Source: Omnitrophica bacterium GWA2_41_15
GTDB lineage: Bacteria > Omnitrophota > Gorgyraeia > Gygaellales > UBA12090
Length of the DNA stretch: 64,000 nt
Direction: 5' to 3'
Assembly: GCA_919902675.1 (NCBI GenBank)
Contig: CAKKRH010000001.1
Span: 128,003 to 192,002, forward strand
Shown: positions 1-64,000 of the stretch, piece after piece
Numbering within the stretch: the stretch's first letter is position 1
Layout of the letters: every line of letters starts with the position of its first letter
Program-made: the position numbers and the translations under genes
The notes under the pieces: generated by a model
What the model was told of the DNA's origin: nothing
The model's database searches: none
The model's input: only the letters and a program-made list of their open reading frames with translations

Positions 1-114
1 GGAAAATGCGGCCATTGCCAGATTGAAGGGGTATATGTCTGTCAGTGCGGCCCGGTCTTTGACTATGCCCAGTTAAAGAATTTTAAAGGAGAATGCCATG
101 AGAAAGCCGCCTAA
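1..114 (+). CDS. Partial (3' end) FAD/NAD(P)-binding Fe-S oxidoreductase, probably the gamma subunit of a group 3b (sulfhydrogenase-type) NiFe hydrogenase
   Basis: Frame-1 translation GKCGHCQIEGVYVCQCGPVFDYAQLKNFKGECHEKAA, stop at 112-114. The Cys pattern resembles the C-terminal 2Fe-2S motif of PyrK/HydG-type proteins. It directly precedes the hydrogenase subunit genes. Confidence 0.5.
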   Translation, partial: GKCGHCQIEGVYVCQCGPVFDYAQLKNFKGECHEKAA

Positions 115-862
115 ACCCAAGGCAGCCTTTTTTGATTTTACCGATTGCGAAGGCTGTCAACTGCAATTTGCCAATATGGGCGAGACTTTATTAGAACTGA
201 CTGAACTGGTGGATATTGTCAATTTCCGGGAGATTATGTCTGAGGCGGGTGAGGATTATGATGTTGCCTTCATTGAGGGAAGCATTACCACCGATACCGA
301 TGTCAAACGGATTAAGCGAATTCGTGAGAAGGCTAAGGTGATTATTGCCTTAGGCTCCTGCGCCACTATCGCCGGAGTCAACGGGATTAAAAACCGCAGC
401 CCTTTGGATTTAGCTAAACAAAGGGTTTATGGTGATAAGGCCGATACGGTAAACACTATCAAGGCCATGCCGGTGCATGAAGTAGTCAAAGTGGATTATT
501 TTATTAACGGCTGTCCGGTGTATATCCCGGAGGTTATCAGCGTTATTAAATGTGTTTTGATGGGCAAGCCTTATCCGGTGCCAAATTACCCGGTGTGCGT
601 GGAATGCAAGATGAATGAGAATGTCTGCCGCTATGAGAAGGACCAGGAGTGCTTAGGCCCGCTCACCCGGGCCGGATGTAATTCCTGGTGCGTTAATTAC
701 GGCAATAAATGTTACGGCTGCCGCGGCCTGGTGGAAAATCCGGCGGTCAACGGACAGAAAGATATTTTATTAAAATACGGGCTCAAGATAGAAGACATTC
801 TTAATAATTTTACTTTATATAATGATTCACTGGGAGAGAAATATGACCCCGAATTCAAGTAA
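98..862 (+). CDS. [NiFe] hydrogenase small (delta-type) subunit, group 3
   Basis: 254-aa ORF with AAGGAG RBS. N-terminal FDFTDCEGCQ, then GSCA, NGCP and a Cys-rich C-terminus typical of group 3 small subunits. Adjacent to the large subunit. Confidence 0.85.
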   Translation: MRKPPKPKAAFFDFTDCEGCQLQFANMGETLLELTELVDIVNFREIMSEAGEDYDVAFIEGSITTDTDVKRIKRIREKAKVIIALGSCATIAGVNGIKNRSPLDLAKQRVYGDKADTVNTIKAMPVHEVVKVDYFINGCPVYIPEVISVIKCVLMGKPYPVPNYPVCVECKMNENVCRYEKDQECLGPLTRAGCNSWCVNYGNKCYGCRGLVENPAVNGQKDILLKYGLKIEDILNNFTLYNDSLGEKYDPEFK

Positions 863-2198
863 GCAGGCTTATTCTAAAGATGTCAAGGTGGATGTGCATT
901 ATCTGACCCGGGTGGAAGGCCACGGCAATATCGTGGTTGATGTCAAAGACGGCCGGCTGACTAAATGCGAATTCCAGGTAATTGAGTCTCCCCGTTTTTT
1001 TGAATCAATGCTGGTAGACAGGTCTATCTGGGAGGCCCAGCATATCACCAGCCGCATCTGCGGCATCTGCGCCTGCGGCCACAGCTTAGCCAGCGTCAAG
1101 GCCGGCGAGGATGCCTTGGGGATAAAGCCTTCGGAGGATACCATTCTTTTGAGAAAGCTGCTTTTATATGCCGAGGCCCTGGACAGCCACATCCTGCATA
1201 TCTATGTTTTGGTCGCCCCTGACCTTTTAGGGGTAAAAAGCATTATGCCCTTGATTAAGACCGACAAGCCGATAGTGGAGATGGCCTTACGGATGAAACG
1301 GATGAGCGATTATGCCGGGGAGGTCCTGGCCGGAAGGCATATCCACCCCATCAGTTTTGTCATCGGCGGGCTTACCCAGATGCCCTCACAAGATGGCCTT
1401 GAGAAATTATACAAGCTGATGTTAGACTCCCGCAAGGACACCGATGAGACCTTAAAAATATTCAAGAAGCTGAAATTCCCGGAATTCCAGCGGCCCACCC
1501 AGTATATGTCACTGGCCTCGGATGAGGAATACGCCTTTTACGACGGGGACCTGGTGGTAAATGGCGGCAGTAAAACCAGGGTCAGGAATTATAAGCAACT
1601 TTTTACTGAAACGGTGGTGGATTATTCCCGGGCCAAGATTGCCACTATTAATAATAAACCTTACGCGGTAGGGGCGCTGTCCAGGTTTAACAATAATTTT
1701 GAGAAGCTGAACAAGAAGGCCAAGGCCGCCTCCGCGGAATTAGGGCTTAAGGCTCCCTGCCATAATCCATATCTAAACACCGTGGCTCAATTAGTGGAGT
1801 GGGTGCATTGCCTGGAGGAATCCATTGCCATTATGGAGAAAATCCTAAAGAACGGATTGGATGAGAAAAAGGTGGTGGTTTCCAGCTGGCCCAAAAGAAG
1901 CCAGATCGGTAAAATCAAATATAAGCCCAATACCGGGATTGCCTGCGTAGAGGTGCCCCGGGGTTCCTTATTCCACGAGTATTCAATTAACGAAAGCGGC
2001 CATATCACCCAGGCCAACTGTGTCATTCCCACCAACCAAAATATGGGAAATTTAGAAGAAGATATGCGTCAATTAGTGCCGCTTGTTTTGGGCAAAAAGA
2101 CCCAAGAAGAGATTACCCTGGATATGGAGATGCTGGCCCGTTCCTACGACCCCTGCATCTCCTGCTCCACGCACCTCTTGGATGTCAAATTCGTCTAA
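843..2198 (+). CDS. [NiFe] hydrogenase large (alpha) subunit, group 3
   Basis: RICGICACGHS (N-terminal) and DPCISCSTH (C-terminal) Ni-binding motifs, followed by a short C-terminal extension LLDVKFV. Start moved from 822 to ATG 843 behind GGGAGAG. Confidence 0.9.
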   Translation: MTPNSSKQAYSKDVKVDVHYLTRVEGHGNIVVDVKDGRLTKCEFQVIESPRFFESMLVDRSIWEAQHITSRICGICACGHSLASVKAGEDALGIKPSEDTILLRKLLLYAEALDSHILHIYVLVAPDLLGVKSIMPLIKTDKPIVEMALRMKRMSDYAGEVLAGRHIHPISFVIGGLTQMPSQDGLEKLYKLMLDSRKDTDETLKIFKKLKFPEFQRPTQYMSLASDEEYAFYDGDLVVNGGSKTRVRNYKQLFTETVVDYSRAKIATINNKPYAVGALSRFNNNFEKLNKKAKAASAELGLKAPCHNPYLNTVAQLVEWVHCLEESIAIMEKILKNGLDEKKVVVSSWPKRSQIGKIKYKPNTGIACVEVPRGSLFHEYSINESGHITQANCVIPTNQNMGNLEEDMRQLVPLVLGKKTQEEITLDMEMLARSYDPCISCSTHLLDVKFV

Positions 2199-2661
2199 TA
2201 AGTTCGCGGTTATCGGATTAGGAAATACTTTAAGGAGAGATGATGGGATAGGAATAGTTATCCTGGAATCTCTCCTTAATTCTTGCAAGAGGGAGAGGGT
2301 AGATTATTTTAACTTCGGGATTGCCAGCTTTGACCTGATATACAAGCTCCGGGAGTATGATAGTGTATTACTTATTGATGGCCTTGACGCCGGATTGGCC
2401 GCTGGAGAGCTGAAGATATTTGAGCTAAAAGATATAAGTTATCATTTAAAAGGCCCGGCCCTTTCCACCCACGAATTTGACCTGAAAAGCCTTTTTGAGC
2501 TGTATAAAAGATTTGAATTAAAGTCAAAGATATATGTCGCCGGCATCCAGGTCCAGGATGTCTCTTTTGGCGATAGCCTTAGCCAGCCCTTAAAGGATTC
2601 TCTGGAGCATTCCATTAGTGAAACCCGCCTTTTCATCGACAAAACCCTGTTGAGTTTTTAG
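2182..2661 (+). CDS. Hydrogenase maturation endopeptidase (HycI/HoxW family)
   Basis: FAVIGLGNTLRRDDGIG motif. ATG 2182 overlaps the large-subunit stop; the upstream part of the ORF-track entry (2083-) lies inside the large subunit. Confidence 0.75.
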   Translation: MSNSSNKFAVIGLGNTLRRDDGIGIVILESLLNSCKRERVDYFNFGIASFDLIYKLREYDSVLLIDGLDAGLAAGELKIFELKDISYHLKGPALSTHEFDLKSLFELYKRFELKSKIYVAGIQVQDVSFGDSLSQPLKDSLEHSISETRLFIDKTLLSF

Positions 2662-2768
2662 TATTCTCCCCCAGAAAGCGCTTTCCCCAAACTCCTGTTT
2701 TATCCTTATTTTACCCTTATTTATGTGGCATACTTTATATAAGAAGTTATAGCTTCTCTAACAACCAT

Positions 2769-5284
2769 ATGCTTCATAACCTCAATAAACTCATATCCCT
2801 TTTTATCTCCTTTTGCCTTATCCTTGAGCAGATAGCCTTTGCCCAAAGCTTAGACCTCTCCCGCTACCTTGCCAATTCAACCAAGCCTCTCATCCAGAGT
2901 GATAAGTTCCGCCCCTTACACCTAAGGTATATCTCCTATGACAGCCAGGCCAATGATTTTAAACTGCTCTCAGATAAGGGCGACTTTATAAAGGGACTGT
3001 CCCCCGAAGGGGACTGTCCCTGATGAGAGAATACAAGAGGAAACCCAAACCCTGCTCAAGTATTTTTTTATCGGTTTATCCTTGCCCAATGAGAAGTTTT
3101 GGGTTAACTTAAGACCAGACTCACCTGATAATATCTTAGACCCTGACTTAGAGAAAACCGACATCGGAAGGATATTCTTGGAAGCCGATGTCCAGCTTAA
3201 GAAAGACACCGCCGGTATGACCTCGCCCCAAACCCCCGAAGGCAAGGCCTATTGGGATAAGCTATATCAGAAAGCCGGAGAATTATTCGGCACAGAAAAT
3301 ATCACCATCCCCACCCTAACCCGGCCCTGGATAGTGCCCAATGAAATAATCATCCGAGAGGCCCCGGATAGCGCCTACATCTACAAAGCTACCCTTAAGG
3401 TAATGCTGGAAGAAGACTATCTCAGTTCTTGGCACATCCCAACCAAACTACCAACCTCTAACTTCTAACTACAGCTTCTCCGACCCCAGGCTAAAGGAGT
3501 TGAATCAATATTCTACCCAACTAATCAAGGAAACCATAATCCCCAAGCTAACCTATGAGGTAAACACTTCCAAAAGATACGCCTCCTTAAGGCAGGTGTA
3601 TTACTCGCTCATCCTGGCCCAGTGGTTTAAACAAAGTCACCGAGTCACAAGGTCACAAAGCCGCCAGTCACCGGAAAACCCATATATTAAGCTTATAGAC
3701 AGCGGCAGCCTAACTTCAAACTTCCAATCTCTAACTTCCCAGAACCCTTATTCTAAAGAGACTTACTTCCAGCAATACCAGAAGTCATTTAAAGATGGGG
3801 AATACAACCTCACTGAGCCAGTATACACCCCAATGGGTCAGAGTGTTCGCAGGTATATGAGCGGGGGGATAGTAATAAATCCTAAAGCTGAAACTGTTGT
3901 CGGGGGCAATGTTGGATATAATCCTGAAAAGTCGTATCTGATAATGAAAGAGATTAATTTTTCCGGTAGTCCAATAATCAGCGATGCGCAGAAAACAGGC
4001 ATTAACGATGAGCGGAAAAACATTCCGGCTAACGAAGATACTTATTTAATTTATCATGCCACTGTCCCGGAAAAATTAGATAGTATTGTTAAGTATGGCC
4101 CCATACCATTTGAAGAGAATATGTCTTTTCCTTACGATCCCAAAACAAAAATAAAGCTAAGCCATATTTATGGAACTATAGACCCTAAAAAAGCTGTTGA
4201 ACATGTTAAGAATAATGGTGTGCATAACAGCGATCCAGCATTAAACGCTCAATTTAGCAGGATACCAGTCATCTTGGAGCTGCGATTACCTAAGGATTGG
4301 GTAAGAAATCGTCCAGAAGCGCAAGAGAAGCAGGGAGGAAGTAAGACGAGGCGGGAGATATTTGAAGATGATTTAAAAAGTTCGCTTGCTGCCAGCTACG
4401 CGGGAATAACTATCCCGGTAGATAATGTGCCTCCTGAATTTATCTTTGTTCAGAGCGAAAAAGGAATTTTACCGATAAAAGAATACATAAAATTAATAAC
4501 CCCGGAGATCACTTCGCTTAAGAACGACATGGCAGCAGTATCGATAGAGCAGGAGATAAAGATAAAAGAAATGTTAGGTAAATATGGGATAGACCCTGAT
4601 TTAATAAAATGGTCTTCGGATGATTGGACTCCCAATCTTGTGTACGGTAAGGCATTTTTTACTAAAAGAGGCGAGGATTTAATTAAAGAAAATGAAGATC
4701 ATGTGAAATTATTCGATTTTTTCTGGTATAGAAATAAATTACCCGAAAAAATAAAAGCAGGCTTGCCAGAAAGTTTAAGAGAAATGATTATTAAGAACAG
4801 GGAAAAGCTTAATTCAGTAATGGGCGGCATAGTAGAAGGAAACATAAAAGGCAGCGTTCTTGAATTACTAAAGATTGTGTTAAAAAATGAGTTAAGTAAA
4901 GATGTGGCCGCGCGTGAATATTTGGGTTTGGTTGAAGCATTTCAAAATAAGAAAGGCGGTATTGATTTTACCAACCCGTCTATTATAACCCAGTCGATTG
5001 GTGGCCTTCAATCTCTGATTTCCGGCCCAATACCCATAAGTCCGGATTTTGATTTTGATAAGGAATGGGCTCAGATACAGCAAATCTTTAACGCCGACAT
5101 TCAACCTTCGGCCCTGCGCTTGGCGGAATTTAGCGTAGCGGTTTCCAGTAATCCTGCCGAGATCCGGCGCAAGGAAGATGTTATTGGTTTGATTGCCGAC
5201 CTTCTGCGCCGGGAGGAAGAGGATAAAAAACTCACCCTTGCCGACCCAGCCTTAAAAGTCCTGCTTAGCGCCCTGGAGGCGTAG
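2769..5284 (+). pseudogene. Large secreted protein of unknown function, split into three ORFs (2769-3023, 3082-3468, 3500-5284) by two +1 frameshifts at short repeats
   Basis: Signal-peptide-like N-terminus MLHNLNKLISLFISFCLILEQIAFAQS. Open frames overlap at both junctions. Removing 1 nt (or 16 nt) at 2991-3020 and one heptamer at 3446-3473 restores a single ORF. Confidence 0.55.
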
Positions 5285-5287
5285 CGA

Positions 5288-5998
5288 TTAGAGGCCGGCG
5301 ATTTCTAAGAAGTTTTGAAATAGTTTTTGACCGGTTGAAGTGTATTCCGCGAGGAAGGAATTGAAGTCGTCTCGAAGTTGTTTTTTATTTAAGCGCAACA
5401 AATCCGCGTCTTCATTAAGCCATACCTCAAACATCTCCGGGGTGAGTTCAAAATGGCACTGGATGCCGTAGGCATTGGAGCCGACTTTTATGATTTGGTT
5501 TTGACAGAATTCTCCCTTACCCAGAAGTTTCATCTCCGGGGTCAGTTCAACCGTCTCCCCGTGAAGCTGAAAGACCCGGAAATTATCCCCCAATCCCTTA
5601 AAAAGGGGATCTTTCTTCTCTGCCGCGGTTAGGCTAATGATAAAAGGTTTGTTGTCTGGGCCTTTAAAGCCTACTTCTTTTAATGGGCTCTTTGCTACCT
5701 TGCCTCCAGCAGCCTTGATTAAGGTTTGTAATCCTAAACAAATACCCAGATAAGGGATATTCAGGGAAAGGGCTTCTTGGATTCTTTGTAATTCAGATTT
5801 CATTTTTGGGGTGTGGTCATTGGCGCTGTCCGGCCCGCCCATAACTACAAGGGCAGAGTAATCTTGAGGATGAGGAAAGGTCTCGCCCTTATCAAGGTCA
5901 ATGACGGTATAATTAATATTCCGCTCTTTGAGCAGGTTTTCAATAATCCCCGGGCCTTCGCGGGTGATATTTTTTACAATAAGAACAATTTTTTTCAT
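5288..5998 (-). CDS. Class I glutamine amidotransferase (GATase1, GuaA-N-like)
   Basis: 236-aa ORF with the nucleophile-elbow GICLGLQ and C-terminal QCHFE motifs of type 1 GATases. Confidence 0.8.
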   Translation of the reverse strand: MKKIVLIVKNITREGPGIIENLLKERNINYTVIDLDKGETFPHPQDYSALVVMGGPDSANDHTPKMKSELQRIQEALSLNIPYLGICLGLQTLIKAAGGKVAKSPLKEVGFKGPDNKPFIISLTAAEKKDPLFKGLGDNFRVFQLHGETVELTPEMKLLGKGEFCQNQIIKVGSNAYGIQCHFELTPEMFEVWLNEDADLLRLNKKQLRDDFNSFLAEYTSTGQKLFQNFLEIAGL

Positions 5999-6173
5999 CC
6001 GCTCGGGATAATGTTTAGAGACAAAAGCAAGTCGAATAAGTCATAGGAGTAATTATAACCCCGGCAACGGTCAGGTCAAGAGAAAAAAGGCCATCATATT
6101 GATTCAATTTAATTGATTAGAGGCAAATAGTTTGCTATACTTTTCTTTATAGGATTTTTCGAAAAGGAGCTTA

Positions 6174-6557
6174 ATGAGAGAGATGCGTATATTATCTATT
6201 TTGGCAGTCCTTTGGTTTTCCGTATCCGGCTGCGCGGTTGTGCTGGTGGGGGCGGGGGCGGCCGGAGGATACGCTATAGGCAAAGATTATATTCAAGGCG
6301 AAACCGATAAGGATTTTGACCGGGTGTATGATTCCGCGGTAACCATCGCCGGGATTATGGGAGATATCGAATCCCAGTTTAGTAATCCCTCCACCGGAAA
6401 GATTAAAGCCAATGTGGAAACCAGCAGTTTAGAGATTTATGTGGAAAGGCTCACCAAAAAGACCGTGCGGCTTAAAGTAAGGAGCCGCAAAAACCTAATG
6501 CCCAATATTGAGTTGGCCCAGAAGGTCTACACCAAAATCATCCAGAATATCAGATGA
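6174..6557 (+). CDS. Putative lipoprotein (DUF3568-like)
   Basis: Signal peptide with lipobox-like VSGC. Family assignment is from memory only. Confidence 0.5.
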   Translation: MREMRILSILAVLWFSVSGCAVVLVGAGAAGGYAIGKDYIQGETDKDFDRVYDSAVTIAGIMGDIESQFSNPSTGKIKANVETSSLEIYVERLTKKTVRLKVRSRKNLMPNIELAQKVYTKIIQNIR

Positions 6558-7321
6558 TTTTTTATCGTTCGGCGGCCTTATTCCTGTTTTTATGTTTCTT
6601 TCTTTTTGGCTGCGGAGATAATTTCAGCGCCTCCAAGGAATTCCAGGTCAAGCAGGTTATTGACGGAGATACCATAGAGCTGGATAACGGCGAGTCCGTG
6701 CGCTATATCGGCATTGACACCCCGGAAACCAGAAAGCGCGAGGGCGATACCTGGGTTTATGTCGGAGAGCCGTTTGCTGAGAAGGCTAAGGATTTTAACC
6801 GCCGGATGGTTGAGGGTAAAGTCGCGCGCTTAGAGCTGGATGTCCAGAAAAAAGATAAATACGGTCGCCTCCTGGCTTATTGCTTTGTGGAAGATAACTT
6901 TGTAAATGCCAGGATGCTGCAGGAAGGCCTTGCTCTTCTCTACACCATTCCTCCTAATATTAAGTATGTAGACCCCCTAGTTAAGGCTCAGAAGGAGGCC
7001 CGCGAGAATAACCGCGGCCTTTGGGCGGAAATTCCGGTAATTTCGGTAAAAGAGGCCGGGAAATATCTTAACCAGGTAGCCATAGTAGAAGGGAAGGTTT
7101 CCTCTATTTACCAATCAGCCAAGGTAACCATTCTGAATTTCGGCCGCAGCGATTTCAAGGCGGTGATATTTAAAAATGATTTAGCTTCTTTTATGGCCGC
7201 CGGAGTTTCTGTTTCCTCTTATAAAGGCAAAACCTTAAGAATAAGCGGCAAGGTTAAGGAATATAAGGATAAGTTTGAGATTATTGTCAGCCATCCTTCA
7301 AGCATTGAGGTGGTGGACTGA
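6554..7321 (+). CDS. Thermonuclease (staphylococcal nuclease, SNase) family protein with C-terminal extension
   Basis: VIDGDTIELDNGESVRYIGIDTPE, YGRLLAY and NARMLQEGLA motifs; N-terminal lipoprotein-type signal (LFGC). Confidence 0.8.
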   Translation: MIFYRSAALFLFLCFFLFGCGDNFSASKEFQVKQVIDGDTIELDNGESVRYIGIDTPETRKREGDTWVYVGEPFAEKAKDFNRRMVEGKVARLELDVQKKDKYGRLLAYCFVEDNFVNARMLQEGLALLYTIPPNIKYVDPLVKAQKEARENNRGLWAEIPVISVKEAGKYLNQVAIVEGKVSSIYQSAKVTILNFGRSDFKAVIFKNDLASFMAAGVSVSSYKGKTLRISGKVKEYKDKFEIIVSHPSSIEVVD

Positions 7322-7327
7322 TTTTGA

Positions 7328-7355
7328 TTGACCCGATCGGAAATTATGTTATACT
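7328..7355 (+). promoter_or_regulatory. Sigma70-like promoter upstream of tRNA-Phe
   Basis: TTGACC (7328-7333), 16-nt spacer, TATACT (7350-7355). Confidence 0.45.
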
Positions 7356-7482
7356 AAAACGATTATTAAACGGAATTGCTAAAAGCAGAATTTTCATAAA
7401 TGCTGAAGTAGCTCTCCTGCTTCGCCCTTCAGCAGGTCAATAGCTGGTAGGGCTTCGTAGGATTCACCAACAAATAGATTTA

Positions 7483-7554
7483 GCCGAGGTAGCTCAGTGG
7501 TAGAGCGCGGCCCTGAAAAGGCCGGCGTGGGAAGTTCGATTCTTCTCCTCGGCA
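7483..7554 (+). tRNA. tRNA-Phe (GAA)
   Basis: Cloverleaf read by hand: acceptor GCCGAGG/CCTCGGC, D arm GCTC-AGTGGTA-GAGC, anticodon arm CGGCC-CTGAAAA-GGCCG, T loop TTCGATT. CCA is not encoded. Confidence 0.9.
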
Positions 7555-7564
7555 TTTAATTTTT

Positions 7565-7593
7565 AAGAGGGGGTTCCATAACCCCTCTTTTTT
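7565..7593 (+). terminator. Rho-independent terminator after tRNA-Phe
   Basis: AAGAGGGG (7565-7572) pairs with CCCCTCTT (7582-7589), followed by a T run. Confidence 0.75.
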
Positions 7594-7721
7594 GTTATAT
7601 TTAGGCGTAATTGCTTTATATTTGAGGCAGTTACGCTTTTTTATTTCTTTAGTGTCTTTTGTATGGTTTTGGCTTTATTTATGGACTTTAGAAAGTTATA
7701 GTCCCATATAGTCTCAAAATT

Positions 7722-8033
7722 ATGAAAAGAATGACTCCCGCGGCAAACTTACTTCTACGGACATTAACAGGCAAGTATAAACATTTTGCTCGAAAAGGGA
7801 TGTTAGCGGCAAACGGCTCATTTTATTGTCATGATGAGTATCTAATGCAGGAATTATATATCAGCGACAATACAATTAAAAGAGCGCGTATTTTTCTAAA
7901 AGAAGCCGGGGAAATTGACTATGTTATTGGTAAGTATAAGGGTGCGCCTACGCGGTACTGGATTATCTTAAAGGGTGCCAAGGAAAATAGGGACAGCGAC
8001 CATTTTATTGACTTCCTTCGCATTCCCTGGTAG
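7722..8033 (+). CDS. Hypothetical small protein, possibly winged-helix DNA-binding
   Basis: 103-aa ORF whose 3' end contains the left REP-like 20-mer. The central segment ELYISDNTIKRARIFLKEAGEIDY resembles an HTH. No firm family. Confidence 0.3.
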   Translation: MKRMTPAANLLLRTLTGKYKHFARKGMLAANGSFYCHDEYLMQELYISDNTIKRARIFLKEAGEIDYVIGKYKGAPTRYWIILKGAKENRDSDHFIDFLRIPW

Positions 8034-8757
8034 TATTACTTTATGCCCCGCATTGCCCGCGCAGTAGCTGTTGGATTACCGCACCATATCACCCAAAGAG
8101 GCAATTACCGCCAGGAGGTGTTTCGTGATGACAACGATAGAAGCCGGTATCTTTCCTGGATCAAAGACTACAGCCTAAAATACCGCCTCTCCATACTTGC
8201 TTATTGCCTTATGCAAAATCACGTGCATTTTATCGCCATTCCCAAAGAAGAAGATTCGCTCGCCAGGACTTTTAATTCTGCCCACATGCGCTACTCCCAG
8301 TACTTTAACAAAAGGATGAAAGCCAGAGGCCATCTCTGGCAGGGGCGTTTTTATTCCTGCATATTAGATGAACCCCGCCTGTTAATGGCATCCAGATACA
8401 TCGAGCGCAATCCGGTGCGCTCAGGGTTAGTGAAAAAACCCTGGGAGTGGCGCTGGTCCAGCGCGCCATACCATACAGGCAGAGAAAACAACCTTCTTAA
8501 TCTTGGGGATTTATTTAAGCTGACGGGTATGTCTTATGATTCCTGGAAGCAGTATATAGACACAAATGAGGAAGAAAAAGCCCTTGAGGCCATAAGAAGC
8601 CATACCTATACAGGCCGGCCCATAGGGTCTATTGACTTTGTTAAGAAGCTGGAAGAGAAATTCGGCAGGAGGCTGTTTGCCTTGCCAAGAGGCAGGCCAA
8701 GGGAAAACCCAGAATAAATGGTCGCTGTCCCTATTTTATGGTCGCTGTCCCTATTTT
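7984..8757 (+). mobile_element. RAYT gene flanked by inverted REP-like 20-mers (REPtron-like unit)
   Basis: AAAATAGGGACAGCGACCAT at 7984-8003. Its exact reverse complement ATGGTCGCTGTCCCTATTTT occurs twice in tandem at 8718-8737 and 8738-8757, bracketing the Y1 transposase gene. Confidence 0.75.
8043..8717 (+). CDS. REP-associated tyrosine transposase (RAYT) / IS200-like Y1 transposase
   Basis: LPHHITQRGN, CLMQNHVHFIAIP (HuH motif), GHLWQGRFYS and YIERNPVR motifs. Confidence 0.85.
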   Translation: MPRIARAVAVGLPHHITQRGNYRQEVFRDDNDRSRYLSWIKDYSLKYRLSILAYCLMQNHVHFIAIPKEEDSLARTFNSAHMRYSQYFNKRMKARGHLWQGRFYSCILDEPRLLMASRYIERNPVRSGLVKKPWEWRWSSAPYHTGRENNLLNLGDLFKLTGMSYDSWKQYIDTNEEEKALEAIRSHTYTGRPIGSIDFVKKLEEKFGRRLFALPRGRPRENPE

Positions 8758-8895
8758 CTATTTTCTATTTTGAAATGCGCAGGAATAATCTATCTTGATA
8801 GGCCCATTGAGTGGGTTGATGAAGCGAAGGGAATCTGCGTTTGCCCTCACTGCGGCGAAAAGGTAAAAGTTAATCTGTAAGAAATACTTATAAAC

Positions 8896-9840
8896 ATGGC
8901 ACATATTATTAAACAAGACATAATTGAGAAAAAGATATTCTTGATTAGAGGCCTCAATATAATGCTGGATAGGGATCTCGCTGAACTTTATGGGGTGTCT
9001 ACAAAACGATTAGTTGAACAAGTGAAGAGGAATATAAAACGTTTTCCAGCGGATTTTATGTTTCAATTAACAAAGGAAGAATTTAAAAACTTGAGATTTC
9101 ATTTTGGAATATCCATCTTGAGGTCGCAAAATGCGACCTCAAGATGGGGCGGCCGCCGTTATTTACCATATGTCTTTACAGAACAGGGAGTTGCGATGCT
9201 CTCTAGTGTTCTTAATAGCGAAAGAGCTATTTTGGTAAATATCGGCATAATGCGGATATTTGTTAATATACGAAAATTAGTTTCTACAAATAAAGGAATA
9301 CTTAACAAATTGAATCAATTGGAAAATAAGGTTCAATCACACGATAAGAAGATAAGGACAATTTTTGAAGTTATCCACAAGCCGATAGATGTAAAATTGT
9401 TATCTCCGGGAAAGCCATTTTCAAATAAAAAAGCGATTAGGGATATTATCAGTTCTTGCGAAAAGTATATTTACTGGGTAGATAAATATTTTTCAAGAGC
9501 GGGGTTAGATTGGTTATCAGAGTCACTTAATGCCGGCAAAGTAAAAGAGATAAGAATTCTAATGTCCTCAGAGAAAGCGGATACGAAATTCCTATCCTTA
9601 TATAAAGATTTAAAGGAAGAACTCAAAAACGATGGGATGAAGTGTGAATTGCGGGTTATATCCGATAATAAATTGAATGCTGATATCCACGACAGATGGA
9701 TTATCTCTGAGAATTTATGCTACAATATGCCATCAACTGATACCATTGCCAGAGGACAATATAGTGAAGTAAAAAGAACAGCGAATCTTCCTCCATTTGA
9801 TGAATGGTGGGAGAAAAGCAAGTGGCCGGTGACGTTGTAG
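8896..9840 (+). CDS. ORF6N (KilA-N-like) DNA-binding domain protein with a C-terminal PLD-like (IHDRWII) domain
   Basis: N-terminal IMLDRDLAELYGVSTKRLVEQVKRNIKRFPADFMFQLTKEE...GGRRYLPYVFTEQGVAMLSSVLNS is the ORF6N signature. The C-terminal domain assignment is tentative. Confidence 0.7.
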   Translation: MAHIIKQDIIEKKIFLIRGLNIMLDRDLAELYGVSTKRLVEQVKRNIKRFPADFMFQLTKEEFKNLRFHFGISILRSQNATSRWGGRRYLPYVFTEQGVAMLSSVLNSERAILVNIGIMRIFVNIRKLVSTNKGILNKLNQLENKVQSHDKKIRTIFEVIHKPIDVKLLSPGKPFSNKKAIRDIISSCEKYIYWVDKYFSRAGLDWLSESLNAGKVKEIRILMSSEKADTKFLSLYKDLKEELKNDGMKCELRVISDNKLNADIHDRWIISENLCYNMPSTDTIARGQYSEVKRTANLPPFDEWWEKSKWPVTL

Positions 9841-10040
9841 GCAACTTGTAAGTAAAGTTTACAGGTTCAAGCAAAACGAGGTCTCTGGTATATACGCCAG
9901 TTTTACCTTGAATACAAAAACGACGCAATTCTCCAACAGCTTGCTGGAGAATTACTCTGGGGGGCGGTAAATTCAATTAGAAAAATCTTAAAATCTGTGC
10001 TAAAATAACTTTTTTAAACAGCCTACCCGCAAGACGTGTA

Positions 10041-10069
10041 TTGCTGGGTTAAATTGCTTCTTATATAAT
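10041..10069 (+). promoter_or_regulatory. Sigma70-like promoter upstream of tRNA-Thr
   Basis: TTGCTG (10041-10046), 17-nt spacer, TATAAT (10064-10069). Confidence 0.5.
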
Positions 10070-10083
10070 GTTTTTAAGATATT

Positions 10084-10156
10084 GCCGGCGTAGCTCAGTT
10101 GGCAGAGCAACGGTTTCGTAAACCGTGGGCCGTGGGTTCGATTCCCCCCGCCGGCT
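10084..10156 (+). tRNA. tRNA-Thr (CGT)
   Basis: Acceptor GCCGGCG/CGCCGGC, D arm GCTC-AGTTGGCA-GAGC, anticodon arm ACGGT-TTCGTAA-ACCGT, T loop TTCGATT. Confidence 0.88.
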
Positions 10157-10173
10157 GTTTTAGTTTTGTGTAA

Positions 10174-10193
10174 GGGTCAGCGTAAGCTGACCC
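10174..10193 (+). repeat. Dispersed palindromic hairpin GGGTCAGC-GTAA-GCTGACCC (copy 1 of 3)
   Basis: Perfect 8-bp stem with a GTAA (GNRA-type) loop, 32 nt upstream of the MFS gene start. Related copies at 33010-33027 and 36629-36650. Confidence 0.7.
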
Positions 10194-10224
10194 GATATGT
10201 TGCCTTACGGCAACCGCTACAAAG

Positions 10225-11520
10225 ATGGCTCGTTTCCGAGAGGTTTTAAAAAATAAGAATTTTCTTCTTTTGTGGCTGAGCCAGATAATTTCCCAGTTTG
10301 GTGATAGGCTCAACCAGATGGCTCTGATCGGCTTTATCGCCCAGCGCTCACCCGGCAAAACCCTGCAATTAGCCAGCTTGCTGGCTTTTACCATACTGCC
10401 GGTATTCGTGGTGGGGCCGATTGCCGGGGTTTATGTGGACCGCTGGGACCGGCGCAAGACAATGTATTGCTGCGATTTCCTGCGCGGGCTTCTGGTTTTG
10501 CTCATCCCTTTGTATATAATTGATTCTCATAAATCTATTGTGCCGCTTTACGCGGTGGTGTTTTTGCTTTTTTGTATCGGCCGGTTTTTTGTTCCGGCTA
10601 AACTGGCCATTGTGCCGGAGCTTGTTCCTAAGGAGCAGATGCTGATGGCGAATTCTTTGGTGAATACTACCGGTATGATTGCCTCAACCGCGGGATTTGC
10701 CATCGGCGGGATAGTGGTAACCGTATTGGGGGCAAAGGGAGGTTTTTATATAGATTCGGCAAGTTTTTTTGTTTCCAGCTTCCTGGTATTCTTTATTCGT
10801 TTGGCCGGCAGGCAGAGAGTCAAGATTATGGAAGTGGGGAAAGAGGTGCTGGAGGCAATCAGGAAATCATCGGTGTTAGTTGAGGTTAAGGAAGGGATAA
10901 GATATCTGCTTGGCCAGAAGCAAATGCGGGGAGTGATTGCCGTTCTTTTTTTGATTTGGGCGGCCCTGGGAGCGATGTATGTGGTGGTGATTGTTTTTGT
11001 TCAGCAGACCCTGAAATCCCTGACTTTGGATTTAGGCTTATTAGCGATGTTCTTGGGAATGGGGCTCTTTTTGGGTTCAATTATATACGGCCGTTTTGGT
11101 AAGAGCGCGAATTGTTTTAAAACTATATTTTCTTCATTAATCTCCAGCGGCCTGGCCCTGGCGGGATTCGCCTTTGTCTTAAACCGCTATCCATTTTTCT
11201 ATACCGCGGCTATTTTAGCCGTTGTTTTTGGTTTGGCCGTGGGGCCGATAATGACCGCGGCCAATACCCTGATTCACGATGTTTCTTCCGGAGCCATGCT
11301 GGGAAAGGTCTTTAGCTCGGTTGAGGTGGTGATGCATCTGGCTTTTTTATTGTTTATGTTTATCGGTTCGGCTTTGGCCGAGATAAAGTCTATAGGACAA
11401 GGAGGGTTATTGATCGGGGTGGGGGTATTATTCTCCCTGATTGGCACCACGGGATACTTAAGGCAGAGATTCTCTGTTAATTCTAAAGGTAGTTCAAAGA
11501 CCGAATATGTTAAAACTTAA
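10225..11520 (+). CDS. MFS transporter
   Basis: 431-aa polytopic membrane protein with about 12 hydrophobic segments and a GVYVDRWDRRK loop motif typical of MFS_1 members. Confidence 0.8.
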   Translation: MARFREVLKNKNFLLLWLSQIISQFGDRLNQMALIGFIAQRSPGKTLQLASLLAFTILPVFVVGPIAGVYVDRWDRRKTMYCCDFLRGLLVLLIPLYIIDSHKSIVPLYAVVFLLFCIGRFFVPAKLAIVPELVPKEQMLMANSLVNTTGMIASTAGFAIGGIVVTVLGAKGGFYIDSASFFVSSFLVFFIRLAGRQRVKIMEVGKEVLEAIRKSSVLVEVKEGIRYLLGQKQMRGVIAVLFLIWAALGAMYVVVIVFVQQTLKSLTLDLGLLAMFLGMGLFLGSIIYGRFGKSANCFKTIFSSLISSGLALAGFAFVLNRYPFFYTAAILAVVFGLAVGPIMTAANTLIHDVSSGAMLGKVFSSVEVVMHLAFLLFMFIGSALAEIKSIGQGGLLIGVGVLFSLIGTTGYLRQRFSVNSKGSSKTEYVKT

Positions 11521-12787
11521 AGACAAAAAAGAACTTACCGCTGATTTGGCAATTCGTCAGGCCAGGCTTGCGATGAAGGCAATAATTCCCTTATCCCAGC
11601 ATATCGGCAAGGCGGCTAATCCAATAGTAAAAATAGGGGATCTGGTAAAAACCGGACAGCTTATCGCGGATTCGGCAGGGGGGTCGGTTTCGGCCCCGGT
11701 GCACAGCTCAATATCGGGAAAGATTTTGGCTATTGATGATTTAGCCCATCCGGTGTTAGGACGGGGGAGGGCAGTGGTAATTGCTTCAGACGGCTTAGAC
11801 CAGAAAGATGAATTTAAACCGATAGCCTCAGTTGAGACAGCAGAGCGCCTGAGCCCGGAGGATACCCGTAAAGCAGTTTTGACCGCCGGGATTGTGGGAA
11901 TGGGAGGGGCGGGTTTTCCCAGCCATATAAAGTTAAATCCGCCCAAGCCCATAGACAGCTTCATTCTTAACGGAGCGGAATGTGAACCGTATCTAACTTC
12001 GGATAACCGCCTGATGATTGAGAGGACGGATGAGATCATCCAGGGTATCGGTTTAGCGGCGCGATGTGTGGGGGCAAAGAATGTGTATATTGCTATTGAG
12101 GATAATAAGCCTGAGGCTGTCAAGGCCTTTAGCCGTAAATTAGCGGGAACAGGATATAGATTAAAGGTTCTCAAGTCAAGGTATCCCCAGGGCGGAGAAA
12201 AACAGTTGATTAAGGCGGTGCTGGGCCGGGAGGTTCCTGTGGGAAAACTTCCCTTTGATGTGGGCGCGGTGGTGAATAACGCGGCCACTATTTACGCGAT
12301 ATATGAGGCGGTGTATTCAGGTAAGCCGTTATATGAAAGGGTGATAACGGTTGCCGGGGATTGTTTGGAGAAGCCGGCCAATCTTCTGGCGCGTATCGGG
12401 ACGACTATCCGGGATTTGATCGGTGAGTGCGGGCCGTTAAAAGAAGAGCCCAAGAAAATAGTATTTGGCGGGCCGATGATGGGCATTGCCCAATACAGCC
12501 TGGATACGCCGATAATCAAGACTACCTCAGGTGTGATATTTTTAACCGAAAGCGAAGTCAAGCCGGCTGAGGATGCCTTTTGTCTGCGCTGCGGCAGGTG
12601 CGTGGAGAATTGTTCTTTAGGACTTGAACCTTGTATGATATCTCTGGCGGTAGAGAAAGAGAAGTGGGACCTGGCCAAAAGCTATGGGGCCCTGGAGTGC
12701 ATGGAGTGCGGCTCTTGCAGTTATGTCTGTCCCCAGGGAAGGAATATTGTGCAATCAATAAAATATGCTAAAATTAAATTAAAATGA
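11507..12787 (+). CDS. rnfC: Rnf electron transport complex subunit C
   Basis: GMGGAGFPSHIKL NADH/FMN-site motif and two 4Fe-4S motifs (CLRCGRCVENC, CMECGSCSYVCP). Confidence 0.9.
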   Translation: MLKLKDKKELTADLAIRQARLAMKAIIPLSQHIGKAANPIVKIGDLVKTGQLIADSAGGSVSAPVHSSISGKILAIDDLAHPVLGRGRAVVIASDGLDQKDEFKPIASVETAERLSPEDTRKAVLTAGIVGMGGAGFPSHIKLNPPKPIDSFILNGAECEPYLTSDNRLMIERTDEIIQGIGLAARCVGAKNVYIAIEDNKPEAVKAFSRKLAGTGYRLKVLKSRYPQGGEKQLIKAVLGREVPVGKLPFDVGAVVNNAATIYAIYEAVYSGKPLYERVITVAGDCLEKPANLLARIGTTIRDLIGECGPLKEEPKKIVFGGPMMGIAQYSLDTPIIKTTSGVIFLTESEVKPAEDAFCLRCGRCVENCSLGLEPCMISLAVEKEKWDLAKSYGALECMECGSCSYVCPQGRNIVQSIKYAKIKLK

Positions 12788-13320
12788 GGGAAACATTTAA
12801 ATACGCTCTGATTCTGGGTTTGATTTGCTTCTTGTCCAGTTCGGTCCTGGCGGTGATTAATTCGGTTACCGAGCCGATAATAAAGGCTCAGAAAGAAGAG
12901 CAGGAAACCCAGGCCTTAAAAGAGCTGCTGCCGCAAGCCGCTATGTTTAAACCGTATTATGAAGAGGATAAGGTGCTTTTTTACCGCGGCTATGACAGTA
13001 ATAATCGTCTTGGGGGATTTGTGCTTAAGTCTATGCAGAAGGGTTATTCTTCGGATATTGAGATTTTGATAAGCTTAGACCTCGCCTTAAGGATAGTCAG
13101 CGTCAAGATTTTATCCCAGAATGAAACCCCTTCCATAGGAAGCCGCATACTGGAGTTACCTTTTCTGGAGCAGTTTAGAAATAAGGCCCAGGAGTCTTTA
13201 GGAGAGGTGAACGCCATCAGCGCGGCGACCATTTCTTCCACCGCGGTGATTAATTCCGTAAAGAGTAAGATTTCACAACTTCAAAATACATTACTTGAGG
13301 AGTTAAAAAATGGAGGATAA
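12784..13320 (+). CDS. rnfG: Rnf complex subunit G (FMN-binding)
   Basis: N-terminal TM helix; FMN_bind-type motif ISAATISSTAV near the C-terminus; about 178 aa. Confidence 0.8.
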   Translation: MRETFKYALILGLICFLSSSVLAVINSVTEPIIKAQKEEQETQALKELLPQAAMFKPYYEEDKVLFYRGYDSNNRLGGFVLKSMQKGYSSDIEILISLDLALRIVSVKILSQNETPSIGSRILELPFLEQFRNKAQESLGEVNAISAATISSTAVINSVKSKISQLQNTLLEELKNGG

Positions 13321-14272
13321 GCTTTATGTCGGGGTTTCCCCGCATATTCACAGCCGGGAAAGCGTTTCTAGGGTAATGTGGGCGGTCTGCGTTGCCCTTA
13401 TTCCTTCAGGCTTGGCCGGGGTATTTATCTTTGGCCTCCCGGCTTTAAAGGTTACCCTGATTTCCATAGTAAGTTGTGTCTTTACCGAGGCCCTAATTCA
13501 GAAATCCCGGGGTAAGAAAATAACCGCGGGCGATGGCTCAGCTGTGCTCACCGGGATTTTGCTGGCCTATAACCTTTCCTCAAGCGTTCCCTTTTGGATC
13601 CCTTTGATAGGGGGAGTTTTTGCTATTGCCGTATGTAAACAGGCCTTTGGCGGGTTAGGGGCAAATATTTTTAATCCGGCCCTGGCTGCCCGGGCCTTTT
13701 TACTGGCCTCCTGGCCAAAGCAGATGACCGGGTTTGTCAAACCGTTTAGCTTAGACGCAATCAGTTCAGCCACTCCATTGGCGGTATTGAAAGAACAGAG
13801 TGCTAAAAGTTTATCTGACCTTGGGCTGTCTTACTGGGATTTATTTTTTGGCCGGCGGGGAGGATGCTTAGGAGAGGTCTGCGTTATCGCCTTACTCTTA
13901 GGAGCGGTATATCTTTTATGGAAAGGCTATATCTGGCCTCAGGCTCCGGTGGGGCTTATTTTATCTTTAGGGTTTTTAAGCTGGGTCTTTAGCCCGCGGG
14001 GATTTTTTAAAGGCGATTTTCTCTTCAGCATACTTTCCGGCGGGCTTATCCTGGGGGCGTTTTTTATGGCCACGGATTATGTAACTACTCCCTTGACCAA
14101 AAAGGGCCAATTGGTCTTTGGCCTAGGATGCGGGCTGATCGCCTTTGTTATCCGCAGGTTCGGGGGATATCCCGAGGGGGTATCCTATTCAATCCTGATG
14201 ATGAACGCGGCTGTGCCGTTGATTGATAGATGGGTCAGGCCGAAGAGATACGGAAATAAAGTTGAAAGTTAA
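13310..14272 (+). CDS. rnfD: Rnf complex subunit D
   Basis: VGVSPHIHS N-terminus, polytopic, SSATPL motif, 320 aa, typical RnfD/NqrB family. Confidence 0.88.
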   Translation: MEDKLYVGVSPHIHSRESVSRVMWAVCVALIPSGLAGVFIFGLPALKVTLISIVSCVFTEALIQKSRGKKITAGDGSAVLTGILLAYNLSSSVPFWIPLIGGVFAIAVCKQAFGGLGANIFNPALAARAFLLASWPKQMTGFVKPFSLDAISSATPLAVLKEQSAKSLSDLGLSYWDLFFGRRGGCLGEVCVIALLLGAVYLLWKGYIWPQAPVGLILSLGFLSWVFSPRGFFKGDFLFSILSGGLILGAFFMATDYVTTPLTKKGQLVFGLGCGLIAFVIRRFGGYPEGVSYSILMMNAAVPLIDRWVRPKRYGNKVES

Positions 14273-14368
14273 AAGTAAAAAGTAAAAATTAAAAATTACA
14301 ACGCAAAAATTTAAGATATTTCTTAAGTTTTGAATTGCAGTTTTGACTTTTGACTTTTTAATTTTGAG
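14265..14368 (+). repeat. Heptamer-periodic inverted arrays forming an AT-rich hairpin in the rnfD-rnfE spacer
   Basis: Left arm AAAGTTA AAAGTAA AAAGTAA AAATTAA AAATTAC (14265-14299). Right arm TTTTGAC TTTTGAC TTTTTAA TTTTGAG (14341-14368). The arms are roughly complementary. Confidence 0.7.
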
Positions 14369-14374
14369 TTAATT

Positions 14375-15010
14375 ATGAAGCGTCTTATTAAAGAGTTCAC
14401 GAAAGGTATCATAGTAGAGAATCCTACGTTTGGGCTGGTGCTGGGGTTATGTCCGACCTTGGCGATTTCTATCTCGGTCCGCAATGCCTTGGGTATGGGG
14501 TTGGCCGCTACCTTTGTTTTGGTCTGTTCTAATGTAATAATTTCTTTGGTGCGCAAAGTTATCCCAGACCAAATCCGCATTCCTTGTTTTATCGTGATTA
14601 TTGCTACTTTTGTAACTATTGTGGAGATGTTGATGAAGGCTTATTTTCCGGCTCTGAATGTTTCTTTAGGTATTTTTGTGCCTTTGATTGTGGTTAATTG
14701 CATCGTCTTGGGCCGGGCTGAGGCCTTTGCCTGTAAAAGTCCGGTTCTGCCTTCTCTCTTTGACGGACTTGGGATGGGGATAGGCTTTACCCTGGCTTTG
14801 GTTATTATCGCCTCAATAAGAGAGGTTCTGGGCGCGGGTAAATTTTTAGGTTTTCATTTAATTAAAGGTTTTGAGCCGATCAGAGTAATGGTCCTGGCCC
14901 CGGGAGCCTTATTGACTCTGGGGCTTTTAATCGGTCTGGTTAATTATTGGCATATCAGGAAAAAAACGAATAAAGAAATAAAGAAGGCAGGCTGTGATGG
15001 ATGCAGGTAA
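14375..15010 (+). CDS. rnfE: Rnf complex subunit E
   Basis: ENPTFGLVLGLCPTLA motif; RnfE/NqrD family; 211 aa. Confidence 0.88.
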   Translation: MKRLIKEFTKGIIVENPTFGLVLGLCPTLAISISVRNALGMGLAATFVLVCSNVIISLVRKVIPDQIRIPCFIVIIATFVTIVEMLMKAYFPALNVSLGIFVPLIVVNCIVLGRAEAFACKSPVLPSLFDGLGMGIGFTLALVIIASIREVLGAGKFLGFHLIKGFEPIRVMVLAPGALLTLGLLIGLVNYWHIRKKTNKEIKKAGCDGCR

Positions 15011-15605
15011 ATTTATAGCCATAATCATCTCCACGGTTTTTATCAATAATTTTATCCTTTCCCAGTTTCTGGGATTGTGTTCTTTTATCGGGGTCTCTAA
15101 GGAAACCAAGCCGGCAGTTTCCATGGGCCTGGCGGTTACTTTTGTAACCACAATGTCCAGCCTGATTACCTGGTTAGTTTACCGTTGGCTGTTATTTCCT
15201 TTCGGAATCACTTATTTGCGCACCATATCTTTTATTCTGATTATTGCCAGTTTTGTCCAGTTGGTGGAGATGGTGATTCGTAAGCTTTTCCCTCACCTTT
15301 ACCGGGCTTTTGGAATTTATCTGCCTTTGATTACGGTTAATTGCGCGGTGCTGGGGGTGGCGGTATTAAATTCCCAGGATTTCTTTGTTAACGGTCAGCC
15401 GGTGGCGGGAAGTTTCTGGCTTAGCCTGGCGCAAGGGTTTTTTGCCGGGATAGGTTATCTCTTGGCCATGCTTTTAATGTCGGGAATCCGGGAGCGCCTG
15501 GAGCTGATTGATCCGCCCAAGAGCCTAAGCGGAGTGCCTCTGGCTTTTATTATCGCCTCATTAATGAGCCTGGCGTTTATGGGATTCAGCGGATTTAAGT
15601 TTTAA
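14994..15605 (+). CDS. rnfA: Rnf complex subunit A
   Basis: INNFILSQFLGLCSFIGVS motif; RnfA/NqrE family; 203 aa. Confidence 0.88.
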   Translation: MMDAGKFIAIIISTVFINNFILSQFLGLCSFIGVSKETKPAVSMGLAVTFVTTMSSLITWLVYRWLLFPFGITYLRTISFILIIASFVQLVEMVIRKLFPHLYRAFGIYLPLITVNCAVLGVAVLNSQDFFVNGQPVAGSFWLSLAQGFFAGIGYLLAMLLMSGIRERLELIDPPKSLSGVPLAFIIASLMSLAFMGFSGFKF

Positions 15606-15728
15606 TGACAAAATTCAAAATCCAAAATAAATTTAAAACTTAAATGATAAATTTAAAAATAAAGGTTTTGTGTTTTGTTATTTGATATTTGGATTTATTT
15701 TGTCATTTGTGCTTTGACATTTGTCATT
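15606..15728 (+). repeat. Heptamer-periodic inverted arrays in the rnfA-rnfB spacer
   Basis: Left arm TGACAAA ATTCAAA ATCCAAA ATAAATT TAAAACT TAAATGA TAAATTT. Right arm TTTTGTG TTTTGTT ATTTGAT ATTTGGA TTTATTT TGTCATT TGTGCTT TGACATT TGTCATT. The arms are partly complementary. Confidence 0.7.
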
Positions 15729-15736
15729 AATATAAG

Positions 15737-16546
15737 ATGAATATTTTAATTCCAGTTTTAACCTTGAGCGGCCTGGGAATAGTTTTCGGGGCGGGGCTGG
15801 CTGTTGCCGCCAGGAAGCTCTGTGTCGCGGTTGACCCGCGTTTAGAGAAGATATACGCCAAGCTTCCCGGGGCGAATTGCGGGGCCTGCGGTATGCCGGG
15901 GTGTATGGGGCTGGCTGAGGCCCTTATCCAGGGAACCTGCACGGTAGAGCGCTGCGCGGTAATGCAGGATGAGGATCGGGCGGAGATAGCCGCTATCTTG
16001 GGGCTGGAGGCCAAGGCTAAGGTTAAGCTTGTGGCTGTGCTGCATTGTAACGGCGGCGCCAAAAGGGTAACGGATAAATTTATTTACACCGGCCCCAGGG
16101 ATTGCGTTTCGGCTAATTTAGCCGCGGGAGGGCCCAAGGCCTGTTTTTACGGCTGTATCGGCTATGGAACCTGCGCTGTGGCCTGCCCCTTTGGAGCGAT
16201 TATTATGAATCAGGAAGACCTGCCGGTAGTGGATGAAAATAAATGCACTGCCTGCGGGGCCTGCGTGGCGGCTTGTCCTAAGAAGCTCTTTAGCCTGGTT
16301 GCGGTAAGCAAGGCCTATGGCGTGCGCTGTAAATCACTGGATTTAGGCAAGAAGGTTTTAGATGTTTGTTCGGTGGGTTGTATTGCCTGCCGCAAATGCG
16401 AAAAGGCCTGCCCCACAGGAGCCATTAAGGTGATAAACAATCTGGCAGTGATTGACTATAATATCTGCGATAACCGGGGAGAGTGTTTTAAGGCCTGCCC
16501 CACCAGGACAATAGCCAGGAAGGAAGAGAAAATTTGGAAAACCTGA
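15737..16546 (+). CDS. rnfB: Rnf complex subunit B (polyferredoxin)
   Basis: N-terminal TM helix, GANCGACGMPGCMGLAEAL motif, several CxxCxxCxxxCP clusters. Confidence 0.88.
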   Translation: MNILIPVLTLSGLGIVFGAGLAVAARKLCVAVDPRLEKIYAKLPGANCGACGMPGCMGLAEALIQGTCTVERCAVMQDEDRAEIAAILGLEAKAKVKLVAVLHCNGGAKRVTDKFIYTGPRDCVSANLAAGGPKACFYGCIGYGTCAVACPFGAIIMNQEDLPVVDENKCTACGACVAACPKKLFSLVAVSKAYGVRCKSLDLGKKVLDVCSVGCIACRKCEKACPTGAIKVINNLAVIDYNICDNRGECFKACPTRTIARKEEKIWKT

Positions 16547-17151
16547 AGAATATCGCGGTTTTGGCCTCGGGTAATGGCTCAAACTTTCAAGCCATAGTTG
16601 AGGCGGTTAAGAGAGGAAAGATCAAGGCGCAGCTTAAACTTTTAGTTTCGGATAATCCTGAGGCCTATTGTTTACAAAGGGCGGCCAAGGCCAAGGTCAA
16701 AGCCTTTATCGCGGATAGGAGGGATTTTTCCGCTAAAGGAGATTTTGAAGAGCAGATTATCCTAAAACTCAAGTCAGAAAAAATAGGCTTAATAGTCCTG
16801 GCGGGATTTATGCGCCTGTTGAGCGCTGAATTTATCAGGAAATACCGGGGCAGGATTTTAAATATTCATCCTTCTCTGCTGCCGGCCTTTAAGGGCGCGC
16901 GAGCGATTAAAGACGCCTTTGATTATGGGGCTAAGGTGAGCGGGGTAACGGTGCATTTTGTGGATGAAGAGACAGACCACGGCCCGATAATCCTCCAGGA
17001 ACCGCTTAAGATTAAAACAGGGTGGGGCCTAAAGGAGTTAGAGAAGAATATTCATAGCTTAGAGCATAAAATATACCCGCGGGCAATCAGCTTATTTTTG
17101 AAAGGCCGCCTGCGCCTTGAGGGCAGGAAGGTAAGGATTTTAAAGCCGTAA
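16534..17151 (+). CDS. purN: Phosphoribosylglycinamide formyltransferase
   Basis: VLASGNGSNFQAI, NIHPSLLPAFKG and HFVDEETDHGPII motifs. Confidence 0.9.
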   Translation: MENLKNIAVLASGNGSNFQAIVEAVKRGKIKAQLKLLVSDNPEAYCLQRAAKAKVKAFIADRRDFSAKGDFEEQIILKLKSEKIGLIVLAGFMRLLSAEFIRKYRGRILNIHPSLLPAFKGARAIKDAFDYGAKVSGVTVHFVDEETDHGPIILQEPLKIKTGWGLKELEKNIHSLEHKIYPRAISLFLKGRLRLEGRKVRILKP

Positions 17152-18051
17152 CTATTCTTTGCTTTTTTCTAAAACCATTGCTTTGCTGAAAGAAATCTTT
17201 TTTTCGCTGGCCAGATTATATATATCTAAAGTCAGGAAGTCGCTAAAGTTGTATATTTTAAAGACGGTCCTGATTGATTTCAAGACCTCTTTTTCTATAT
17301 CCACACTGCCCGCCTTAGGAAGATCGGAAGAACGGCTGAATTTTATCCGCAGTCTCTGTTTTATCTGATCGATTAAAAACCTTTCAAAATTCACATCATA
17401 GAATTCCAGGTGTTCGCCTTTAAGGTCTCCGATTGCCTCCGGAGTGAGCTTGATATCCTCAACAGTGCGATATTGGTATTCTGTCCAGGAAATCATTTCG
17501 TAGAGAACCTTCTTTAAGTCATCAATATAGGTGGTGTCTGTGAGCTCAAATCCGTTTTTGGTATCCGCGGTCACCACCGTGAAAAACCTGGGGCCGTTTA
17601 TCTCTCGTTTGAGGCTAAAGACTACCCTGCGCACGCAGCGCAATACCTTATTTATTTTTTTACCGGCCTCAGGATTAAACTTTTTGTTTTGGCTTTCTTT
17701 GGTTTCCGGGATTTCCCGGATGTCATAGACGAAGTTTAAGGTCTTTTCCTTAAGAATTCCCTCCGCCTGTTTAAAATCAAATCTCGAAATGGATTCCAGG
17801 GGTTTATCCGAATCAACTAAAAGATCTTCTTCCAGAGGCAGATATATCCATAAGGTTTGCCCGATTAGCTTAGATACCAGATTTAGCTGGTATTCCTCCC
17901 GGGCTATTTTTACTACTGATTCAGCTATGTTTTTTGATGTGTAGGTAGGCTCGGAGGGAAGAAGATTGCATCCCCAGAGAGAAAAGAGTAAAACTGTCAG
18001 CCATAATCTGCGGGCGGGGAGGAATTTTTTGAGGCTAGCGCGTTGTAACAT
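17152..18051 (-). CDS. Hypothetical lipoprotein
   Basis: 299-aa ORF with signal peptide and lipobox (LWGC). No recognised domain. Confidence 0.45.
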   Translation of the reverse strand: MLQRASLKKFLPARRLWLTVLLFSLWGCNLLPSEPTYTSKNIAESVVKIAREEYQLNLVSKLIGQTLWIYLPLEEDLLVDSDKPLESISRFDFKQAEGILKEKTLNFVYDIREIPETKESQNKKFNPEAGKKINKVLRCVRRVVFSLKREINGPRFFTVVTADTKNGFELTDTTYIDDLKKVLYEMISWTEYQYRTVEDIKLTPEAIGDLKGEHLEFYDVNFERFLIDQIKQRLRIKFSRSSDLPKAGSVDIEKEVLKSIRTVFKIYNFSDFLTLDIYNLASEKKISFSKAMVLEKSKE

Positions 18052-18074
18052 TAATTTTGGATATTACAACGCGC

Positions 18075-19739
18075 TTACTGGGCGCGGCCTTTGCCGAATT
18101 CTTTGAAAATAGCCTCGATTTCATCATAGTTAAGTTCTTCTTTGGCAATCAGTTCTTTGGCTAAACGTTCCAGCAGGGCGTCTTCTTTCTTGAGTAATTC
18201 TTCAACTTCTCTGAGGCAGGCCTGCATTATCTCCTGAGCATCGATGTCTAAGCGGCTCTTGGTTTCCTCAGAGATATATTTATTATCTATGGCGTGAAAA
18301 TCACCGATCAGCCCGGTTTTGCCCATGCCAAAGCGCCAGACCATATTATGGGCGGTAGAAAAAGCCGTGTTAAAGTCTCCGCTTACCCCGGCGGTAGTGA
18401 AGCCCAATTTTAATTTCTCCGCGGCATAAGAACCAAGCGATATCTTTATTTCATCTAAAAGCTGATTCTGGTTTTCAATAAGAATTTCCTCGCGCTGGGG
18501 AACCCAGGTGGCGCCGCCGGTATGGCCGCGGGGAGTAATGGTAACCTTGAAGACATCTTTTTTAGGAACCAGTAGATAGGTGGTTACGGCGTGCCCGGCT
18601 TCATGATAGGCGGTTTGCAGTTTTTCCTCGGCTCCGTATTTAAATCTCCTCTTTATACCTAAAGCTATCCGCTCTCTGGCGTCGTCAATTTCTTTATCGC
18701 TGATTAGCTGTTTTTTATTGCGGATCGCGATTAACGCCGCCTCCTTGATGATATTGGCGATATCCGCCGGGCTGTATCCGACACAAATGCGGGCTAGGCG
18801 GTCTACTTTTATGGTAGCCGCGTCATATTCCACATCTTTAAGATAATAGGTGAATAACTTTTGCCGGTCTTCCAGATTGGGTTTATCCACGTAAATTTTA
18901 CGGTCAAACCTGCCCGGACGTAAAAGGGCGACGTCAAGAATATTTTCCGGAGCATTGGTCGCGCCGATTATGACAATATTCAGGTCTTTTTCTTTTAAGC
19001 CGTCCATTTCCACCAGGAGCTGGTTGAGGGTCTGATTGTGTTCGGCTTGTCCGCCGCCTCCACCTCTTTCTATACCGCGGGCCGTGCCTAAGGCATCAAG
19101 TTCATCAATAAAAATAAGGCACCCTCCGTCTAATTCCGCTAAATGGCGGGCTTTTTTAAAGAGGCTGCGGATTCTTCCCGCGCCCACGCCCACAAACATT
19201 TCCACAAATTCCGAGCCGGACATGGAGATGAAAGGAAGCTTGGCTTCAGTAGCAATGGCCTTGGCTAAATAGGTTTTACCGCAGCCGGGAGGCCCGAGCA
19301 TAAGCAGTCCTTTTAAAATTTTTCCGCCGATTTTATGCAAGGCCGCCCGGTCCATAATTAAATTCACTACCTCCAGGGCTTCTTGTTTAGCTTCATCCAT
19401 GCCAATTACATCATTCCAGGTGATTCCAATCTTCGCGCCGGCAATTGACTTTTTGCTGGTCTGGCTAAAGGAGCCGGCGCCTTTTTTGTAAATAAGCCAG
19501 TAAAAAAGCCAGGTGGTGATAACTCCCTGGATGAGCCCCATAACCATCCACATAAACATTTGCAGGGGTATTGCGGCTAATTGTGTCTGCCTAAGATAGG
19601 ATTCCGACTCTTTCCAGGCCTTGAGTCCGCTGAAGATTATGATTATAGTGGTAATGAGCGTCGCCAGTATAATAACCGAGAGAATAAGCTTAATCCAATG
19701 CAGGTTCAGATAAAATTTTATTTTTCTCCAATTCATCAT
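18075..19739 (-). CDS. ftsH: ATP-dependent zinc metalloprotease FtsH (short N-terminal region)
   Basis: Walker A GPPGCGKT, Walker B IIFIDELDA-like (LIFIDELDA), SRH region, and HEAGHA zinc site. Confidence 0.9.
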   Translation of the reverse strand: MMNWRKIKFYLNLHWIKLILSVIILATLITTIIIIFSGLKAWKESESYLRQTQLAAIPLQMFMWMVMGLIQGVITTWLFYWLIYKKGAGSFSQTSKKSIAGAKIGITWNDVIGMDEAKQEALEVVNLIMDRAALHKIGGKILKGLLMLGPPGCGKTYLAKAIATEAKLPFISMSGSEFVEMFVGVGAGRIRSLFKKARHLAELDGGCLIFIDELDALGTARGIERGGGGGQAEHNQTLNQLLVEMDGLKEKDLNIVIIGATNAPENILDVALLRPGRFDRKIYVDKPNLEDRQKLFTYYLKDVEYDAATIKVDRLARICVGYSPADIANIIKEAALIAIRNKKQLISDKEIDDARERIALGIKRRFKYGAEEKLQTAYHEAGHAVTTYLLVPKKDVFKVTITPRGHTGGATWVPQREEILIENQNQLLDEIKISLGSYAAEKLKLGFTTAGVSGDFNTAFSTAHNMVWRFGMGKTGLIGDFHAIDNKYISEETKSRLDIDAQEIMQACLREVEELLKKEDALLERLAKELIAKEELNYDEIEAIFKEFGKGRAQ

Positions 19740-19998
19740 TATTTCTCCGTTTGTAGTATATTAAGGCGCGTTACTTAAGATGTTTATTCTATGGAAGATA
19801 GCATATTTAACAATCGTAGTCAAATCTTTTCTTGGTAACTTCTTCTGTGGCCGGTAAGTGAACGAGAATAACAATGATATTTTAGGATAGGCGGGGTTTT
19901 TCCTGCCTTGCCGGCTTGCCTCTCGGCGCTCGTCTAGCGGCTAAGCCGCTGGAAGCCGAGGGCAGGCAGGTAACCCGCACTTGGCCGTAAATGTCCGC

Positions 19999-20026
19999 TT
20001 GACTTAAGTGCTTTTGTGGATATAAT
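19999..20026 (+). promoter_or_regulatory. Sigma70-like promoter of eno
   Basis: TTGACT (19999-20004), 16-nt spacer, TATAAT (20021-20026). Confidence 0.55.
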
Positions 20027-20047
20027 TACATTGTGCGTATCTGATGA

Positions 20048-21344
<1,297 letters not shown>

Positions 21345-21346
<2 letters not shown>

Positions 21347-21413
21347 TTTATAGTTGATAGCAGAAAACGAAAAGTATATTCTGCCATAAACCATAAGCTA
21401 TAAACTATCAACT
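21345..21413 (+). repeat. Heptamer-built hairpin downstream of eno
   Basis: AGTTTAT AGTTGAT AG (21345-21360) pairs with CT ATAAACT ATCAACT (21398-21413) at 14 of 16 positions. Confidence 0.6.
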
Positions 21414-21424
21414 GACACTTTAGC

Positions 21425-21703
21425 ATGCTCAAGATATTTAAGCAGACATCCTTCTTGGCGGCAGTGGGTATACTTTTGGTTATTTTTATACCCGGCTACG
21501 CCAAAATCCAGGAACTGCGCCGGAAAAACCAGGAATTAGAGGCCAGTGTCAGGAAACTGCAGGCTGAAAATTCCGCCTTTCAGCGGGAAAAGGAAAGATT
21601 GGAAAATGACCCGGAGTATCTGGAGCAGGTAGGCCGGAAGGAATTGGGCATTGTCAAAAAGGGCGAAATAGCCTACAGGCTGGTTCCCCAAGAGAAGAAA
21701 TAA
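21425..21703 (+). CDS. ftsB: Septum formation initiator (FtsB/DivIC family)
   Basis: 92-aa protein with one TM helix and a coiled coil (ELRRKNQELEASVRKLQAEN), ending in the GEIAYRLV motif. Confidence 0.65.
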   Translation: MLKIFKQTSFLAAVGILLVIFIPGYAKIQELRRKNQELEASVRKLQAENSAFQREKERLENDPEYLEQVGRKELGIVKKGEIAYRLVPQEKK

Positions 21704-21741
21704 AAATATAGACAATTTTATTTTTTGTGATATTATAATTA

Positions 21742-21818
21742 CGCGGGGTGGAGCAGCCTGGTAGCTCGTGAGGCTCATAACCTTAAGGTCGATAGTTCAA
21801 ATCTATCCCCCGCAACCA
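21742..21818 (+). tRNA. tRNA-Met (CAT), probably initiator; CCA encoded
   Basis: Acceptor CGCGGGG/CCCCGCA with a C1:A72 mismatch and an A11:T24 pair (initiator hallmarks). Anticodon arm TGAGG-CTCATAA-CCTTA, T arm GATAG-TTCAAAT-CTATC, then ACCA. The anticodon stem lacks the canonical three G-C pairs. Confidence 0.85.
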
Positions 21819-21906
21819 CCTTAATACGCAAAAGCCGTTTGATTTTAAGCGGCTTTTGCATTTGGGGCAGTGCCGCCGAGGGCTTTTGACGAGGCGACCA
21901 ACCATT

Positions 21907-21945
21907 AAAACCCGTTCCGACTTGTTTAGTCGGGGCGGGTTTTTC
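21907..21945 (+). terminator. Rho-independent terminator downstream of tRNA-Met
   Basis: AAAACCCG (21907-21914) pairs with CGGGTTTT (21937-21944). Inner stem CCGAC/GTCGG. T run follows. Confidence 0.6.
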
Positions 21946-21947
21946 AT

Positions 21948-21976
21948 TTGACGCTTGGGGTGATTTCTGTTACAAT
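21948..21976 (+). promoter_or_regulatory. Sigma70-like promoter of the purB-led purine cluster
   Basis: TTGACG (21948-21953), 17-nt spacer, TACAAT (21971-21976). Confidence 0.6.
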
Positions 21977-22036
21977 ATTTCTTCTTGCGGTATAGCCGAT
22001 TAATAATAAAAATCATACTTCATCACGGGGGTAATT

Positions 22037-23350
22037 ATGATTCCGCGCTACAGCCTTCCTCAAATGTCTGCCGTCTGGCAGGATGAGTCAAAACTCAGCA
22101 AATTTTTAGAAATTGAAGTGCTTACCTGCGAAGCCTACGCCAAATTAGGCAGGATACCTAAGGATGCGGCCGGGAAAATCCGCCGCCAGGCAAAATTTGA
22201 CCTTAAGCGGGTCAATAAGTTAGAGGAAGCCACTCAGCATGATGTGGTGGCCTTTGTCAGTTGCGTGGGAGAATCTTTAGGCCCTTATGCCAAATATCTG
22301 CATATTGGGCTTACCTCCAGCGACCTTCTGGATACTACCTTGGCTTTACAGGCTAAAGAGGCGGCTGAGATATTGATCGAGGATTTAGAGAGACTGCTTA
22401 AAGCCCTGGCTAAGAAGGCCCGTCTTTATAAAGATATGGTCTGTATGGGCCGGACTCACGGGGTGCACGCTGAGCCGACCACCTTCGGCTTGAAGTTAGC
22501 TCTGATGTATGATGAAACCCAGCGTAATTTAGAAAGGCTGAATTGGGAGAAAACGTTTATCTCTGTGGGAAAGCTTTCCGGCGCGGTAGGCACCTATTCC
22601 AATATTGACCCCCGGGTTGAGGCCTATGTTTGTGGTAAGCTAGGCTTAAGGTCAGCTAGGATTTCCACCCAGATTATTTCCCGGGATATTCACGCTGAGT
22701 TTATTAATGTCTTGGCCTTGGTGGGCTCTTCTTTAGAGAAATTCGCCACTGAAATCCGCCATCTCCAGCGCACTGAGGTTTTAGAGGCCGAGGAACCCTT
22801 TGGCCGGGGGCAAAAAGGCTCTTCGGCAATGCCCCATAAGCGCAATCCGGTTATCTGCGAACGTATCTGCGGTTTGGCCAGGATTTTAAGGGCCAATGCC
22901 ATGGCGGCCTTAGAAAATGTGAATCTTTGGCATGAGCGGGACATCAGCCATTCCTCTGCCGAGAGGGTGATTTTTCCCGATTCTACCATTGCCCTGGATT
23001 ATATGCTCAATAAGTTCATTGAGGTAATTGAAGGCCTGAAGGTATATCCGGAGAATATGCTGGAGAATTTGGTCCGCACCAAGGGTTTGATATTTTCCCA
23101 AAGACTATTGCTTATGTTGATGGATAAGGGTTTAAAAAGATCCACAGCCTATGATTTGGTGCAGGTATTGGCAATGAAAAGCTGGAAGGAAAAGCTGAAT
23201 TTCAAGGATTTGGTTTCCCGGGATAAGGGTATTGCTAACTATCTTAACGCCAAAGAGATTGAATCTTGCTTTGAATTGGATTATTACCTGCGTAATGTGG
23301 ATAAGATTTTCAAAAAAATAGGATTGTCTGTTAAAGATGGCGGTATATAA
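22037..23350 (+). CDS. purB: Adenylosuccinate lyase
   Basis: GLTSSDLLDT, MCMGRTHGVHAEPTTFG and SSAMPHKRNP signature motifs. Confidence 0.93.
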   Translation: MIPRYSLPQMSAVWQDESKLSKFLEIEVLTCEAYAKLGRIPKDAAGKIRRQAKFDLKRVNKLEEATQHDVVAFVSCVGESLGPYAKYLHIGLTSSDLLDTTLALQAKEAAEILIEDLERLLKALAKKARLYKDMVCMGRTHGVHAEPTTFGLKLALMYDETQRNLERLNWEKTFISVGKLSGAVGTYSNIDPRVEAYVCGKLGLRSARISTQIISRDIHAEFINVLALVGSSLEKFATEIRHLQRTEVLEAEEPFGRGQKGSSAMPHKRNPVICERICGLARILRANAMAALENVNLWHERDISHSSAERVIFPDSTIALDYMLNKFIEVIEGLKVYPENMLENLVRTKGLIFSQRLLLMLMDKGLKRSTAYDLVQVLAMKSWKEKLNFKDLVSRDKGIANYLNAKEIESCFELDYYLRNVDKIFKKIGLSVKDGGI

Positions 23351-26336
23351 AGTTAAGGTTTTTGATAAACAGGGTGTTTTTGACGCTGTGGGCCAAGGCG
23401 TACTCAGGGATATTCGGGACTTAGGCATAGAGTCTGCCAAAGAAGCGCGTTTCGCCTTTTTGTATTACTTAAGCGGCGATATTGACGAGACGGTAGTCAG
23501 GCGCATCGCTGAGGAACTGCTCATTGACAAAATTACCCAGGAGTATTCCATAGAAAGCAGCCACCGCCAAATGGCGGGGTGCCGCCACGGGCGGCAAGAG
23601 CCGAAAGCCGAAAACCGAGAGTTGATAGAGGTGGCTTATAATTCCGGGGTAATGGATCCGGTTGAGGAGTCGCTTTTAAAGGCGGTCTCGGATATGGGTA
23701 TTTCCGGGCTTAATTCCGCGCGCACTGCCAGGCAGTATATTTTAGAAGGCAGTCTTTCGGATAGAGAGCTAAAGATAATCAGCGAGAAGCTTCTTTATAA
23801 TAAAGTGATTCAGCATATTGTCAAGTCCACAGTCCACAGTCCACAGTCCACAGCTTTGTCCCAAGGTGGATATAAGTTTAAACTGCTTACGATAGATTTA
23901 CTCAAGGCCTCGGATAAGAAACTGTGTCAGATAAGCAGGCAAGGGCAATTATTTTTGAATCTTTCCGAGATGCGCCAGATTAGGGATTATTTTAAGAAAT
24001 TAGGCCGCAAGCCTACAGATGTTGAGTTGGAGACTATTGCCCAGACCTGGAGTGAGCATTGCCGGCATAAGACGTTTAGAGGGAAGATTGAATATGTTGA
24101 AGAAATCCGAAATCCGAAATCCGAAATCCGAAACAAACCCAAAACCCAAAACCCAAAACCCAAAACAAAAATAATAAACAATCTTCTGAAATCCACCATA
24201 ATGAAGGTTACTAAGGAGTTGAATAAGCCCTGGTGCGTTTCGGTGTTTGAGGATAATTCCGGGGTGATTAAGTTTGACGATGAATACAATATCTGTTTTA
24301 AGGTGGAAACGCATAATCATCCTTCCGCGCTTGAGCCTTTTGGCGGGGCCAATACCGGAATCGGCGGGGTAATCCGGGATCCTATGGGGACAGGCCTGGG
24401 GGCCAAGCCGATTTTTAATACCGATGTTTTTTGTTTTGGCCCTCCGGATTATCCCCAGGGTAAACTTTCCCGGGGCGTTCTGCATCCTAAGCGTGTTGCC
24501 AAAGGGGTGGTCAGCGGGGTGCGGGATTATGGTAATAAAATGGGAATTCCCACCATAAACGGAGCGGTTTTGTTTGATCCGGGTTATATTGCCAATCCTC
24601 TGGTATGCTGCGGCACCGCCGGAATATTACCCAAGGATAAATCTTTTAAAAAGGTTTCCAGGGGAGACTTGATTGTGGTAGCAGGCGGCAGGACCGGAAG
24701 AGACGGTATCCACGGGGCAACCTTTTCCTCGGGTGAGCTTACCGAGAAATCAGAAGAGATTTCCGGGGGAGCAGTCCAGATTGGCAATCCCATAACTGAG
24801 AAAAAGGTGCTGGAGGCGCTTTTGCAGGCCCGGGATAAAAATTTGTATTCAGCCATTACTGATTGCGGGGCAGGAGGCTTGTCCAGCGCGGTGGGGGAAA
24901 TGGGGGAGAAGTTAGGCGCGCGGGTAGACTTAGAAAAAGTGCCTTTAAAATACCAGGGGCTTAGTTACGCCGAGATTTGGATTTCTGAGGCCCAGGAGAG
25001 GATGGTTCTGGCGGTGCCTAAAGAAAACATAGATGAGCTTTTAGAATTATGCGCCGGGGAGAATGTTGAGGCTGTGGTGATTGGGGAATTTAGCGGCACT
25101 AAAAAGTTAGAATTGTTTTATCAGGGGAATAAAGTTGGGAATCTGGATACGGACTTTATGCATAACGGCCTTCCCCGGACAATCAAAAAGGCGGTCTGGA
25201 AGCAACTAAGATATCAGGAGCCGGATTTCAACTGTCCTCAGGATTTAACCGAGACCTTAAAGAAGCTTTTAGGCCATTACAATATCTCTTCCAAGGAATG
25301 GGTTATCCGCCAGTATGACCATGAGGTTCAGGGCGGCTCAGTGCTCAGGCCGTTGGTGGGAATTGCCAATGACGGGCCTTCGGATGCCGCCATAGTCAAG
25401 CCTCGCCTGGAAACCGATCGCGGGGTGATTGTTTCCTGCGGGATAAATTTTAAATTCGGACTGATTGACCCTTACTGGATGGCGGCTTCTTCCATCGATG
25501 AGGCCTTGCGCCAGATTATTGCCGTAGGCGGCTCATTGAAAGAAGCGGCTTTATTGGATAATTTCTGCTGGGGCAATCCGGATAAGCCGGACCGGCTGGG
25601 TTCTTTGGTGCGCGCCGCCTTAGGTTGTTATAAAATCGCTAAGGGTTTTGGGACGCCTTTTATTTCAGGAAAGGACAGCCTGTATAATGAGTATTCGGTT
25701 GAGGGAAAATCTCAGGCTATTCCCGGGACACTATTGATTTCCGCGATCGCGGTTATGGATGATGTTACTCAGGCTGTTTCCATGGATGCCAAAAAGGAAG
25801 GAAATTTGATTTATGTTATCGGGGATACCTTTGATGAATTAGGCGGATCGCACTATTTTGATATTTTGGGTTTCATCGGAAATAATGTGCCTAAGGTAGA
25901 TGTGAAAAGAGCGAAACTCCTGATGGAGAGAGTTTCTCTTGCTTCCAGGCGAAGTTTAATTCGAGCCGCCCACGATTGTTCTGAGGGCGGCCTGGCCGTG
26001 GCTTTGGCGGAGATGGCCTTTGCCGGCGGCTTGGGGATGGAGATTTTTCTTAGTGAAGTGCCCTATAGGACAGTCCACAGTCCACAGTCCATAGTCCACA
26101 GTAAAAGAAACGATACAATTTTGTTTTCAGAGTCAAATTCACGGTTCATAGTTGAAGTAGAAAAAAAGAAACAGAAAGAGTTTGAGAAGCTGATGCGCGG
26201 AGTTTCTTGCGGCCTGATTGGCTGTGTGTCCGAGAAAAGATATTTTAAGGTTTACGGCTTGGACAATAAGCCTTGCGTTGAGGCGGATATTTACGATTTG
26301 AAAGAATCCTGGCAGAAGCCATTACGATGGGGGTAA
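23337..26336 (+). CDS. purL: Phosphoribosylformylglycinamidine synthase: tandem PurS-like domains fused to PurL (FGAM synthase II), carrying repeat-derived inserts
   Basis: N-terminal PurS-like MAVYKVKVFDKQGVFDAVGQGV and a second PurS-like NSGVMDPVEESLLKAV block. PurL core motifs WSEHCRHKTF, ETHNHPSALEPFGGANTGIGG and GNPITEKK. 999 aa. Confidence 0.9.
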   Translation: MAVYKVKVFDKQGVFDAVGQGVLRDIRDLGIESAKEARFAFLYYLSGDIDETVVRRIAEELLIDKITQEYSIESSHRQMAGCRHGRQEPKAENRELIEVAYNSGVMDPVEESLLKAVSDMGISGLNSARTARQYILEGSLSDRELKIISEKLLYNKVIQHIVKSTVHSPQSTALSQGGYKFKLLTIDLLKASDKKLCQISRQGQLFLNLSEMRQIRDYFKKLGRKPTDVELETIAQTWSEHCRHKTFRGKIEYVEEIRNPKSEIRNKPKTQNPKPKTKIINNLLKSTIMKVTKELNKPWCVSVFEDNSGVIKFDDEYNICFKVETHNHPSALEPFGGANTGIGGVIRDPMGTGLGAKPIFNTDVFCFGPPDYPQGKLSRGVLHPKRVAKGVVSGVRDYGNKMGIPTINGAVLFDPGYIANPLVCCGTAGILPKDKSFKKVSRGDLIVVAGGRTGRDGIHGATFSSGELTEKSEEISGGAVQIGNPITEKKVLEALLQARDKNLYSAITDCGAGGLSSAVGEMGEKLGARVDLEKVPLKYQGLSYAEIWISEAQERMVLAVPKENIDELLELCAGENVEAVVIGEFSGTKKLELFYQGNKVGNLDTDFMHNGLPRTIKKAVWKQLRYQEPDFNCPQDLTETLKKLLGHYNISSKEWVIRQYDHEVQGGSVLRPLVGIANDGPSDAAIVKPRLETDRGVIVSCGINFKFGLIDPYWMAASSIDEALRQIIAVGGSLKEAALLDNFCWGNPDKPDRLGSLVRAALGCYKIAKGFGTPFISGKDSLYNEYSVEGKSQAIPGTLLISAIAVMDDVTQAVSMDAKKEGNLIYVIGDTFDELGGSHYFDILGFIGNNVPKVDVKRAKLLMERVSLASRRSLIRAAHDCSEGGLAVALAEMAFAGGLGMEIFLSEVPYRTVHSPQSIVHSKRNDTILFSESNSRFIVEVEKKKQKEFEKLMRGVSCGLIGCVSEKRYFKVYGLDNKPCVEADIYDLKESWQKPLRWG
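23824..23853 (+). repeat. 30-nt module (AGTCCAC)4AG, copy 1 (purS2/purL junction)
   Basis: Exact AGTCCACAGTCCACAGTCCACAGTCCACAG, translated KSTVHSPQSTA. Confidence 0.95.
24102..24164 (+). repeat. 63-nt compound heptamer tract inside purL: (GAAATCC)3 GAAACAA (ACCCAAA)4 ACAAAAA
   Basis: Nine consecutive 7-nt units = 21 codons, translated EIRNPKSEIRNKPKTQNPKPKTK. Confidence 0.9.
26072..26101 (+). repeat. 30-nt module (AGTCCAC)4AG, copy 2 (purL C-terminal region), one mismatch
   Basis: AGTCCACAGTCCACAGTCCATAGTCCACAG, translated TVHSPQSIVHS. Confidence 0.95.
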
Positions 26337-26337
26337 G

Positions 26338-26997
26338 ATGATACCAAAACAACTAACCGCTAAAGAGGAATTTACCCACGAAGACCCGTGGCGGATTTTT
26401 AGGATAATGTCGGAGTTCGTGGAGGGTTTTGAGGTTTTATCCGAGGTGGGGGACGCGGTGTCCATATTCGGCTCATCCCGCACTAAACCCAATGATAAGT
26501 ATTACGCCTTAACTGAAGATATCGCCTATCATCTGGCCAAGGCCGGCTATGCCATTATCACCGGAAGCGGGCCCGGAATGATGGAGGCGGCCAATAAGGG
26601 CGCGCGCAGGGCCAAGGGGCATTCCATCGGTTTAAATATTGAAATGCCCAGCGAGCAAAAGTCTAACCGCTACGTGGATACCTTGATAGATTTCCATTAT
26701 TTTTTTATCCGCAAGGTGATGTTTGTCAAATACGCCAAGGCTTTCGTGATTACCCCCGGAGGTTACGGCACCCTGGATGAATTATTTGAGGCCATCAATT
26801 TGATTCAGACTGAACGCATCGGGAAATTTCCGGTAGTTCTGGCCGGAAAAGAATATTGGAGCGGGATACTGCGCTGGCTCAAAAGCACGGTTTTAAAAAG
26901 AGGAAACATTTCAGCCTGCGATTTGGAAATCTTTAAGGTTATTGACGAACCCAAAAAAATCGTCCAATATATTAACAGCTTCTATGGCAAGACCTAA
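26338..26997 (+). CDS. LOG family / TIGR00730-type Rossmann-fold nucleotide-binding protein
   Basis: GSGPGMMEAANKGA and PGGYGTLDELFE motifs. Confidence 0.85.
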   Translation: MIPKQLTAKEEFTHEDPWRIFRIMSEFVEGFEVLSEVGDAVSIFGSSRTKPNDKYYALTEDIAYHLAKAGYAIITGSGPGMMEAANKGARRAKGHSIGLNIEMPSEQKSNRYVDTLIDFHYFFIRKVMFVKYAKAFVITPGGYGTLDELFEAINLIQTERIGKFPVVLAGKEYWSGILRWLKSTVLKRGNISACDLEIFKVIDEPKKIVQYINSFYGKT

Positions 26998-27787
26998 GGT
27001 TTTAGTTTTACGCGCCGCGGGAACTAACTGTGATATGGAAACCGCCTTTGCTTTTTCCCGCGCCGGGGCGGTGGTTGAGCGGGTGCATATCAATCAGCTT
27101 AAAAGCCGCGCCAAAGAGCTTTCGCGATATCAAATCTTGGCTCTGCCCGGAGGCTTCAGCTACGGAGATGACCTTGCCGCCGGAAAAATCCTGGCCAATG
27201 AGTTGAAATATACCCTGGCGGATGCGCTCAGGGATTTTATTAAAAATGGGAAACTGATTATCGGCATCTGCAACGGTTTTCAGATTTTGGTTAAGGCCGG
27301 GCTCTTGCCGGGAAACAGCAATTCAGAGCAAGAGGTAACCCTGACTATTAACGATTCAGGAAAGTTTGAAGACCGTTGGACGTATCTGAAAAGTCCACAG
27401 TCCACAGTCCACAGTCCACAGATTAAATGCGTGTGGATAAGCGGGCTGTCTGAAGTAATCTATCTTCCCGTTGCCCATGGGGAAGGCAAGTTTATGGCCA
27501 AAGATAAAGCAGTTTTGGAAAGATTAGAAAATAATGGGCAGGTGGTTTTGCGCTATTGCGATGAAAAGGGAAATCCCGCGCAATACCCGGATAACCCCAA
27601 TGGTTCAGAAAATGCTATTGCCGGGCTTTCGGATGAGACCGGCAGAATCTTCGGCTTAATGCCTCATCCGGAGCGCCATAGCTTTGGCTGGCAAAATCCC
27701 CGCTGGACGCGCCAGGGTTTAAAAAAAGAAGGCGATGGCCTGCTGATTTTCCGTAACGGAGTAGAATATGCCAGAAAACTCATATAA
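26984..27787 (+). CDS. purQ: Phosphoribosylformylglycinamidine synthase I (glutaminase subunit)
   Basis: VLVLRAAGTNCDMETA, GGFSYGDDL, GICNGFQIL and MPHPER motifs. Start moved to ATG 26984 (MARPKV). Confidence 0.9.
   Translation: MARPKVLVLRAAGTNCDMETAFAFSRAGAVVERVHINQLKSRAKELSRYQILALPGGFSYGDDLAAGKILANELKYTLADALRDFIKNGKLIIGICNGFQILVKAGLLPGNSNSEQEVTLTINDSGKFEDRWTYLKSPQSTVHSPQIKCVWISGLSEVIYLPVAHGEGKFMAKDKAVLERLENNGQVVLRYCDEKGNPAQYPDNPNGSENAIAGLSDETGRIFGLMPHPERHSFGWQNPRWTRQGLKKEGDGLLIFRNGVEYARKLI
27392..27421 (+). repeat. 30-nt module (AGTCCAC)4AG, copy 3 (purQ)
   Basis: Exact 30-mer, translated KSPQSTVHSPQI. Confidence 0.95.
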
Positions 27788-29210
27788 CGACGAGCCGAAA
27801 GAATACTGCGGTTTGTTTGGAATTATGAATCATAGACAGGCCAGTTGGCTTACTTATCTGGGTTTATATGCCCAACAGCACCGGGGGCAGGAGGCCTGCG
27901 GAATTGCCGTAAACAATAATGGAGCGCTCTCTATCCATAAAGGTATGGGGTTGGTCAGCGATGTGTTTGGCGAACAGGTGGTAAACAGTTTGAAAGGAAA
28001 TATGGCGGTAGGCCATGTGCGCTATTCTACCACCGGCTCAAGCATCTTGAAAAATGCCCAGCCGCTGTTGATTGAGTATGCCAAGGGTTCAATCTGTATT
28101 GCCCATAACGGAAACCTGGTGAATTCTTTAGAACTGCGCCAGTATCTGGAAAAAAGAGGTTCAATTTTCCAGACTACCACTGACTCGGAATTGATTATTC
28201 ATTTAATGGCCAGATCCCATTCCCAGGACATCAAAGAAAGCCTGCTGTATGCTTTAAGAAGGGTTAAGGGCGCTTATTCTTTGGTGATGATGAATAGCCA
28301 GTATCTTATCGGTGTCCGGGACCCTTTAGGGTTTCGCCCGCTTTGTCTGGGTAAGCTGGGCCCGGCCTGGTGTTTGGCTTCGGAGACCTGCGCTTTGGAT
28401 TTGATTGGGGCCAAGCTGGTGCGCGAGATTGACCCGGGGGAAATAGTTTTTATCAGCAAAGACGGACTGAAGTCCTTAAGGCCAAAAGAACTACGGCATA
28501 AAAGATACGCCCATTGCACTTTTGAACATGTGTATTTCGCCCGGCCGGATTCTGTGGTATTTGGCGAGACCGTGCATGTGGTCCGGCAGAAATTAGGCGA
28601 GCAATTAGCCAAAGAGCATCCGATAAAAGCGGATTTTGTGGTGCCGGTCCCGGATTCGGGATTTTCGGCGGCCTTGGGATATTCCAAGAGTTCGGGTATT
28701 CCCTTGGAGATGGGAATAATCCGCAACCATTATGTAGGCAGGACTTTTATCCAGCCGGCCCAGGATTCCAGGGAATTAAGCGTCAAGGTCAAATTTAACG
28801 TACTGAAGGATGTGTTGAGGGGTAAGCGTATTGTCATTGTGGATGATTCTATAGTCCGGGGTAATACCTCCAGGATCCGGGTGCGTAATCTGCGCAAGGT
28901 CGGAGTAAAAGAGGTGCACTTGAGGATATCCTGCCCGGCGCACCGCTATCCTTGTTTTTACGGAATAGATTTTCATAAAGCTAATGAATTAATTGCCAAC
29001 AGGTATGAATCCATAGAAAAAATCCGGCAGTATCTGGGCGTGGACAGTTTAGGCTACTTGAGTTTGGAAGGTATGCTGGGTTGTCTAAAACACCCCGTAA
29101 ATCACTATTGCACTGCCTGTTGGACGGGTAAATACCCCCTTACGGCGGAGAAAATGCACGGAAAGTTTTCCCTTGAGGCGCCTTGCTGTGGACAGGAAGA
29201 GACGGTTTAA
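27768..29210 (+). CDS. purF: Amidophosphoribosyltransferase
   Basis: Propeptide then CGLFGI nucleophile; GHVRYSTTG; PRTase motif VIVDDSIVRGNT. Confidence 0.93.
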   Translation: MPENSYNDEPKEYCGLFGIMNHRQASWLTYLGLYAQQHRGQEACGIAVNNNGALSIHKGMGLVSDVFGEQVVNSLKGNMAVGHVRYSTTGSSILKNAQPLLIEYAKGSICIAHNGNLVNSLELRQYLEKRGSIFQTTTDSELIIHLMARSHSQDIKESLLYALRRVKGAYSLVMMNSQYLIGVRDPLGFRPLCLGKLGPAWCLASETCALDLIGAKLVREIDPGEIVFISKDGLKSLRPKELRHKRYAHCTFEHVYFARPDSVVFGETVHVVRQKLGEQLAKEHPIKADFVVPVPDSGFSAALGYSKSSGIPLEMGIIRNHYVGRTFIQPAQDSRELSVKVKFNVLKDVLRGKRIVIVDDSIVRGNTSRIRVRNLRKVGVKEVHLRISCPAHRYPCFYGIDFHKANELIANRYESIEKIRQYLGVDSLGYLSLEGMLGCLKHPVNHYCTACWTGKYPLTAEKMHGKFSLEAPCCGQEETV

Positions 29211-29212
29211 GA

Positions 29213-30199
29213 ATGAAACAAGTAACTTATAAAAAATCCGGGGTTGATATTGAGGAGGCCGGTCGTTTTGTGGAAGCGATCAGGCCGTTAACCCGCGGCA
29301 TCGGCGGATTCGGCGGTTTGTTTAAATTTGATACCAAGAATTTTAAGGAACCGTATCTGGTTTCTTCAACCGACGGGGTGGGGACTAAGCTAAAGATTGC
29401 CTTTTTGGTTGGTAAGCACAATACCGTAGGGATTGATTTGGTAGGGATGAATGTCAATGATATTTTATGCGCCGGAGCCAAGCCTTTGTTTTTCCTTGAT
29501 TATATCGCCTGCGGAAAAATTCAGACAGGCGTCCTGACGGATGTGGTCAAAGGTATTGCCGAGGGTTGCCGCCAGGCCGGCTGTTCTTTGGTGGGCGGGG
29601 AAACCGCCGAGATGCCCGGGTTTTATAAAGAAGGCGAGTATGATTTAGCCGGGTTTTGCGTGGGGGTGGTTGATAAATCAAAGGCTGTCAATGGCTCAAA
29701 AATTAAGGCAGGGGATGTCCTTATAGGGATAGAATCTAACGGCCTGCACTCTAACGGATTTTCTTTGGTGAGAAAAGTTTTTACCAAAAAAGAACTAATA
29801 AAGTATGCTGACGCATTGCTCAAGCCCACCCGCATTTATGTTAAGCCAATTTTATCTTTACTGTCGACTATCGACTGTGGACTATCGACTATTAAAGGCA
29901 TCGCCCACATCACCGGCGGCGCCTTTTACGATAAAATCCCGCGGGTTATTCCAAAGGATTTAGGGATATACATAGACAAAAACAGCTGGCCGGTTCCGGA
30001 AATCTTCCGGCTGATTCAAGAAAAAGGCAATGTCCCGGAAAGCGATATGTACCGCACCCTGAATATGGGAATTGGTATGGTTTTAGCCCTTGAAAAGGGG
30101 AGAGCGGATAAGGTAATGTCCAGACTTAAGAGTTCAGGCCTCAGGTCCTGGGTAATTGGCGAAGTCATTAAGGGTAAAGAGCGGGTTAAAATTATCTAA
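29213..30199 (+). CDS. purM: Phosphoribosylformylglycinamidine cyclo-ligase (AIR synthetase)
   Basis: YKKSGVDIEEA, STDGVGTKL, DLVGMNVNDIL and AHITGGAF motifs. Start moved to ATG 29213. Confidence 0.92.
   Translation: MKQVTYKKSGVDIEEAGRFVEAIRPLTRGIGGFGGLFKFDTKNFKEPYLVSSTDGVGTKLKIAFLVGKHNTVGIDLVGMNVNDILCAGAKPLFFLDYIACGKIQTGVLTDVVKGIAEGCRQAGCSLVGGETAEMPGFYKEGEYDLAGFCVGVVDKSKAVNGSKIKAGDVLIGIESNGLHSNGFSLVRKVFTKKELIKYADALLKPTRIYVKPILSLLSTIDCGLSTIKGIAHITGGAFYDKIPRVIPKDLGIYIDKNSWPVPEIFRLIQEKGNVPESDMYRTLNMGIGMVLALEKGRADKVMSRLKSSGLRSWVIGEVIKGKERVKII
29861..29890 (+). repeat. 30-nt heptamer tract in purM: CTGTCGA CTATCGA CTGTGGA CTATCGA CT
   Basis: Period 7. It contains TGTGGAC, the reverse complement of GTCCACA. 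Translated LSTIDCGLST. Confidence 0.85.
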
Positions 30200-30211
30200 A
30201 GGAGGCGCAAA

Positions 30212-31072
30212 ATGAGTCTATTTTATCTTATTTTTATTGCGGGGATTGTGGTGTTTTTTTCAGGAATCAAGATTGTCCGGCCTACGCATCGCGGATTGAT
30301 TGAGCGTTTAGGCAAATACAACCGTTTTGCCCAGGCAGGGTTTCACTGGATTATTCCTGTAATCGAGCGGTTGTATATGATTAACGTAACTGAACAGATG
30401 GTGGATGCCGAGCCTCAGGAAATTATTACCTTTGATAACCTTAATGCCAAGGTGGATGCCCAGGTGTATTTTAAGGTCAAGCCGGATGAGCAAAGCGTGC
30501 AGAATACTGTTTATAATGTGAACAACTACCAGTGGCAGATAGTAAATCTGGCCCGGACTACCTTAAGAAATATTATCGGCACCCTGACTTTAAAATCCGC
30601 GAACTCCGAGCGTGGTAAAATTAATGATGAACTGCATAAGACGATGATGAGCGAAACTATGCATTGGGGAATTGAGATTGTGCGCACTGAGTTAAAAGAG
30701 ATTGACCCGCCTAAGGATGTTCAGGAGACGATGAATAAGGTAGTCAAGGCTGAGAATGAAAAGATTTCAGCGGTTGACTTTGCCACTGCCACCGAGACCG
30801 TAGCCGATGGGGCGCGCCGGGCCGAGATTAAGAAGGCCGAAGGCGTAAAGCAGGCCAAGATTTTAGAGGCGGAGGGCGAGTCCGAGGCTATCCGGCTGGT
30901 GAATGAGGCCGCGGAGAAATATTTCGTCGGCAATGCCCAGCTTTTAAGAAGACTGCAGATGGCCGAGCGGGCCCTGGAGTCTAATGCCAAAATTATTGTT
31001 CCCTCCAATACCGAATTAGTCAATGTTATCGGAGACTTGGCCGGGGTAGTGCCGATAAAGAAAAGCAGTTAG
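30212..31072 (+). CDS. SPFH/band 7 (stomatin/prohibitin-like) membrane protein
   Basis: N-terminal TM helix, SPFH core (VDAQVYFKV, TLRNIIGTLTL) and an Ala/Glu-rich coiled C-terminus. Confidence 0.85.
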   Translation: MSLFYLIFIAGIVVFFSGIKIVRPTHRGLIERLGKYNRFAQAGFHWIIPVIERLYMINVTEQMVDAEPQEIITFDNLNAKVDAQVYFKVKPDEQSVQNTVYNVNNYQWQIVNLARTTLRNIIGTLTLKSANSERGKINDELHKTMMSETMHWGIEIVRTELKEIDPPKDVQETMNKVVKAENEKISAVDFATATETVADGARRAEIKKAEGVKQAKILEAEGESEAIRLVNEAAEKYFVGNAQLLRRLQMAERALESNAKIIVPSNTELVNVIGDLAGVVPIKKSS

Positions 31073-31102
31073 GCTCAAGCCTTAAGCGGAAATACTTAAA
31101 AG

Positions 31103-32413
31103 ATGAAAATTTTAGTTATTGGTTCAGGCGGCAGGGAGCACGCGATAATCTGGAAGCTTAAGCAGTCTAAATCTTTGCCTGAGATATATTGCGCTCCGGG
31201 TAACGGCGGGATATCCCGCGATGCCCGGATTGTGGACATCCAATCCGATGATATCAAAGGCTTGTTGGATTTCGCGGTAAAGGAAAAAATAGATTTGACT
31301 ATTGTAGGGCCTGAAGCGGCCCTGGCCCATGGAATAGTGGATAGGTTTATGCGTAAAGGCTTAAGTATTTTCGGGCCCACCAAAGAGCTTGCCCTTTTAG
31401 AATCCAGCAAGGCCTATGCCAAAGAAACTATGCGCGGGCTTAATATCCCCACTGCCGGTTTTGAGATTTTTGCTGAACCTGATAAGGCCATAGATTTTAC
31501 TAATAGGCCGCGCCTCTTTGCCGCGCATTATCCGGTAGTAGTTAAGGCTGACGGCCTGGCCGCGGGTAAAGGGGTGGTGATTTGTAAAGACCGTAAAGAA
31601 GCCCAGATAGCTATTGAAGATATGATGGTTAGAAAGGTCTTTGGCCCCGCCGGGACGCGTGTAGTAATTGAGGAGCACCTGGAAGGCGAAGAGGCCTCAA
31701 TTTTAGTGGTTTCCGACGGAATCAATTTTACCGCCTTAGCTTCGGCGCAGGATCATAAGAGGGTCTTTGACCGCGATAAGGGCCCCAATACCGGAGGCAT
31801 GGGGGCATATTCTCCGGCGCCAATAGTAACCCGGGATACGCATAAGCGAATAATGGATCAGGTCATTGAGCCTTTAATTACCGGCCTGGCCAAGGAAGGT
31901 AAGTTTTATAAAGGGATTCTTTATGCCGGGATAATGATTACTAAGCAGGGGCCTCAGGTTTTAGAGTTTAATGTTCGTTTTGGCGATCCCGAGACTCAAG
32001 CTATTTTGCCGCGTTTAAAAACGGATTTAGCGGATTTGTGTTTCGCCTCAATTGAGGATAAGATTGACCGGCTAAAATTAGAGTGGGAAGAAAAATCAGC
32101 TGTCTGCGTGGTTTTGGCCTCTGGAGGCTACCCCGGGGATTATCAGAAAGGTCTTGAGATTTCCGGCTTAGAGGATGCCGATACTTTGGCTGATGGAGAT
32201 TCCCACATCTTTCATGCCGGCACCGCGATTAGTCCACAGTCCACAGTCCACAGTCCACAGTTTGTTACTGACGGGGGACGCGTGTTGAATGTAGTGGGTT
32301 TAGGGGATACTATTCGTCAGGCGGCGCAGAAGGCTTATAAGATAGCCGGTAAAATTAAGTTTGATAAGATGCATTACCGTAAGGACATCGCCCACAGGGC
32401 GCTTAAAAGTTAG
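31103..32413 (+). CDS. purD: Phosphoribosylamine-glycine ligase
   Basis: MKILVIGSGGREHA, VVKADGLAAGKGV, GPNTGGMGAY and GGRVLNV motifs. Confidence 0.93.
   Translation: MKILVIGSGGREHAIIWKLKQSKSLPEIYCAPGNGGISRDARIVDIQSDDIKGLLDFAVKEKIDLTIVGPEAALAHGIVDRFMRKGLSIFGPTKELALLESSKAYAKETMRGLNIPTAGFEIFAEPDKAIDFTNRPRLFAAHYPVVVKADGLAAGKGVVICKDRKEAQIAIEDMMVRKVFGPAGTRVVIEEHLEGEEASILVVSDGINFTALASAQDHKRVFDRDKGPNTGGMGAYSPAPIVTRDTHKRIMDQVIEPLITGLAKEGKFYKGILYAGIMITKQGPQVLEFNVRFGDPETQAILPRLKTDLADLCFASIEDKIDRLKLEWEEKSAVCVVLASGGYPGDYQKGLEISGLEDADTLADGDSHIFHAGTAISPQSTVHSPQFVTDGGRVLNVVGLGDTIRQAAQKAYKIAGKIKFDKMHYRKDIAHRALKS
32231..32260 (+). repeat. 30-nt module (AGTCCAC)4AG, copy 4 (purD)
   Basis: Exact 30-mer, translated ISPQSTVHSPQF, between FHAGTA and VTDGGRVL. 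Confidence 0.95.
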
Positions 32414-32490
32414 AAGTAGTGATGGTTCTTTAATGGTGAAAATTATTTGGTAAGAACTGTCCCTGCGCTCAGTCTTATCCTGGAGGCACT

Positions 32491-32982
32491 ATGAGCAATA
32501 ATCAAAAAATCGCGATAATAATGGGGAGCCAGTCGGATTTAGAGACAATGAACGAGGCGGTAAATTTATTAAAAGAATTTAAGGCGGATTATGAGGTAAG
32601 GGTTTTATCCGCCCACCGCAGCCCCGATGAGGTGGCTAAGTTTGCCAAGGAGGCCCGCAAGGATGGGGTCAAGGTTATTATTGCCGGAGCCGGGGGCGCG
32701 GCGGCTTTGGCCGGTTCAATCGCCGCCCATACCACCTTGCCGGTAATCGGCGTGCCTATGGAGACCTCTAGCCTTAATGGCCTGGATTCACTTTTATCTA
32801 CCGTGCAGATGCCCGGAGGTGTTCCGGTTGCTTCTATGGCTATTGGTAAGGCTGGAGCCAAAAACGCCGCGATCTTTGCCTTGGAAATACTGGGAGTCGC
32901 GGATTCCGATTTTGAGAAAAAGCTGAATAATTATAAGAAAGAATTAGCCAAAAAAGTTACAGAAATAAAACTGAAGGTGTAG
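32491..32982 (+). CDS. purE: 5-(carboxyamino)imidazole ribonucleotide mutase
   Basis: IIMGSQSDLETM, SAHRSP and AGGAAALAG motifs. Confidence 0.92.
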   Translation: MSNNQKIAIIMGSQSDLETMNEAVNLLKEFKADYEVRVLSAHRSPDEVAKFAKEARKDGVKVIIAGAGGAAALAGSIAAHTTLPVIGVPMETSSLNGLDSLLSTVQMPGGVPVASMAIGKAGAKNAAIFALEILGVADSDFEKKLNNYKKELAKKVTEIKLKV

Positions 32983-33009
32983 GCACATTTTTTGAGCAGG
33001 GCTATATAA

Positions 33010-33027
33010 GGTCAGCTTACGCTGACC
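33010..33027 (-). repeat. Dispersed palindromic hairpin, copy 2 (GGTCAGC-TTAC-GCTGACC on +, i.e. GTAA loop on -)
   Basis: Same 7-bp stem as 10174-10193 with the loop inverted; 22 nt upstream of the tsaC start. Confidence 0.7.
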
Positions 33028-33048
33028 ACTACTCATAACTTTTTTAAT

Positions 33049-34164
33049 ATGCCGACTGAAGTCTTAAAAGTTGATCCGGTCAGTCCGGATTCCGCGGTAA
33101 TAGAGAAAGCGGCCAGTTTTATCCGCCAGGGTAAGATTGTGGCTATTCCCACGGATACCGTGTATGGATTGGCAGTTGATTTCGGCAATCCCCAGGCTAT
33201 GAAAAGGCTTTATGAGTTGAAGAAGCGCCCTCTGAATAAGCCCTTTACTATCGCGGTCGCAAGCGAAGAATCTTTAGAGCGCCTTACGCGGGATGCCGGG
33301 CCTTTGGCCTATAAGCTAATGGAAAGATTTTGGCCCGGGCCCTTAACCCTGGTGTTAAAATCTGCCGGACTTATCGGGAATACCGGTGATGAACACAGCT
33401 CAACCACCTATGGTGAGCCGAGTCGAACCACCATCGGCTTGCGCCTTCCTAACAACCGGGTGGCTTTAAGGATTATTGAAGAATCCGGATGCGCGGTGGC
33501 CTTGCCTTCAGCTAATTATTCCGGCCAGAATCCGGCTTGCGATGCCCGGGAGGTTTTGTCCGCCCTTAAGGATAGCATAGATTTAATTATAGATGCCGGT
33601 AAAGTTGAGTTAGGGGTAGAGTCAACAGTGGTGGATTTGAGCACAGCTAATTTTAAGATATTGCGCCAGGGAGCGGTAAGCAAGGCTGAAATAGAAGCCC
33701 TGGCCAAACTAAAAAAAGTTCTTTTTGTCTGCACCGGAAATTCCTGCCGTTCGGTAATGGCCGAAGGCCTGCTGAAAAAAGCCCTAAAAGATAAAAACCG
33801 CCTGGATGTGGAGGTCCTGTCCGCCGGTATCTCAGCGTATGGCGGCCAGCCGGCAACACAGGAAACCTTGCGCTTACTCGCTAAAGCCGGCGCGGGCGTA
33901 TATGAGGCGCATTATTCCCGGAGAATAACCAAGCCCATGCTTTATTCTTCGGATTTAATTTTAGCCATGGAAAATATCCACGAGGAGCATATCCTGAATA
34001 TGGCCCCGGCTGTTCGCAGCCGGCTGTATTTATTAAAAGAATTTGCTAAAATTCCCGAGATAGATTTGAATATTCCGGATCCAATCGGCCAGAGCACAGC
34101 CTTTTATGAAATGACATTTTCGGCGATAAAAGAAGCGGTAGAAAAGATAGTTGAGTTGGTGTAA
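33049..34164 (+). CDS. tsaC: Fusion of threonylcarbamoyl-AMP synthase (TsaC/YrdC domain) with a low-molecular-weight phosphatase (YwlE-like)
   Basis: YrdC motifs VAIPTDTVYGL and STVVDL. C-terminal LMW-PTP P-loop VLFVCTGNSCRS and a DP motif (IPDPIG). Confidence 0.85.
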   Translation: MPTEVLKVDPVSPDSAVIEKAASFIRQGKIVAIPTDTVYGLAVDFGNPQAMKRLYELKKRPLNKPFTIAVASEESLERLTRDAGPLAYKLMERFWPGPLTLVLKSAGLIGNTGDEHSSTTYGEPSRTTIGLRLPNNRVALRIIEESGCAVALPSANYSGQNPACDAREVLSALKDSIDLIIDAGKVELGVESTVVDLSTANFKILRQGAVSKAEIEALAKLKKVLFVCTGNSCRSVMAEGLLKKALKDKNRLDVEVLSAGISAYGGQPATQETLRLLAKAGAGVYEAHYSRRITKPMLYSSDLILAMENIHEEHILNMAPAVRSRLYLLKEFAKIPEIDLNIPDPIGQSTAFYEMTFSAIKEAVEKIVELV

Positions 34165-34180
34165 TAACAGGAGTTATCCC

Positions 34181-34684
34181 ATGCCTAAGCAAAATATTCA
34201 AAAAGAAAGGATTATTATCGCCAGCGACCACGGCGGATTCAGATTAAAGGAAAAGATTAGAAACTTCCTGGAGAAAAAGGGTTATCAGGTTAAGGACGCG
34301 GGCTGTTTTAACCAGGAGTCTTGCGATTACCCGGCGTATGCTTACGCCGCGGCAAAAGAGGTGTCTTTAGGGAATTTTTCTAAGGGCATTTTAATCTGTA
34401 AAAGCGGAATCGGGAATTCTATAGTGGCAAATAAACTTCCCCGGGTGCGGGCGGCTTTATGTTATAATCTAAAAGCGGCCAAACTTTCCCGTAAGCATAA
34501 TGACGCTAATGTTTTGGTTTTGGGGGATTTATTCGTTAAGGAGACTATGGCCAAGAGAATAGTGAGCCTTTGGTTAAAAACCGAATTTGAGGGCGGAAGG
34601 CACTTAAGAAGGGTTGAGCAGATAAGAGATATTGAGGATAAGACCAATGAGTTGTTTAAAAAAGATAGACCCGCGAATATATAA
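34181..34684 (+). CDS. rpiB: Ribose-5-phosphate isomerase B
   Basis: [29 protein letters not shown] and [12 protein letters not shown] motifs. Start moved to ATG 34181. Confidence 0.9.
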
Positions 34685-35891
34685 GATAATTAAGGCGGAA
34701 GGCCTGCGTCAGAAAGAAAACTTAGAGCTGATTGCCTCGGAGAATTTTACCTCTTTGGGGGTCCTGGAGGCCCAGGGGTCAGTCCTGACCAACAAATACG
34801 CCGAAGGGTATCCTCATCACCGCTGGTATGGCGGCTGCGAGAATGTGGATCAGGTTGAAGGCCTGGCTATTGAGCGGGCCAAAGAACTTTTTAAGGCTGA
34901 GCATGTCAATGTCCAGGCCCACTCCGGAAGCCAGGCCAATATGGCAGTTTACTTCACCTGTCTTAATGTCGGGGATACCATAATGGCTCTAGACCTTGCC
35001 TGCGGAGGGCATCTTACCCATGGCCACGCGCATAATTTCTCCGGCAAGCTCTATAAAGTGGTTTCCTATGGGGTTGATCCCAAGAGTGAACAATTGGATT
35101 ATGATAAGATATTAACCCTGGCTAAGGAATGTCATCCCCGCCTGATTTTGGCCGGGGCATCGGCTTACCCTCGAATTATTGATTTTAAGAAATTCCGGTC
35201 TATCTGTGATAAGGTGGGAGCTTATCTGTTTGTGGATATGGCTCATATCGCCGGGTTGGTCGCGGCAGGGGTTCATCCTTCACCGGTTCCGGACGCGGAG
35301 TTTGTCAGCTCCACTACCCATAAGACCCTGCGCGGGCCGCGGGGAGGTTTTATCCTTTGCAAAAAAGAATTTAGCCGTAAGCTGGATTTAGAGATTTTTC
35401 CAGGGATACAGGGCGGGCCTTTGATGCATACCATTGCCGCCAAGGCCGTGGCTTTCAAAGAAGCCTCAAGCGCCAAGTTTAAGAAAGACCAGAAACAGAC
35501 TGTCCGAAACGCCCGGATCCTTTGCTCGGTCTTAATTGAGAAAGGGTATCGGGTGGTTTCCGGAGGAACAGACAATCATCTTTTCTTATTGGATTTAACC
35601 TTAAAAGGCGTAAGCGGCAAAGAGGCCCAGGAAAAATTAGACCGCTGCGGGATTACCGTGAATAAAAATATGATTCCTTTTGATGTTAAATCTCCTTCTT
35701 TGGCCAGCGGAATACGTATCGGCACCCCCGCGGTTACCACCCGGGGAATGAAGGAAAAAGAAATGCGCCTCATCGCCGGTTTTATTGACCGGGGATTGTG
35801 GGCTTGCGGGGAGAGAGAAATCAGCAAGATTAAGAAAGAGGTGAAGGGATTAACCTCTAAATTCCCTCTTTATCCTAAAATTAAAAAGTGA
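34647..35891 (+). CDS. glyA: Serine hydroxymethyltransferase
   Basis: [20 protein letters not shown] and [12 protein letters not shown] (PLP-Lys) motifs. Start at ATG 34647 overlaps rpiB. Confidence 0.93.
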
Positions 35892-35905
35892 GGCAGCAAC
35901 AGGAA

Positions 35906-36035
35906 AATGTCTAATGACGAAATCCGAATGGCGAATTAATGTCCAATGCCTAAAGGCCTAAATAAATCTTTTAGACATTAGAGAATTGAATAATTAGTCA
36001 TTTATTCGGCATTCGTTATTAGGAAATTCGACATT
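35906..36035 (+). repeat. Heptamer-periodic inverted arrays in the glyA / dCMP deaminase spacer
   Basis: Left AATGTCT AATGACG AAATCCG AATGGCG AATTAAT GTCCAAT. Right ...TTTATTC GGCATTC GTTATTA GGAAATT CGACATT. Terminal blocks AATGTC.../...GACATT and CGAATGGCGAAT/ATTCGGCATTCG are complementary. Confidence 0.65.
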
Positions 36036-36072
36036 AACAGGCTATTACATATATTATACGAGGATATAGGGT

Positions 36073-36582
36073 ATGATAAAACACCAGCAAAAAAATCATT
36101 TAGATGCCCGTCCTGATTGGGATGAATATTTCCTGGGGATAATTCAGGAAGTGGCTAAAAGAGCTACCTGCGACCGGGGCAAGGCCGGTTGTATAATCGT
36201 TAAGGATAAGAGGATATTGGCTACCGGTTATGTGGGCTCGCCCGTCGGACAGCCGCACTGCGACGAGTCCGGGCATATGATGCGCGATGTAGTCAGCCCC
36301 GACGGCTCAATAAGTAAGCATTGTATCCGGACAATCCATGCCGAGCAGAACGCCATTTGTCAGGCGGCCCGCTTTGGCATACCTTTAGAGGGCTCAACCC
36401 TGTATTGTAAAATGGAGCCTTGCTTTACCTGCGCCAAGATGATCGTCAACTGCGGGATAAAAAAGGTGGTCTGCTCCGGCAGATACCACGCGGCCCAGCC
36501 CAGCCGCGAATTGTTTAAAAAAGCAAAAGTAGAACTGCGCGTTTTATCTAAAGAAATAATAAGATATAAAGACCAGAGATAA
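36073..36582 (+). CDS. Deoxycytidylate (dCMP) deaminase
   Basis: HAEQNAI and PCFTCAKMI zinc-binding motifs. Confidence 0.88.
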   Translation: MIKHQQKNHLDARPDWDEYFLGIIQEVAKRATCDRGKAGCIIVKDKRILATGYVGSPVGQPHCDESGHMMRDVVSPDGSISKHCIRTIHAEQNAICQAARFGIPLEGSTLYCKMEPCFTCAKMIVNCGIKKVVCSGRYHAAQPSRELFKKAKVELRVLSKEIIRYKDQR

Positions 36583-36628
36583 TCTATATTGGCTCCTGCC
36601 GCGGTTTACTTGTAGCGGCCAGGGTGTA

Positions 36629-36650
36629 GGGGTCAGCGTAAGCTGAACCC
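36629..36650 (+). repeat. Dispersed palindromic hairpin, copy 3 (GGGGTCAGC-GTAA-GCTGAACCC, one bulge)
   Basis: Same core as 10174-10193; 28 nt upstream of the nrdR start. Confidence 0.65.
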
Positions 36651-36677
36651 TGTGCGTTGCTAAAAAGAGGATATGGG

Positions 36678-37187
36678 ATGAAGTGCATTTACTGCGGGCA
36701 TCTGGAGGATAAGGTAATTGACTCGCGCCTGAGCGCCGAAGGCAATTCCGTGAGGAGGAGGCGGGAGTGCCTTAAGTGCGAGAGGCGTTTTACTACCTAC
36801 GAATATGTTGAACAGATACCGCTTTTAGTGGTTAAAAAAGACGCCAGGAGGGAGTCTTATGACCGCAACAAAATTCTCTCCGGCATCATTAAGGCCTGCG
36901 AGAAGCGCCCGGTAAGTATCCAGAAGATTGAGGATATGGTTACCTCCATTGAGCGGGTTATGATGCGTAAATACGAGAAAGAAATACCCTCGGCGGTAAT
37001 CGGCGAGCTGATTATGGAAAAATTGGCCGGCGTTGATGATGTGGCTTATGTGCGCTTCGCTTCGGTATACCGGCAGTTTAAGGATGTGAATCAGTTTATG
37101 AGCGAGTTAAAGGATATATTAGGAAAGGATGTAAAAAAGGAAGGTAAGGCAGTACCATCCAAGCCTAAGGCCAAGTCCCGGAGATAG
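36678..37187 (+). CDS. nrdR: Transcriptional repressor NrdR
   Basis: MKCIYCGHLEDKVIDSR zinc ribbon, RRRECLKCERRFTTYE, and ATP-cone domain. Start moved to ATG 36678. Confidence 0.92.
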   Translation: MKCIYCGHLEDKVIDSRLSAEGNSVRRRRECLKCERRFTTYEYVEQIPLLVVKKDARRESYDRNKILSGIIKACEKRPVSIQKIEDMVTSIERVMMRKYEKEIPSAVIGELIMEKLAGVDDVAYVRFASVYRQFKDVNQFMSELKDILGKDVKKEGKAVPSKPKAKSRR

Positions 37188-37189
37188 TT

Positions 37190-37591
37190 ATGATTGAGAT
37201 GGAGTTAAATAAAATTATCATTGATGAAAAGCGCCAGGATCAGGTGATTGTCTTAAAGGAGAAAAACGGAACCAAAACCCTTACCATCGTTATAGGCTTA
37301 ATTGAGGCCTCCAGCATTAAGATGAAGCTTGCCGGAATCAAGGCTCCCCGTCCTTTAACCCATGATCTTCTGTATTCCATAATTGAAGGTCTTAAAGTTA
37401 AGGTTGAGAAAATAACCATTGATAAATTAGAGAATAATACCTTTTACGCCAAGATATTCATCGCCTCCGAGAATCAGGAAATCAGGATAATTGACGCCCG
37501 TCCTTCGGATTCAATCGCCCTGGCCGTGCGCGCCAAAGCCCCTATCTTCGTTGAGGAAGAGGTTTTGGAACAGTCCGCCAAGTATACATAA
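37190..37591 (+). CDS. Bifunctional nuclease family protein (DUF151)
   Basis: IGLIEASSI, PRPLTHDLL and DARPSDSIALAVR motifs. Confidence 0.7.
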   Translation: MIEMELNKIIIDEKRQDQVIVLKEKNGTKTLTIVIGLIEASSIKMKLAGIKAPRPLTHDLLYSIIEGLKVKVEKITIDKLENNTFYAKIFIASENQEIRIIDARPSDSIALAVRAKAPIFVEEEVLEQSAKYT

Positions 37592-37604
37592 ACCTTCCTT
37601 ACTT

Positions 37605-39086
37605 ATGGATGCTATCCTTAAGGAAATCAGGGCAAACCCTTACCTGAAGTTAATTACCCGCCAGCTCAATAAATATCCTCAAGAATCTTATCTGGTCGGC
37701 GGATACCCGCGCGACCTGTTTCTAAAAAGAAAAAAAGAAGTTTTTGATTTTGATTTCGCGCTTTCCTCGGACGCGGTAAAGATTGGCCGGGAAATCGCTA
37801 AAAGCCTCAAAAGCGGATTTGTGGTTTTAGACAAAGAGCACGGTTCCTGCCGGATGGTGTATAACAAAGGCGGACAATCCTGCAATTTTGATTTTACCGA
37901 TTTTCGTGGTTCGTCCGCCTCTACCATAGGCGGCGGGGATATTCTTACCGACCTTTCTCTCAGGGATTTTACCATAAACAGCTTAGGCCTGGATTTGAGG
38001 GCGTTGGGTAAGGCTAAAAATATTAAGGATGTTCTTATTGATAAATATGGAGCGATAAAGGATATAAAAAGCGGAAACATCCGGGTAGTCTCGGATTCCA
38101 GCCTTAGGGACGATCCTTTAAGGATTTTGCGGGCCTACTCCTTAAGCGCGGTCCTGGATTTTAAGATTGAGCCGAAAACCAGGAGTCTGATTAAAAAATA
38201 TAAAGATAAAATCACCTCTTCAGCCTATGAGCGTATAAGCGAGGAATTATTCAAGATTCTAAATTCTAAAAAGGCCTTTATCGCTTTTAAAGATATGGAT
38301 GATTCCGGGGTTTTGGATAAGATTATCCCCGAGATAAAATCTATGCGCAAGGTTAATCAGGGGCCGTATCATCACCTGGATGTTTACCGGCATTGTTTTG
38401 AGGCGCTAAGGCAGATCGAGAGGCTTTTTGAGGAATTAAAAAGATATGGCGACATTCAGTCTTTTCTCAACCGGATCGTATCCGGAACTCACACCAAAAG
38501 AGCCCTGCTTAAGTTCAGCGCCTTCCTGCATGATATCGGAAAACCGGTTTCCAGGGAGCGCATTAAAGATAAGATTTGTTTTCACGGCCATGAAAGGACC
38601 GGGCGCAATATCGTCAGGGGTATTGCCGAGCGCCTGAGGCTTTCTAACGACGAAAGAAACGCCCTGGATAAAATTATCTTCTGGCATCTGCGCCCCGGGT
38701 ATCTGGCTGATCTTAAGGATTTAAGCCGCCGGGCAGTATACAGATTTTTCCGGGATACCCAGAATGAAGCGGTAAGCGTGCTTTTGCTCTCAATCGCCGA
38801 CCAGCGCTCAACCCGGGGTCCTTTAACCCGGGGGGCAAACCGCAAGCACCATGAAGAGGTCTGTTTGGCCCTGGTAAGGGATTTCTTTAAGAAGTCCAAA
38901 GAAAAGAAGCTTGTTAAATTGCTTGATGGTAATGACTTGATCGCGGAATTCAAGCTTGAGCCCGGCCCTATAATCGGGAAGCTCCTGGCCGCCGTTGAGG
39001 AGGCCCATGCTGTCGGAGACGTCCGCGATAAGGCCCAGGCCCTGGCCCTGGCTAAAAAGCTTCTGAATAAAGAAAGGCGGAAATGA
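37605..39086 (+). CDS. CCA-adding enzyme / poly(A) polymerase family nucleotidyltransferase with HD domain
   Basis: VGGYPRDLFL and DFDFA (DxD) head motifs, RDFTINS, LRILRA, and HD motif FLHDIGKP. Start at ATG 37605. Confidence 0.82.
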   Translation: MDAILKEIRANPYLKLITRQLNKYPQESYLVGGYPRDLFLKRKKEVFDFDFALSSDAVKIGREIAKSLKSGFVVLDKEHGSCRMVYNKGGQSCNFDFTDFRGSSASTIGGGDILTDLSLRDFTINSLGLDLRALGKAKNIKDVLIDKYGAIKDIKSGNIRVVSDSSLRDDPLRILRAYSLSAVLDFKIEPKTRSLIKKYKDKITSSAYERISEELFKILNSKKAFIAFKDMDDSGVLDKIIPEIKSMRKVNQGPYHHLDVYRHCFEALRQIERLFEELKRYGDIQSFLNRIVSGTHTKRALLKFSAFLHDIGKPVSRERIKDKICFHGHERTGRNIVRGIAERLRLSNDERNALDKIIFWHLRPGYLADLKDLSRRAVYRFFRDTQNEAVSVLLLSIADQRSTRGPLTRGANRKHHEEVCLALVRDFFKKSKEKKLVKLLDGNDLIAEFKLEPGPIIGKLLAAVEEAHAVGDVRDKAQALALAKKLLNKERRK

Positions 39087-39304
39087 GGGCATTTCTCACG
39101 GGGTTGGCATTTCTGGCTGCGGCAGCGATATTGGCTGGCATCGGGTTTATGTTATTACCGCTTCTGGTATTGATGGGTTTACTTTTAAGGTTTCTTCTGG
39201 TGTGCGTATTCGTTATCGGCGGTATCTGGCTTTTGGGCAAGCTGATAATTTTTATCTGGGGGAAATTGAATCAGCAAAATAATTCGCGTTCTCACGAAAA
39301 CTGA
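39083..39304 (+). CDS. Small hypothetical membrane protein
   Basis: 73-aa ORF with two predicted TM helices; start overlaps the preceding stop (ATGA). Confidence 0.4.
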   Translation: MRAFLTGLAFLAAAAILAGIGFMLLPLLVLMGLLLRFLLVCVFVIGGIWLLGKLIIFIWGKLNQQNNSRSHEN

Positions 39305-39308
39305 ACCA

Positions 39309-40271
39309 ATGTTTATAAGAAATACCGAGATAAGGATAATCCAGGGAGATATTACCGAAATTGAGGCTGAGGCAATTGTCAACGCCGCCAATAACCGGCT
39401 TTTGATGGGCGGCGGGGCGGCGGGCGCGATTAAGAAAAAAGGCGGCAAGATTATTGAGGACGAGGCAGTTAAAAAAGGGCCGATAGAAATCGGCGCGGCA
39501 ATATCCGGCCCTGCCGGGAAGCTGAAGGCAAAATATGTTATCCATGCCGCGACTATGGGTATGGATTTTAAGACCGATGAGGCAAAGATCCGCCTGGCCT
39601 CTCGCAGCTCTTTAAAAGAAGCTGAAAGATTAAAAGTCAGCTCTATCGCTTTTCCCGCGCTGGGTTGCGGGGTGGGCGGGTTTCCCGAGATTGGCTCGGC
39701 CAAGATTATGGCCCAGGAAATATTCCGGCACCTCTGGTTTGATTGCCCGGGCAGTCATTTAAAGGAAATAACCTTTGTCCTTTTCGATAAGCCCGCTTAC
39801 GCCGCCTTTAATAAAAATGTGCTAAGTTATCTGGAATATATTATTCATAAAATTCAACAAGGGCCGTTTATTACCGTAGACATAATAATTGAGCTTCCGG
39901 AAGGGATTGTGCTGATCGAGCGCTCCAATCCTCCTTATGGCTGGGCTATTCCCGGAGGATTTCTGGATTATAACGAGAGCTTAGAAGACTGCGCGGCGCG
40001 TGAGGCTAAGGAGGAGACATCGCTGGAGGTCTATGATTTAAAGCAGATGCATACTTACTCAAGGCCTGGACGAGACCCCCGCTTTCACACGGTAACCACG
40101 GTATTCACGGCTAAAGCTAAAGGTGAGCCCCAGGCCGGCTCCGATGCCGCCAATCTTAAGGTGGTAGGGCCGGAGGACGCGTCAAAACTTAACCTGGCTT
40201 TTGATCATAAGCAGGTTATTTCAGATTATTTGATGGTCAGAAAAGAATATCAGATGCGGCGACAAAGTTGA
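39309..40271 (+). CDS. Macro domain (ADP-ribose binding/hydrolase) fused to a NUDIX hydrolase
   Basis: IIQGDITEIEAEAIVNAANNRLLMGGGAAGAI and AFPALGCGVGG (macro). GGFLDYNESLEDCAAREAKEETSL (Nudix box). Confidence 0.82.
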   Translation: MFIRNTEIRIIQGDITEIEAEAIVNAANNRLLMGGGAAGAIKKKGGKIIEDEAVKKGPIEIGAAISGPAGKLKAKYVIHAATMGMDFKTDEAKIRLASRSSLKEAERLKVSSIAFPALGCGVGGFPEIGSAKIMAQEIFRHLWFDCPGSHLKEITFVLFDKPAYAAFNKNVLSYLEYIIHKIQQGPFITVDIIIELPEGIVLIERSNPPYGWAIPGGFLDYNESLEDCAAREAKEETSLEVYDLKQMHTYSRPGRDPRFHTVTTVFTAKAKGEPQAGSDAANLKVVGPEDASKLNLAFDHKQVISDYLMVRKEYQMRRQS

Positions 40272-40361
40272 GGTATTATGCGGTACAAATCGCAAAGATG
40301 GCCAATTTTGTGATGTCGGAAGGTGAATTCTTAGGGAATACAAATTCCCGCAAATTTCTCC

Positions 40362-40392
40362 TTGACAAAGGTTAGCAAATTTGCTAACCTTT
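40362..40392 (+). promoter_or_regulatory. Promoter -35 box plus perfect 26-nt palindromic operator of the TA module
   Basis: TTGACA at 40362-40367, overlapping AAAGGTTAGCAAA|TTTGCTAACCTTT (40367-40392). Confidence 0.6.
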
Positions 40393-40408
40393 GTGTGAGA
40401 GGCGATGT

Positions 40409-40816
40409 GTGGCAATTCCAAAGAAAGAAGAATACATTTTCTATCAGGGAGAGAAGTTTCAAGTAGAGTTTTATTTTACTGTGGCAGGAAAGATGCCTGC
40501 TAAAGAGTGTTTGGAAGAGACGGCTTTAGATGTAAAAGTAAAACTGGCTACTCTGGTAAAATATATGGCAGAGCAGGGCAAGATTTTCGATATAACAAAA
40601 TTTAGAGTGGTGGATTCTAAAGAAAAAATCTATGAGTTTAAGCCTTTGCAATATCGTTTTTTTAATTTTTTCTATGAAGGAAGAAAAATAATCATTACCA
40701 GCGGCTATATGAAAAAATCTCAAAAGGTGAGTGGAAAAGATTTAGAAAGAGCCAGAGAGATAAAGAGAGATTATGTTTATAGAGTAAAAGGGGGTAGTTA
40801 TTATGGAAAAGAATAA
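40409..40816 (+). CDS. Type II toxin, RelE/ParE superfamily (Gp49/HigB-like)
   Basis: KIYEFKPLQYRFFNFFYEGRKIIITSGYMKKSQK is typical of the Gp49-like family. GTG 40409 behind GAGAGG chosen as start. Confidence 0.75.
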   Translation: MAIPKKEEYIFYQGEKFQVEFYFTVAGKMPAKECLEETALDVKVKLATLVKYMAEQGKIFDITKFRVVDSKEKIYEFKPLQYRFFNFFYEGRKIIITSGYMKKSQKVSGKDLERAREIKRDYVYRVKGGSYYGKE

Positions 40817-41120
40817 AACATATATGGATAAGTTAATGACCGAAAAAGATTTTCGGGAAAAGTTTGATCAGAAATACCAGAATCTTTGTATCGCGGAGCA
40901 GATTGCCCAGGCGCGTCATCAGGCGCATTTAACTCAATCCGAGCTGGCTAAGCGAATCCATACCACTAAATCGGCTATCTCTCGTTATGAAAGCGCTGAT
41001 TACGATAAATACGGGATTACACTCTTAACTAGAATTGCCAAGGCCTGTGGAGCAGATTTAAAAATAATTTTTGTTACTTCTAAGCATATAAAGAATGGCC
41101 ATCGTTTTGCTGCCGTTTAA
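40803..41120 (+). CDS. XRE-family HTH antitoxin (HigA-like)
   Basis: HLTQSELAKRIHTTKSAISRYES helix-turn-helix. Overlaps the toxin stop by 14 nt. Confidence 0.78.
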   Translation: MEKNKTYMDKLMTEKDFREKFDQKYQNLCIAEQIAQARHQAHLTQSELAKRIHTTKSAISRYESADYDKYGITLLTRIAKACGADLKIIFVTSKHIKNGHRFAAV

Positions 41121-41204
41121 TGTTTACCGAGAAGGCTAGGCGAAAAGAGGTTAGAGTGGAATTCCTCTAATAAAGTGGACACTTTTTAAAATGGGGGAGG
41201 TAAT

Positions 41205-42248
41205 ATGCTACGATATTTAACCGCGGGTGAGTCGCACGGGGAGGCCTTGATGGCTATTTTGGAAGGCTTGCCTGGAGGATTAAGGGTTGATAAGCAAAGA
41301 ATTGACCAGGATTTAGCCCGCAGGCAGGCAGGCTACGGCCGGGGGGAACGGATGCGCCTTGAAAGCGATAAGGCTGAGATTCTCTGTGGCTTGCATAAGG
41401 GCAAGACCATTGCCAGTCCTGTAGGGATCTTAATTAGAAACAAGGATTTCAGCTTAGACAGGCAGGCGGAGATTCTTAATCCCCGCCCTGGGCACGCGGA
41501 TTTGGCCGGGTTGTTAAAATATGGTTTTTCCGGAGCCCGGCCGGTTTTAGAAAGGGCCTCAGCCCGCTCAACTGCCGCGGTGGTGGCAGTGGGCGCGATA
41601 GGTAAGATTTTCTTAGATGAATTTGCTATTGAGATTAGCTCCCGGGTTTTAAATATCGGCGGTAAAACTACTGAAAATGAAAGGCGTAAGGCAATTGACG
41701 CGGCTAAAAGCAAAGGAGACAGCTTAGGGGGTGTATTTGAGTTAATTATTAAAGGTGTGCCTTGCGGCTTAGGCAGTTATGTTCAATTTGACCGGCGTTT
41801 GAATGCCCGTTTATCTTACGCATTGATGTCCATTCCCGGAATCAAGGCGGTTGAAATCGGCCTGGGTTTTGGTTATGGCTATAAATCCGGTTCTCAGGCG
41901 CATGATGTAATCTGTTATTCTAAAGACAAAGGTTATTACCGCAAGACCAACAACGCCGGAGGCATCGAAGGCGGCATTTCCAACGGAGAGGATATAGTTA
42001 TCCGTTGTTGTATGAAGCCGATTGCCACCTTAGCTAAGCCCTTAGCCTCGGTAGATATAAAAACCAAAAAGGCTGTCTTGGCCTCTATCCAGCGCGCCGA
42101 CACCTGCGCGGTGGAGGCCGCCGGGGTGGTGGCGGAGGCAGTCTCAGCCCTGGAAATAGCCGATTGTCTGTTGGAGAAATTTGGCGGGGATTGTTTAGCG
42201 GATATTAAACAAGCCTTTCGTGCTTACCTCAAAAGAATTAGTCAATAG
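41205..42248 (+). CDS. aroC: Chorismate synthase
   Basis: MLRYLTAGESHG, GRGERMR, RPGHADL, SARSTA and NNAGGIEGGISNG motifs. Confidence 0.93.
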   Translation: MLRYLTAGESHGEALMAILEGLPGGLRVDKQRIDQDLARRQAGYGRGERMRLESDKAEILCGLHKGKTIASPVGILIRNKDFSLDRQAEILNPRPGHADLAGLLKYGFSGARPVLERASARSTAAVVAVGAIGKIFLDEFAIEISSRVLNIGGKTTENERRKAIDAAKSKGDSLGGVFELIIKGVPCGLGSYVQFDRRLNARLSYALMSIPGIKAVEIGLGFGYGYKSGSQAHDVICYSKDKGYYRKTNNAGGIEGGISNGEDIVIRCCMKPIATLAKPLASVDIKTKKAVLASIQRADTCAVEAAGVVAEAVSALEIADCLLEKFGGDCLADIKQAFRAYLKRISQ

Positions 42249-42816
42249 ATGCGTCAATAAGGACAAGCCCGCCTGGAGTGAATTTGTCGTGCGCTTTCGC
42301 CCCATAGTCGAGAGATCTGTCCGCGCCAGGCTCACCCGCCATAATTTTTCCCACACCGCCGAAGACATAAAAGACATTACCCAGGGAATATTCCTGGACA
42401 TCTGGGAAAATAACAAATTAGCCTTAGTTAAGGATGAAGATAGAATCACTGGCTGGCTGGCAGTTGTTTCTCAAAATGCCGCGATTGATTATATTCGTTC
42501 CCAGGCAAAATTTAACCGCCAGCGCTCGGTTTGCGTTGATGAAGACGGCACATTAAATGATATCTTGAATATCCTGCCTTCAGAAATCAGCCTTTCCCGG
42601 GAATTAGCCAAAGAAGACTTAACTGAAGCTGTGGATAAATTAATCGAGGTTCTGGAACCCAGAGAGAAGTTGATCTTAAGGCTGAATATCCAGCATAATC
42701 AGACTCATAAGGAAATCGCGGACTTCTTAAATATCCCGCTTAACACCGTTTCCAGCATCCTGCGCCGGACAATGATTAGCCTTAGGGAGAATTTGAAGAA
42801 AAAGGGATATACCTAA
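42220..42816 (+). CDS. ECF-type RNA polymerase sigma factor
   Basis: Region 2 (FVVRFRPIV, DITQGIFLDIWE, WLAVVSQNAAIDYIR) and region 4 HTH (HKEIADFLNIPLNTVSSILRR). GTG start overlaps the aroC end. Confidence 0.85.
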   Translation: MLTSKELVNRCVNKDKPAWSEFVVRFRPIVERSVRARLTRHNFSHTAEDIKDITQGIFLDIWENNKLALVKDEDRITGWLAVVSQNAAIDYIRSQAKFNRQRSVCVDEDGTLNDILNILPSEISLSRELAKEDLTEAVDKLIEVLEPREKLILRLNIQHNQTHKEIADFLNIPLNTVSSILRRTMISLRENLKKKGYT

Positions 42817-42826
42817 AGAATATTTT

Positions 42827-42853
42827 TGCACGAAAACAGCCGGTTCTTACGTC
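42827..42853 (+). promoter_or_regulatory. ECF-like promoter motif, copy 1 (TGCACG-N17-CGTC) within a ~55-nt repeated segment
   Basis: TGCACG 42827-42832, 17-nt spacer, CGTC 42850-42853. Upstream of the anti-sigma gene. Duplicated at 43320-43346. Confidence 0.45.
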
Positions 42854-42873
42854 TTAATAAGTAGGGAGGAAAT

Positions 42874-43332
42874 ATGCCGGATTTAACCAAGATAATTAAA
42901 AATGGCTTTAGCCGCGCCTCATGCGGCCTTAAAAAGACTCCGCAGTGTCCGTCAGAGCTGGAACTGGGTAAATATTTGGATAAGTCCGCCTCTGTCAGCC
43001 AGAAAGAGAAAATTGAAAGGCATCTGGCGGACTGCGGCTATTGCTTAGATTTATTAGTTACGGCTAAAGAGGCGTTGAAGGATTTCTCAACGAAGCCAAA
43101 TATTCTCCGGGCTCTAAAACAACAGAAGTGGTTTATCTTAAGTATGTTGAGCCTGGGAATGTCCTTCTTTATCAAAAAGTATTTCTTTCAATTCCTCACC
43201 CTTAGCCTTATCTTTGGCCTTAAGTGGGCCCTTGGTGCCGAAGGCAGCCGGAACCTGGTAATGATTTTCCGCAGCCTGGGCCAAAAAGATACCACGGATA
43301 GCGAAAAAGAAAATATTTTTGCACGAAAATAG
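42874..43332 (+). CDS. Anti-sigma factor (zf-HC2 type) with one TM segment
   Basis: HLADCGYCLDLL zinc-finger motif; hydrophobic segment WFILSMLSLGMSFFI; immediately downstream of the ECF sigma gene. Confidence 0.7.
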   Translation: MPDLTKIIKNGFSRASCGLKKTPQCPSELELGKYLDKSASVSQKEKIERHLADCGYCLDLLVTAKEALKDFSTKPNILRALKQQKWFILSMLSLGMSFFIKKYFFQFLTLSLIFGLKWALGAEGSRNLVMIFRSLGQKDTTDSEKENIFARK

Positions 43333-43346
43333 CCTCTTCTTACGTC
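43320..43346 (+). promoter_or_regulatory. ECF-like promoter motif, copy 2, upstream of spoVG
   Basis: TGCACG 43320-43325, 17-nt spacer, CGTC 43343-43346. Overlaps the last codons of the anti-sigma gene. Confidence 0.45.
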
Positions 43347-43468
43347 TATATAAGTAAGGACAGAAATTATGGTGAAGGTGTGGCCGTAGTTTGGATGTCC
43401 GAAACTTATCCCGCCGCTTTGCTTCGGGAAGCGAAGATACGGGATGCATTTGAGTAGGAGGTGGCAAG

Positions 43469-43732
43469 ATGGTAGAGGCAAGCGATATTCAGGTGGCTCG
43501 GCTCTTTAGGGTCGAGAAGGAAGGCAGTAAGCTTAAGGCCTTTGTGGATTTAGCCATAGGCGGCTGTCTTATCGTCAAAGGGTTCAAGGTGGTGGAAGGC
43601 GAAGAAGGCTTGTTTGTGGGTATGCCCAGCGAGCCAGGAAAAGACGGCAAGTGGTATGAGGTGGCAACCCCGCTAACCAAAGAAAAAAAGCAGGAGATAA
43701 GCGAGCTTATCCTCTCGGCCTATAAGGAATAA
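43469..43732 (+). CDS. spoVG: SpoVG family nucleic-acid-binding protein
   Basis: KLKAFVDLAIGGCLIVKGFKVVEGEEGLFVGMPS is typical of SpoVG. 87 aa. Confidence 0.88.
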   Translation: MVEASDIQVARLFRVEKEGSKLKAFVDLAIGGCLIVKGFKVVEGEEGLFVGMPSEPGKDGKWYEVATPLTKEKKQEISELILSAYKE

Positions 43733-43946
43733 ACAACAGGTTGCTTTATTTTAGTATTGGGGTAAAATAAACCATAAAGCAGGGATGGCCATAACAAGCT
43801 ATCCTTGCTTTATGGTGAAGAAAAATGGCGGATTGCCGCCAGATGAATTCTAAGCTAATCTTTTTGACAAAGAACAAAAACTCGGCCTCTGTTAATTTAG
43901 TCTAACTTAAGATTATAGACAGGGGGGGTCATCACACTTGAATAAT

Positions 43947-44681
43947 ATGAAACAACACGAAGCAGTAATAAGAATAATGGAGTAAAATGGTGGATTTGCG
44001 ACGCTTGGTTATCTTAATCAGCAAGTTTTGAAAGTGCCGGGCGTAGAGTGGAAGACGAAAACGCCTTTTGCGAGCATTCGCCGTATAGTCCAAGACGAGA
44101 GGTTTTTTTTCAAGATAAAGCCCGGACTATGGGCATTGCTTTTACACAAAGATAAGCTGCCACCAGAGATTTTCCCAACGAATATAGTTCCGAAATCAGA
44201 GCGAGAATTATTTAATCACAGCTATTATCAGGGATTGTTAGTGGAAATAGGCAATCTGAAGAAGTACGAGACTTTTGTACCAGGTCAGGATAAAAACAAA
44301 AGATTTCTCGGCAAGACATTAAGAGAAGTCAGCTCGCAAGAAAGTTTTTATCAATTCGGTTACGACCATATTGTAAGAAAAGCGAAAACCGTTGATGTTT
44401 GCTGGTTTAACGTCAGAAAAATGCCAAGCGTTCTCTTTGAAGTTGAACACTCAACGGATATTCAAAATTCGTTGCTGAAATTCGTCGAATTACAGGATTT
44501 CAACCCTAACTTTTTTATTGTCGCGGACAAGGCAAGAAAAGAAGAGTATCTTGGGAAACTTGCACTTAACGCATTTGTGCCGATAAAACAACGAGTCCAA
44601 TTTATGGACTATGACAAATTATCGGATTGGCATGCAAAAACTTTTGAAATTGTAAGCGTGGAAAATAATCTTACTTTTTAG
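43947..44681 (+). pseudogene. HARE-HTH-like N-terminal domain protein with a nuclease-like C-terminal domain, interrupted by an in-frame TAA at 43983-43985
   Basis: ATG 43947 gives MKQHEAVIRIME-stop-NGGFATLGYLNQQVLKVPGVEWKTKTPFASIRRIVQDERFFFKIKPGLWAL in one frame. The ORF track only picks up the part from 44028. Confidence 0.5.
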
Positions 44682-44682
44682 T

Positions 44683-44874
44683 ATGGAAATATCACTCTCG
44701 CCATTTTTTGCAAAACTAATTTTACGGCTCAATCCGTTTCGCCGTGTATTGGTGATGTGCAAAGGGTACAGCGAAGACTACGAAAATTTTACCGAACTAG
44801 GGTGGGAAGAAGATAAGCATTTGGATTTTTACGACAAAGAAATATATCCCGAATTCCAGCTATGGTTACGATAG
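44683..44874 (+). CDS. Hypothetical small protein
   Basis: 63-aa ORF starting 1 nt after the preceding stop. No recognisable motif. Confidence 0.25.
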   Translation: MEISLSPFFAKLILRLNPFRRVLVMCKGYSEDYENFTELGWEEDKHLDFYDKEIYPEFQLWLR

Positions 44875-45031
44875 TCAATTCGTTTTCTAAAAGCCGGGTT
44901 ATATTAAAAGAAGATGTCATTAAGGTTCAGCATAATTGTTAAACCACGAGATACTGGGGGCGCGTAAGAATTAAAGATACAAATTCAGCAATATTTAGGG
45001 CATTTGGATGTGGCAACGATATTGAAAAATT

Positions 45032-45511
45032 ATGGCAGAAAGAATAGTTAGCGCTAAAAGCTTAAAGAATAAAATCCTTAAGATTATCAAGGGAAGTAAA
45101 TTGGCCAGCTTTGCCACTATTGCTGATGGTAAGCCATGGGTAAGATATGTGGTTGCCCGCAGTGAAGGGTTAACCATCTATATCTGCACCTTTAAGGATT
45201 CGCGTAAGGTCCGGCAAATACAGAAAAACCCTAATGTGCATATTACTATTGGCGGGAGTATGGAGAATATGGAGGCTTCCTATGTCCAGATTGCGGCTTC
45301 TGCCAGGGTGCGCTCTGACGCCGGGATTAGAAAAAGACTCTGGGTGCCCTTTATGAAAAAATACTATACCGGCGTAGATGACCCTGAGTATGTGGTTATT
45401 GAGGCCAAGCCGATATTAATAGAGTATATGAGCGCGGAAACCCATACAGCGCAGATATATAAGGTTAGCCAGAAGGAGGCAGGCTTGACTTCAACCCGGA
45501 ATTTGCAATAG
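45032..45511 (+). CDS. Pyridoxamine 5'-phosphate oxidase-like FMN-binding protein (general stress protein 26-like)
   Basis: LASFATIADGKPWVRYV...VHITIG pattern of the PNPOx-like split-barrel family. Confidence 0.7.
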   Translation: MAERIVSAKSLKNKILKIIKGSKLASFATIADGKPWVRYVVARSEGLTIYICTFKDSRKVRQIQKNPNVHITIGGSMENMEASYVQIAASARVRSDAGIRKRLWVPFMKKYYTGVDDPEYVVIEAKPILIEYMSAETHTAQIYKVSQKEAGLTSTRNLQ

Positions 45512-45696
45512 TAATGGCATTCGCCGCCAAAGAAGGGCGCATCTTCGTCAGAAAAAAGCGCTTACATACTAAAAGTATGCGCGCACTTTTTTCTGCCAAA
45601 TCTGCATCCTTCTTTGGCGTCTCGGTGCCGCATTCCTATTGCAAAATCCGGGTTAAATAGTGATTTAACCCATTGATAATCAGAGAGTTATAAAAT

Positions 45697-45723
45697 CCCG
45701 CCTTAAAAATAGCGGGTTTTTTG
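45697..45723 (+). terminator. Short rho-independent terminator
   Basis: CCCGC (45697-45701) pairs with GCGGG (45712-45716), followed by TTTTTTG. Confidence 0.45.
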
Positions 45724-45763
45724 TTTTGACAGGCCTTCCTAAATGTGTTAAACTTATAAGATT

Positions 45764-46267
45764 ATGCGAAATATATACTTAACCGGCTTTATGGGCACGG
45801 GTAAGACTTCAGTTGGCCGCGAAATAGCCCTTAACCTGGGCTTAAAGTTCATAGATTTAGATGAGCTGATTGTTAAAAAAGAAGGCCGCAGTATCAATGA
45901 TGTTTTTAATTCATCCGGCGAGCCGTATTTTCGTAAGGTTGAAAAAGAGACTTTAACGGAGGTTTCAAGAGGTATTGGACAGGTTGTTTCCTGCGGCGGA
46001 GGGATAGTAATTGACCCGGAAAATATTGCCATTATGAAGCAAAGTGGAAGATTTATCGCTCTTTTCGCCCGGCCGGAAGTTATTTTTGAGCGGGTCAAGA
46101 AGGAGACACATCGTCCGCTTTTAAATACCGCGGACCCTTTAGCCAGGATAAAAGAACTGCTTGCTATCCGCAAGCCCTATTATGATCAGGCCGAGTTTTT
46201 GATAGATACCTCGGATATGTCTGTCCAAGAGGCGGCAGAGAGGGTAATCAAGCTGATAAATGACTGA
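45764..46267 (+). CDS. aroK: Shikimate kinase
   Basis: IYLTGFMGTGKTSVGR Walker A, DLDELI and SCGGGIV motifs. Confidence 0.9.
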   Translation: MRNIYLTGFMGTGKTSVGREIALNLGLKFIDLDELIVKKEGRSINDVFNSSGEPYFRKVEKETLTEVSRGIGQVVSCGGGIVIDPENIAIMKQSGRFIALFARPEVIFERVKKETHRPLLNTADPLARIKELLAIRKPYYDQAEFLIDTSDMSVQEAAERVIKLIND

Positions 46268-47114
46268 AAGAGAAGCGCTGATAGCTTTGAATTTAATTCC
46301 GGATATCGGAAGTGTCCGCTTAAAGAATCTGCGGGAGGCCTTTGGCAGCGCGCCCAAGATATTTCTTAATTCCAAGGATTCGCTTAAAAGGGTGGATAAG
46401 ATCGGGGATAAAATTGCCTCTGCTATTGCCGGGTTTTCCTTTGAGAGCCTGAAAAAAGAATTAGAATTAGCCCAGAAGTTAAAGATTCAGGTGATGACCT
46501 TGCAGGATAAAGATTATCCGCAAAGCCTCAAGGAAATTTATGATCCTCCTCTATGCCTTTATGTTAAAGGCGCTTTATTGCCTTCGGATATAGTGTCTTT
46601 GGCGATTGTCGGCAGCCGCCGGGCTTCTTATTATGGATTGTCCTGCGCGCAAAATTTTGCTTATTCTTTAGCCGGAGCCGGAATTACCATTGTTTCCGGC
46701 CTGGCCCGGGGTATTGATACCCAGGCGCATAAAGGGGTCTTAAAAGCCAAGGGCAGGACAATAGCGGTTTTAGGCAGCGGCTTGAACCGCGTATATCCGG
46801 CGGAGAATAAAGATTTGGCCGAGAAAATAGCCGAGCGAGGGGCGGTGGTTTCAGAATTTCCTTTAAACACCGAACCGCTGGCCAGGAATTTTCCCCGGCG
46901 TAACCGGCTCATCAGCGGCCTGTCTTTGGGGACGATAGTGGTTGAAGCCGCCAAAAACAGCGGTGCCCTGATTACCGCGGATTTTGCCCTGGAACAAGAC
47001 AGGGAAGTGCAATTTATACAGCAGGAACTCTGCGAGAAGATAATGAGATCAGGCACCTCATCATTAGAATACCTGCAGATTCTAAAAGGGAAGTTGGAGT
47101 TGGTAGCAATGTAA
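46260..47114 (+). CDS. dprA: DNA processing protein DprA with an atypical/short C-terminus
   Basis: Rossmann core GLARGIDTQAHKG, TIAVLGSGLNRVYPAEN, FPRRNRLISGLS and VVEAAKNSGALITADFALEQDREV. Sequence after ~47008 no longer matches the usual FAVPG... continuation. Confidence 0.8.
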   Translation: MTEREALIALNLIPDIGSVRLKNLREAFGSAPKIFLNSKDSLKRVDKIGDKIASAIAGFSFESLKKELELAQKLKIQVMTLQDKDYPQSLKEIYDPPLCLYVKGALLPSDIVSLAIVGSRRASYYGLSCAQNFAYSLAGAGITIVSGLARGIDTQAHKGVLKAKGRTIAVLGSGLNRVYPAENKDLAEKIAERGAVVSEFPLNTEPLARNFPRRNRLISGLSLGTIVVEAAKNSGALITADFALEQDREVQFIQQELCEKIMRSGTSSLEYLQILKGKLELVAM

Positions 47115-47146
47115 AAGATAGTTCAATTAAGTTTATAAGATAGTTT

Positions 47147-47180
47147 AACTCCTATTCAAAAGATAGGAGTTTTTGTTTTT
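47147..47180 (+). terminator. Rho-independent terminator after dprA
   Basis: AACTCCTAT (47147-47155) pairs with ATAGGAGTT (47163-47171), followed by TTTGTTTTT. Confidence 0.8.
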
Positions 47181-47199
47181 AAGGAGGTGGTTATAGAAA

Positions 47200-48570
47200 A
47201 TGATCCCTTCAGGCATATCTCCCACAGAAGCGGCATTTGAGGTTGTTGGCTTGGTTAATGCAAAGTCAATAATAGATTTTTTGTTTTTTGAGACCAAAAT
47301 AGGCTTAGCAGTCTTTCTTATTGGAATGTTAACCGCTTTATGGAGATCGGTCAAGGAAACAGACTTCTCAGTTTTATGGAGTTACTTGATGATGTTTTGT
47401 ATTCTTTTATTTATCTTTATTAAGCCTATGGCCGGTCTTGAGAATGCTACTTCTACCATGGAAGCAGCCGGCTGGAAAGGCACCACAACCCAGGAAGCCC
47501 TAAAAGAAGTCTTTATTGATTCTGGCAAAGCTCGGGCTAGCTCTTTAGGGCTTGTTTTAATCAGTCAGGGTTACAATGCCATTATCTATGGCACGGTAAG
47601 CGCTATTACTAAGGTTACTCAGCAGAAAGATTTCAACTATCTTAACAACCCTTTTATCGTAAATAAGGTATCTTTATATTTACAGCATTTTAGCAGTGAA
47701 GGCATTAAAAAGGATAACGCCTTAAAGAAGGATCTCGAGGACTTCCTTAGAAACGACTATCCGCAGACCTTGGGACGAATGGTTAACAACGGCAAGACTC
47801 AAGCAAGCATAACCAAGAAATGGTGGCCAGGGGATGAAGAGATCATAATGAACTATGATTTAAATCAGAGAAAGCGTTGGGAAGCTCTGGATTTAAAACT
47901 AACTGACTATATCAAAACAGAGATAGGCAAATTAGGCGCTAAAGGCCCATTTACCGACCTCTTCATAGATTACAAGGCAATAAAGATAAAGCTGCTTGCC
48001 GTACACACTGAAAAGGCAGCTACAGACATAGCATCTAATATGACCGGCTACGGCCTAGAACCTAAGGCTGTCAGCTTGAGCTGGATGATGAGGCAGCCTG
48101 CCAGCTGGCTGGCCTTTGCCTCATCATTTGTAGGGCAGTTCTTTTCAACCACGCTGTCTGAGTTTATGATTAAGGCTCTGCCGTACTTACAGGGCTACGC
48201 GGTGATGATTATCTACAGCTTATTTCCATTTACTTTGTTGCTGTGCCTTTTATTTGGAACCTTCAGTATTTTAAAGGAGTATTTTATCTATCTCTTTTGG
48301 GTGAAATCCTGGGTCATTGTTTGGGCTCTTATTCATTACGCGGCTATCTATATGTCAACCTTGCAGACAAGGCTGGGTTCCGAGCCCAGCTCCTGGTTCT
48401 TTGAGAAGCCCTATTTTAATACGGTTACCGGAGTGCTTTTGGTTATGTCTCCGGGGATAGCCTGGTTTATGACTAAAGGGGTATTATCCGGCATAGGAGA
48501 AGCAGCTACAGCCTTGACTCTTCATGCGGATAAAGGGACAGGAAAAGTAGGCTCTAAAATAGGAATTTAA
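47200..48570 (+). CDS. Polytopic T4SS inner-membrane protein (VirB6/TrbL or TraG N-terminal-domain-like)
   Basis: 456 aa with TM clusters at both ends and a soluble middle. First gene of the T4SS block. Family call is by architecture only. Confidence 0.4.
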   Translation: MIPSGISPTEAAFEVVGLVNAKSIIDFLFFETKIGLAVFLIGMLTALWRSVKETDFSVLWSYLMMFCILLFIFIKPMAGLENATSTMEAAGWKGTTTQEALKEVFIDSGKARASSLGLVLISQGYNAIIYGTVSAITKVTQQKDFNYLNNPFIVNKVSLYLQHFSSEGIKKDNALKKDLEDFLRNDYPQTLGRMVNNGKTQASITKKWWPGDEEIIMNYDLNQRKRWEALDLKLTDYIKTEIGKLGAKGPFTDLFIDYKAIKIKLLAVHTEKAATDIASNMTGYGLEPKAVSLSWMMRQPASWLAFASSFVGQFFSTTLSEFMIKALPYLQGYAVMIIYSLFPFTLLLCLLFGTFSILKEYFIYLFWVKSWVIVWALIHYAAIYMSTLQTRLGSEPSSWFFEKPYFNTVTGVLLVMSPGIAWFMTKGVLSGIGEAATALTLHADKGTGKVGSKIGI

Positions 48571-48574
48571 TAGT

Positions 48575-48910
48575 ATGGAAAACTTTGGGATGACCATTAG
48601 AAAAAGCCGCGAAGAGCTTGCCTTGAAAGCATACGAACTCGCCAGGGAAGTTGGCATTAACCCTGTATATATAACCCAGATTGAGAAACATGGTAAATTG
48701 CCTTCTCCTATTGTCATGAAAAGAATCAGTGAGGTGTTATGTGATGAACAGCTCTTTGGTATGTATCTTAAGATGAAATATCCTGTGGTTTACGGTAAGG
48801 CCAGCAATAGAGAAATCGGCTCTGTATTTAATATAACCAACGAGGTCTTAATGGAGGAGCTAGGGAAGATAAGGAACATATTAGAAAGAATCGAGAAGAG
48901 GATAAATTAA
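48575..48910 (+). CDS. XRE-family HTH regulator
   Basis: IRKSREELALKAYELAREVGINPVYITQIEKHGKLPS helix-turn-helix. Confidence 0.7.
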   Translation: MENFGMTIRKSREELALKAYELAREVGINPVYITQIEKHGKLPSPIVMKRISEVLCDEQLFGMYLKMKYPVVYGKASNREIGSVFNITNEVLMEELGKIRNILERIEKRIN

Positions 48911-49032
48911 TGCGCAATTTAATTTCTAAAAAATTCACCGTTACCTGTGACTTACCTAATTTGAATTGCGTGAATCATCTTGAGAATAATTTTTTAAGTA
49001 TGTTCTTTACCCCCAAGCACTTAAAGCTATTC

Positions 49033-49091
49033 GCGTGCGGCGAGCCTAATAGGCGCTTTCGTCAACAACCCTGACGAAGGCTACCGCACGC
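49033..49091 (+). promoter_or_regulatory. Nested inverted repeat, candidate oriT/nic-region hairpin
   Basis: GCGTGCGG (49033-49040) pairs with CCGCACGC (49084-49091). It encloses TTCGTCA-ACAACCC-TGACGAA. 80 nt upstream of the replication-relaxation gene. Confidence 0.35.
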
Positions 49092-49170
49092 TCGTTCCAA
49101 TCAAAATCACCCAAACCCAACCCCTAACCAAAAACCCACAAGGGCAGGGCGGGGCAAGAAAGGCAAAATC

Positions 49171-49944
49171 ATGAAAAGAGGAAGATTAACCCAGGAAGAA
49201 CAGACACGCAGAATTAAGTCAGTGCTAATTTTTATCTATACTTTCCGATACGCTACACGAAAGCAATTGGAAATGTTTATTCAGGTAGTAATGAATTTAT
49301 CCTATACGCGTTGGCTTATAGATTATTCCCTTAGAGAGGGTTTTATCAGCGCTTACTATGAGCCTTTATTTAAGACAAAAATCTACTATTTGACCTATAA
49401 AGGCAAGGAAATGATTTGCGATCAAGCCATGGTTGAGCATTACCATTTTGAGAAGAGCCATGCCGGGTTAAATACCTTTATTCATCACAATAATATGATA
49501 GAGACTTTTATTATCCTTAAAAGCCACCTGAATATTAAAGAATGGGTGTGCGAGTGGGACCTAAGGAAAGGTAAAAGAGCCGGAGAAAAAATCCCTGATG
49601 GTTTAATAATGTTTACGGATGGAATGAACGTAGCTTTAGAAGTAGAAACCCGGTATAAAAAGCTGGGCATTTTAAGGAACCTCGTTAAAAGATACCGCTA
49701 CGATATCGAAAAGATTTCCCGGTATCACTGCGTTTTGGTAGTTGCTTCGAGCAGGTTTAATTATGACGGCTTAAAGACTAGGCTCTATAATCTTGCCCCG
49801 GAATTTTGCTCAAAAGCTCTTATTCTGTCTGATTTGGGGATGCTTGAGCTGGGGATGTGTTTTTACCAGAATAAATTAATCCACCTGGAAGAAGCAATCG
49901 GATTATTAAAAGTAGGAGGACAAGTCCATGGACAAGCCATTTAG
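49171..49944 (+). CDS. Replication-relaxation family protein
   Basis: N-terminal winged-helix-like region and IPDGLIMFTDGMNVALEVETRYKK block, resembling the Replic_Relax family (from memory). Confidence 0.5.
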   Translation: MKRGRLTQEEQTRRIKSVLIFIYTFRYATRKQLEMFIQVVMNLSYTRWLIDYSLREGFISAYYEPLFKTKIYYLTYKGKEMICDQAMVEHYHFEKSHAGLNTFIHHNNMIETFIILKSHLNIKEWVCEWDLRKGKRAGEKIPDGLIMFTDGMNVALEVETRYKKLGILRNLVKRYRYDIEKISRYHCVLVVASSRFNYDGLKTRLYNLAPEFCSKALILSDLGMLELGMCFYQNKLIHLEEAIGLLKVGGQVHGQAI

Positions 49945-52192
49945 CTTAAAAGGACTGTTTATAAAGATACTGCTGCTTATTCCGCTTATCTATATCGGTT
50001 TTGGCTGGTATGTCGGCCTAAGCTACGGCAGAAAGGCCGCCTTGTTTGGCCCCTATAAAGATATTCCTGTGATGATGAAAACTCATCTCTTGGGCTCATC
50101 TCTTAGTGAGATTTCCGGCAGTAATACGCTTGTGATGGTTGTGCCGCCAGGAGAGGCTGATAAATCTGAACTAGACTCAACCTATTTTAAGCTAACCGGC
50201 TATTTTGAGGTCCCCGGAACTTGGAACTTTGATTTTACGCCTTCTGATGCTGATGATAGCTTTAAAGAGACATTTGTTTTAACCGGAAGCTATTCCCGCG
50301 CCATAGCCCATGAGCTTAAGAACCCTAACCGTAGCTTGGGAAGCCTGTCAGTAAGAGAGCTTAATCATTTCCTTAAGGCAACCGGCAGGATCAAAGACAT
50401 GGAAAAGTTAAGGCCCTATCTTTTTCTGGCAAGGATGGAAGAGAAGTATCCTTGGCTGTACTCTGATACTGTGCTTTTATCCAGGGCAATGGGAAATATC
50501 TTTAAAGATAATATGCTTCCTTATGACATATTAGGGTTAGTAGGTATAGTAATCTTCTTTATCGGATTAGCGACCAGAGGCTTTTGGCTGTGGGGATATT
50601 ACCTATTTTGGGTATTTGCTTATTGGCTGGGCAGGATTGGATACCACGATATAAATCTAGCCTTTACTAATAACGGTTACCAGATAATCCTTTGGAGCTT
50701 CTGGAACGGTTTTATAGTCAAAGAGGGCAGACTGTTTTTGCTGATTGCCGCGGGATTATATCTTATCAGTTTTGTGGCCTTGGCTGTTGTGTACGTATTC
50801 AAACATATCTTGCCGCGCAAAAAGCGGGAGCTTGAGGATTTCTTCAAAATCGACAAAGACGCTTTAAAAAGAAAAGAACTCTCCATTGAGACTGTTGAGT
50901 TTAAAAGAGTACACTATGACATCAATAAAAAGTTAAATCAATACGCGAAAACAGACAAGTATTTTTTGGCTGTCTCAGATAATAAACAAGATGTTGTCGT
51001 TGAGGAAAGCGCGCTTAACCGCCATCTGCACGTATTAGGCCCGACCGGAGGCGGAAAGACTTCTTTAGTGATACTTCCTTTAAGCAGACAGGCGATAGAA
51101 AAAGGAAGGGGCTGCTGCTTTATTGACTTTAAGGGCGATGATGTTTTTAAGAAGTATGTTCAGCGGAAGGCGAAAGAAAAAGGCAGGAGGTTCTATTATT
51201 TCAGCATTGACCCTAATGAGCCGTCGGCAGGATATAATCCGCTGTCTTCCGGCGATATCCATTCCAAGGTAGACAGGATTATGACCGCGCTGGAACTGAT
51301 TTATCATGGCCCGGCAGGTTTTTACTCTAACGTGCAGGCGATGACTTTTGTTGAATTATTAAAAGAAATGGTTCAGGGAAAGAAAGAGATAAATTTCCTT
51401 TCAGTTAAGGACGCTTTGGAGGATCCTATCTTCTTAGAGAGAACGGATGTGCGCGCCCAGGACGTTAAGGGCCTTTTGGCGGCAATTTCCTGGATCGCGG
51501 GAATTGAGGTAATAAACAGGGATGGGTTAGATTTAGCTAAAGTGATCAAGAACGGGGATGTGGTATTCTTTGCTCTGAAAAGTCAGGTGAATACGCGCTT
51601 AGCTGAGGCAATTGGAAAAATGCTTATCATTGATATTAAGTCTCAGGCTGTATCACGCCAGGAAACCGATCCGCCATACTTTATCTTCATTGATGAATTC
51701 CAGAATTTAGCCTGCTCGCATTTTGTAGATGTAATCTCTAAGGTAAGGAGCGCTAATTTTTGTCTGGTTTTGTCTAATCAGTCGCGGGGAAACTTATCCA
51801 ACGTATCAGCCGCGTTTGAAAACGCCATTTTTACCAATTCCGCGACCAAGGTAATTTTTATGCAGGAGGACCCCTTTGACGCGAAATTCTGGTCAGATAA
51901 AACAGGGCAGACCACCTATCAGGATAAAAGCGTATTCCAGGTGGATAATATAACTACTGATAAAACAGGCGCGAAGCTTGACGGCCTAAGATCTGCCCAG
52001 GGCAATATCCGCACAGCTGTTAAAAACTACATCTCAGAGAATGTGTTTTTAAGGCTGCCCTTTTCTAAATCCGTTATTTTTTCCAGAGGCAAGCTTACAG
52101 TAATAGCTAATCATGAATTCTTGTTTGGTAAGGCAGAAAGGGATAAGATTATTTTAAGTCCGTTTGAATACGAGAGGAAGAAAGCTGCATAA
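49928..52192 (+). CDS. Type IV coupling protein (TraD/VirD4 family)
   Basis: N-terminal TM helices, Walker A LGPTGGGKTS, Walker B YFIFIDEFQNL. 754 aa. Confidence 0.8.
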   Translation: MDKPFSLKGLFIKILLLIPLIYIGFGWYVGLSYGRKAALFGPYKDIPVMMKTHLLGSSLSEISGSNTLVMVVPPGEADKSELDSTYFKLTGYFEVPGTWNFDFTPSDADDSFKETFVLTGSYSRAIAHELKNPNRSLGSLSVRELNHFLKATGRIKDMEKLRPYLFLARMEEKYPWLYSDTVLLSRAMGNIFKDNMLPYDILGLVGIVIFFIGLATRGFWLWGYYLFWVFAYWLGRIGYHDINLAFTNNGYQIILWSFWNGFIVKEGRLFLLIAAGLYLISFVALAVVYVFKHILPRKKRELEDFFKIDKDALKRKELSIETVEFKRVHYDINKKLNQYAKTDKYFLAVSDNKQDVVVEESALNRHLHVLGPTGGGKTSLVILPLSRQAIEKGRGCCFIDFKGDDVFKKYVQRKAKEKGRRFYYFSIDPNEPSAGYNPLSSGDIHSKVDRIMTALELIYHGPAGFYSNVQAMTFVELLKEMVQGKKEINFLSVKDALEDPIFLERTDVRAQDVKGLLAAISWIAGIEVINRDGLDLAKVIKNGDVVFFALKSQVNTRLAEAIGKMLIIDIKSQAVSRQETDPPYFIFIDEFQNLACSHFVDVISKVRSANFCLVLSNQSRGNLSNVSAAFENAIFTNSATKVIFMQEDPFDAKFWSDKTGQTTYQDKSVFQVDNITTDKTGAKLDGLRSAQGNIRTAVKNYISENVFLRLPFSKSVIFSRGKLTVIANHEFLFGKAERDKIILSPFEYERKKAA

Positions 52193-52212
52193 AATTAAAA
52201 GGAGGAAAAAAT

Positions 52213-52536
52213 ATGCGCAGAGATATTAAAAGGAAGAGATTTATGCTAAAGGCCTTTGTGGCCTTGTGTTTGGTTCTGGGACTTTCGATGGCGGTCGCGC
52301 CTTTTGTTTTCGCGCAAATAAGCACTACCCAAGAGCAGCAGGTAGTAGGAGACTTTGCTACTTTTATCATCAATATACTCACCGGGCCTGTATCAAAGAT
52401 CTTAGGGGCAATATTGCTGATTGGCGGAGTAATCGCGCTTTTAAACGGAAAACAGGAAGTAGCCATTGCCTGCGGTTTTGGGTTCCTGATCCTTATATTT
52501 GTACCGAAGATCTTGGAGGGATTGTTTAAACAATAA
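52213..52536 (+). CDS. T4SS pilin-like protein (TrbC/VirB2/TraA class)
   Basis: 107 aa with a long signal peptide ending FVFAQ, then two hydrophobic helices (GPVSKILGAILLIGGVIALL, IACGFGFLILIFVP). Confidence 0.65.
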   Translation: MRRDIKRKRFMLKAFVALCLVLGLSMAVAPFVFAQISTTQEQQVVGDFATFIINILTGPVSKILGAILLIGGVIALLNGKQEVAIACGFGFLILIFVPKILEGLFKQ

Positions 52537-52823
52537 TGAGAAAATGCCTGCGCACTATTGATAAACCTCTGCTTCTTTTTGGCCTGGAGCCTGAAGACGT
52601 AGGGATACTGGCTTTAGCCTGTGGCGCTATGTTGATTTTATTCGATACCTTTTACGCGGGCCTGGTTTTCTTTGGAGGCTGGATGTTTTTAAGGTTAATA
52701 AAACAAGGTAAGCCTCAGGGTTATGTTATCCATTTGTTTTATAAATACGGGATTCGTATAAAAGGGTTGATCGAACCTCCAAAAATAATCAGCAGGTATT
52801 CGGTTTTTAGGAGAGAGGATTAA
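52536..52823 (+). CDS. TraL/VirB3-like small T4SS membrane protein
   Basis: 95 aa. IDKPLLLFGLEPEDVGILAL followed by two TM helices. Sits immediately after the pilin gene. Confidence 0.55.
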   Translation: MRKCLRTIDKPLLLFGLEPEDVGILALACGAMLILFDTFYAGLVFFGGWMFLRLIKQGKPQGYVIHLFYKYGIRIKGLIEPPKIISRYSVFRRED

Positions 52824-52825
52824 AA

Positions 52826-53017
52826 ATGCAGATGCAAAACTTCACCATGCTGGAGCTTTTATTGGTAATTCTAATCTTTGCCTTTTACTTCTTGCCGACT
52901 TTGATCGCGTTCTTAAGGCAGCACAAAAATAAGCTGGCGATATTTTTATTAAACCTGCTTTTAGGCTGGACTGTCTTGGGGTGGGTGGTTTCGTTGGTCT
53001 GGTCGGTAATAAAGTAA
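52826..53017 (+). CDS. Superinfection-immunity (Imm_superinfect) family small membrane protein
   Basis: FLPTLIAFLRQHKNKLAIFLLNLLLGWTVLGWVVSLVWSV matches the family signature from memory. Confidence 0.7.
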   Translation: MQMQNFTMLELLLVILIFAFYFLPTLIAFLRQHKNKLAIFLLNLLLGWTVLGWVVSLVWSVIK

Positions 53018-53031
53018 ATCTTACGTCTGTA

Positions 53032-53086
53032 TACAGAGAGTTTTTCTGTCGCATCATATTTCTGGGCCGCCTGAGAGAGAATACCC
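53032..53086 (+). repeat. Direct repeat A flanking the AT-rich cassette
   Basis: TACAGAGAGTTTTTCTGTCGCATCATATTTCTGGGCCGCCTGAGAGAGAATACCC. Similar copy at 57362-57416. Confidence 0.85.
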
Positions 53087-53193
53087 ATAGAAACACATTG
53101 ACAAATTCAATAGTTATGATAAATTAATGCTGTAAGAAGATTATAATCGTCCCGAGTTGGAAGGGATAAATCCTGGACGTTAAAAAAGCAAAA

Positions 53194-53228
53194 CCTTCGT
53201 AGACATAAATCTGCGGAGGTTTTTTTTC
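53194..53228 (+). terminator. Rho-independent terminator
   Basis: CCTTCGTA (53194-53201) pairs with TGCGGAGG (53212-53219), two G-U pairs, followed by T8. Confidence 0.65.
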
Positions 53229-53286
53229 TTCAGAAAGTAGTAAGATATGGATTTAGGAGGAATGTATGTAGTTATGGGGGGATTAT

Positions 53287-53970
53287 ATGCGCGCAAAAGA
53301 GATTTATTTTGGGCTGTTAAAAAGATGGGAAAGTGAATGTAGTGACGGACCTTGGTTAGAGTCTCTAAAAAAGCAATACAATATAGGTACTAACGAATGG
53401 ACAGGAGATAGGTTCTTCTTAATAACGATTTCATGGGGGCCGTGGAGACCAGAAAGGCAGATGGATGTTTGGATATTAATGAAAAATAAATATCCAAAAG
53501 TAGTAGAGGATTTACGCGAAGCAAGAGAAGATTTCAAAGGTTTTCCATTGCCTTGGCAGAACGCAAGAATAATGGCTGCTTCGCGATATTTAAGAAACAA
53601 TTCGAAAGCGCTTAAGGATGTAATTTCCGAGTTGCGTCCACTTCCAGGACTAGAAGCTATTAATTATCTCGCTGATATCTGTGAAGTTAAACAAAATAAA
53701 AAGACAATAAGCTGTTTTATAAGAGATTTTTTACTCAAAGACACTTTTCCTATTGATACGAGAGTAGCTGCAATGCTTTCGTGTTTAGAATTGCCAAAAA
53801 CGGAAGAAGAAGTTGTCGAGGTATGCAAAAAAGAAGGAATTAGCTCAAGGGTATTAGATAGAATGTTTTATTCCCAATGGGATGAGTGTCCGGGTAAATT
53901 AAAAGAGAAATATAAATGCGAAAAATGTGGCATTGAAAGATATTGTCGAGATTCTTTTCTTAAAAAGTAG
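53287..53970 (+). CDS. HhH-GPD superfamily DNA glycosylase-like protein with a C-terminal Cys4 motif
   Basis: LPGLEAINYL...NKKTISCFIRDFLLKDTFPIDTRVAAML resembles the HhH plus catalytic Asp region of Ogg2/EndoIII-type enzymes. C-x9-C-x2-C-x5-C (CPGKLKEKYKCEKCGIERYC) resembles an Fe-S cluster loop. Confidence 0.45.
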   Translation: MRAKEIYFGLLKRWESECSDGPWLESLKKQYNIGTNEWTGDRFFLITISWGPWRPERQMDVWILMKNKYPKVVEDLREAREDFKGFPLPWQNARIMAASRYLRNNSKALKDVISELRPLPGLEAINYLADICEVKQNKKTISCFIRDFLLKDTFPIDTRVAAMLSCLELPKTEEEVVEVCKKEGISSRVLDRMFYSQWDECPGKLKEKYKCEKCGIERYCRDSFLKK

Positions 53971-54018
53971 GACCTTCATAGGAACGGGTTCTGTGAAGGT
54001 TATGTGCTTTAGACAACT

Positions 54019-55149
54019 ATGACTGAAAAAATAAATTTATATATCTTAGGTGCTGGGGCTTCTAATCCGGATGGGGTTCCAGTTACAAGTGAATTAATAG
54101 ATCAGGCATTTTGGAATTTTGGCGGAAAATATGATAACAAAGATATGTTTCTCATGGGAACTTGGGACAAAGAAACGGAAGTTTTACCTATTGTAAAACC
54201 CGTTCTAGAATTATACGATAAATTCTACGGAACAGATTTAGTTGAAAAGTTAAAAAATTATTATAAAGATGGCTATCATCCTGTTAGTTTAGGTATTGCT
54301 ACCAACAACATAGAAGATTTTTTCAGTAGGTTATATTATTTATCTAAAGGAATAGAAAGTTATAATCTTAATTTAACTAAACAAGAAATCTCAGATTTAT
54401 CAAAAAAAGCTAATTATTTATTTTTCCATACTTTAGCCCATTCTACTATAGGAATTTCAAAGCCGAAATATTATTCAACTTTTGTAGAAAAACTGCTCAA
54501 GCGTAATGGTAAACATTGCATAATGTCATTTAATTATGACCTACTCTTGGAGGATGTTTTTACATCCAGAGATTATTTAAAATATGATGGGTATAAATGG
54601 CTTTATCCTGAAGAGTTAAAATGGTCTTATTGTATCAATTTTAATAACGTCTCTGGTGTACCATATGACTTTCCGCAAGAAGAGCAGGCGAGAATACTTT
54701 ATTTAAAATTACATGGCTCTTTAAATTGGAGTTTTTGCCCTCTGACTCAAGAAGTTTCAATGCATACGCTACATGCCGATGCATGGATATATAAAAGGTT
54801 TTATAAAGAGGAACTTCGTTGTCGCAATGGTTCTCATGTTAACTTACCACTTTTAATTCCTCCTATAAAAAATAAAGAAATAGATAGTCCGGAGCTTAGA
54901 TCTTTATGGAGTAAAGCCTATAACTTAGTTTCTCAAGCAAAAGAGGTTCATATTATCGGCTATTCTTTGCCGGAAGTTGACATAGAAGCAAATAAATTAT
55001 TAGGACAGCTTCCTGTTAAAATGTTGGAGAGAATAGTAATAGTTAACCCTAATAAGAACCATATAAATAAGTTTATTAGAATTTTGCAGGATAAAAGCAA
55101 AATTTCACTATTTGATAATTTTGAGCAATACCTTGTAAATTATAAATGA
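54019..55149 (+). CDS. SIR2-like (SIR2_2 type) domain protein
   Basis: LYILGAGASNPDGVP, IMSFNYDLLLED (catalytic Asn context), YLKLHGSLNW (catalytic His context) and HIIGYSLPEVD. Confidence 0.7.
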   Translation: MTEKINLYILGAGASNPDGVPVTSELIDQAFWNFGGKYDNKDMFLMGTWDKETEVLPIVKPVLELYDKFYGTDLVEKLKNYYKDGYHPVSLGIATNNIEDFFSRLYYLSKGIESYNLNLTKQEISDLSKKANYLFFHTLAHSTIGISKPKYYSTFVEKLLKRNGKHCIMSFNYDLLLEDVFTSRDYLKYDGYKWLYPEELKWSYCINFNNVSGVPYDFPQEEQARILYLKLHGSLNWSFCPLTQEVSMHTLHADAWIYKRFYKEELRCRNGSHVNLPLLIPPIKNKEIDSPELRSLWSKAYNLVSQAKEVHIIGYSLPEVDIEANKLLGQLPVKMLERIVIVNPNKNHINKFIRILQDKSKISLFDNFEQYLVNYK

Positions 55150-55216
55150 AAGGAAGGATCTGCTCCGATAACGAAAGAGACTTTATTTCGGAGTAACATA
55201 ATCCCATCCGTTGTTT

Positions 55217-56239
55217 ATGAAAATAGAAGAGTTAGATTTAGGAAAAGCAAAAAGTATCATTATAAAATGGGCGCAGACCAAACCATTTATAACCAAGGTT
55301 TATTTATTTGGCTCAAGAATTACTGGTAATAGCAAAAAGACAGGTATGCTTGTTAGGCCTGATAGTGATTTAGATGTAGCTTTAGAATTTACAAGGATTT
55401 CTCAAGAAGAAAATCTTCTTACTACTTGGACTTGCGAAGCGAAAAACTGGCGTAAGGAATTATTAGACCTTTTAGGTTTTACTAATGAAAAAGATTTGCA
55501 CTTGGAGTGGCTTCATGAAACAGAAGCTCCTCATGTAGCGCGGTATACAGAAGAAGGCTCTGAACTCATATATACTTCGATGGAAAAATGGTTTGAGGAA
55601 CTTAATAAAGAGGCTTTCTTAATTTTTCATCACCTTAATTTATTCAAACAATTGTTCGAGATTCTCGATAAAAATAAATCTCTGGAAAACATGGATCAAA
55701 CTATTTTTCAATGGATGAGAACAGCATTTACTGCGGATTTAGTTATTGCTATAGGTCGTCTTCTCGATGATAAAAAAAGCTCTCGTAGTTTTATTCGTTT
55801 CCTTCATGAGTTAAAAGATAGAGATGACTATTTGAGTCGCGAGAAATATGTTGAAAAATATAATAATTTTCCCGGGGTCAGTTCTGTAAGAAAATATATG
55901 CTTGAACTTGCGAATAAACATTTCGATAGTTTAGCTGGGGAAAACACTAAGATTTATCCGGCAGATAATGTAAATGAAGATATATCTATACTAACCCAAA
56001 GAACTCCATGCGGGGATATCATTGGGTTTAGAAATCAATATTTAGCGCATCTTAGTAAAATAAAATATTCTTCGCCTCCTACGTATGGCGAGTTATTCAA
56101 GACTTTCGAAATTATTGAAACAGTAATGAAAAAGTATAATTTGATTATGAACGCAGCTCATGTAGATAGCTTTACTCCTATTCCGCAAGGGTATTGGCAA
56201 CAGCCGTTAACCATTCCTTGGATTGGAGAAGAGAAATAA
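55217..56239 (+). CDS. Fusion of an MNT-type nucleotidyltransferase domain with a HEPN-like (AbiU2-like) domain
   Basis: VYLFGSRITGNS...RPDSDLDVALEF (GS...DxD NTase motif). C-terminal FRNQYLAHLSK fits the HEPN Rx4-6H motif. ATG 55217 preferred over TTG 55211. Confidence 0.55.
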   Translation: MKIEELDLGKAKSIIIKWAQTKPFITKVYLFGSRITGNSKKTGMLVRPDSDLDVALEFTRISQEENLLTTWTCEAKNWRKELLDLLGFTNEKDLHLEWLHETEAPHVARYTEEGSELIYTSMEKWFEELNKEAFLIFHHLNLFKQLFEILDKNKSLENMDQTIFQWMRTAFTADLVIAIGRLLDDKKSSRSFIRFLHELKDRDDYLSREKYVEKYNNFPGVSSVRKYMLELANKHFDSLAGENTKIYPADNVNEDISILTQRTPCGDIIGFRNQYLAHLSKIKYSSPPTYGELFKTFEIIETVMKKYNLIMNAAHVDSFTPIPQGYWQQPLTIPWIGEEK

Positions 56240-56270
56240 GGTCATCTAAAACCAGAAACTCATCTGAATA

Positions 56271-57311
56271 ATGGCAACTATTCGCTGTCATACAGTCCCT
56301 CAATTTTATTTAAACTATTTTTTACAGTCCGGATCGAATCTTCTTTGGGTGTATGACAAGAAATATTTTGATATTCGACCCCAGTCTCCTGTGAATACCA
56401 CCGTAATAGGAGATTACTATTTATCAGAACCCGATGATAGAGGAGAGAAAGATCAAAGGGCTGAAAAATTTCTTTCCGTTATAGAAGGCTGGGCAAAGCC
56501 AATTTTAGATAGATTAGTTAATCGTCCTAATAGTTTAGTAGGAGCGAATAAGGATGTTCTAGCAATGTTTATTGCTTTTACACATTGCCGAAGCCCACGC
56601 TCCGTTCAAGCTATTAAGGAAATAAGCGAGGCTGGTGTTGATTATGCGCTTGATCAAGTTAAGGAGATAGCTCTAGATTCTATAGAGATGAGGAAATTAT
56701 ATGAGAGGTTCTCGCAAAAAGAAAACAATGAGTCTAATCTATCTTATGATGAGTTTATTCAAGTAATGAAAGATCCAAAAAATGGCGTTTATACCGAGGT
56801 CAATGAAAAATACGCTATCGGAGAAAGTTTGCTTCTTGCCGAAGTAGTTCATCGAAGAATTAAGGATTTATATTGGCACATACGCATAGCCTCTAAGGGA
56901 CATTTTTTCATTACTTCTGATGCCCCGGTGACAATATTTACACCCCTTCCGAATAATAAAGCAATTTTTGGCGGTGGATTAGAATTACCTACCGTGCAGT
57001 TGACTTTCCCGTTGTCTCCGAGGGTATGTTTGCATATGGACAAAAATCCATTAGGTCAGACTGAACGGGCCGATGTCAACTATGTCAATGAAATAAATCG
57101 CAGATCAATATATATGGCCGAGCGCTTTGTAATATCCCCTTTTCGCAGTAATAGAATAAAAAATATGGTTGAGAAATACTCAGCTACCTATAAAACCCCT
57201 AAGATAGATGCTGAGGAGATTAAAAATATGCTCAGAAAGGAAGGTTTAGATCTTAGAGATAAGCTGAGCGAGGGGTTTAAGGAAAAACTGGATTTACGTG
57301 AGCACGATTAA
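56271..57311 (+). CDS. DUF4238 family protein
   Basis: N-terminal HTVPQFYLNYF matches the DUF4238 signature H-x-V/I-P-Q-F-Y-L (from memory). Confidence 0.6.
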   Translation: MATIRCHTVPQFYLNYFLQSGSNLLWVYDKKYFDIRPQSPVNTTVIGDYYLSEPDDRGEKDQRAEKFLSVIEGWAKPILDRLVNRPNSLVGANKDVLAMFIAFTHCRSPRSVQAIKEISEAGVDYALDQVKEIALDSIEMRKLYERFSQKENNESNLSYDEFIQVMKDPKNGVYTEVNEKYAIGESLLLAEVVHRRIKDLYWHIRIASKGHFFITSDAPVTIFTPLPNNKAIFGGGLELPTVQLTFPLSPRVCLHMDKNPLGQTERADVNYVNEINRRSIYMAERFVISPFRSNRIKNMVEKYSATYKTPKIDAEEIKNMLRKEGLDLRDKLSEGFKEKLDLREHD

Positions 57312-57361
57312 CTTTCTCTTCTAAGGCTTTACCATTTTCAGATAAGCTGTTTACAGAGAGT

Positions 57362-57416
57362 TTTTCTCCTGCGCCGTATTTCTGGGCGCCCTGAGTGAGA
57401 ATACCCTTTGAAATAA
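57362..57416 (+). repeat. Direct repeat B flanking the AT-rich cassette
   Basis: TACAGAGAGTTTTTCTCCTGCGCCGTATTTCTGGGCGCCCTGAGTGAGAATACCC. Same orientation as repeat A. Confidence 0.85.
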
Positions 57417-57484
57417 TTTTACAAAAGATTTTACAAAGGATTGCTGAAAAGTCCAAAAATAGGCAGCAATCTCTGATTAAAAGA

Positions 57485-57606
57485 TTAAAGGCAGATTACA
57501 GAGATTAAATGCTCGTCGGAGAAATCTGTGTAATCTAAGGTAATCTATGTAATCAGAGGTCGCTGATATAGTTTTAGGAGTTTTTCAGCGACCTCTACAA
57601 AAAATC
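57485..57606 (+). promoter_or_regulatory. Cluster of GATTA / TAATC short repeats plus a 12-bp-stem hairpin abutting the traE-like promoter
   Basis: GATTA at 57485, 57493, 57504 and 57513. GTAATC at 57540, 57550 and 57559. AGAGGTCGCTGA (57565-57576) pairs with TCAGCGACCTCT (57595-57606). Confidence 0.5.
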
Positions 57607-57634
57607 TTGACAAGTTAAAATTATGGTGTATAGT
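57607..57634 (+). promoter_or_regulatory. Sigma70-like promoter of the traE-to-traC-like operon
   Basis: TTGACA (57607-57612), 16-nt spacer, TATAGT (57629-57634). Confidence 0.6.
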
Positions 57635-57692
57635 AATTTTTAGAAGTTAAAATTTAGCAGCAGACAGTCCTATTTGAAAAACAAAGGGGCTG

Positions 57693-58355
57693 GTGTTTCT
57701 GAGGAAAGTCTCAGGAATGCCGGCCCCTTTTTTATTTGCCATGAATGATCTTAAACCCGAAAAAGTAAAACGCGCCGGTTTCGTTGAGAAATGGGCTCAT
57801 GCCGAACAAACATCCGCATTTTTAGGAATCAGCCTTTATGCCGTGATTGCTTTCTGCATAGCCTTGCTAGTTACACTATTTAAAGTATCCACCAAGCCAC
57901 AGTCTATTTATTACATCCCCAGCGCCCAGGAAGCAGGTGTTGCCTATCCAAACCGCGTAGATAAAGCAGTAGTATGCGGCTTTGCCTCAAACTGGCTCCT
58001 GAACCGCAATAACTTTACGCCTGTTACAGTCAAGGATACTTATATGAGGGCAATGCGTTATATGGCGCCAGCGCTTCTTTCCAGGACCAAGGCAAACCTT
58101 GAAGATGAAATATCCAGGGTTACGCGCGACAACATCTCCTCCTTATTTTCCCTGAGTAAAGAACCGGAATTAGAAGACTCAGGGATAGATTTCAAAGTGA
58201 CATTGACCGGAGAAAAGATTATTTTCATGGGCAAGGAAAAATTGGATGACCGTATTCTTCGCTACACCATAACCTTGCAAAGAATCCCGCCTATTGAAAC
58301 CAACCCCTACGGCCTGGTGATTGCCGGGGTTAAACAGGAAGAGGTAGAGCCATAA
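57693..58355 (+). CDS. TraE/VirB8-like bitopic T4SS protein
   Basis: Single TM helix (FLGISLYAVIAFCIALLVTLF) plus a periplasmic domain. Position before the TraK/TraB-like genes. Start uncertain (GTG 57693, ATG 57717 or ATG 57741). Confidence 0.55.
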   Translation: MFLRKVSGMPAPFLFAMNDLKPEKVKRAGFVEKWAHAEQTSAFLGISLYAVIAFCIALLVTLFKVSTKPQSIYYIPSAQEAGVAYPNRVDKAVVCGFASNWLLNRNNFTPVTVKDTYMRAMRYMAPALLSRTKANLEDEISRVTRDNISSLFSLSKEPELEDSGIDFKVTLTGEKIIFMGKEKLDDRILRYTITLQRIPPIETNPYGLVIAGVKQEEVEP

Positions 58356-59077
58356 TGAAAATACTTAAAAGACTATTTTATTCGATGATTATTTCCGGAC
58401 TTGTTCTTACGGGGAAGGCCGATGCTTCAAATGCATCTGATTACAATGATGAGATTACTTTAAGATTAAAAGCAGGCATGATTACCGAAGCGGAATTCCC
58501 GGACAAAATCGCCAATGTCACAAAAAGCGTCACCAGCGAAATCTTACAGATTGAAACCTTAGGAAACAGGATTTTCTTGCTACCCATAGAAAATTTGGAA
58601 TCTCAAGTTTACGTAGTTACCCAGGATAATGTTTCCTATTGCCTGCGTTTAATCATGGATGAAGCCCAAGCCCCTACCCGCATAAAGATTGAAAAGCCTC
58701 ATCAGGCAGCAAATGAAGAGCAGGGTAGAGACACAGCAAATACGGTTGAACTCATGAAAGCGCTTCTTACGGGCAGGCAGCCGCCTGGTTCAGTCAGCTC
58801 AAAGCTGCATCCTCAGGATATTTTTAATAACGCTAAATTGCGCATCACTGTAGATGAGGTTTATGAGCTTCAGGGTGGCACAAAAGCCTTTGTTTTGACC
58901 TTTGAGAACCTCATAGATAAACCGGTTGTGGTGCCAATTGAGCATATAGAGCTGCCGGGTCTATTGGCCATAAGCGTAGACAGCCAAATATTGGAGGCGC
59001 GGCCGCTGGATACAAAGAGGAAGCCCTCAAAACATACCACCAGGGCTTACATGATCGTGGAAGAGCTGACGCAATGA
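58355..59077 (+). CDS. TraK/VirB9-like periplasmic T4SS protein
   Basis: Signal peptide. The ITEAEFPDKIANV...NRIFLLP...VYVVTQDNVSYCLRLI pattern resembles TraK. Confidence 0.55.
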   Translation: MKILKRLFYSMIISGLVLTGKADASNASDYNDEITLRLKAGMITEAEFPDKIANVTKSVTSEILQIETLGNRIFLLPIENLESQVYVVTQDNVSYCLRLIMDEAQAPTRIKIEKPHQAANEEQGRDTANTVELMKALLTGRQPPGSVSSKLHPQDIFNNAKLRITVDEVYELQGGTKAFVLTFENLIDKPVVVPIEHIELPGLLAISVDSQILEARPLDTKRKPSKHTTRAYMIVEELTQ

Positions 59078-60309
59078 AGATAACCCTTGATAAGATTCCC
59101 GGCTTTAATAAGCTTCCGCCGGTGCTGCGTAATAATCCGAAGTTAACCTTCGTAATTATTTCCTCTTTAAGTATAGCTCTTACGCTGCTGGTATTTACAG
59201 GAAGCAAGGAAACCAAAAATATCAGGAAAAGCCTGGATCCGGCTGAGGCTAAAAAAACCGCTGGTCCGGGGGAAGATAAAGATGTCGGTGTCTTAGTAGG
59301 TTCTGTGGATACAAAGTCTTATGTTAACCGCATTGAAAAGCAGTATTACGATATCACGGCAAAGTTTGATTCTCTCAATGAGCGTATTGGAGGGTTTGAG
59401 AACAATGTTCAAGAGCTGCGTAAAAACCAAAGCCAGATTAGTAAGATTGTCGTGGATTTGGATAAAAGAGTAACGGACACTCTTACGCAGAATAGTGGTT
59501 TAACAAAGCAAGTCTTTGAGCGGGGGCAAAGCACCGACTCTATCGAAGAGACACTTCTTGGTCCTCTTTCTATGTCGCAACCAGCCGGTAAGATAATTAA
59601 TCTGGAGATGGCTAAGGTTGGCGAAATCAAGATTGAGGAAAAAGTTCCCGGGAAGAGGTACGTGTATCTTCCCTTGGGAAGCTTTGTCAAGTGCACTCTT
59701 CTCACCGGTGTGTATGCCCCTGCTAATGAAAGTAACCCCTTGCCGGTATTAATCAGCATTGACGAGGCCTTTTACGGCCCGAATAACACCAGGATTCCCC
59801 TCAAGGGTGCCTTTGCCATTGGCAAGGCTGTAGGAGATACGGTCTCAAAAAGGGCGATTATCCAGGTGGTGAGTTTTTCTACAGTATTGCCGGATGGAAA
59901 GGTTTTTGAACATGAGGCGAATTTGGGTTATTTGGCTGATAGTGACGGACGCTTAGGTATACAGGGTGAGTTAATTTACAATACCGGAAAACAATTAAGC
60001 CTGAGTTTTTTATCCGGATTCCTGGCAGGAGGCTCTGAGGCACTCTCCCAGGCCGAGACCTCAACCGTTACCGGCGCCTACGGCCAAACCTCTAAAAACG
60101 TTACCGGAAACACCGGCCGCTATTCCATGTTTTCCGGACTGGCTAATAGCGCGCAAGGGATGTCCAGTTATTACCAAAAACAATTAGAAGCCATGATCCC
60201 CGCGGTAAAAATTGAGGCAGGCAAAAAAGCTGTCTTGGTTATCCAGAAAGGAGTACAAATTGAAGGCCTTGAAGCACCTCACGATAATTTTGGTTCTCTT
60301 GATTACTAA
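59074..60309 (+). CDS. TraB/VirB10 (TrbI) family T4SS protein
   Basis: N-terminal TM helix, coiled coil, and C-terminal block LPLGSFVKCTLLTGVYAP...PVLISI...GDTVSKRAIIQV...DGRLGIQGELIYNTGKQL. Confidence 0.75.
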   Translation: MKITLDKIPGFNKLPPVLRNNPKLTFVIISSLSIALTLLVFTGSKETKNIRKSLDPAEAKKTAGPGEDKDVGVLVGSVDTKSYVNRIEKQYYDITAKFDSLNERIGGFENNVQELRKNQSQISKIVVDLDKRVTDTLTQNSGLTKQVFERGQSTDSIEETLLGPLSMSQPAGKIINLEMAKVGEIKIEEKVPGKRYVYLPLGSFVKCTLLTGVYAPANESNPLPVLISIDEAFYGPNNTRIPLKGAFAIGKAVGDTVSKRAIIQVVSFSTVLPDGKVFEHEANLGYLADSDGRLGIQGELIYNTGKQLSLSFLSGFLAGGSEALSQAETSTVTGAYGQTSKNVTGNTGRYSMFSGLANSAQGMSSYYQKQLEAMIPAVKIEAGKKAVLVIQKGVQIEGLEAPHDNFGSLDY

Positions 60310-60661
60310 CGGATGTGTTGCGTCTAAAGGATTAGTTAAAGACAGCCCAAACAAGGTAATGGACGTATACCTGGAAGCTGTATCCAGCGGCCGGGCTGAC
60401 GCGGTTAGTTATATCAAGGAAAACTTAAAAGTAAATAAAGCCTTTGGCTATGTCAAGCCTTATGTCCCGGTGGTTGAGCCGGCGGATGTCAGGCTTGTCT
60501 GGCTTCCGGCGCATAAATCAAAATATTCACCTGAAGTTTTAGTCAGCGGACACTGGGTCTATATTATGGTAAAAGAGTCGCGCTGGTTTATTGATTCGCA
60601 AACTCACGGTGAAGCCAAGATTCCTTTGATAGTCCCTTATAAGGAAACTATTAAAAAATGA
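60260..60661 (+). CDS. TraV-like T4SS lipoprotein
   Basis: TTG 60260 behind AAGGAG gives MKALKHLTIILVLLITNGC (lipobox). Position between the TraB-like and TraC-like genes. Confidence 0.5.
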   Translation: MKALKHLTIILVLLITNGCVASKGLVKDSPNKVMDVYLEAVSSGRADAVSYIKENLKVNKAFGYVKPYVPVVEPADVRLVWLPAHKSKYSPEVLVSGHWVYIMVKESRWFIDSQTHGEAKIPLIVPYKETIKK

Positions 60662-63195
60662 TCAAGAAACAAACCCTGGAATCTTTTCTCGATGAAGGTA
60701 GGCCTTTCGCGGAACTCCTGCCTTATTTTAGCCATGAGAACGGTTTCTTCGCGCTAAAAGACGCAAGCCTGGGACAAGCCTGGGATATTTCCTTAATTGA
60801 AAGCGAAACAAAATCCAGCGTTTATTTAGAACAGTTAGCTCAGATGATCGAGGGTATCATTATCCGGCTTCCGGAAGACCTGGTGAGCTGCCAGTTTATT
60901 CTTATCTGCGATGAAGATTTAAACGACCGGCTCCAAAGCTATACTGATTTTTCCCAGGCCTTGGATAACCAGATAGTAAGAGAAGCCGCTAAAGCCAAGA
61001 TTGAACACCTGAATTCAGGAAAGGCCGGATTTTTCGAACAGCATACCGGCTCCTATTCCAGTAAAAGAATACGCTGCCTTTTTACCCTGCGCTATTTTCC
61101 TTCGGATTTAGGTATAACCTGGAGCGATAAAGTGCGGTTTTATTTTACCGGGAAGAATAACATCAGGGAAAAAATATCAACTGGTTTTTTGGCGAATTGC
61201 CAGAGTATTGCCAGGTTCTCTGATGTGGTGGAAGGGGTATTTAAGGCCTGCGAAATAAGATACAGTAAGCTTAAGGAAAAAGAGCTGCACCGCCTGCTTT
61301 ATAAATTACTGAATCCTAAACGCGCTAATGCCCTGCCTATGCCTGTATTTAGGGAAGGTGAATCCTTAACCGACCAGCTTTTATACAATTGCCCGAAAGC
61401 CTCTTTAGAGGGTTTTGAATTTGAAGGTCAACTGTGTAAGGTAGTAACCTTAAAGGAACTGCCTCTTGCTACGGAAACCGGTATGTTTACCGCGGAGCTT
61501 GCCAGGGGAACGCGCTTTTCCATGCTGGATTTATTAAAAAATTTTATTATGGTAATTAACTTCTATATCCCAAAACAGGAAGAGGCGATAAGAAGGATAA
61601 AAATGCAGAAGGCCTTCGCCTTTATGCAGCGTTCTACTTACTTCGGCGATAAGTCAATTGAGGCCTCTGAGAAAAAAGAAGAGCTTGATTCTGTTATTAG
61701 AGAGACCTTTAGCGCGGGCCATAAGATAATCTATCCCCGGATACATTTTATTGTTTCGGAAAGCTCCCAAGACAAATGCGAGAGCTCCATTGCTAACATC
61801 TTAAACATGTTATCGCGCGTAGGCTGTGAGGGCCTAAAAGAAGAGACTATCGGCGCTTCGCTCTTTTTATCATGCCTGCCTTTGTGTTTCGACCACTCTT
61901 ATGAGAGGTTTATCAAGCGCACCAGGCGTATGATCTCTTCTAACTTGAGCGATATGCTTCCTTTATACGGTTCAGTCAAGGGAACTTCTACTCCCGCGCA
62001 AGTATATTTGAATAGAAGAGGTGAATTGGTTAATTGGGATTTTTTTGACTCCAATACCAATCCGCACGCGATCATTATCGGCGCATCCGGCGCGGGAAAA
62101 AGCTTCCTGGTGAATGATTTTATCCTGCAGAACGCCCGGCTCGATGCCCATTTCTTTGTCCTGGATAAAGGAGATTCTTACCGGAAACTCTGCCAAATCT
62201 TAGGAGGCCGGTATATCAGGTTTGAGTTGAATGACCCGGTTACTATTAATCCTTTCTTAAAAGAGCCGGATGCCGAACATTTGGCATTTTTGGTCACAGT
62301 ATTATCCCAGATGTGCTCCGGCGGCGATGAAAGGGAGCGGTTGTTCAGAGAGCAGGAAGGGGTTCTGCAAAAGGCGATTCTTGCCGCTTATGAAGAGAGA
62401 AGAAATAAGGATGAGGAGGTGGTGTTATCTGACGTAGTGGATAAGCTCAAAAGCCATGCCTGTAACCGAAAACTGGGATTAGGCGAGAGCATAGGATTAA
62501 AGCTTGCCTTAAAACTTACGCCTTTTACCAGAGAAGGATCATACGGCAAGTTCTTTGACGGCAAAAATCAGTTTAAGATGGACACTAAGTTTACGGTATT
62601 TGAATTGGGGAATTTAAGCGCTCATTCCGATTTACAGCTTGTAGTTTTGCTGAACATTATGTACTTTATCACCAATTTTGTTTCACAGCTTGAGATGAAG
62701 CCCAAGCGCAAGTTCCTGCTCATAGATGAGGCCTGGAGCCTGCTGCGTTTGAAAAATACTGCTGAATTTATCACCAATTCCTTTAAGACCTATCGTAAAT
62801 ACCGCTGTTCAGCTGTGGCCATAACCCAGGAAATAACTGACCTTGTAGGGGGAGACTGCGGCATTGCCATCCAGGCAAATGCCGCGAACAAAGTGTTTTT
62901 AAAGCAAGAACCCAATGTCGTTGATTCCCTGAAGACCTTTGCTTCTTTAACGGATAAGGAAATAGAGCTCTTAAAGTCAGTGGAGACCCAGAAAGGAAAA
63001 TTTTCCGAGGCACTTTTAATCTCTGATTCATCCCGCGGCGTAATCCGCCTGGTGCCTGATCCGTTTCTTTATTGGGTGGCAACCAGCGACGCCAAAGACA
63101 ATGAATATCTGGAGAATAAAGTGCGGCAATTTGAAGGTAACTATTTAAAAGCGCTGGAAGCTTGCGCGAAGGAGCGTCCGTATGGATTACATTAA
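60658..63195 (+). CDS. TraC/VirB4 family T4SS ATPase
   Basis: 845 aa. Walker A IIIGASGAGKSFLVND, Walker B FLLIDEAWSLL. Confidence 0.85.
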   Translation: MIKKQTLESFLDEGRPFAELLPYFSHENGFFALKDASLGQAWDISLIESETKSSVYLEQLAQMIEGIIIRLPEDLVSCQFILICDEDLNDRLQSYTDFSQALDNQIVREAAKAKIEHLNSGKAGFFEQHTGSYSSKRIRCLFTLRYFPSDLGITWSDKVRFYFTGKNNIREKISTGFLANCQSIARFSDVVEGVFKACEIRYSKLKEKELHRLLYKLLNPKRANALPMPVFREGESLTDQLLYNCPKASLEGFEFEGQLCKVVTLKELPLATETGMFTAELARGTRFSMLDLLKNFIMVINFYIPKQEEAIRRIKMQKAFAFMQRSTYFGDKSIEASEKKEELDSVIRETFSAGHKIIYPRIHFIVSESSQDKCESSIANILNMLSRVGCEGLKEETIGASLFLSCLPLCFDHSYERFIKRTRRMISSNLSDMLPLYGSVKGTSTPAQVYLNRRGELVNWDFFDSNTNPHAIIIGASGAGKSFLVNDFILQNARLDAHFFVLDKGDSYRKLCQILGGRYIRFELNDPVTINPFLKEPDAEHLAFLVTVLSQMCSGGDERERLFREQEGVLQKAILAAYEERRNKDEEVVLSDVVDKLKSHACNRKLGLGESIGLKLALKLTPFTREGSYGKFFDGKNQFKMDTKFTVFELGNLSAHSDLQLVVLLNIMYFITNFVSQLEMKPKRKFLLIDEAWSLLRLKNTAEFITNSFKTYRKYRCSAVAITQEITDLVGGDCGIAIQANAANKVFLKQEPNVVDSLKTFASLTDKEIELLKSVETQKGKFSEALLISDSSRGVIRLVPDPFLYWVATSDAKDNEYLENKVRQFEGNYLKALEACAKERPYGLH

Positions 63196-63634
63196 AAAGT
63201 TTCTGATTATTTGTTTTATTCTGCTCTTAGGCGGCTGCTCTACTCTGGGCAGGAAAGACAAAGTTTTTGAAACAGGCTATCGTGCGGGAGTAAGGGAGAA
63301 TATAGAAGATTTTGCCCAGGCTTTCCACGGGAATGATTTTCCTTACTTTTACTGGTCAAGCCCGGTTGTGCAAAACGTTAAAATTCCGGCGCATATTGAG
63401 AACGGCGTATTTATCCCGGAGCATAATGAGCCGGTGGTGATTACACCTGCCGAATGGAGGAATAAACCGAGTTATCCGATAAATTGCCCCCCAGGAAAGA
63501 AAGAACCAAAACAGAAAGAAGGAGGAGAAGACTATGCGTTTAATTATCTTAATTTTAGTGTCAGGGATATTACTGTTCTGCCCGAATCTTTTACTTGCGT
63601 TAAACCAGGAAACCAAGACAAAGATTCTCATTGA
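63182..63634 (+). CDS. Hypothetical lipoprotein of the T4SS block
   Basis: Signal peptide with lipobox LLGGC. The 3' ~100 nt overlap the next ORF, so the true end or function of the tail is uncertain. Confidence 0.4.
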   Translation: MDYIKKFLIICFILLLGGCSTLGRKDKVFETGYRAGVRENIEDFAQAFHGNDFPYFYWSSPVVQNVKIPAHIENGVFIPEHNEPVVITPAEWRNKPSYPINCPPGKKEPKQKEGGEDYAFNYLNFSVRDITVLPESFTCVKPGNQDKDSH

Positions 63635-64000
63635 TGAATGGAAGCAACAGGCGGAAAAATTAGAGAAAAGCCCCCTTAAAGAAAAGGAAGGCCAAGACGA
63701 GGCACCTTCGGTTAAAGTAGAAAGCCCTAAACCAGAACTACCGGCAGTCTTTGACAAAAAAATTACCCTGCGCTCATCCGGAGTAAATTTGAAAACGCTT
63801 CTTAACAAAATTGGCGAAGTAACCGGATACAACGTTGTATATGATCCCGAGGTTGATTCAAATATCAGCGTGTCGCTTGACGCACGGGATGTGCCTGTAT
63901 GGCGGGCATTAAATACCGTGTTTTTTCCTTTAGCTTACGGTTTTAAGATAAAGGATAATGATTTGGTCATCCTGTCCCAGGAGACGCGCGCCTTTAAGCT
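63534..64000 (+). CDS. Partial (5' end) secreted protein with a secretin-N0/STN-like domain
   Basis: ATG 63534 behind AAGGAGGAG. Signal peptide MRLIILILVSGILLFCPNLLLA. ITLRSSGVNLKTLLNKIGEVTGYNVVYDPEVDSNISVSLDARDVPVWRALNTVF resembles secretin N-terminal domains. Open to the window end and absent from the ORF track. Confidence 0.5.
   Translation, partial: MRLIILILVSGILLFCPNLLLALNQETKTKILIDEWKQQAEKLEKSPLKEKEGQDEAPSVKVESPKPELPAVFDKKITLRSSGVNLKTLLNKIGEVTGYNVVYDPEVDSNISVSLDARDVPVWRALNTVFFPLAYGFKIKDNDLVILSQETRAFK

Follow-up and report, generated by a model that had tools for sequence, protein, structure and literature searches.

Glycosylases that destroy modified phage DNA represent a newly recognised layer of immunity, which has largely been missed by sequence annotation. 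The Brig enzymes act on hmC and modified T, and Brig1, Brig2 and Brig3, being members of the UDG superfamily, have an alpha/beta fold with a central beta-sheet. Another set belongs to the helix-hairpin-helix (HhH) superfamily: Dag1, Dag2 and 17 further HhH-fold cassette proteins were described to defend against 7-deazaguanine phages (Getz et al., bioRxiv 10.1101/2025.10.29.685425). According to the main text of that preprint, the Dag proteins reside in AT-rich mobile DNA and evade sequence-based annotation, and they mostly form a branch of their own, with some members placed near Tag and AGOG. Dag1 is bifunctional with K118, D184 and W188 as the key residues, and the terms "iron", "Fe-S" and "4Fe" are all absent from the main text (bioRxiv 10.1101/2025.10.29.685425). 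EndoIII/Ogg-like domains are also found in the END nucleases, in which a PLD nuclease is fused to an inactivated sensor domain of this kind, the best PDB match of the EndoIII-like domain being 4UOB (PMC12191111).

Here we describe a gene of a candidate-phylum groundwater bacterium, located in a window (the whole stretch of DNA that was analysed) of 64,000 nucleotides. Its 227-aa product adds to this field an unannotated family with intact EndoIII-type catalytic residues, one subclade of which carries an Fe-S motif. An earlier note on this DNA had mentioned reports of glycosylases that act on modified phage bases as defence proteins, and Dag1 and Dag2 of the HhH superfamily bear this out. Similarly to the Dags as described in the preprint, the 227-aa protein has a predicted HhH fold evading annotation and a putative Lys/Asp active site, and is encoded by a small single gene in AT-rich moving cargo beside defence genes (bioRxiv 10.1101/2025.10.29.685425). 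It differs, however, in being EndoIII/MutY-like, with the canonical Lys-x17-Asp arrangement and a four-cysteine (Cys4) tail, and it comes from an uncultured groundwater bacterium, whereas the Dags come from a Vibrio integron. The END domain is likewise EndoIII-like, found in a defence context and best matched by 4UOB, but it lacks the catalytic residues and is fused to an effector (PMC12191111). The 227-aa protein, on the contrary, keeps K139 and D157 and stands alone with no other domain. Unlike the Brig enzymes, it has no beta-strands in its model.

With the EndoIII/MutY branch (D. radiodurans EndoIII-3, 4uob/8a5g; E. coli EndoIII, 2abk) the protein aligns over the full-length fold, including the Lys, the Asp and the four Cys. 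The identity is, however, just 12-18%, PF00730 and PF10576 are silent on the 227-aa protein, and the first Cys spacer has nine residues (7-10 in the relatives) instead of the six of the EndoIII/MutY loop. In addition, the protein is mobile cargo, whereas the Nth of the same genome is encoded in the core genome. The 8-oxoguanine glycosylase/AP lyase type Ogg2 (9o00, 3knt, 3n0u) is the best sequence-profile match, with a structural Z of 11.7. Two motifs, K-x2-S-x-F-x-R and the I-D-R-H box, are common to Ogg2 and the family, but Ogg2 has no Fe-S loop and its alignment to the 227-aa protein ends near residue 200. If the gene defends, glycosylase immunity would reach the Fe-S EndoIII branch and uncultured lineages, and the relatives carried by phages would form an interesting counterpart. 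Should it be only a repair gene of a mobile element, the finding is an ordinary one.

Gene, fold and predicted active site

The gene is an ATG-to-stop ORF with a G-rich ribosome-binding site immediately 5' (Table 1), and both its position and its first place in the cassette had been given correctly in the earlier note. The annotated call in the genome is a shorter 169-aa form (P0001) starting at M59. The homologues, however, support the 227-aa start: among eight homologues at 53-57% identity, seven span residues 1-227 or nearly so. The glycosylase-like motifs, LRPLPGLEAINYLADICEVKQNKKTISCFIRDFLLKDTFPIDTRVAAMLSCL (residues 116-167 of the 227-aa protein) and CPGKLKEKYKCEKCGIERYC (residues 201-220, with the spacing C-x9-C-x2-C-x5-C), are beyond chance because they are conserved among the homologues.

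Table 1. Coordinates of the gene, its motifs and the surrounding features in the window.
Feature	Position	Strand	Basis
Imm_superinfect-family small membrane protein gene, left backbone of the hotspot	52826..53017	+	PF14373, 7e-21
79-nt direct repeat, left copy	53027..53105	.	80% identity to right copy, spacing 4320
Terminator-like hairpin with U-run, 64 nt upstream of the ATG	53190..53231	+	fold of 53130-53235: -32.2 kcal/mol, z -4.0
Gene for EndoIII-like HhH-GPD glycosylase-like protein, 227 aa	53287..53970	+	ORF and full-length homologues
Helix-hairpin-helix, residues 121-148 (helix 121-131, hairpin 132-138, helix 139-148)	53647..53730	+	DSSP; aligned to HhH of 9o00 and own-genome Nth
K139 codon (aag), aligned with catalytic (Schiff-base) Lys of Nth and Ogg2	53701..53703	+	alignments
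D157 codon (gat), aligned with catalytic Asp	53755..53757	+	alignments to Ogg2 9o00 and own-genome Nth
Fe-S-cluster-loop-like motif C201-x9-C211-x2-C214-x5-C220	53887..53946	+	alignment to own-genome Nth loop
13-bp hairpin without U-run right after the stop, between glycosylase-like and SIR2-like genes	53971..54001	+	-18.6 kcal/mol, z -4.0
SIR2-like gene	54019..55149	+	PF13289 SIR2_2, E 3e-4, below its cut-off; PADLOC SIR2 models, E down to 3.9e-8
Pol-beta-type nucleotidyltransferase fused to AbiU2-type HEPN	55211..56239	+	PF18765, 4.7e-6; PF18734, 1.5e-13
DUF4238 gene, last of the cargo block	56271..57311	+	PF14022, 2.1e-42
79-nt direct repeat, right copy	57347..57425	.	bounds cargo block
traE-like T4SS gene, right backbone of the hotspot	57741..58355	+	PF05309, 7.5e-9 (longer ORF form)

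Profile databases hardly recognise the family. No match to the 227-aa protein was obtained in Pfam (E <= 1, PF10576 included), NCBIfam, PADLOC (PADLOC-DB 2.0.0 of 2023) or PHROGs. All 70 members of the wider-family profile A2 are missed by PF00730 at E <= 0.1, and one of them matches PF22175 (Ogg-HhH) at 0.029. With PF00730 silent, the family thus lies outside the current Pfam model, though inside the HhH-GPD fold. In PHROGs, nine of ten family proteins were without a family and the tenth was matched solely via a fused hydrolase domain. PDB searches with the single sequence gave nothing at E <= 10, those with the nine-sequence profile of close homologues (A1) gave chance-level rows only, and it was only the 70-sequence A2 profile that reached glycosylases. 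No match was found by tblastn with the query in phage and plasmid record collections, nor with the wider-family member P0131 in phage records. The wider family comprises 123 representatives at E <= 1e-3. In metagenomes it thus amounts to 123 or more clusters at 50% identity. GPW at 51-53, W90-Q91 and R146-D147 are the invariant residues particular to it.

The AlphaFold2 model of the 227-aa protein has a pLDDT of 94.2 and a pTM of 0.91, and consists of helices only according to DSSP. In the wide VIA-align search the top 22 matches were all HhH-fold enzymes (Z 8.8-14.9), namely 20 DNA glycosylases and two DUF2419 entries of queuine salvage, followed by matches at 5.8 or below, with unrelated folds at 3.5 or below. 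The best matches belong to the Fe-S-bearing EndoIII/MutY group (Z 13-15), including DrEndoIII-3 (Z 14.9, 206 residues aligned) and E. coli EndoIII (Z 13.7, 192 residues). The combination of AlphaFold and Foldseek proposed in the earlier note returned HhH glycosylases only among the pdb matches listed (TM 0.40-0.62), none of them at an E-value of 1e-3 or below (best 2e-3), and in the viral BFVD the best match was an archaeal-virus EndoIII at 7e-3. In the Atlas structure search, nine of ten rows were PF00730 clusters and the tenth was Ogg-HhH (PF22175); eight rows had a TM of 0.61-0.71 and two were partial matches at 0.49. These comparisons of the model support the HhH-GPD DNA glycosylase fold, which is marked by two all-helical domains with the HhH element where they join, best resembling the EndoIII/MutY type. 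Where the earlier note had reckoned with a different fold or with unconserved Lys and Asp, the prediction gave this fold and the two residues proved to be conserved.

Indeed, the likeness of the region to EndoIII and Ogg2 enzymes that had been noticed from the sequence extends to the equivalents of the catalytic Lys and Asp. The best match of the A2 profile in the PDB is the Ogg2-type 9o00 (E 0.0028), and in this alignment K139 and D157 fall on positions changed K to S and D to N in 9o02 and 9o01. The same pairing is obtained when A2 is aligned with the own-genome Nth by hhalign (probability 92.5%, E 4.9e-7). K139 opens the second HhH helix, pairs with the Lys of the GRKT of Nth and is kept in 219 of the 224 family proteins, while D157, kept in 221 of 224, follows at a distance of 18 residues, equal to that in the own-genome Nth. 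The LPG motif, which the earlier note had taken for the hairpin, is present, but it lies where the first HhH helix begins, and the hairpin proper lies just before K139. Since both K139 and D157 are kept, the glycosylase-like protein should act as a bifunctional glycosylase/AP lyase. Such an enzyme would flip the base out of the duplex DNA, K139 would displace the flipped base through a Schiff base, and beta-elimination would then nick the strand.

The C-x2-C-x5-C spacing with the x9 first spacer, also pointed out earlier, is present as described, and the four C-terminal Cys pair one-to-one with the four cluster-ligand Cys of the own-genome Nth. All eight full-length close relatives (the query and P0002-P0008) have a C-x7-10-C-x2-C-x5-C tail. 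The Cys4 tail is confined to the subclade of the query (14 of 225 sequences), in a quick tree whose root on the own-genome Nth (branch length 3.79) is not reliable. Among the VIA matches, the Fe-S-bearing structures alone align as far as residues 225-227, whereas the clusterless ones mostly end at residues 200-206, DrAlkA (2yg8) reaching 215. Confidence in the model is lowest in the loop, with a pLDDT of 60-84. The loop probably binds a [4Fe-4S] cluster.

Genomic setting: a cargo slot in an integrative conjugative element

The cargo block that is opened by the glycosylase-like gene is a swappable load of an integrative conjugative element, situated in a hotspot between T4SS genes. Its four genes are co-directional, separated by gaps of 31-61 bp, and have a GC content of 0.32-0.37 vs about 0.44-0.48 around. 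The flanking pair of 79-nt repeats, with 0 such pairs expected by chance, is found in another locus (L026) enclosing different cargo. The slot of seven related elements is empty in two and holds different cargo in five, and this other cargo is of the toxin-antitoxin or defence type, including HigB with HTH-M78 and a RES-domain protein. On the left side of the slot, the Imm_superinfect-family gene is kept beside traL in six related elements, and on the right side the copies of the traE-like gene are 73-94% identical in seven related genomes. In DNA metagenome runs the word depth of the cassette is about 10-12 vs 47-365 for the backbone flanks, and metagenome contigs part from the window at 53020 and at 57439-57456.

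The end of the left repeat carries a TTGACA -35-like hexamer, with a promoter-like site at 53098-53125. The 79-nt repeat folds no better than shuffles, and an Rfam search over 48000-64000 gave two chance-level miRNA rows only, the leader hairpins and the repeat being without a known RNA family. A conserved leader travelling with the glycosylase-like gene was considered and rejected, as the sequences upstream of the gene in the four loci do not align. Contigs of a metatranscriptome run cover the glycosylase-like gene; such libraries may hold DNA, and the contigs carry neither strand nor level, so that we do not take this coverage as proof of expression.

Wider family and competing explanations

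The neighbourhood comparison included three other loci of the close subfamily (L001, L005 and L002), the last of which holds a remnant, a number that makes for thin statistics on context. In L001 the homologue is accompanied by GmrSD and by an N6_N4 methylase two genes upstream, with Gp49/HTH and Fic near. In L005 a type I HsdS (fragment) lies beside the homologue, and in L002 the 61-aa remnant is found beside a ParE-type toxin and HerA-like/ABC ATPases. The neighbourhood of the Cys4 subclade is of defence type in all four loci seen, none of them a replication module. When scanned with A1, viral contigs contained no member of the close subfamily and metagenomes contained a single partial locus. 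The wider family occurs mostly in uncultured viral contigs, within replication and recombination modules; the six IMG/VR viral loci have it near an ERF recombinase, helicases, an SNF2-methylase fusion and an exonuclease. Some members are fused, P0041 to an ATP-dependent DNA ligase and P0025 and P0052 to metallo-beta-lactamase-fold hydrolases. Two canonical PF00730 genes, the own Nth included, are present elsewhere in the genome of the groundwater bacterium, and the glycosylase-like gene is thus an accessory one.

We favour an autonomous mobile HhH-GPD glycosylase/AP lyase of the EndoIII/MutY type, with an Fe-S-type loop and serving as a Dag-like single-gene defence, a reading to which we give about even chances of being right. 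By analogy with the described systems, the enzyme would most likely excise non-canonical, modified bases from the DNA of invading phages or plasmids, its gene being an independent module outside the conjugation machinery and not tied to its three neighbours. The main rival is phage-style DNA repair, in which the glycosylase/AP lyase would remove damaged bases (oxidised pyrimidines or similar) from the mobile element's DNA during its transfer or replication, and the company of defence genes would be a matter of happenstance in a slot collecting any cargo. The closest structures are indeed repair enzymes, the wider family accompanies replication and recombination genes in the six viral loci, and the ligase and metallo-beta-lactamase-fold fusions look like a compact pathway of excision, end-cleaning and ligation. 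This viral context points to repair of an element's own DNA no less than to defence. We nevertheless regard the repair role of the present gene as rather unlikely, as two canonical HhH-GPD genes are already at hand in the genome, the other cargo of the hotspot is toxin-antitoxin or defence-like, and the Cys4 subclade keeps to defence-type neighbourhoods, its close subfamily being absent from the scanned viral contigs.

The earlier note had gone further and suggested that the protein could be the sensor of the operon, recognising modified phage DNA and activating the SIR2-like, NTase-HEPN and DUF4238 effectors. Such a four-gene system is suggested by the common direction and short gaps of the genes, by their common low GC and by the single pair of flanking repeats, and EndoIII-like domains sense modified bases in the END nucleases (PMC12191111). 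The idea was not supported, however, when the loci were compared: of the 3 other loci in which a close homologue or its remnant is present, 0 have the SIR2, NTase-HEPN or DUF4238 families, and 29 of the 400 other genomes sampled contain SIR2-like relatives, with the glycosylase family in none of those 29. Unlike the inactivated END sensors, the protein has kept its catalytic residues, Lys and Asp, and a stable hairpin follows right after the glycosylase-like stop codon. Moreover, SIR2, HEPN and DUF4238 proteins each occur elsewhere as cargo of a single gene, and altogether we consider the sensor role very unlikely. A link to methylation, for which we see even less room and which we would call highly improbable, could take the form of a restriction glycosylase acting at unmethylated sites (as R.PabI) or of a Mig/Vsr-like mismatch glycosylase correcting deamination caused by a methyltransferase. 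The N6_N4 methylase of L001, a viral family member overlapping an SNF2-N6_N4 methylase gene (L007) and Atlas look-alikes that include clusters of C5-methylase fused to HhH-GPD point in this direction. Yet no methyltransferase is present in the cassette or among the 28 scanned window ORFs (37491-63634), and L005 shows an HsdS fragment only. Restriction glycosylases are an established concept, but R.PabI has a different fold, HALFPIPE (PMC10273834). We finally give close to negligible weight to an HhH enzyme that is not a DNA glycosylase and acts on nucleotides or in group transfer, like DUF2419/QNG1 or the phage 5-PmdU glycinyltransferase. The DUF2419 structures do reach Z 11.3 and 10.7 and the phage glycinyltransferase PaMx11 gp46 reaches Z 5.3, but they rank below 13 DNA glycosylase rows, 0 of the 70 A2 members match Pfam families of this kind at E <= 0.1, and the Lys/Asp pair, set 18 residues apart, and the Fe-S loop typify the DNA-acting EndoIII branch.

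Taken with its phage-borne members, the family invites a broader proposal that we hold to be decidedly unlikely, namely that one unannotated HhH family serves on both sides of the phage-host conflict: as a clusterless repair kit of phages, in some cases fused to a ligase or hydrolase, and, in the Fe-S-loop subclade, as a stand-alone immune glycosylase of defence islands and conjugative elements. With its EndoIII-like pocket, this subclade might act on a class of modified bases, e.g., modified pyrimidines, outside the ranges of the Dag and Brig enzymes. The hotspot that lies between traE and the small membrane-protein gene is cleanly bounded by repeats and could be mined for more cargo.

A glycosylase-fold protein with a cysteine tail

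The first gene of the cassette encodes a protein of 227 residues, whereas the form called in the genome annotation has 169 residues and begins at M59 (P0001). The longer form is considered the real one because eight homologues with 53–57% identity can be aligned from residue 1 (MRAKEIY...), seven of them spanning 97–100% of the 227 residues, and its start is also favored by a G-rich ribosome-binding site immediately upstream of the ATG. The reading frame of the earlier note was confirmed, as were the two stretches quoted there (residues 116–167 and 201–220) and, exactly, the cysteine spacing C-x9-C-x2-C-x5-C. No Pfam, PADLOC, NCBIfam or PHROGs model matches the protein. When 1.84 billion representatives were scanned in full with HMMER, a family of 123 clusters emerged (E ≤ 1e-3), none of them named and none with a Pfam domain.

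In a search of the PDB with the 70-sequence profile of the wider family (A2), the best match was the Ogg2-type 8-oxoguanine glycosylase/AP lyase 9o00 (E 0.0028), followed by clostridial Ogg and endonuclease III. K139 and D157 of the query, aligned with the catalytic Lys and Asp, occupy the positions at which K is replaced by S and D by N in the related entries 9o02 and 9o01. The two residues are paired in the same manner when A2 is compared with Nth, the canonical endonuclease III of the same genome (profile-profile probability 92.5%, E 4.9e-7, 139 columns), and the spacing between them is 18 residues in both proteins. The AlphaFold2 model built on A2 is all-helical (pLDDT 94.2, pTM 0.91). When it was compared exhaustively with 48,161 PDB representatives, the top 22 rows were all HhH-fold enzymes (Z 8.8–14.9), comprising 20 DNA glycosylases and two entries of the queuine-salvage enzyme DUF2419, after which Z was 5.8 and below, with unrelated folds at 3.5 or less. 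Fe-S-bearing enzymes occupy the six best rows, namely DrEndoIII-3 (Z 14.9), E. coli EndoIII (13.7), MutY (13.1 and 12.9), DrEndoIII-1 (13.0) and NTHL1 (12.9). Foldseek and ESM Atlas structure searches agree on the fold, every Foldseek E-value being above 1e-3.

When 224 proteins of the family were aligned to the A2 model, the Lys was present in 219 (three of the other five are gapped fragments, one has N and one R) and the Asp in 221 (the exceptions being two fragments and one protein with H); R146, D147, W90 and Q91 are near-invariant. The HhH glycosylase fold proposed in the earlier note is thus borne out by a confident model, the top structural rows and the profile matches. With fold agreement and Lys/Asp conservation, both outcomes named there as contrary, another fold or Lys and Asp not conserved among homologs, were tested for and neither was found. 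One detail needs correction: LPG, taken there for the hairpin, opens the first HhH helix, and the hairpin is residues 132–138. Sequence profiles and the model support assigning the query to the EndoIII-type HhH-GPD glycosylases as a new and hitherto unannotated member, of predicted activity and substrate.

The likeness of the C-terminal Cys4 motif to an Fe-S loop is also supported, the cluster itself being putative. The close-homologue profile (A1, nine sequences) matches Nth weakly overall (probability 9%), yet all four C-terminal cysteines meet the four of the Nth cluster loop. The Cys loop is the least confident section of the model (pLDDT 60–84). The Fe-S-bearing structures of the six best rows can be aligned to residues 225–227 of the query; for the clusterless MagIII, Mag1, Ogg2 and OGG1 the alignment ends at residues 200–206. 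A four-Cys tail, C-x4-12-C-x2-C-x4-6-C, occurs in 14 of 225 family sequences and a three-Cys variant (C-x-C-x-C) in 11 further ones, the remainder having no Cys tail. A quick maximum-likelihood tree, comprising 70 members of the family plus Nth and having a very long outgroup branch, contains one group (SH-aLRT 91) with Cys tails in 17 of its 18 rows; the query lies in this group within a set of six Cys4 sequences (support 98). The mid-distance relatives P0010, P0011, P0013, P0015, P0017, P0019, P0026 and P0030 have the form C-x5-7-C-x4-5-C, in which a Cys of the C-x2-C pair is gone, sometimes in sisters of four-Cys sequences; they may hold a cluster with a non-Cys ligand, or a decaying site.

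A cargo slot in a conjugative element

The right part of the window is a conjugative T4SS region. The cassette follows genes for TraG_N, a coupling protein (TraD/TraG-type), a pilin, TraL and a small Imm_superinfect-family membrane protein, and precedes those for TraE, a TrbI-like protein and TraC. The four-gene block has a GC content of 0.32–0.37 versus approximately 0.44–0.48 in the rest of the window, and a 79-nt direct repeat flanks it on both sides, the copies being 80% identical (chance expectation, none). The repeat is without an Rfam match or unusual fold. In the closest related element (genome G330), left-type and right-type copies surround a different cargo of 4.5 kb, and therefore the repeat pair is a property of the hotspot rather than of the cassette.

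Seven further genomes in the phylum sample have a traE copy with 73–94% identity, and the DNA upstream of each was read (L026–L032). The slot between the Imm gene and traE is geneless in G061 and G272 (173 and 187 bp), has 1.1–1.6 kb with small toxin-antitoxin-like or other genes in G149, G103 and G153, 4.8 kb with a HigB toxin, an HTH-M78 peptidase protein, a 'Beta protein' and two unknowns in G330 (TraE 94%), and at least 3.3 kb with a HEAT-repeat and a RES-domain protein in G353. None of the four cassette genes was present in these seven elements; since they are empty or otherwise filled, the slot is a hotspot for cargo, with the cassette as just one among several alternatives. The 63-aa Imm_superinfect-family gene, an unusual resident for a T4SS operon, is kept between traL and traE in six of the seven.

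In two public groundwater DNA metagenome runs the word depth of the cassette is approximately 10–12, versus 47–365 for the flanking backbone in run X6, and metagenome contigs part from the window on either side of the block. Over the region compared (runs X6, X7 and X11) the cassette shows less polymorphism than the T4SS backbone and a depth several-fold lower. The depth contrast and the break points indicate that element variants with other cargo coexist in the same communities. The glycosylase gene is independent cargo on a conjugative element.

Coordinates of the features discussed (window unless a locus is named)
Feature	Locus	Position (nt)
Macro-NUDIX fusion gene		39309–40271
Gp49-like/HTH toxin-antitoxin pair		40391–41120
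Region of depth comparison		52000–58500
Imm_superinfect-family gene		52826–53017
Left contig break point		53020
79-nt repeat, left copy		53027–53105
Promoter and hairpin before glycosylase gene		53098–53231
Four-gene block		53106–57346
Glycosylase gene (+ strand), ATG to stop		53287–53970
Part differing from the genome's gene call		53287–53460
79-nt repeat, right copy		57347–57425
Right contig break points		57439–57456
Promoter and hairpin before traE		57607–57738
Left-type repeat copy, G330	L026	475–533
Right-type repeat copy, G330	L026	5028–5106
Truncated close homologue	L002	8001–8183
Nth of the same genome	L012	1369–2040

Defence, sensing or repair

HhH-superfamily glycosylases have already been published as single-gene phage defences: Dag1 and Dag2, like 17 more proteins from integron cassettes, defend against phages modified with 7-deazaguanine, Dag1 being apparently bifunctional with an essential Lys, and some Dags are placed near Tag and AGOG (bioRxiv 10.1101/2025.10.29.685425). 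That the query is an autonomous, Dag-like defence glycosylase of predicted activity is the leading reading, about as likely as not. The main text of that paper never names iron or Fe-S; given the placement of some Dags near Tag and AGOG, the EndoIII-like family with its Cys4 tail probably forms a lineage of its own. Brig1 and Brig3 belong to the UDG superfamily (PMC11078745; PMC13160076), whereas the query model has no beta-sheet, and PabI-type restriction glycosylases differ in fold (PMC10273834).

The earlier note had suggested that the protein could be the sensor of its operon. The three neighbouring genes encode a SIR2-like protein, a fusion of a nucleotidyltransferase with an AbiU2-type HEPN domain, and a DUF4238 protein. 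The nearest precedent is the END nucleases, in which an inactivated EndoIII-like domain fused to a PLD nuclease senses hypermodified DNA (PMC12191111); the query, in contrast, keeps its catalytic residues and is unfused. Of the three other loci in which the close subfamily could be read, none has SIR2, HEPN or DUF4238 genes. In an Omnitrophota single-cell genome (L001) genes for an N6_N4 methylase and for the restriction enzyme GmrSD stand before the homologue, and after it come those for a membrane protein, a lipase, an ORF6N protein, a Gp49/HTH pair and a Fic protein; on a metagenome contig (L005) the genes before the homologue are a type I HsdS gene and two for membrane proteins. The copy in a related genome (L002) is a deletion remnant, abruptly cut off after its first 61 codons (93% identity), and adjoins genes for a ParE-type toxin and a DEAD-box helicase and a cluster of ATPases. 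Of 400 other genomes sampled, 29 contain distant SIR2-like relatives, and the glycosylase family was matched in none of those 29, its occurrence in the sample being two of 401 genomes (G000 and a weak match in G104). A sensor role is thus improbable; the gene has defence-type company and no fixed partner.

The clusterless majority of the family is found in uncultured viral contigs (six IMG/VR loci, L006–L011, three of them on contigs of 208–312 kb). Among cultured records, tblastn with the query gave no match in phages or plasmids, and the wider-family member P0131 gave none in phages. Neighbours at the viral loci include an ERF recombinase, helicases, a SNF2-methylase fusion and an exonuclease, and at one, on the 312-kb contig, NAD-salvage genes (NAD synthase, NAPRTase, isochorismatase-type) surround the family gene. 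Three family members are fused, P0041 to an ATP-dependent DNA ligase and a Hint domain and P0025 and P0052 to metallo-beta-lactamase-fold hydrolases. The ligase and hydrolase fusions indicate that the family acts on DNA and support a repair role of its phage branch. That the query is a mobile-element repair enzyme is the less likely alternative to defence.

Transcription signals and other genes of the window

Upstream of the glycosylase start, at a distance of 64 nt, is a terminator-like hairpin with a U-run, and a stable hairpin lies immediately 3' of the stop codon. Contigs from a metatranscriptome library span the gene, such coverage being no proof of transcription. A layout of strong sigma-70-like promoter and long hairpin with U-run within approximately 100 nt was found twice, before the glycosylase gene (TTGACA-16-TAAATT; hairpin z -4.0) and before traE (TTGACA-16-TATAGT; z -5.1), the next gene beginning directly after. 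Rfam has no family for either hairpin; the two may be attenuator-type leaders or small RNAs. Elsewhere in the window, the macro-NUDIX fusion gene and the Gp49-like/HTH toxin-antitoxin pair that follows it are located upstream of the housekeeping genes for chorismate synthase, shikimate kinase and DprA.
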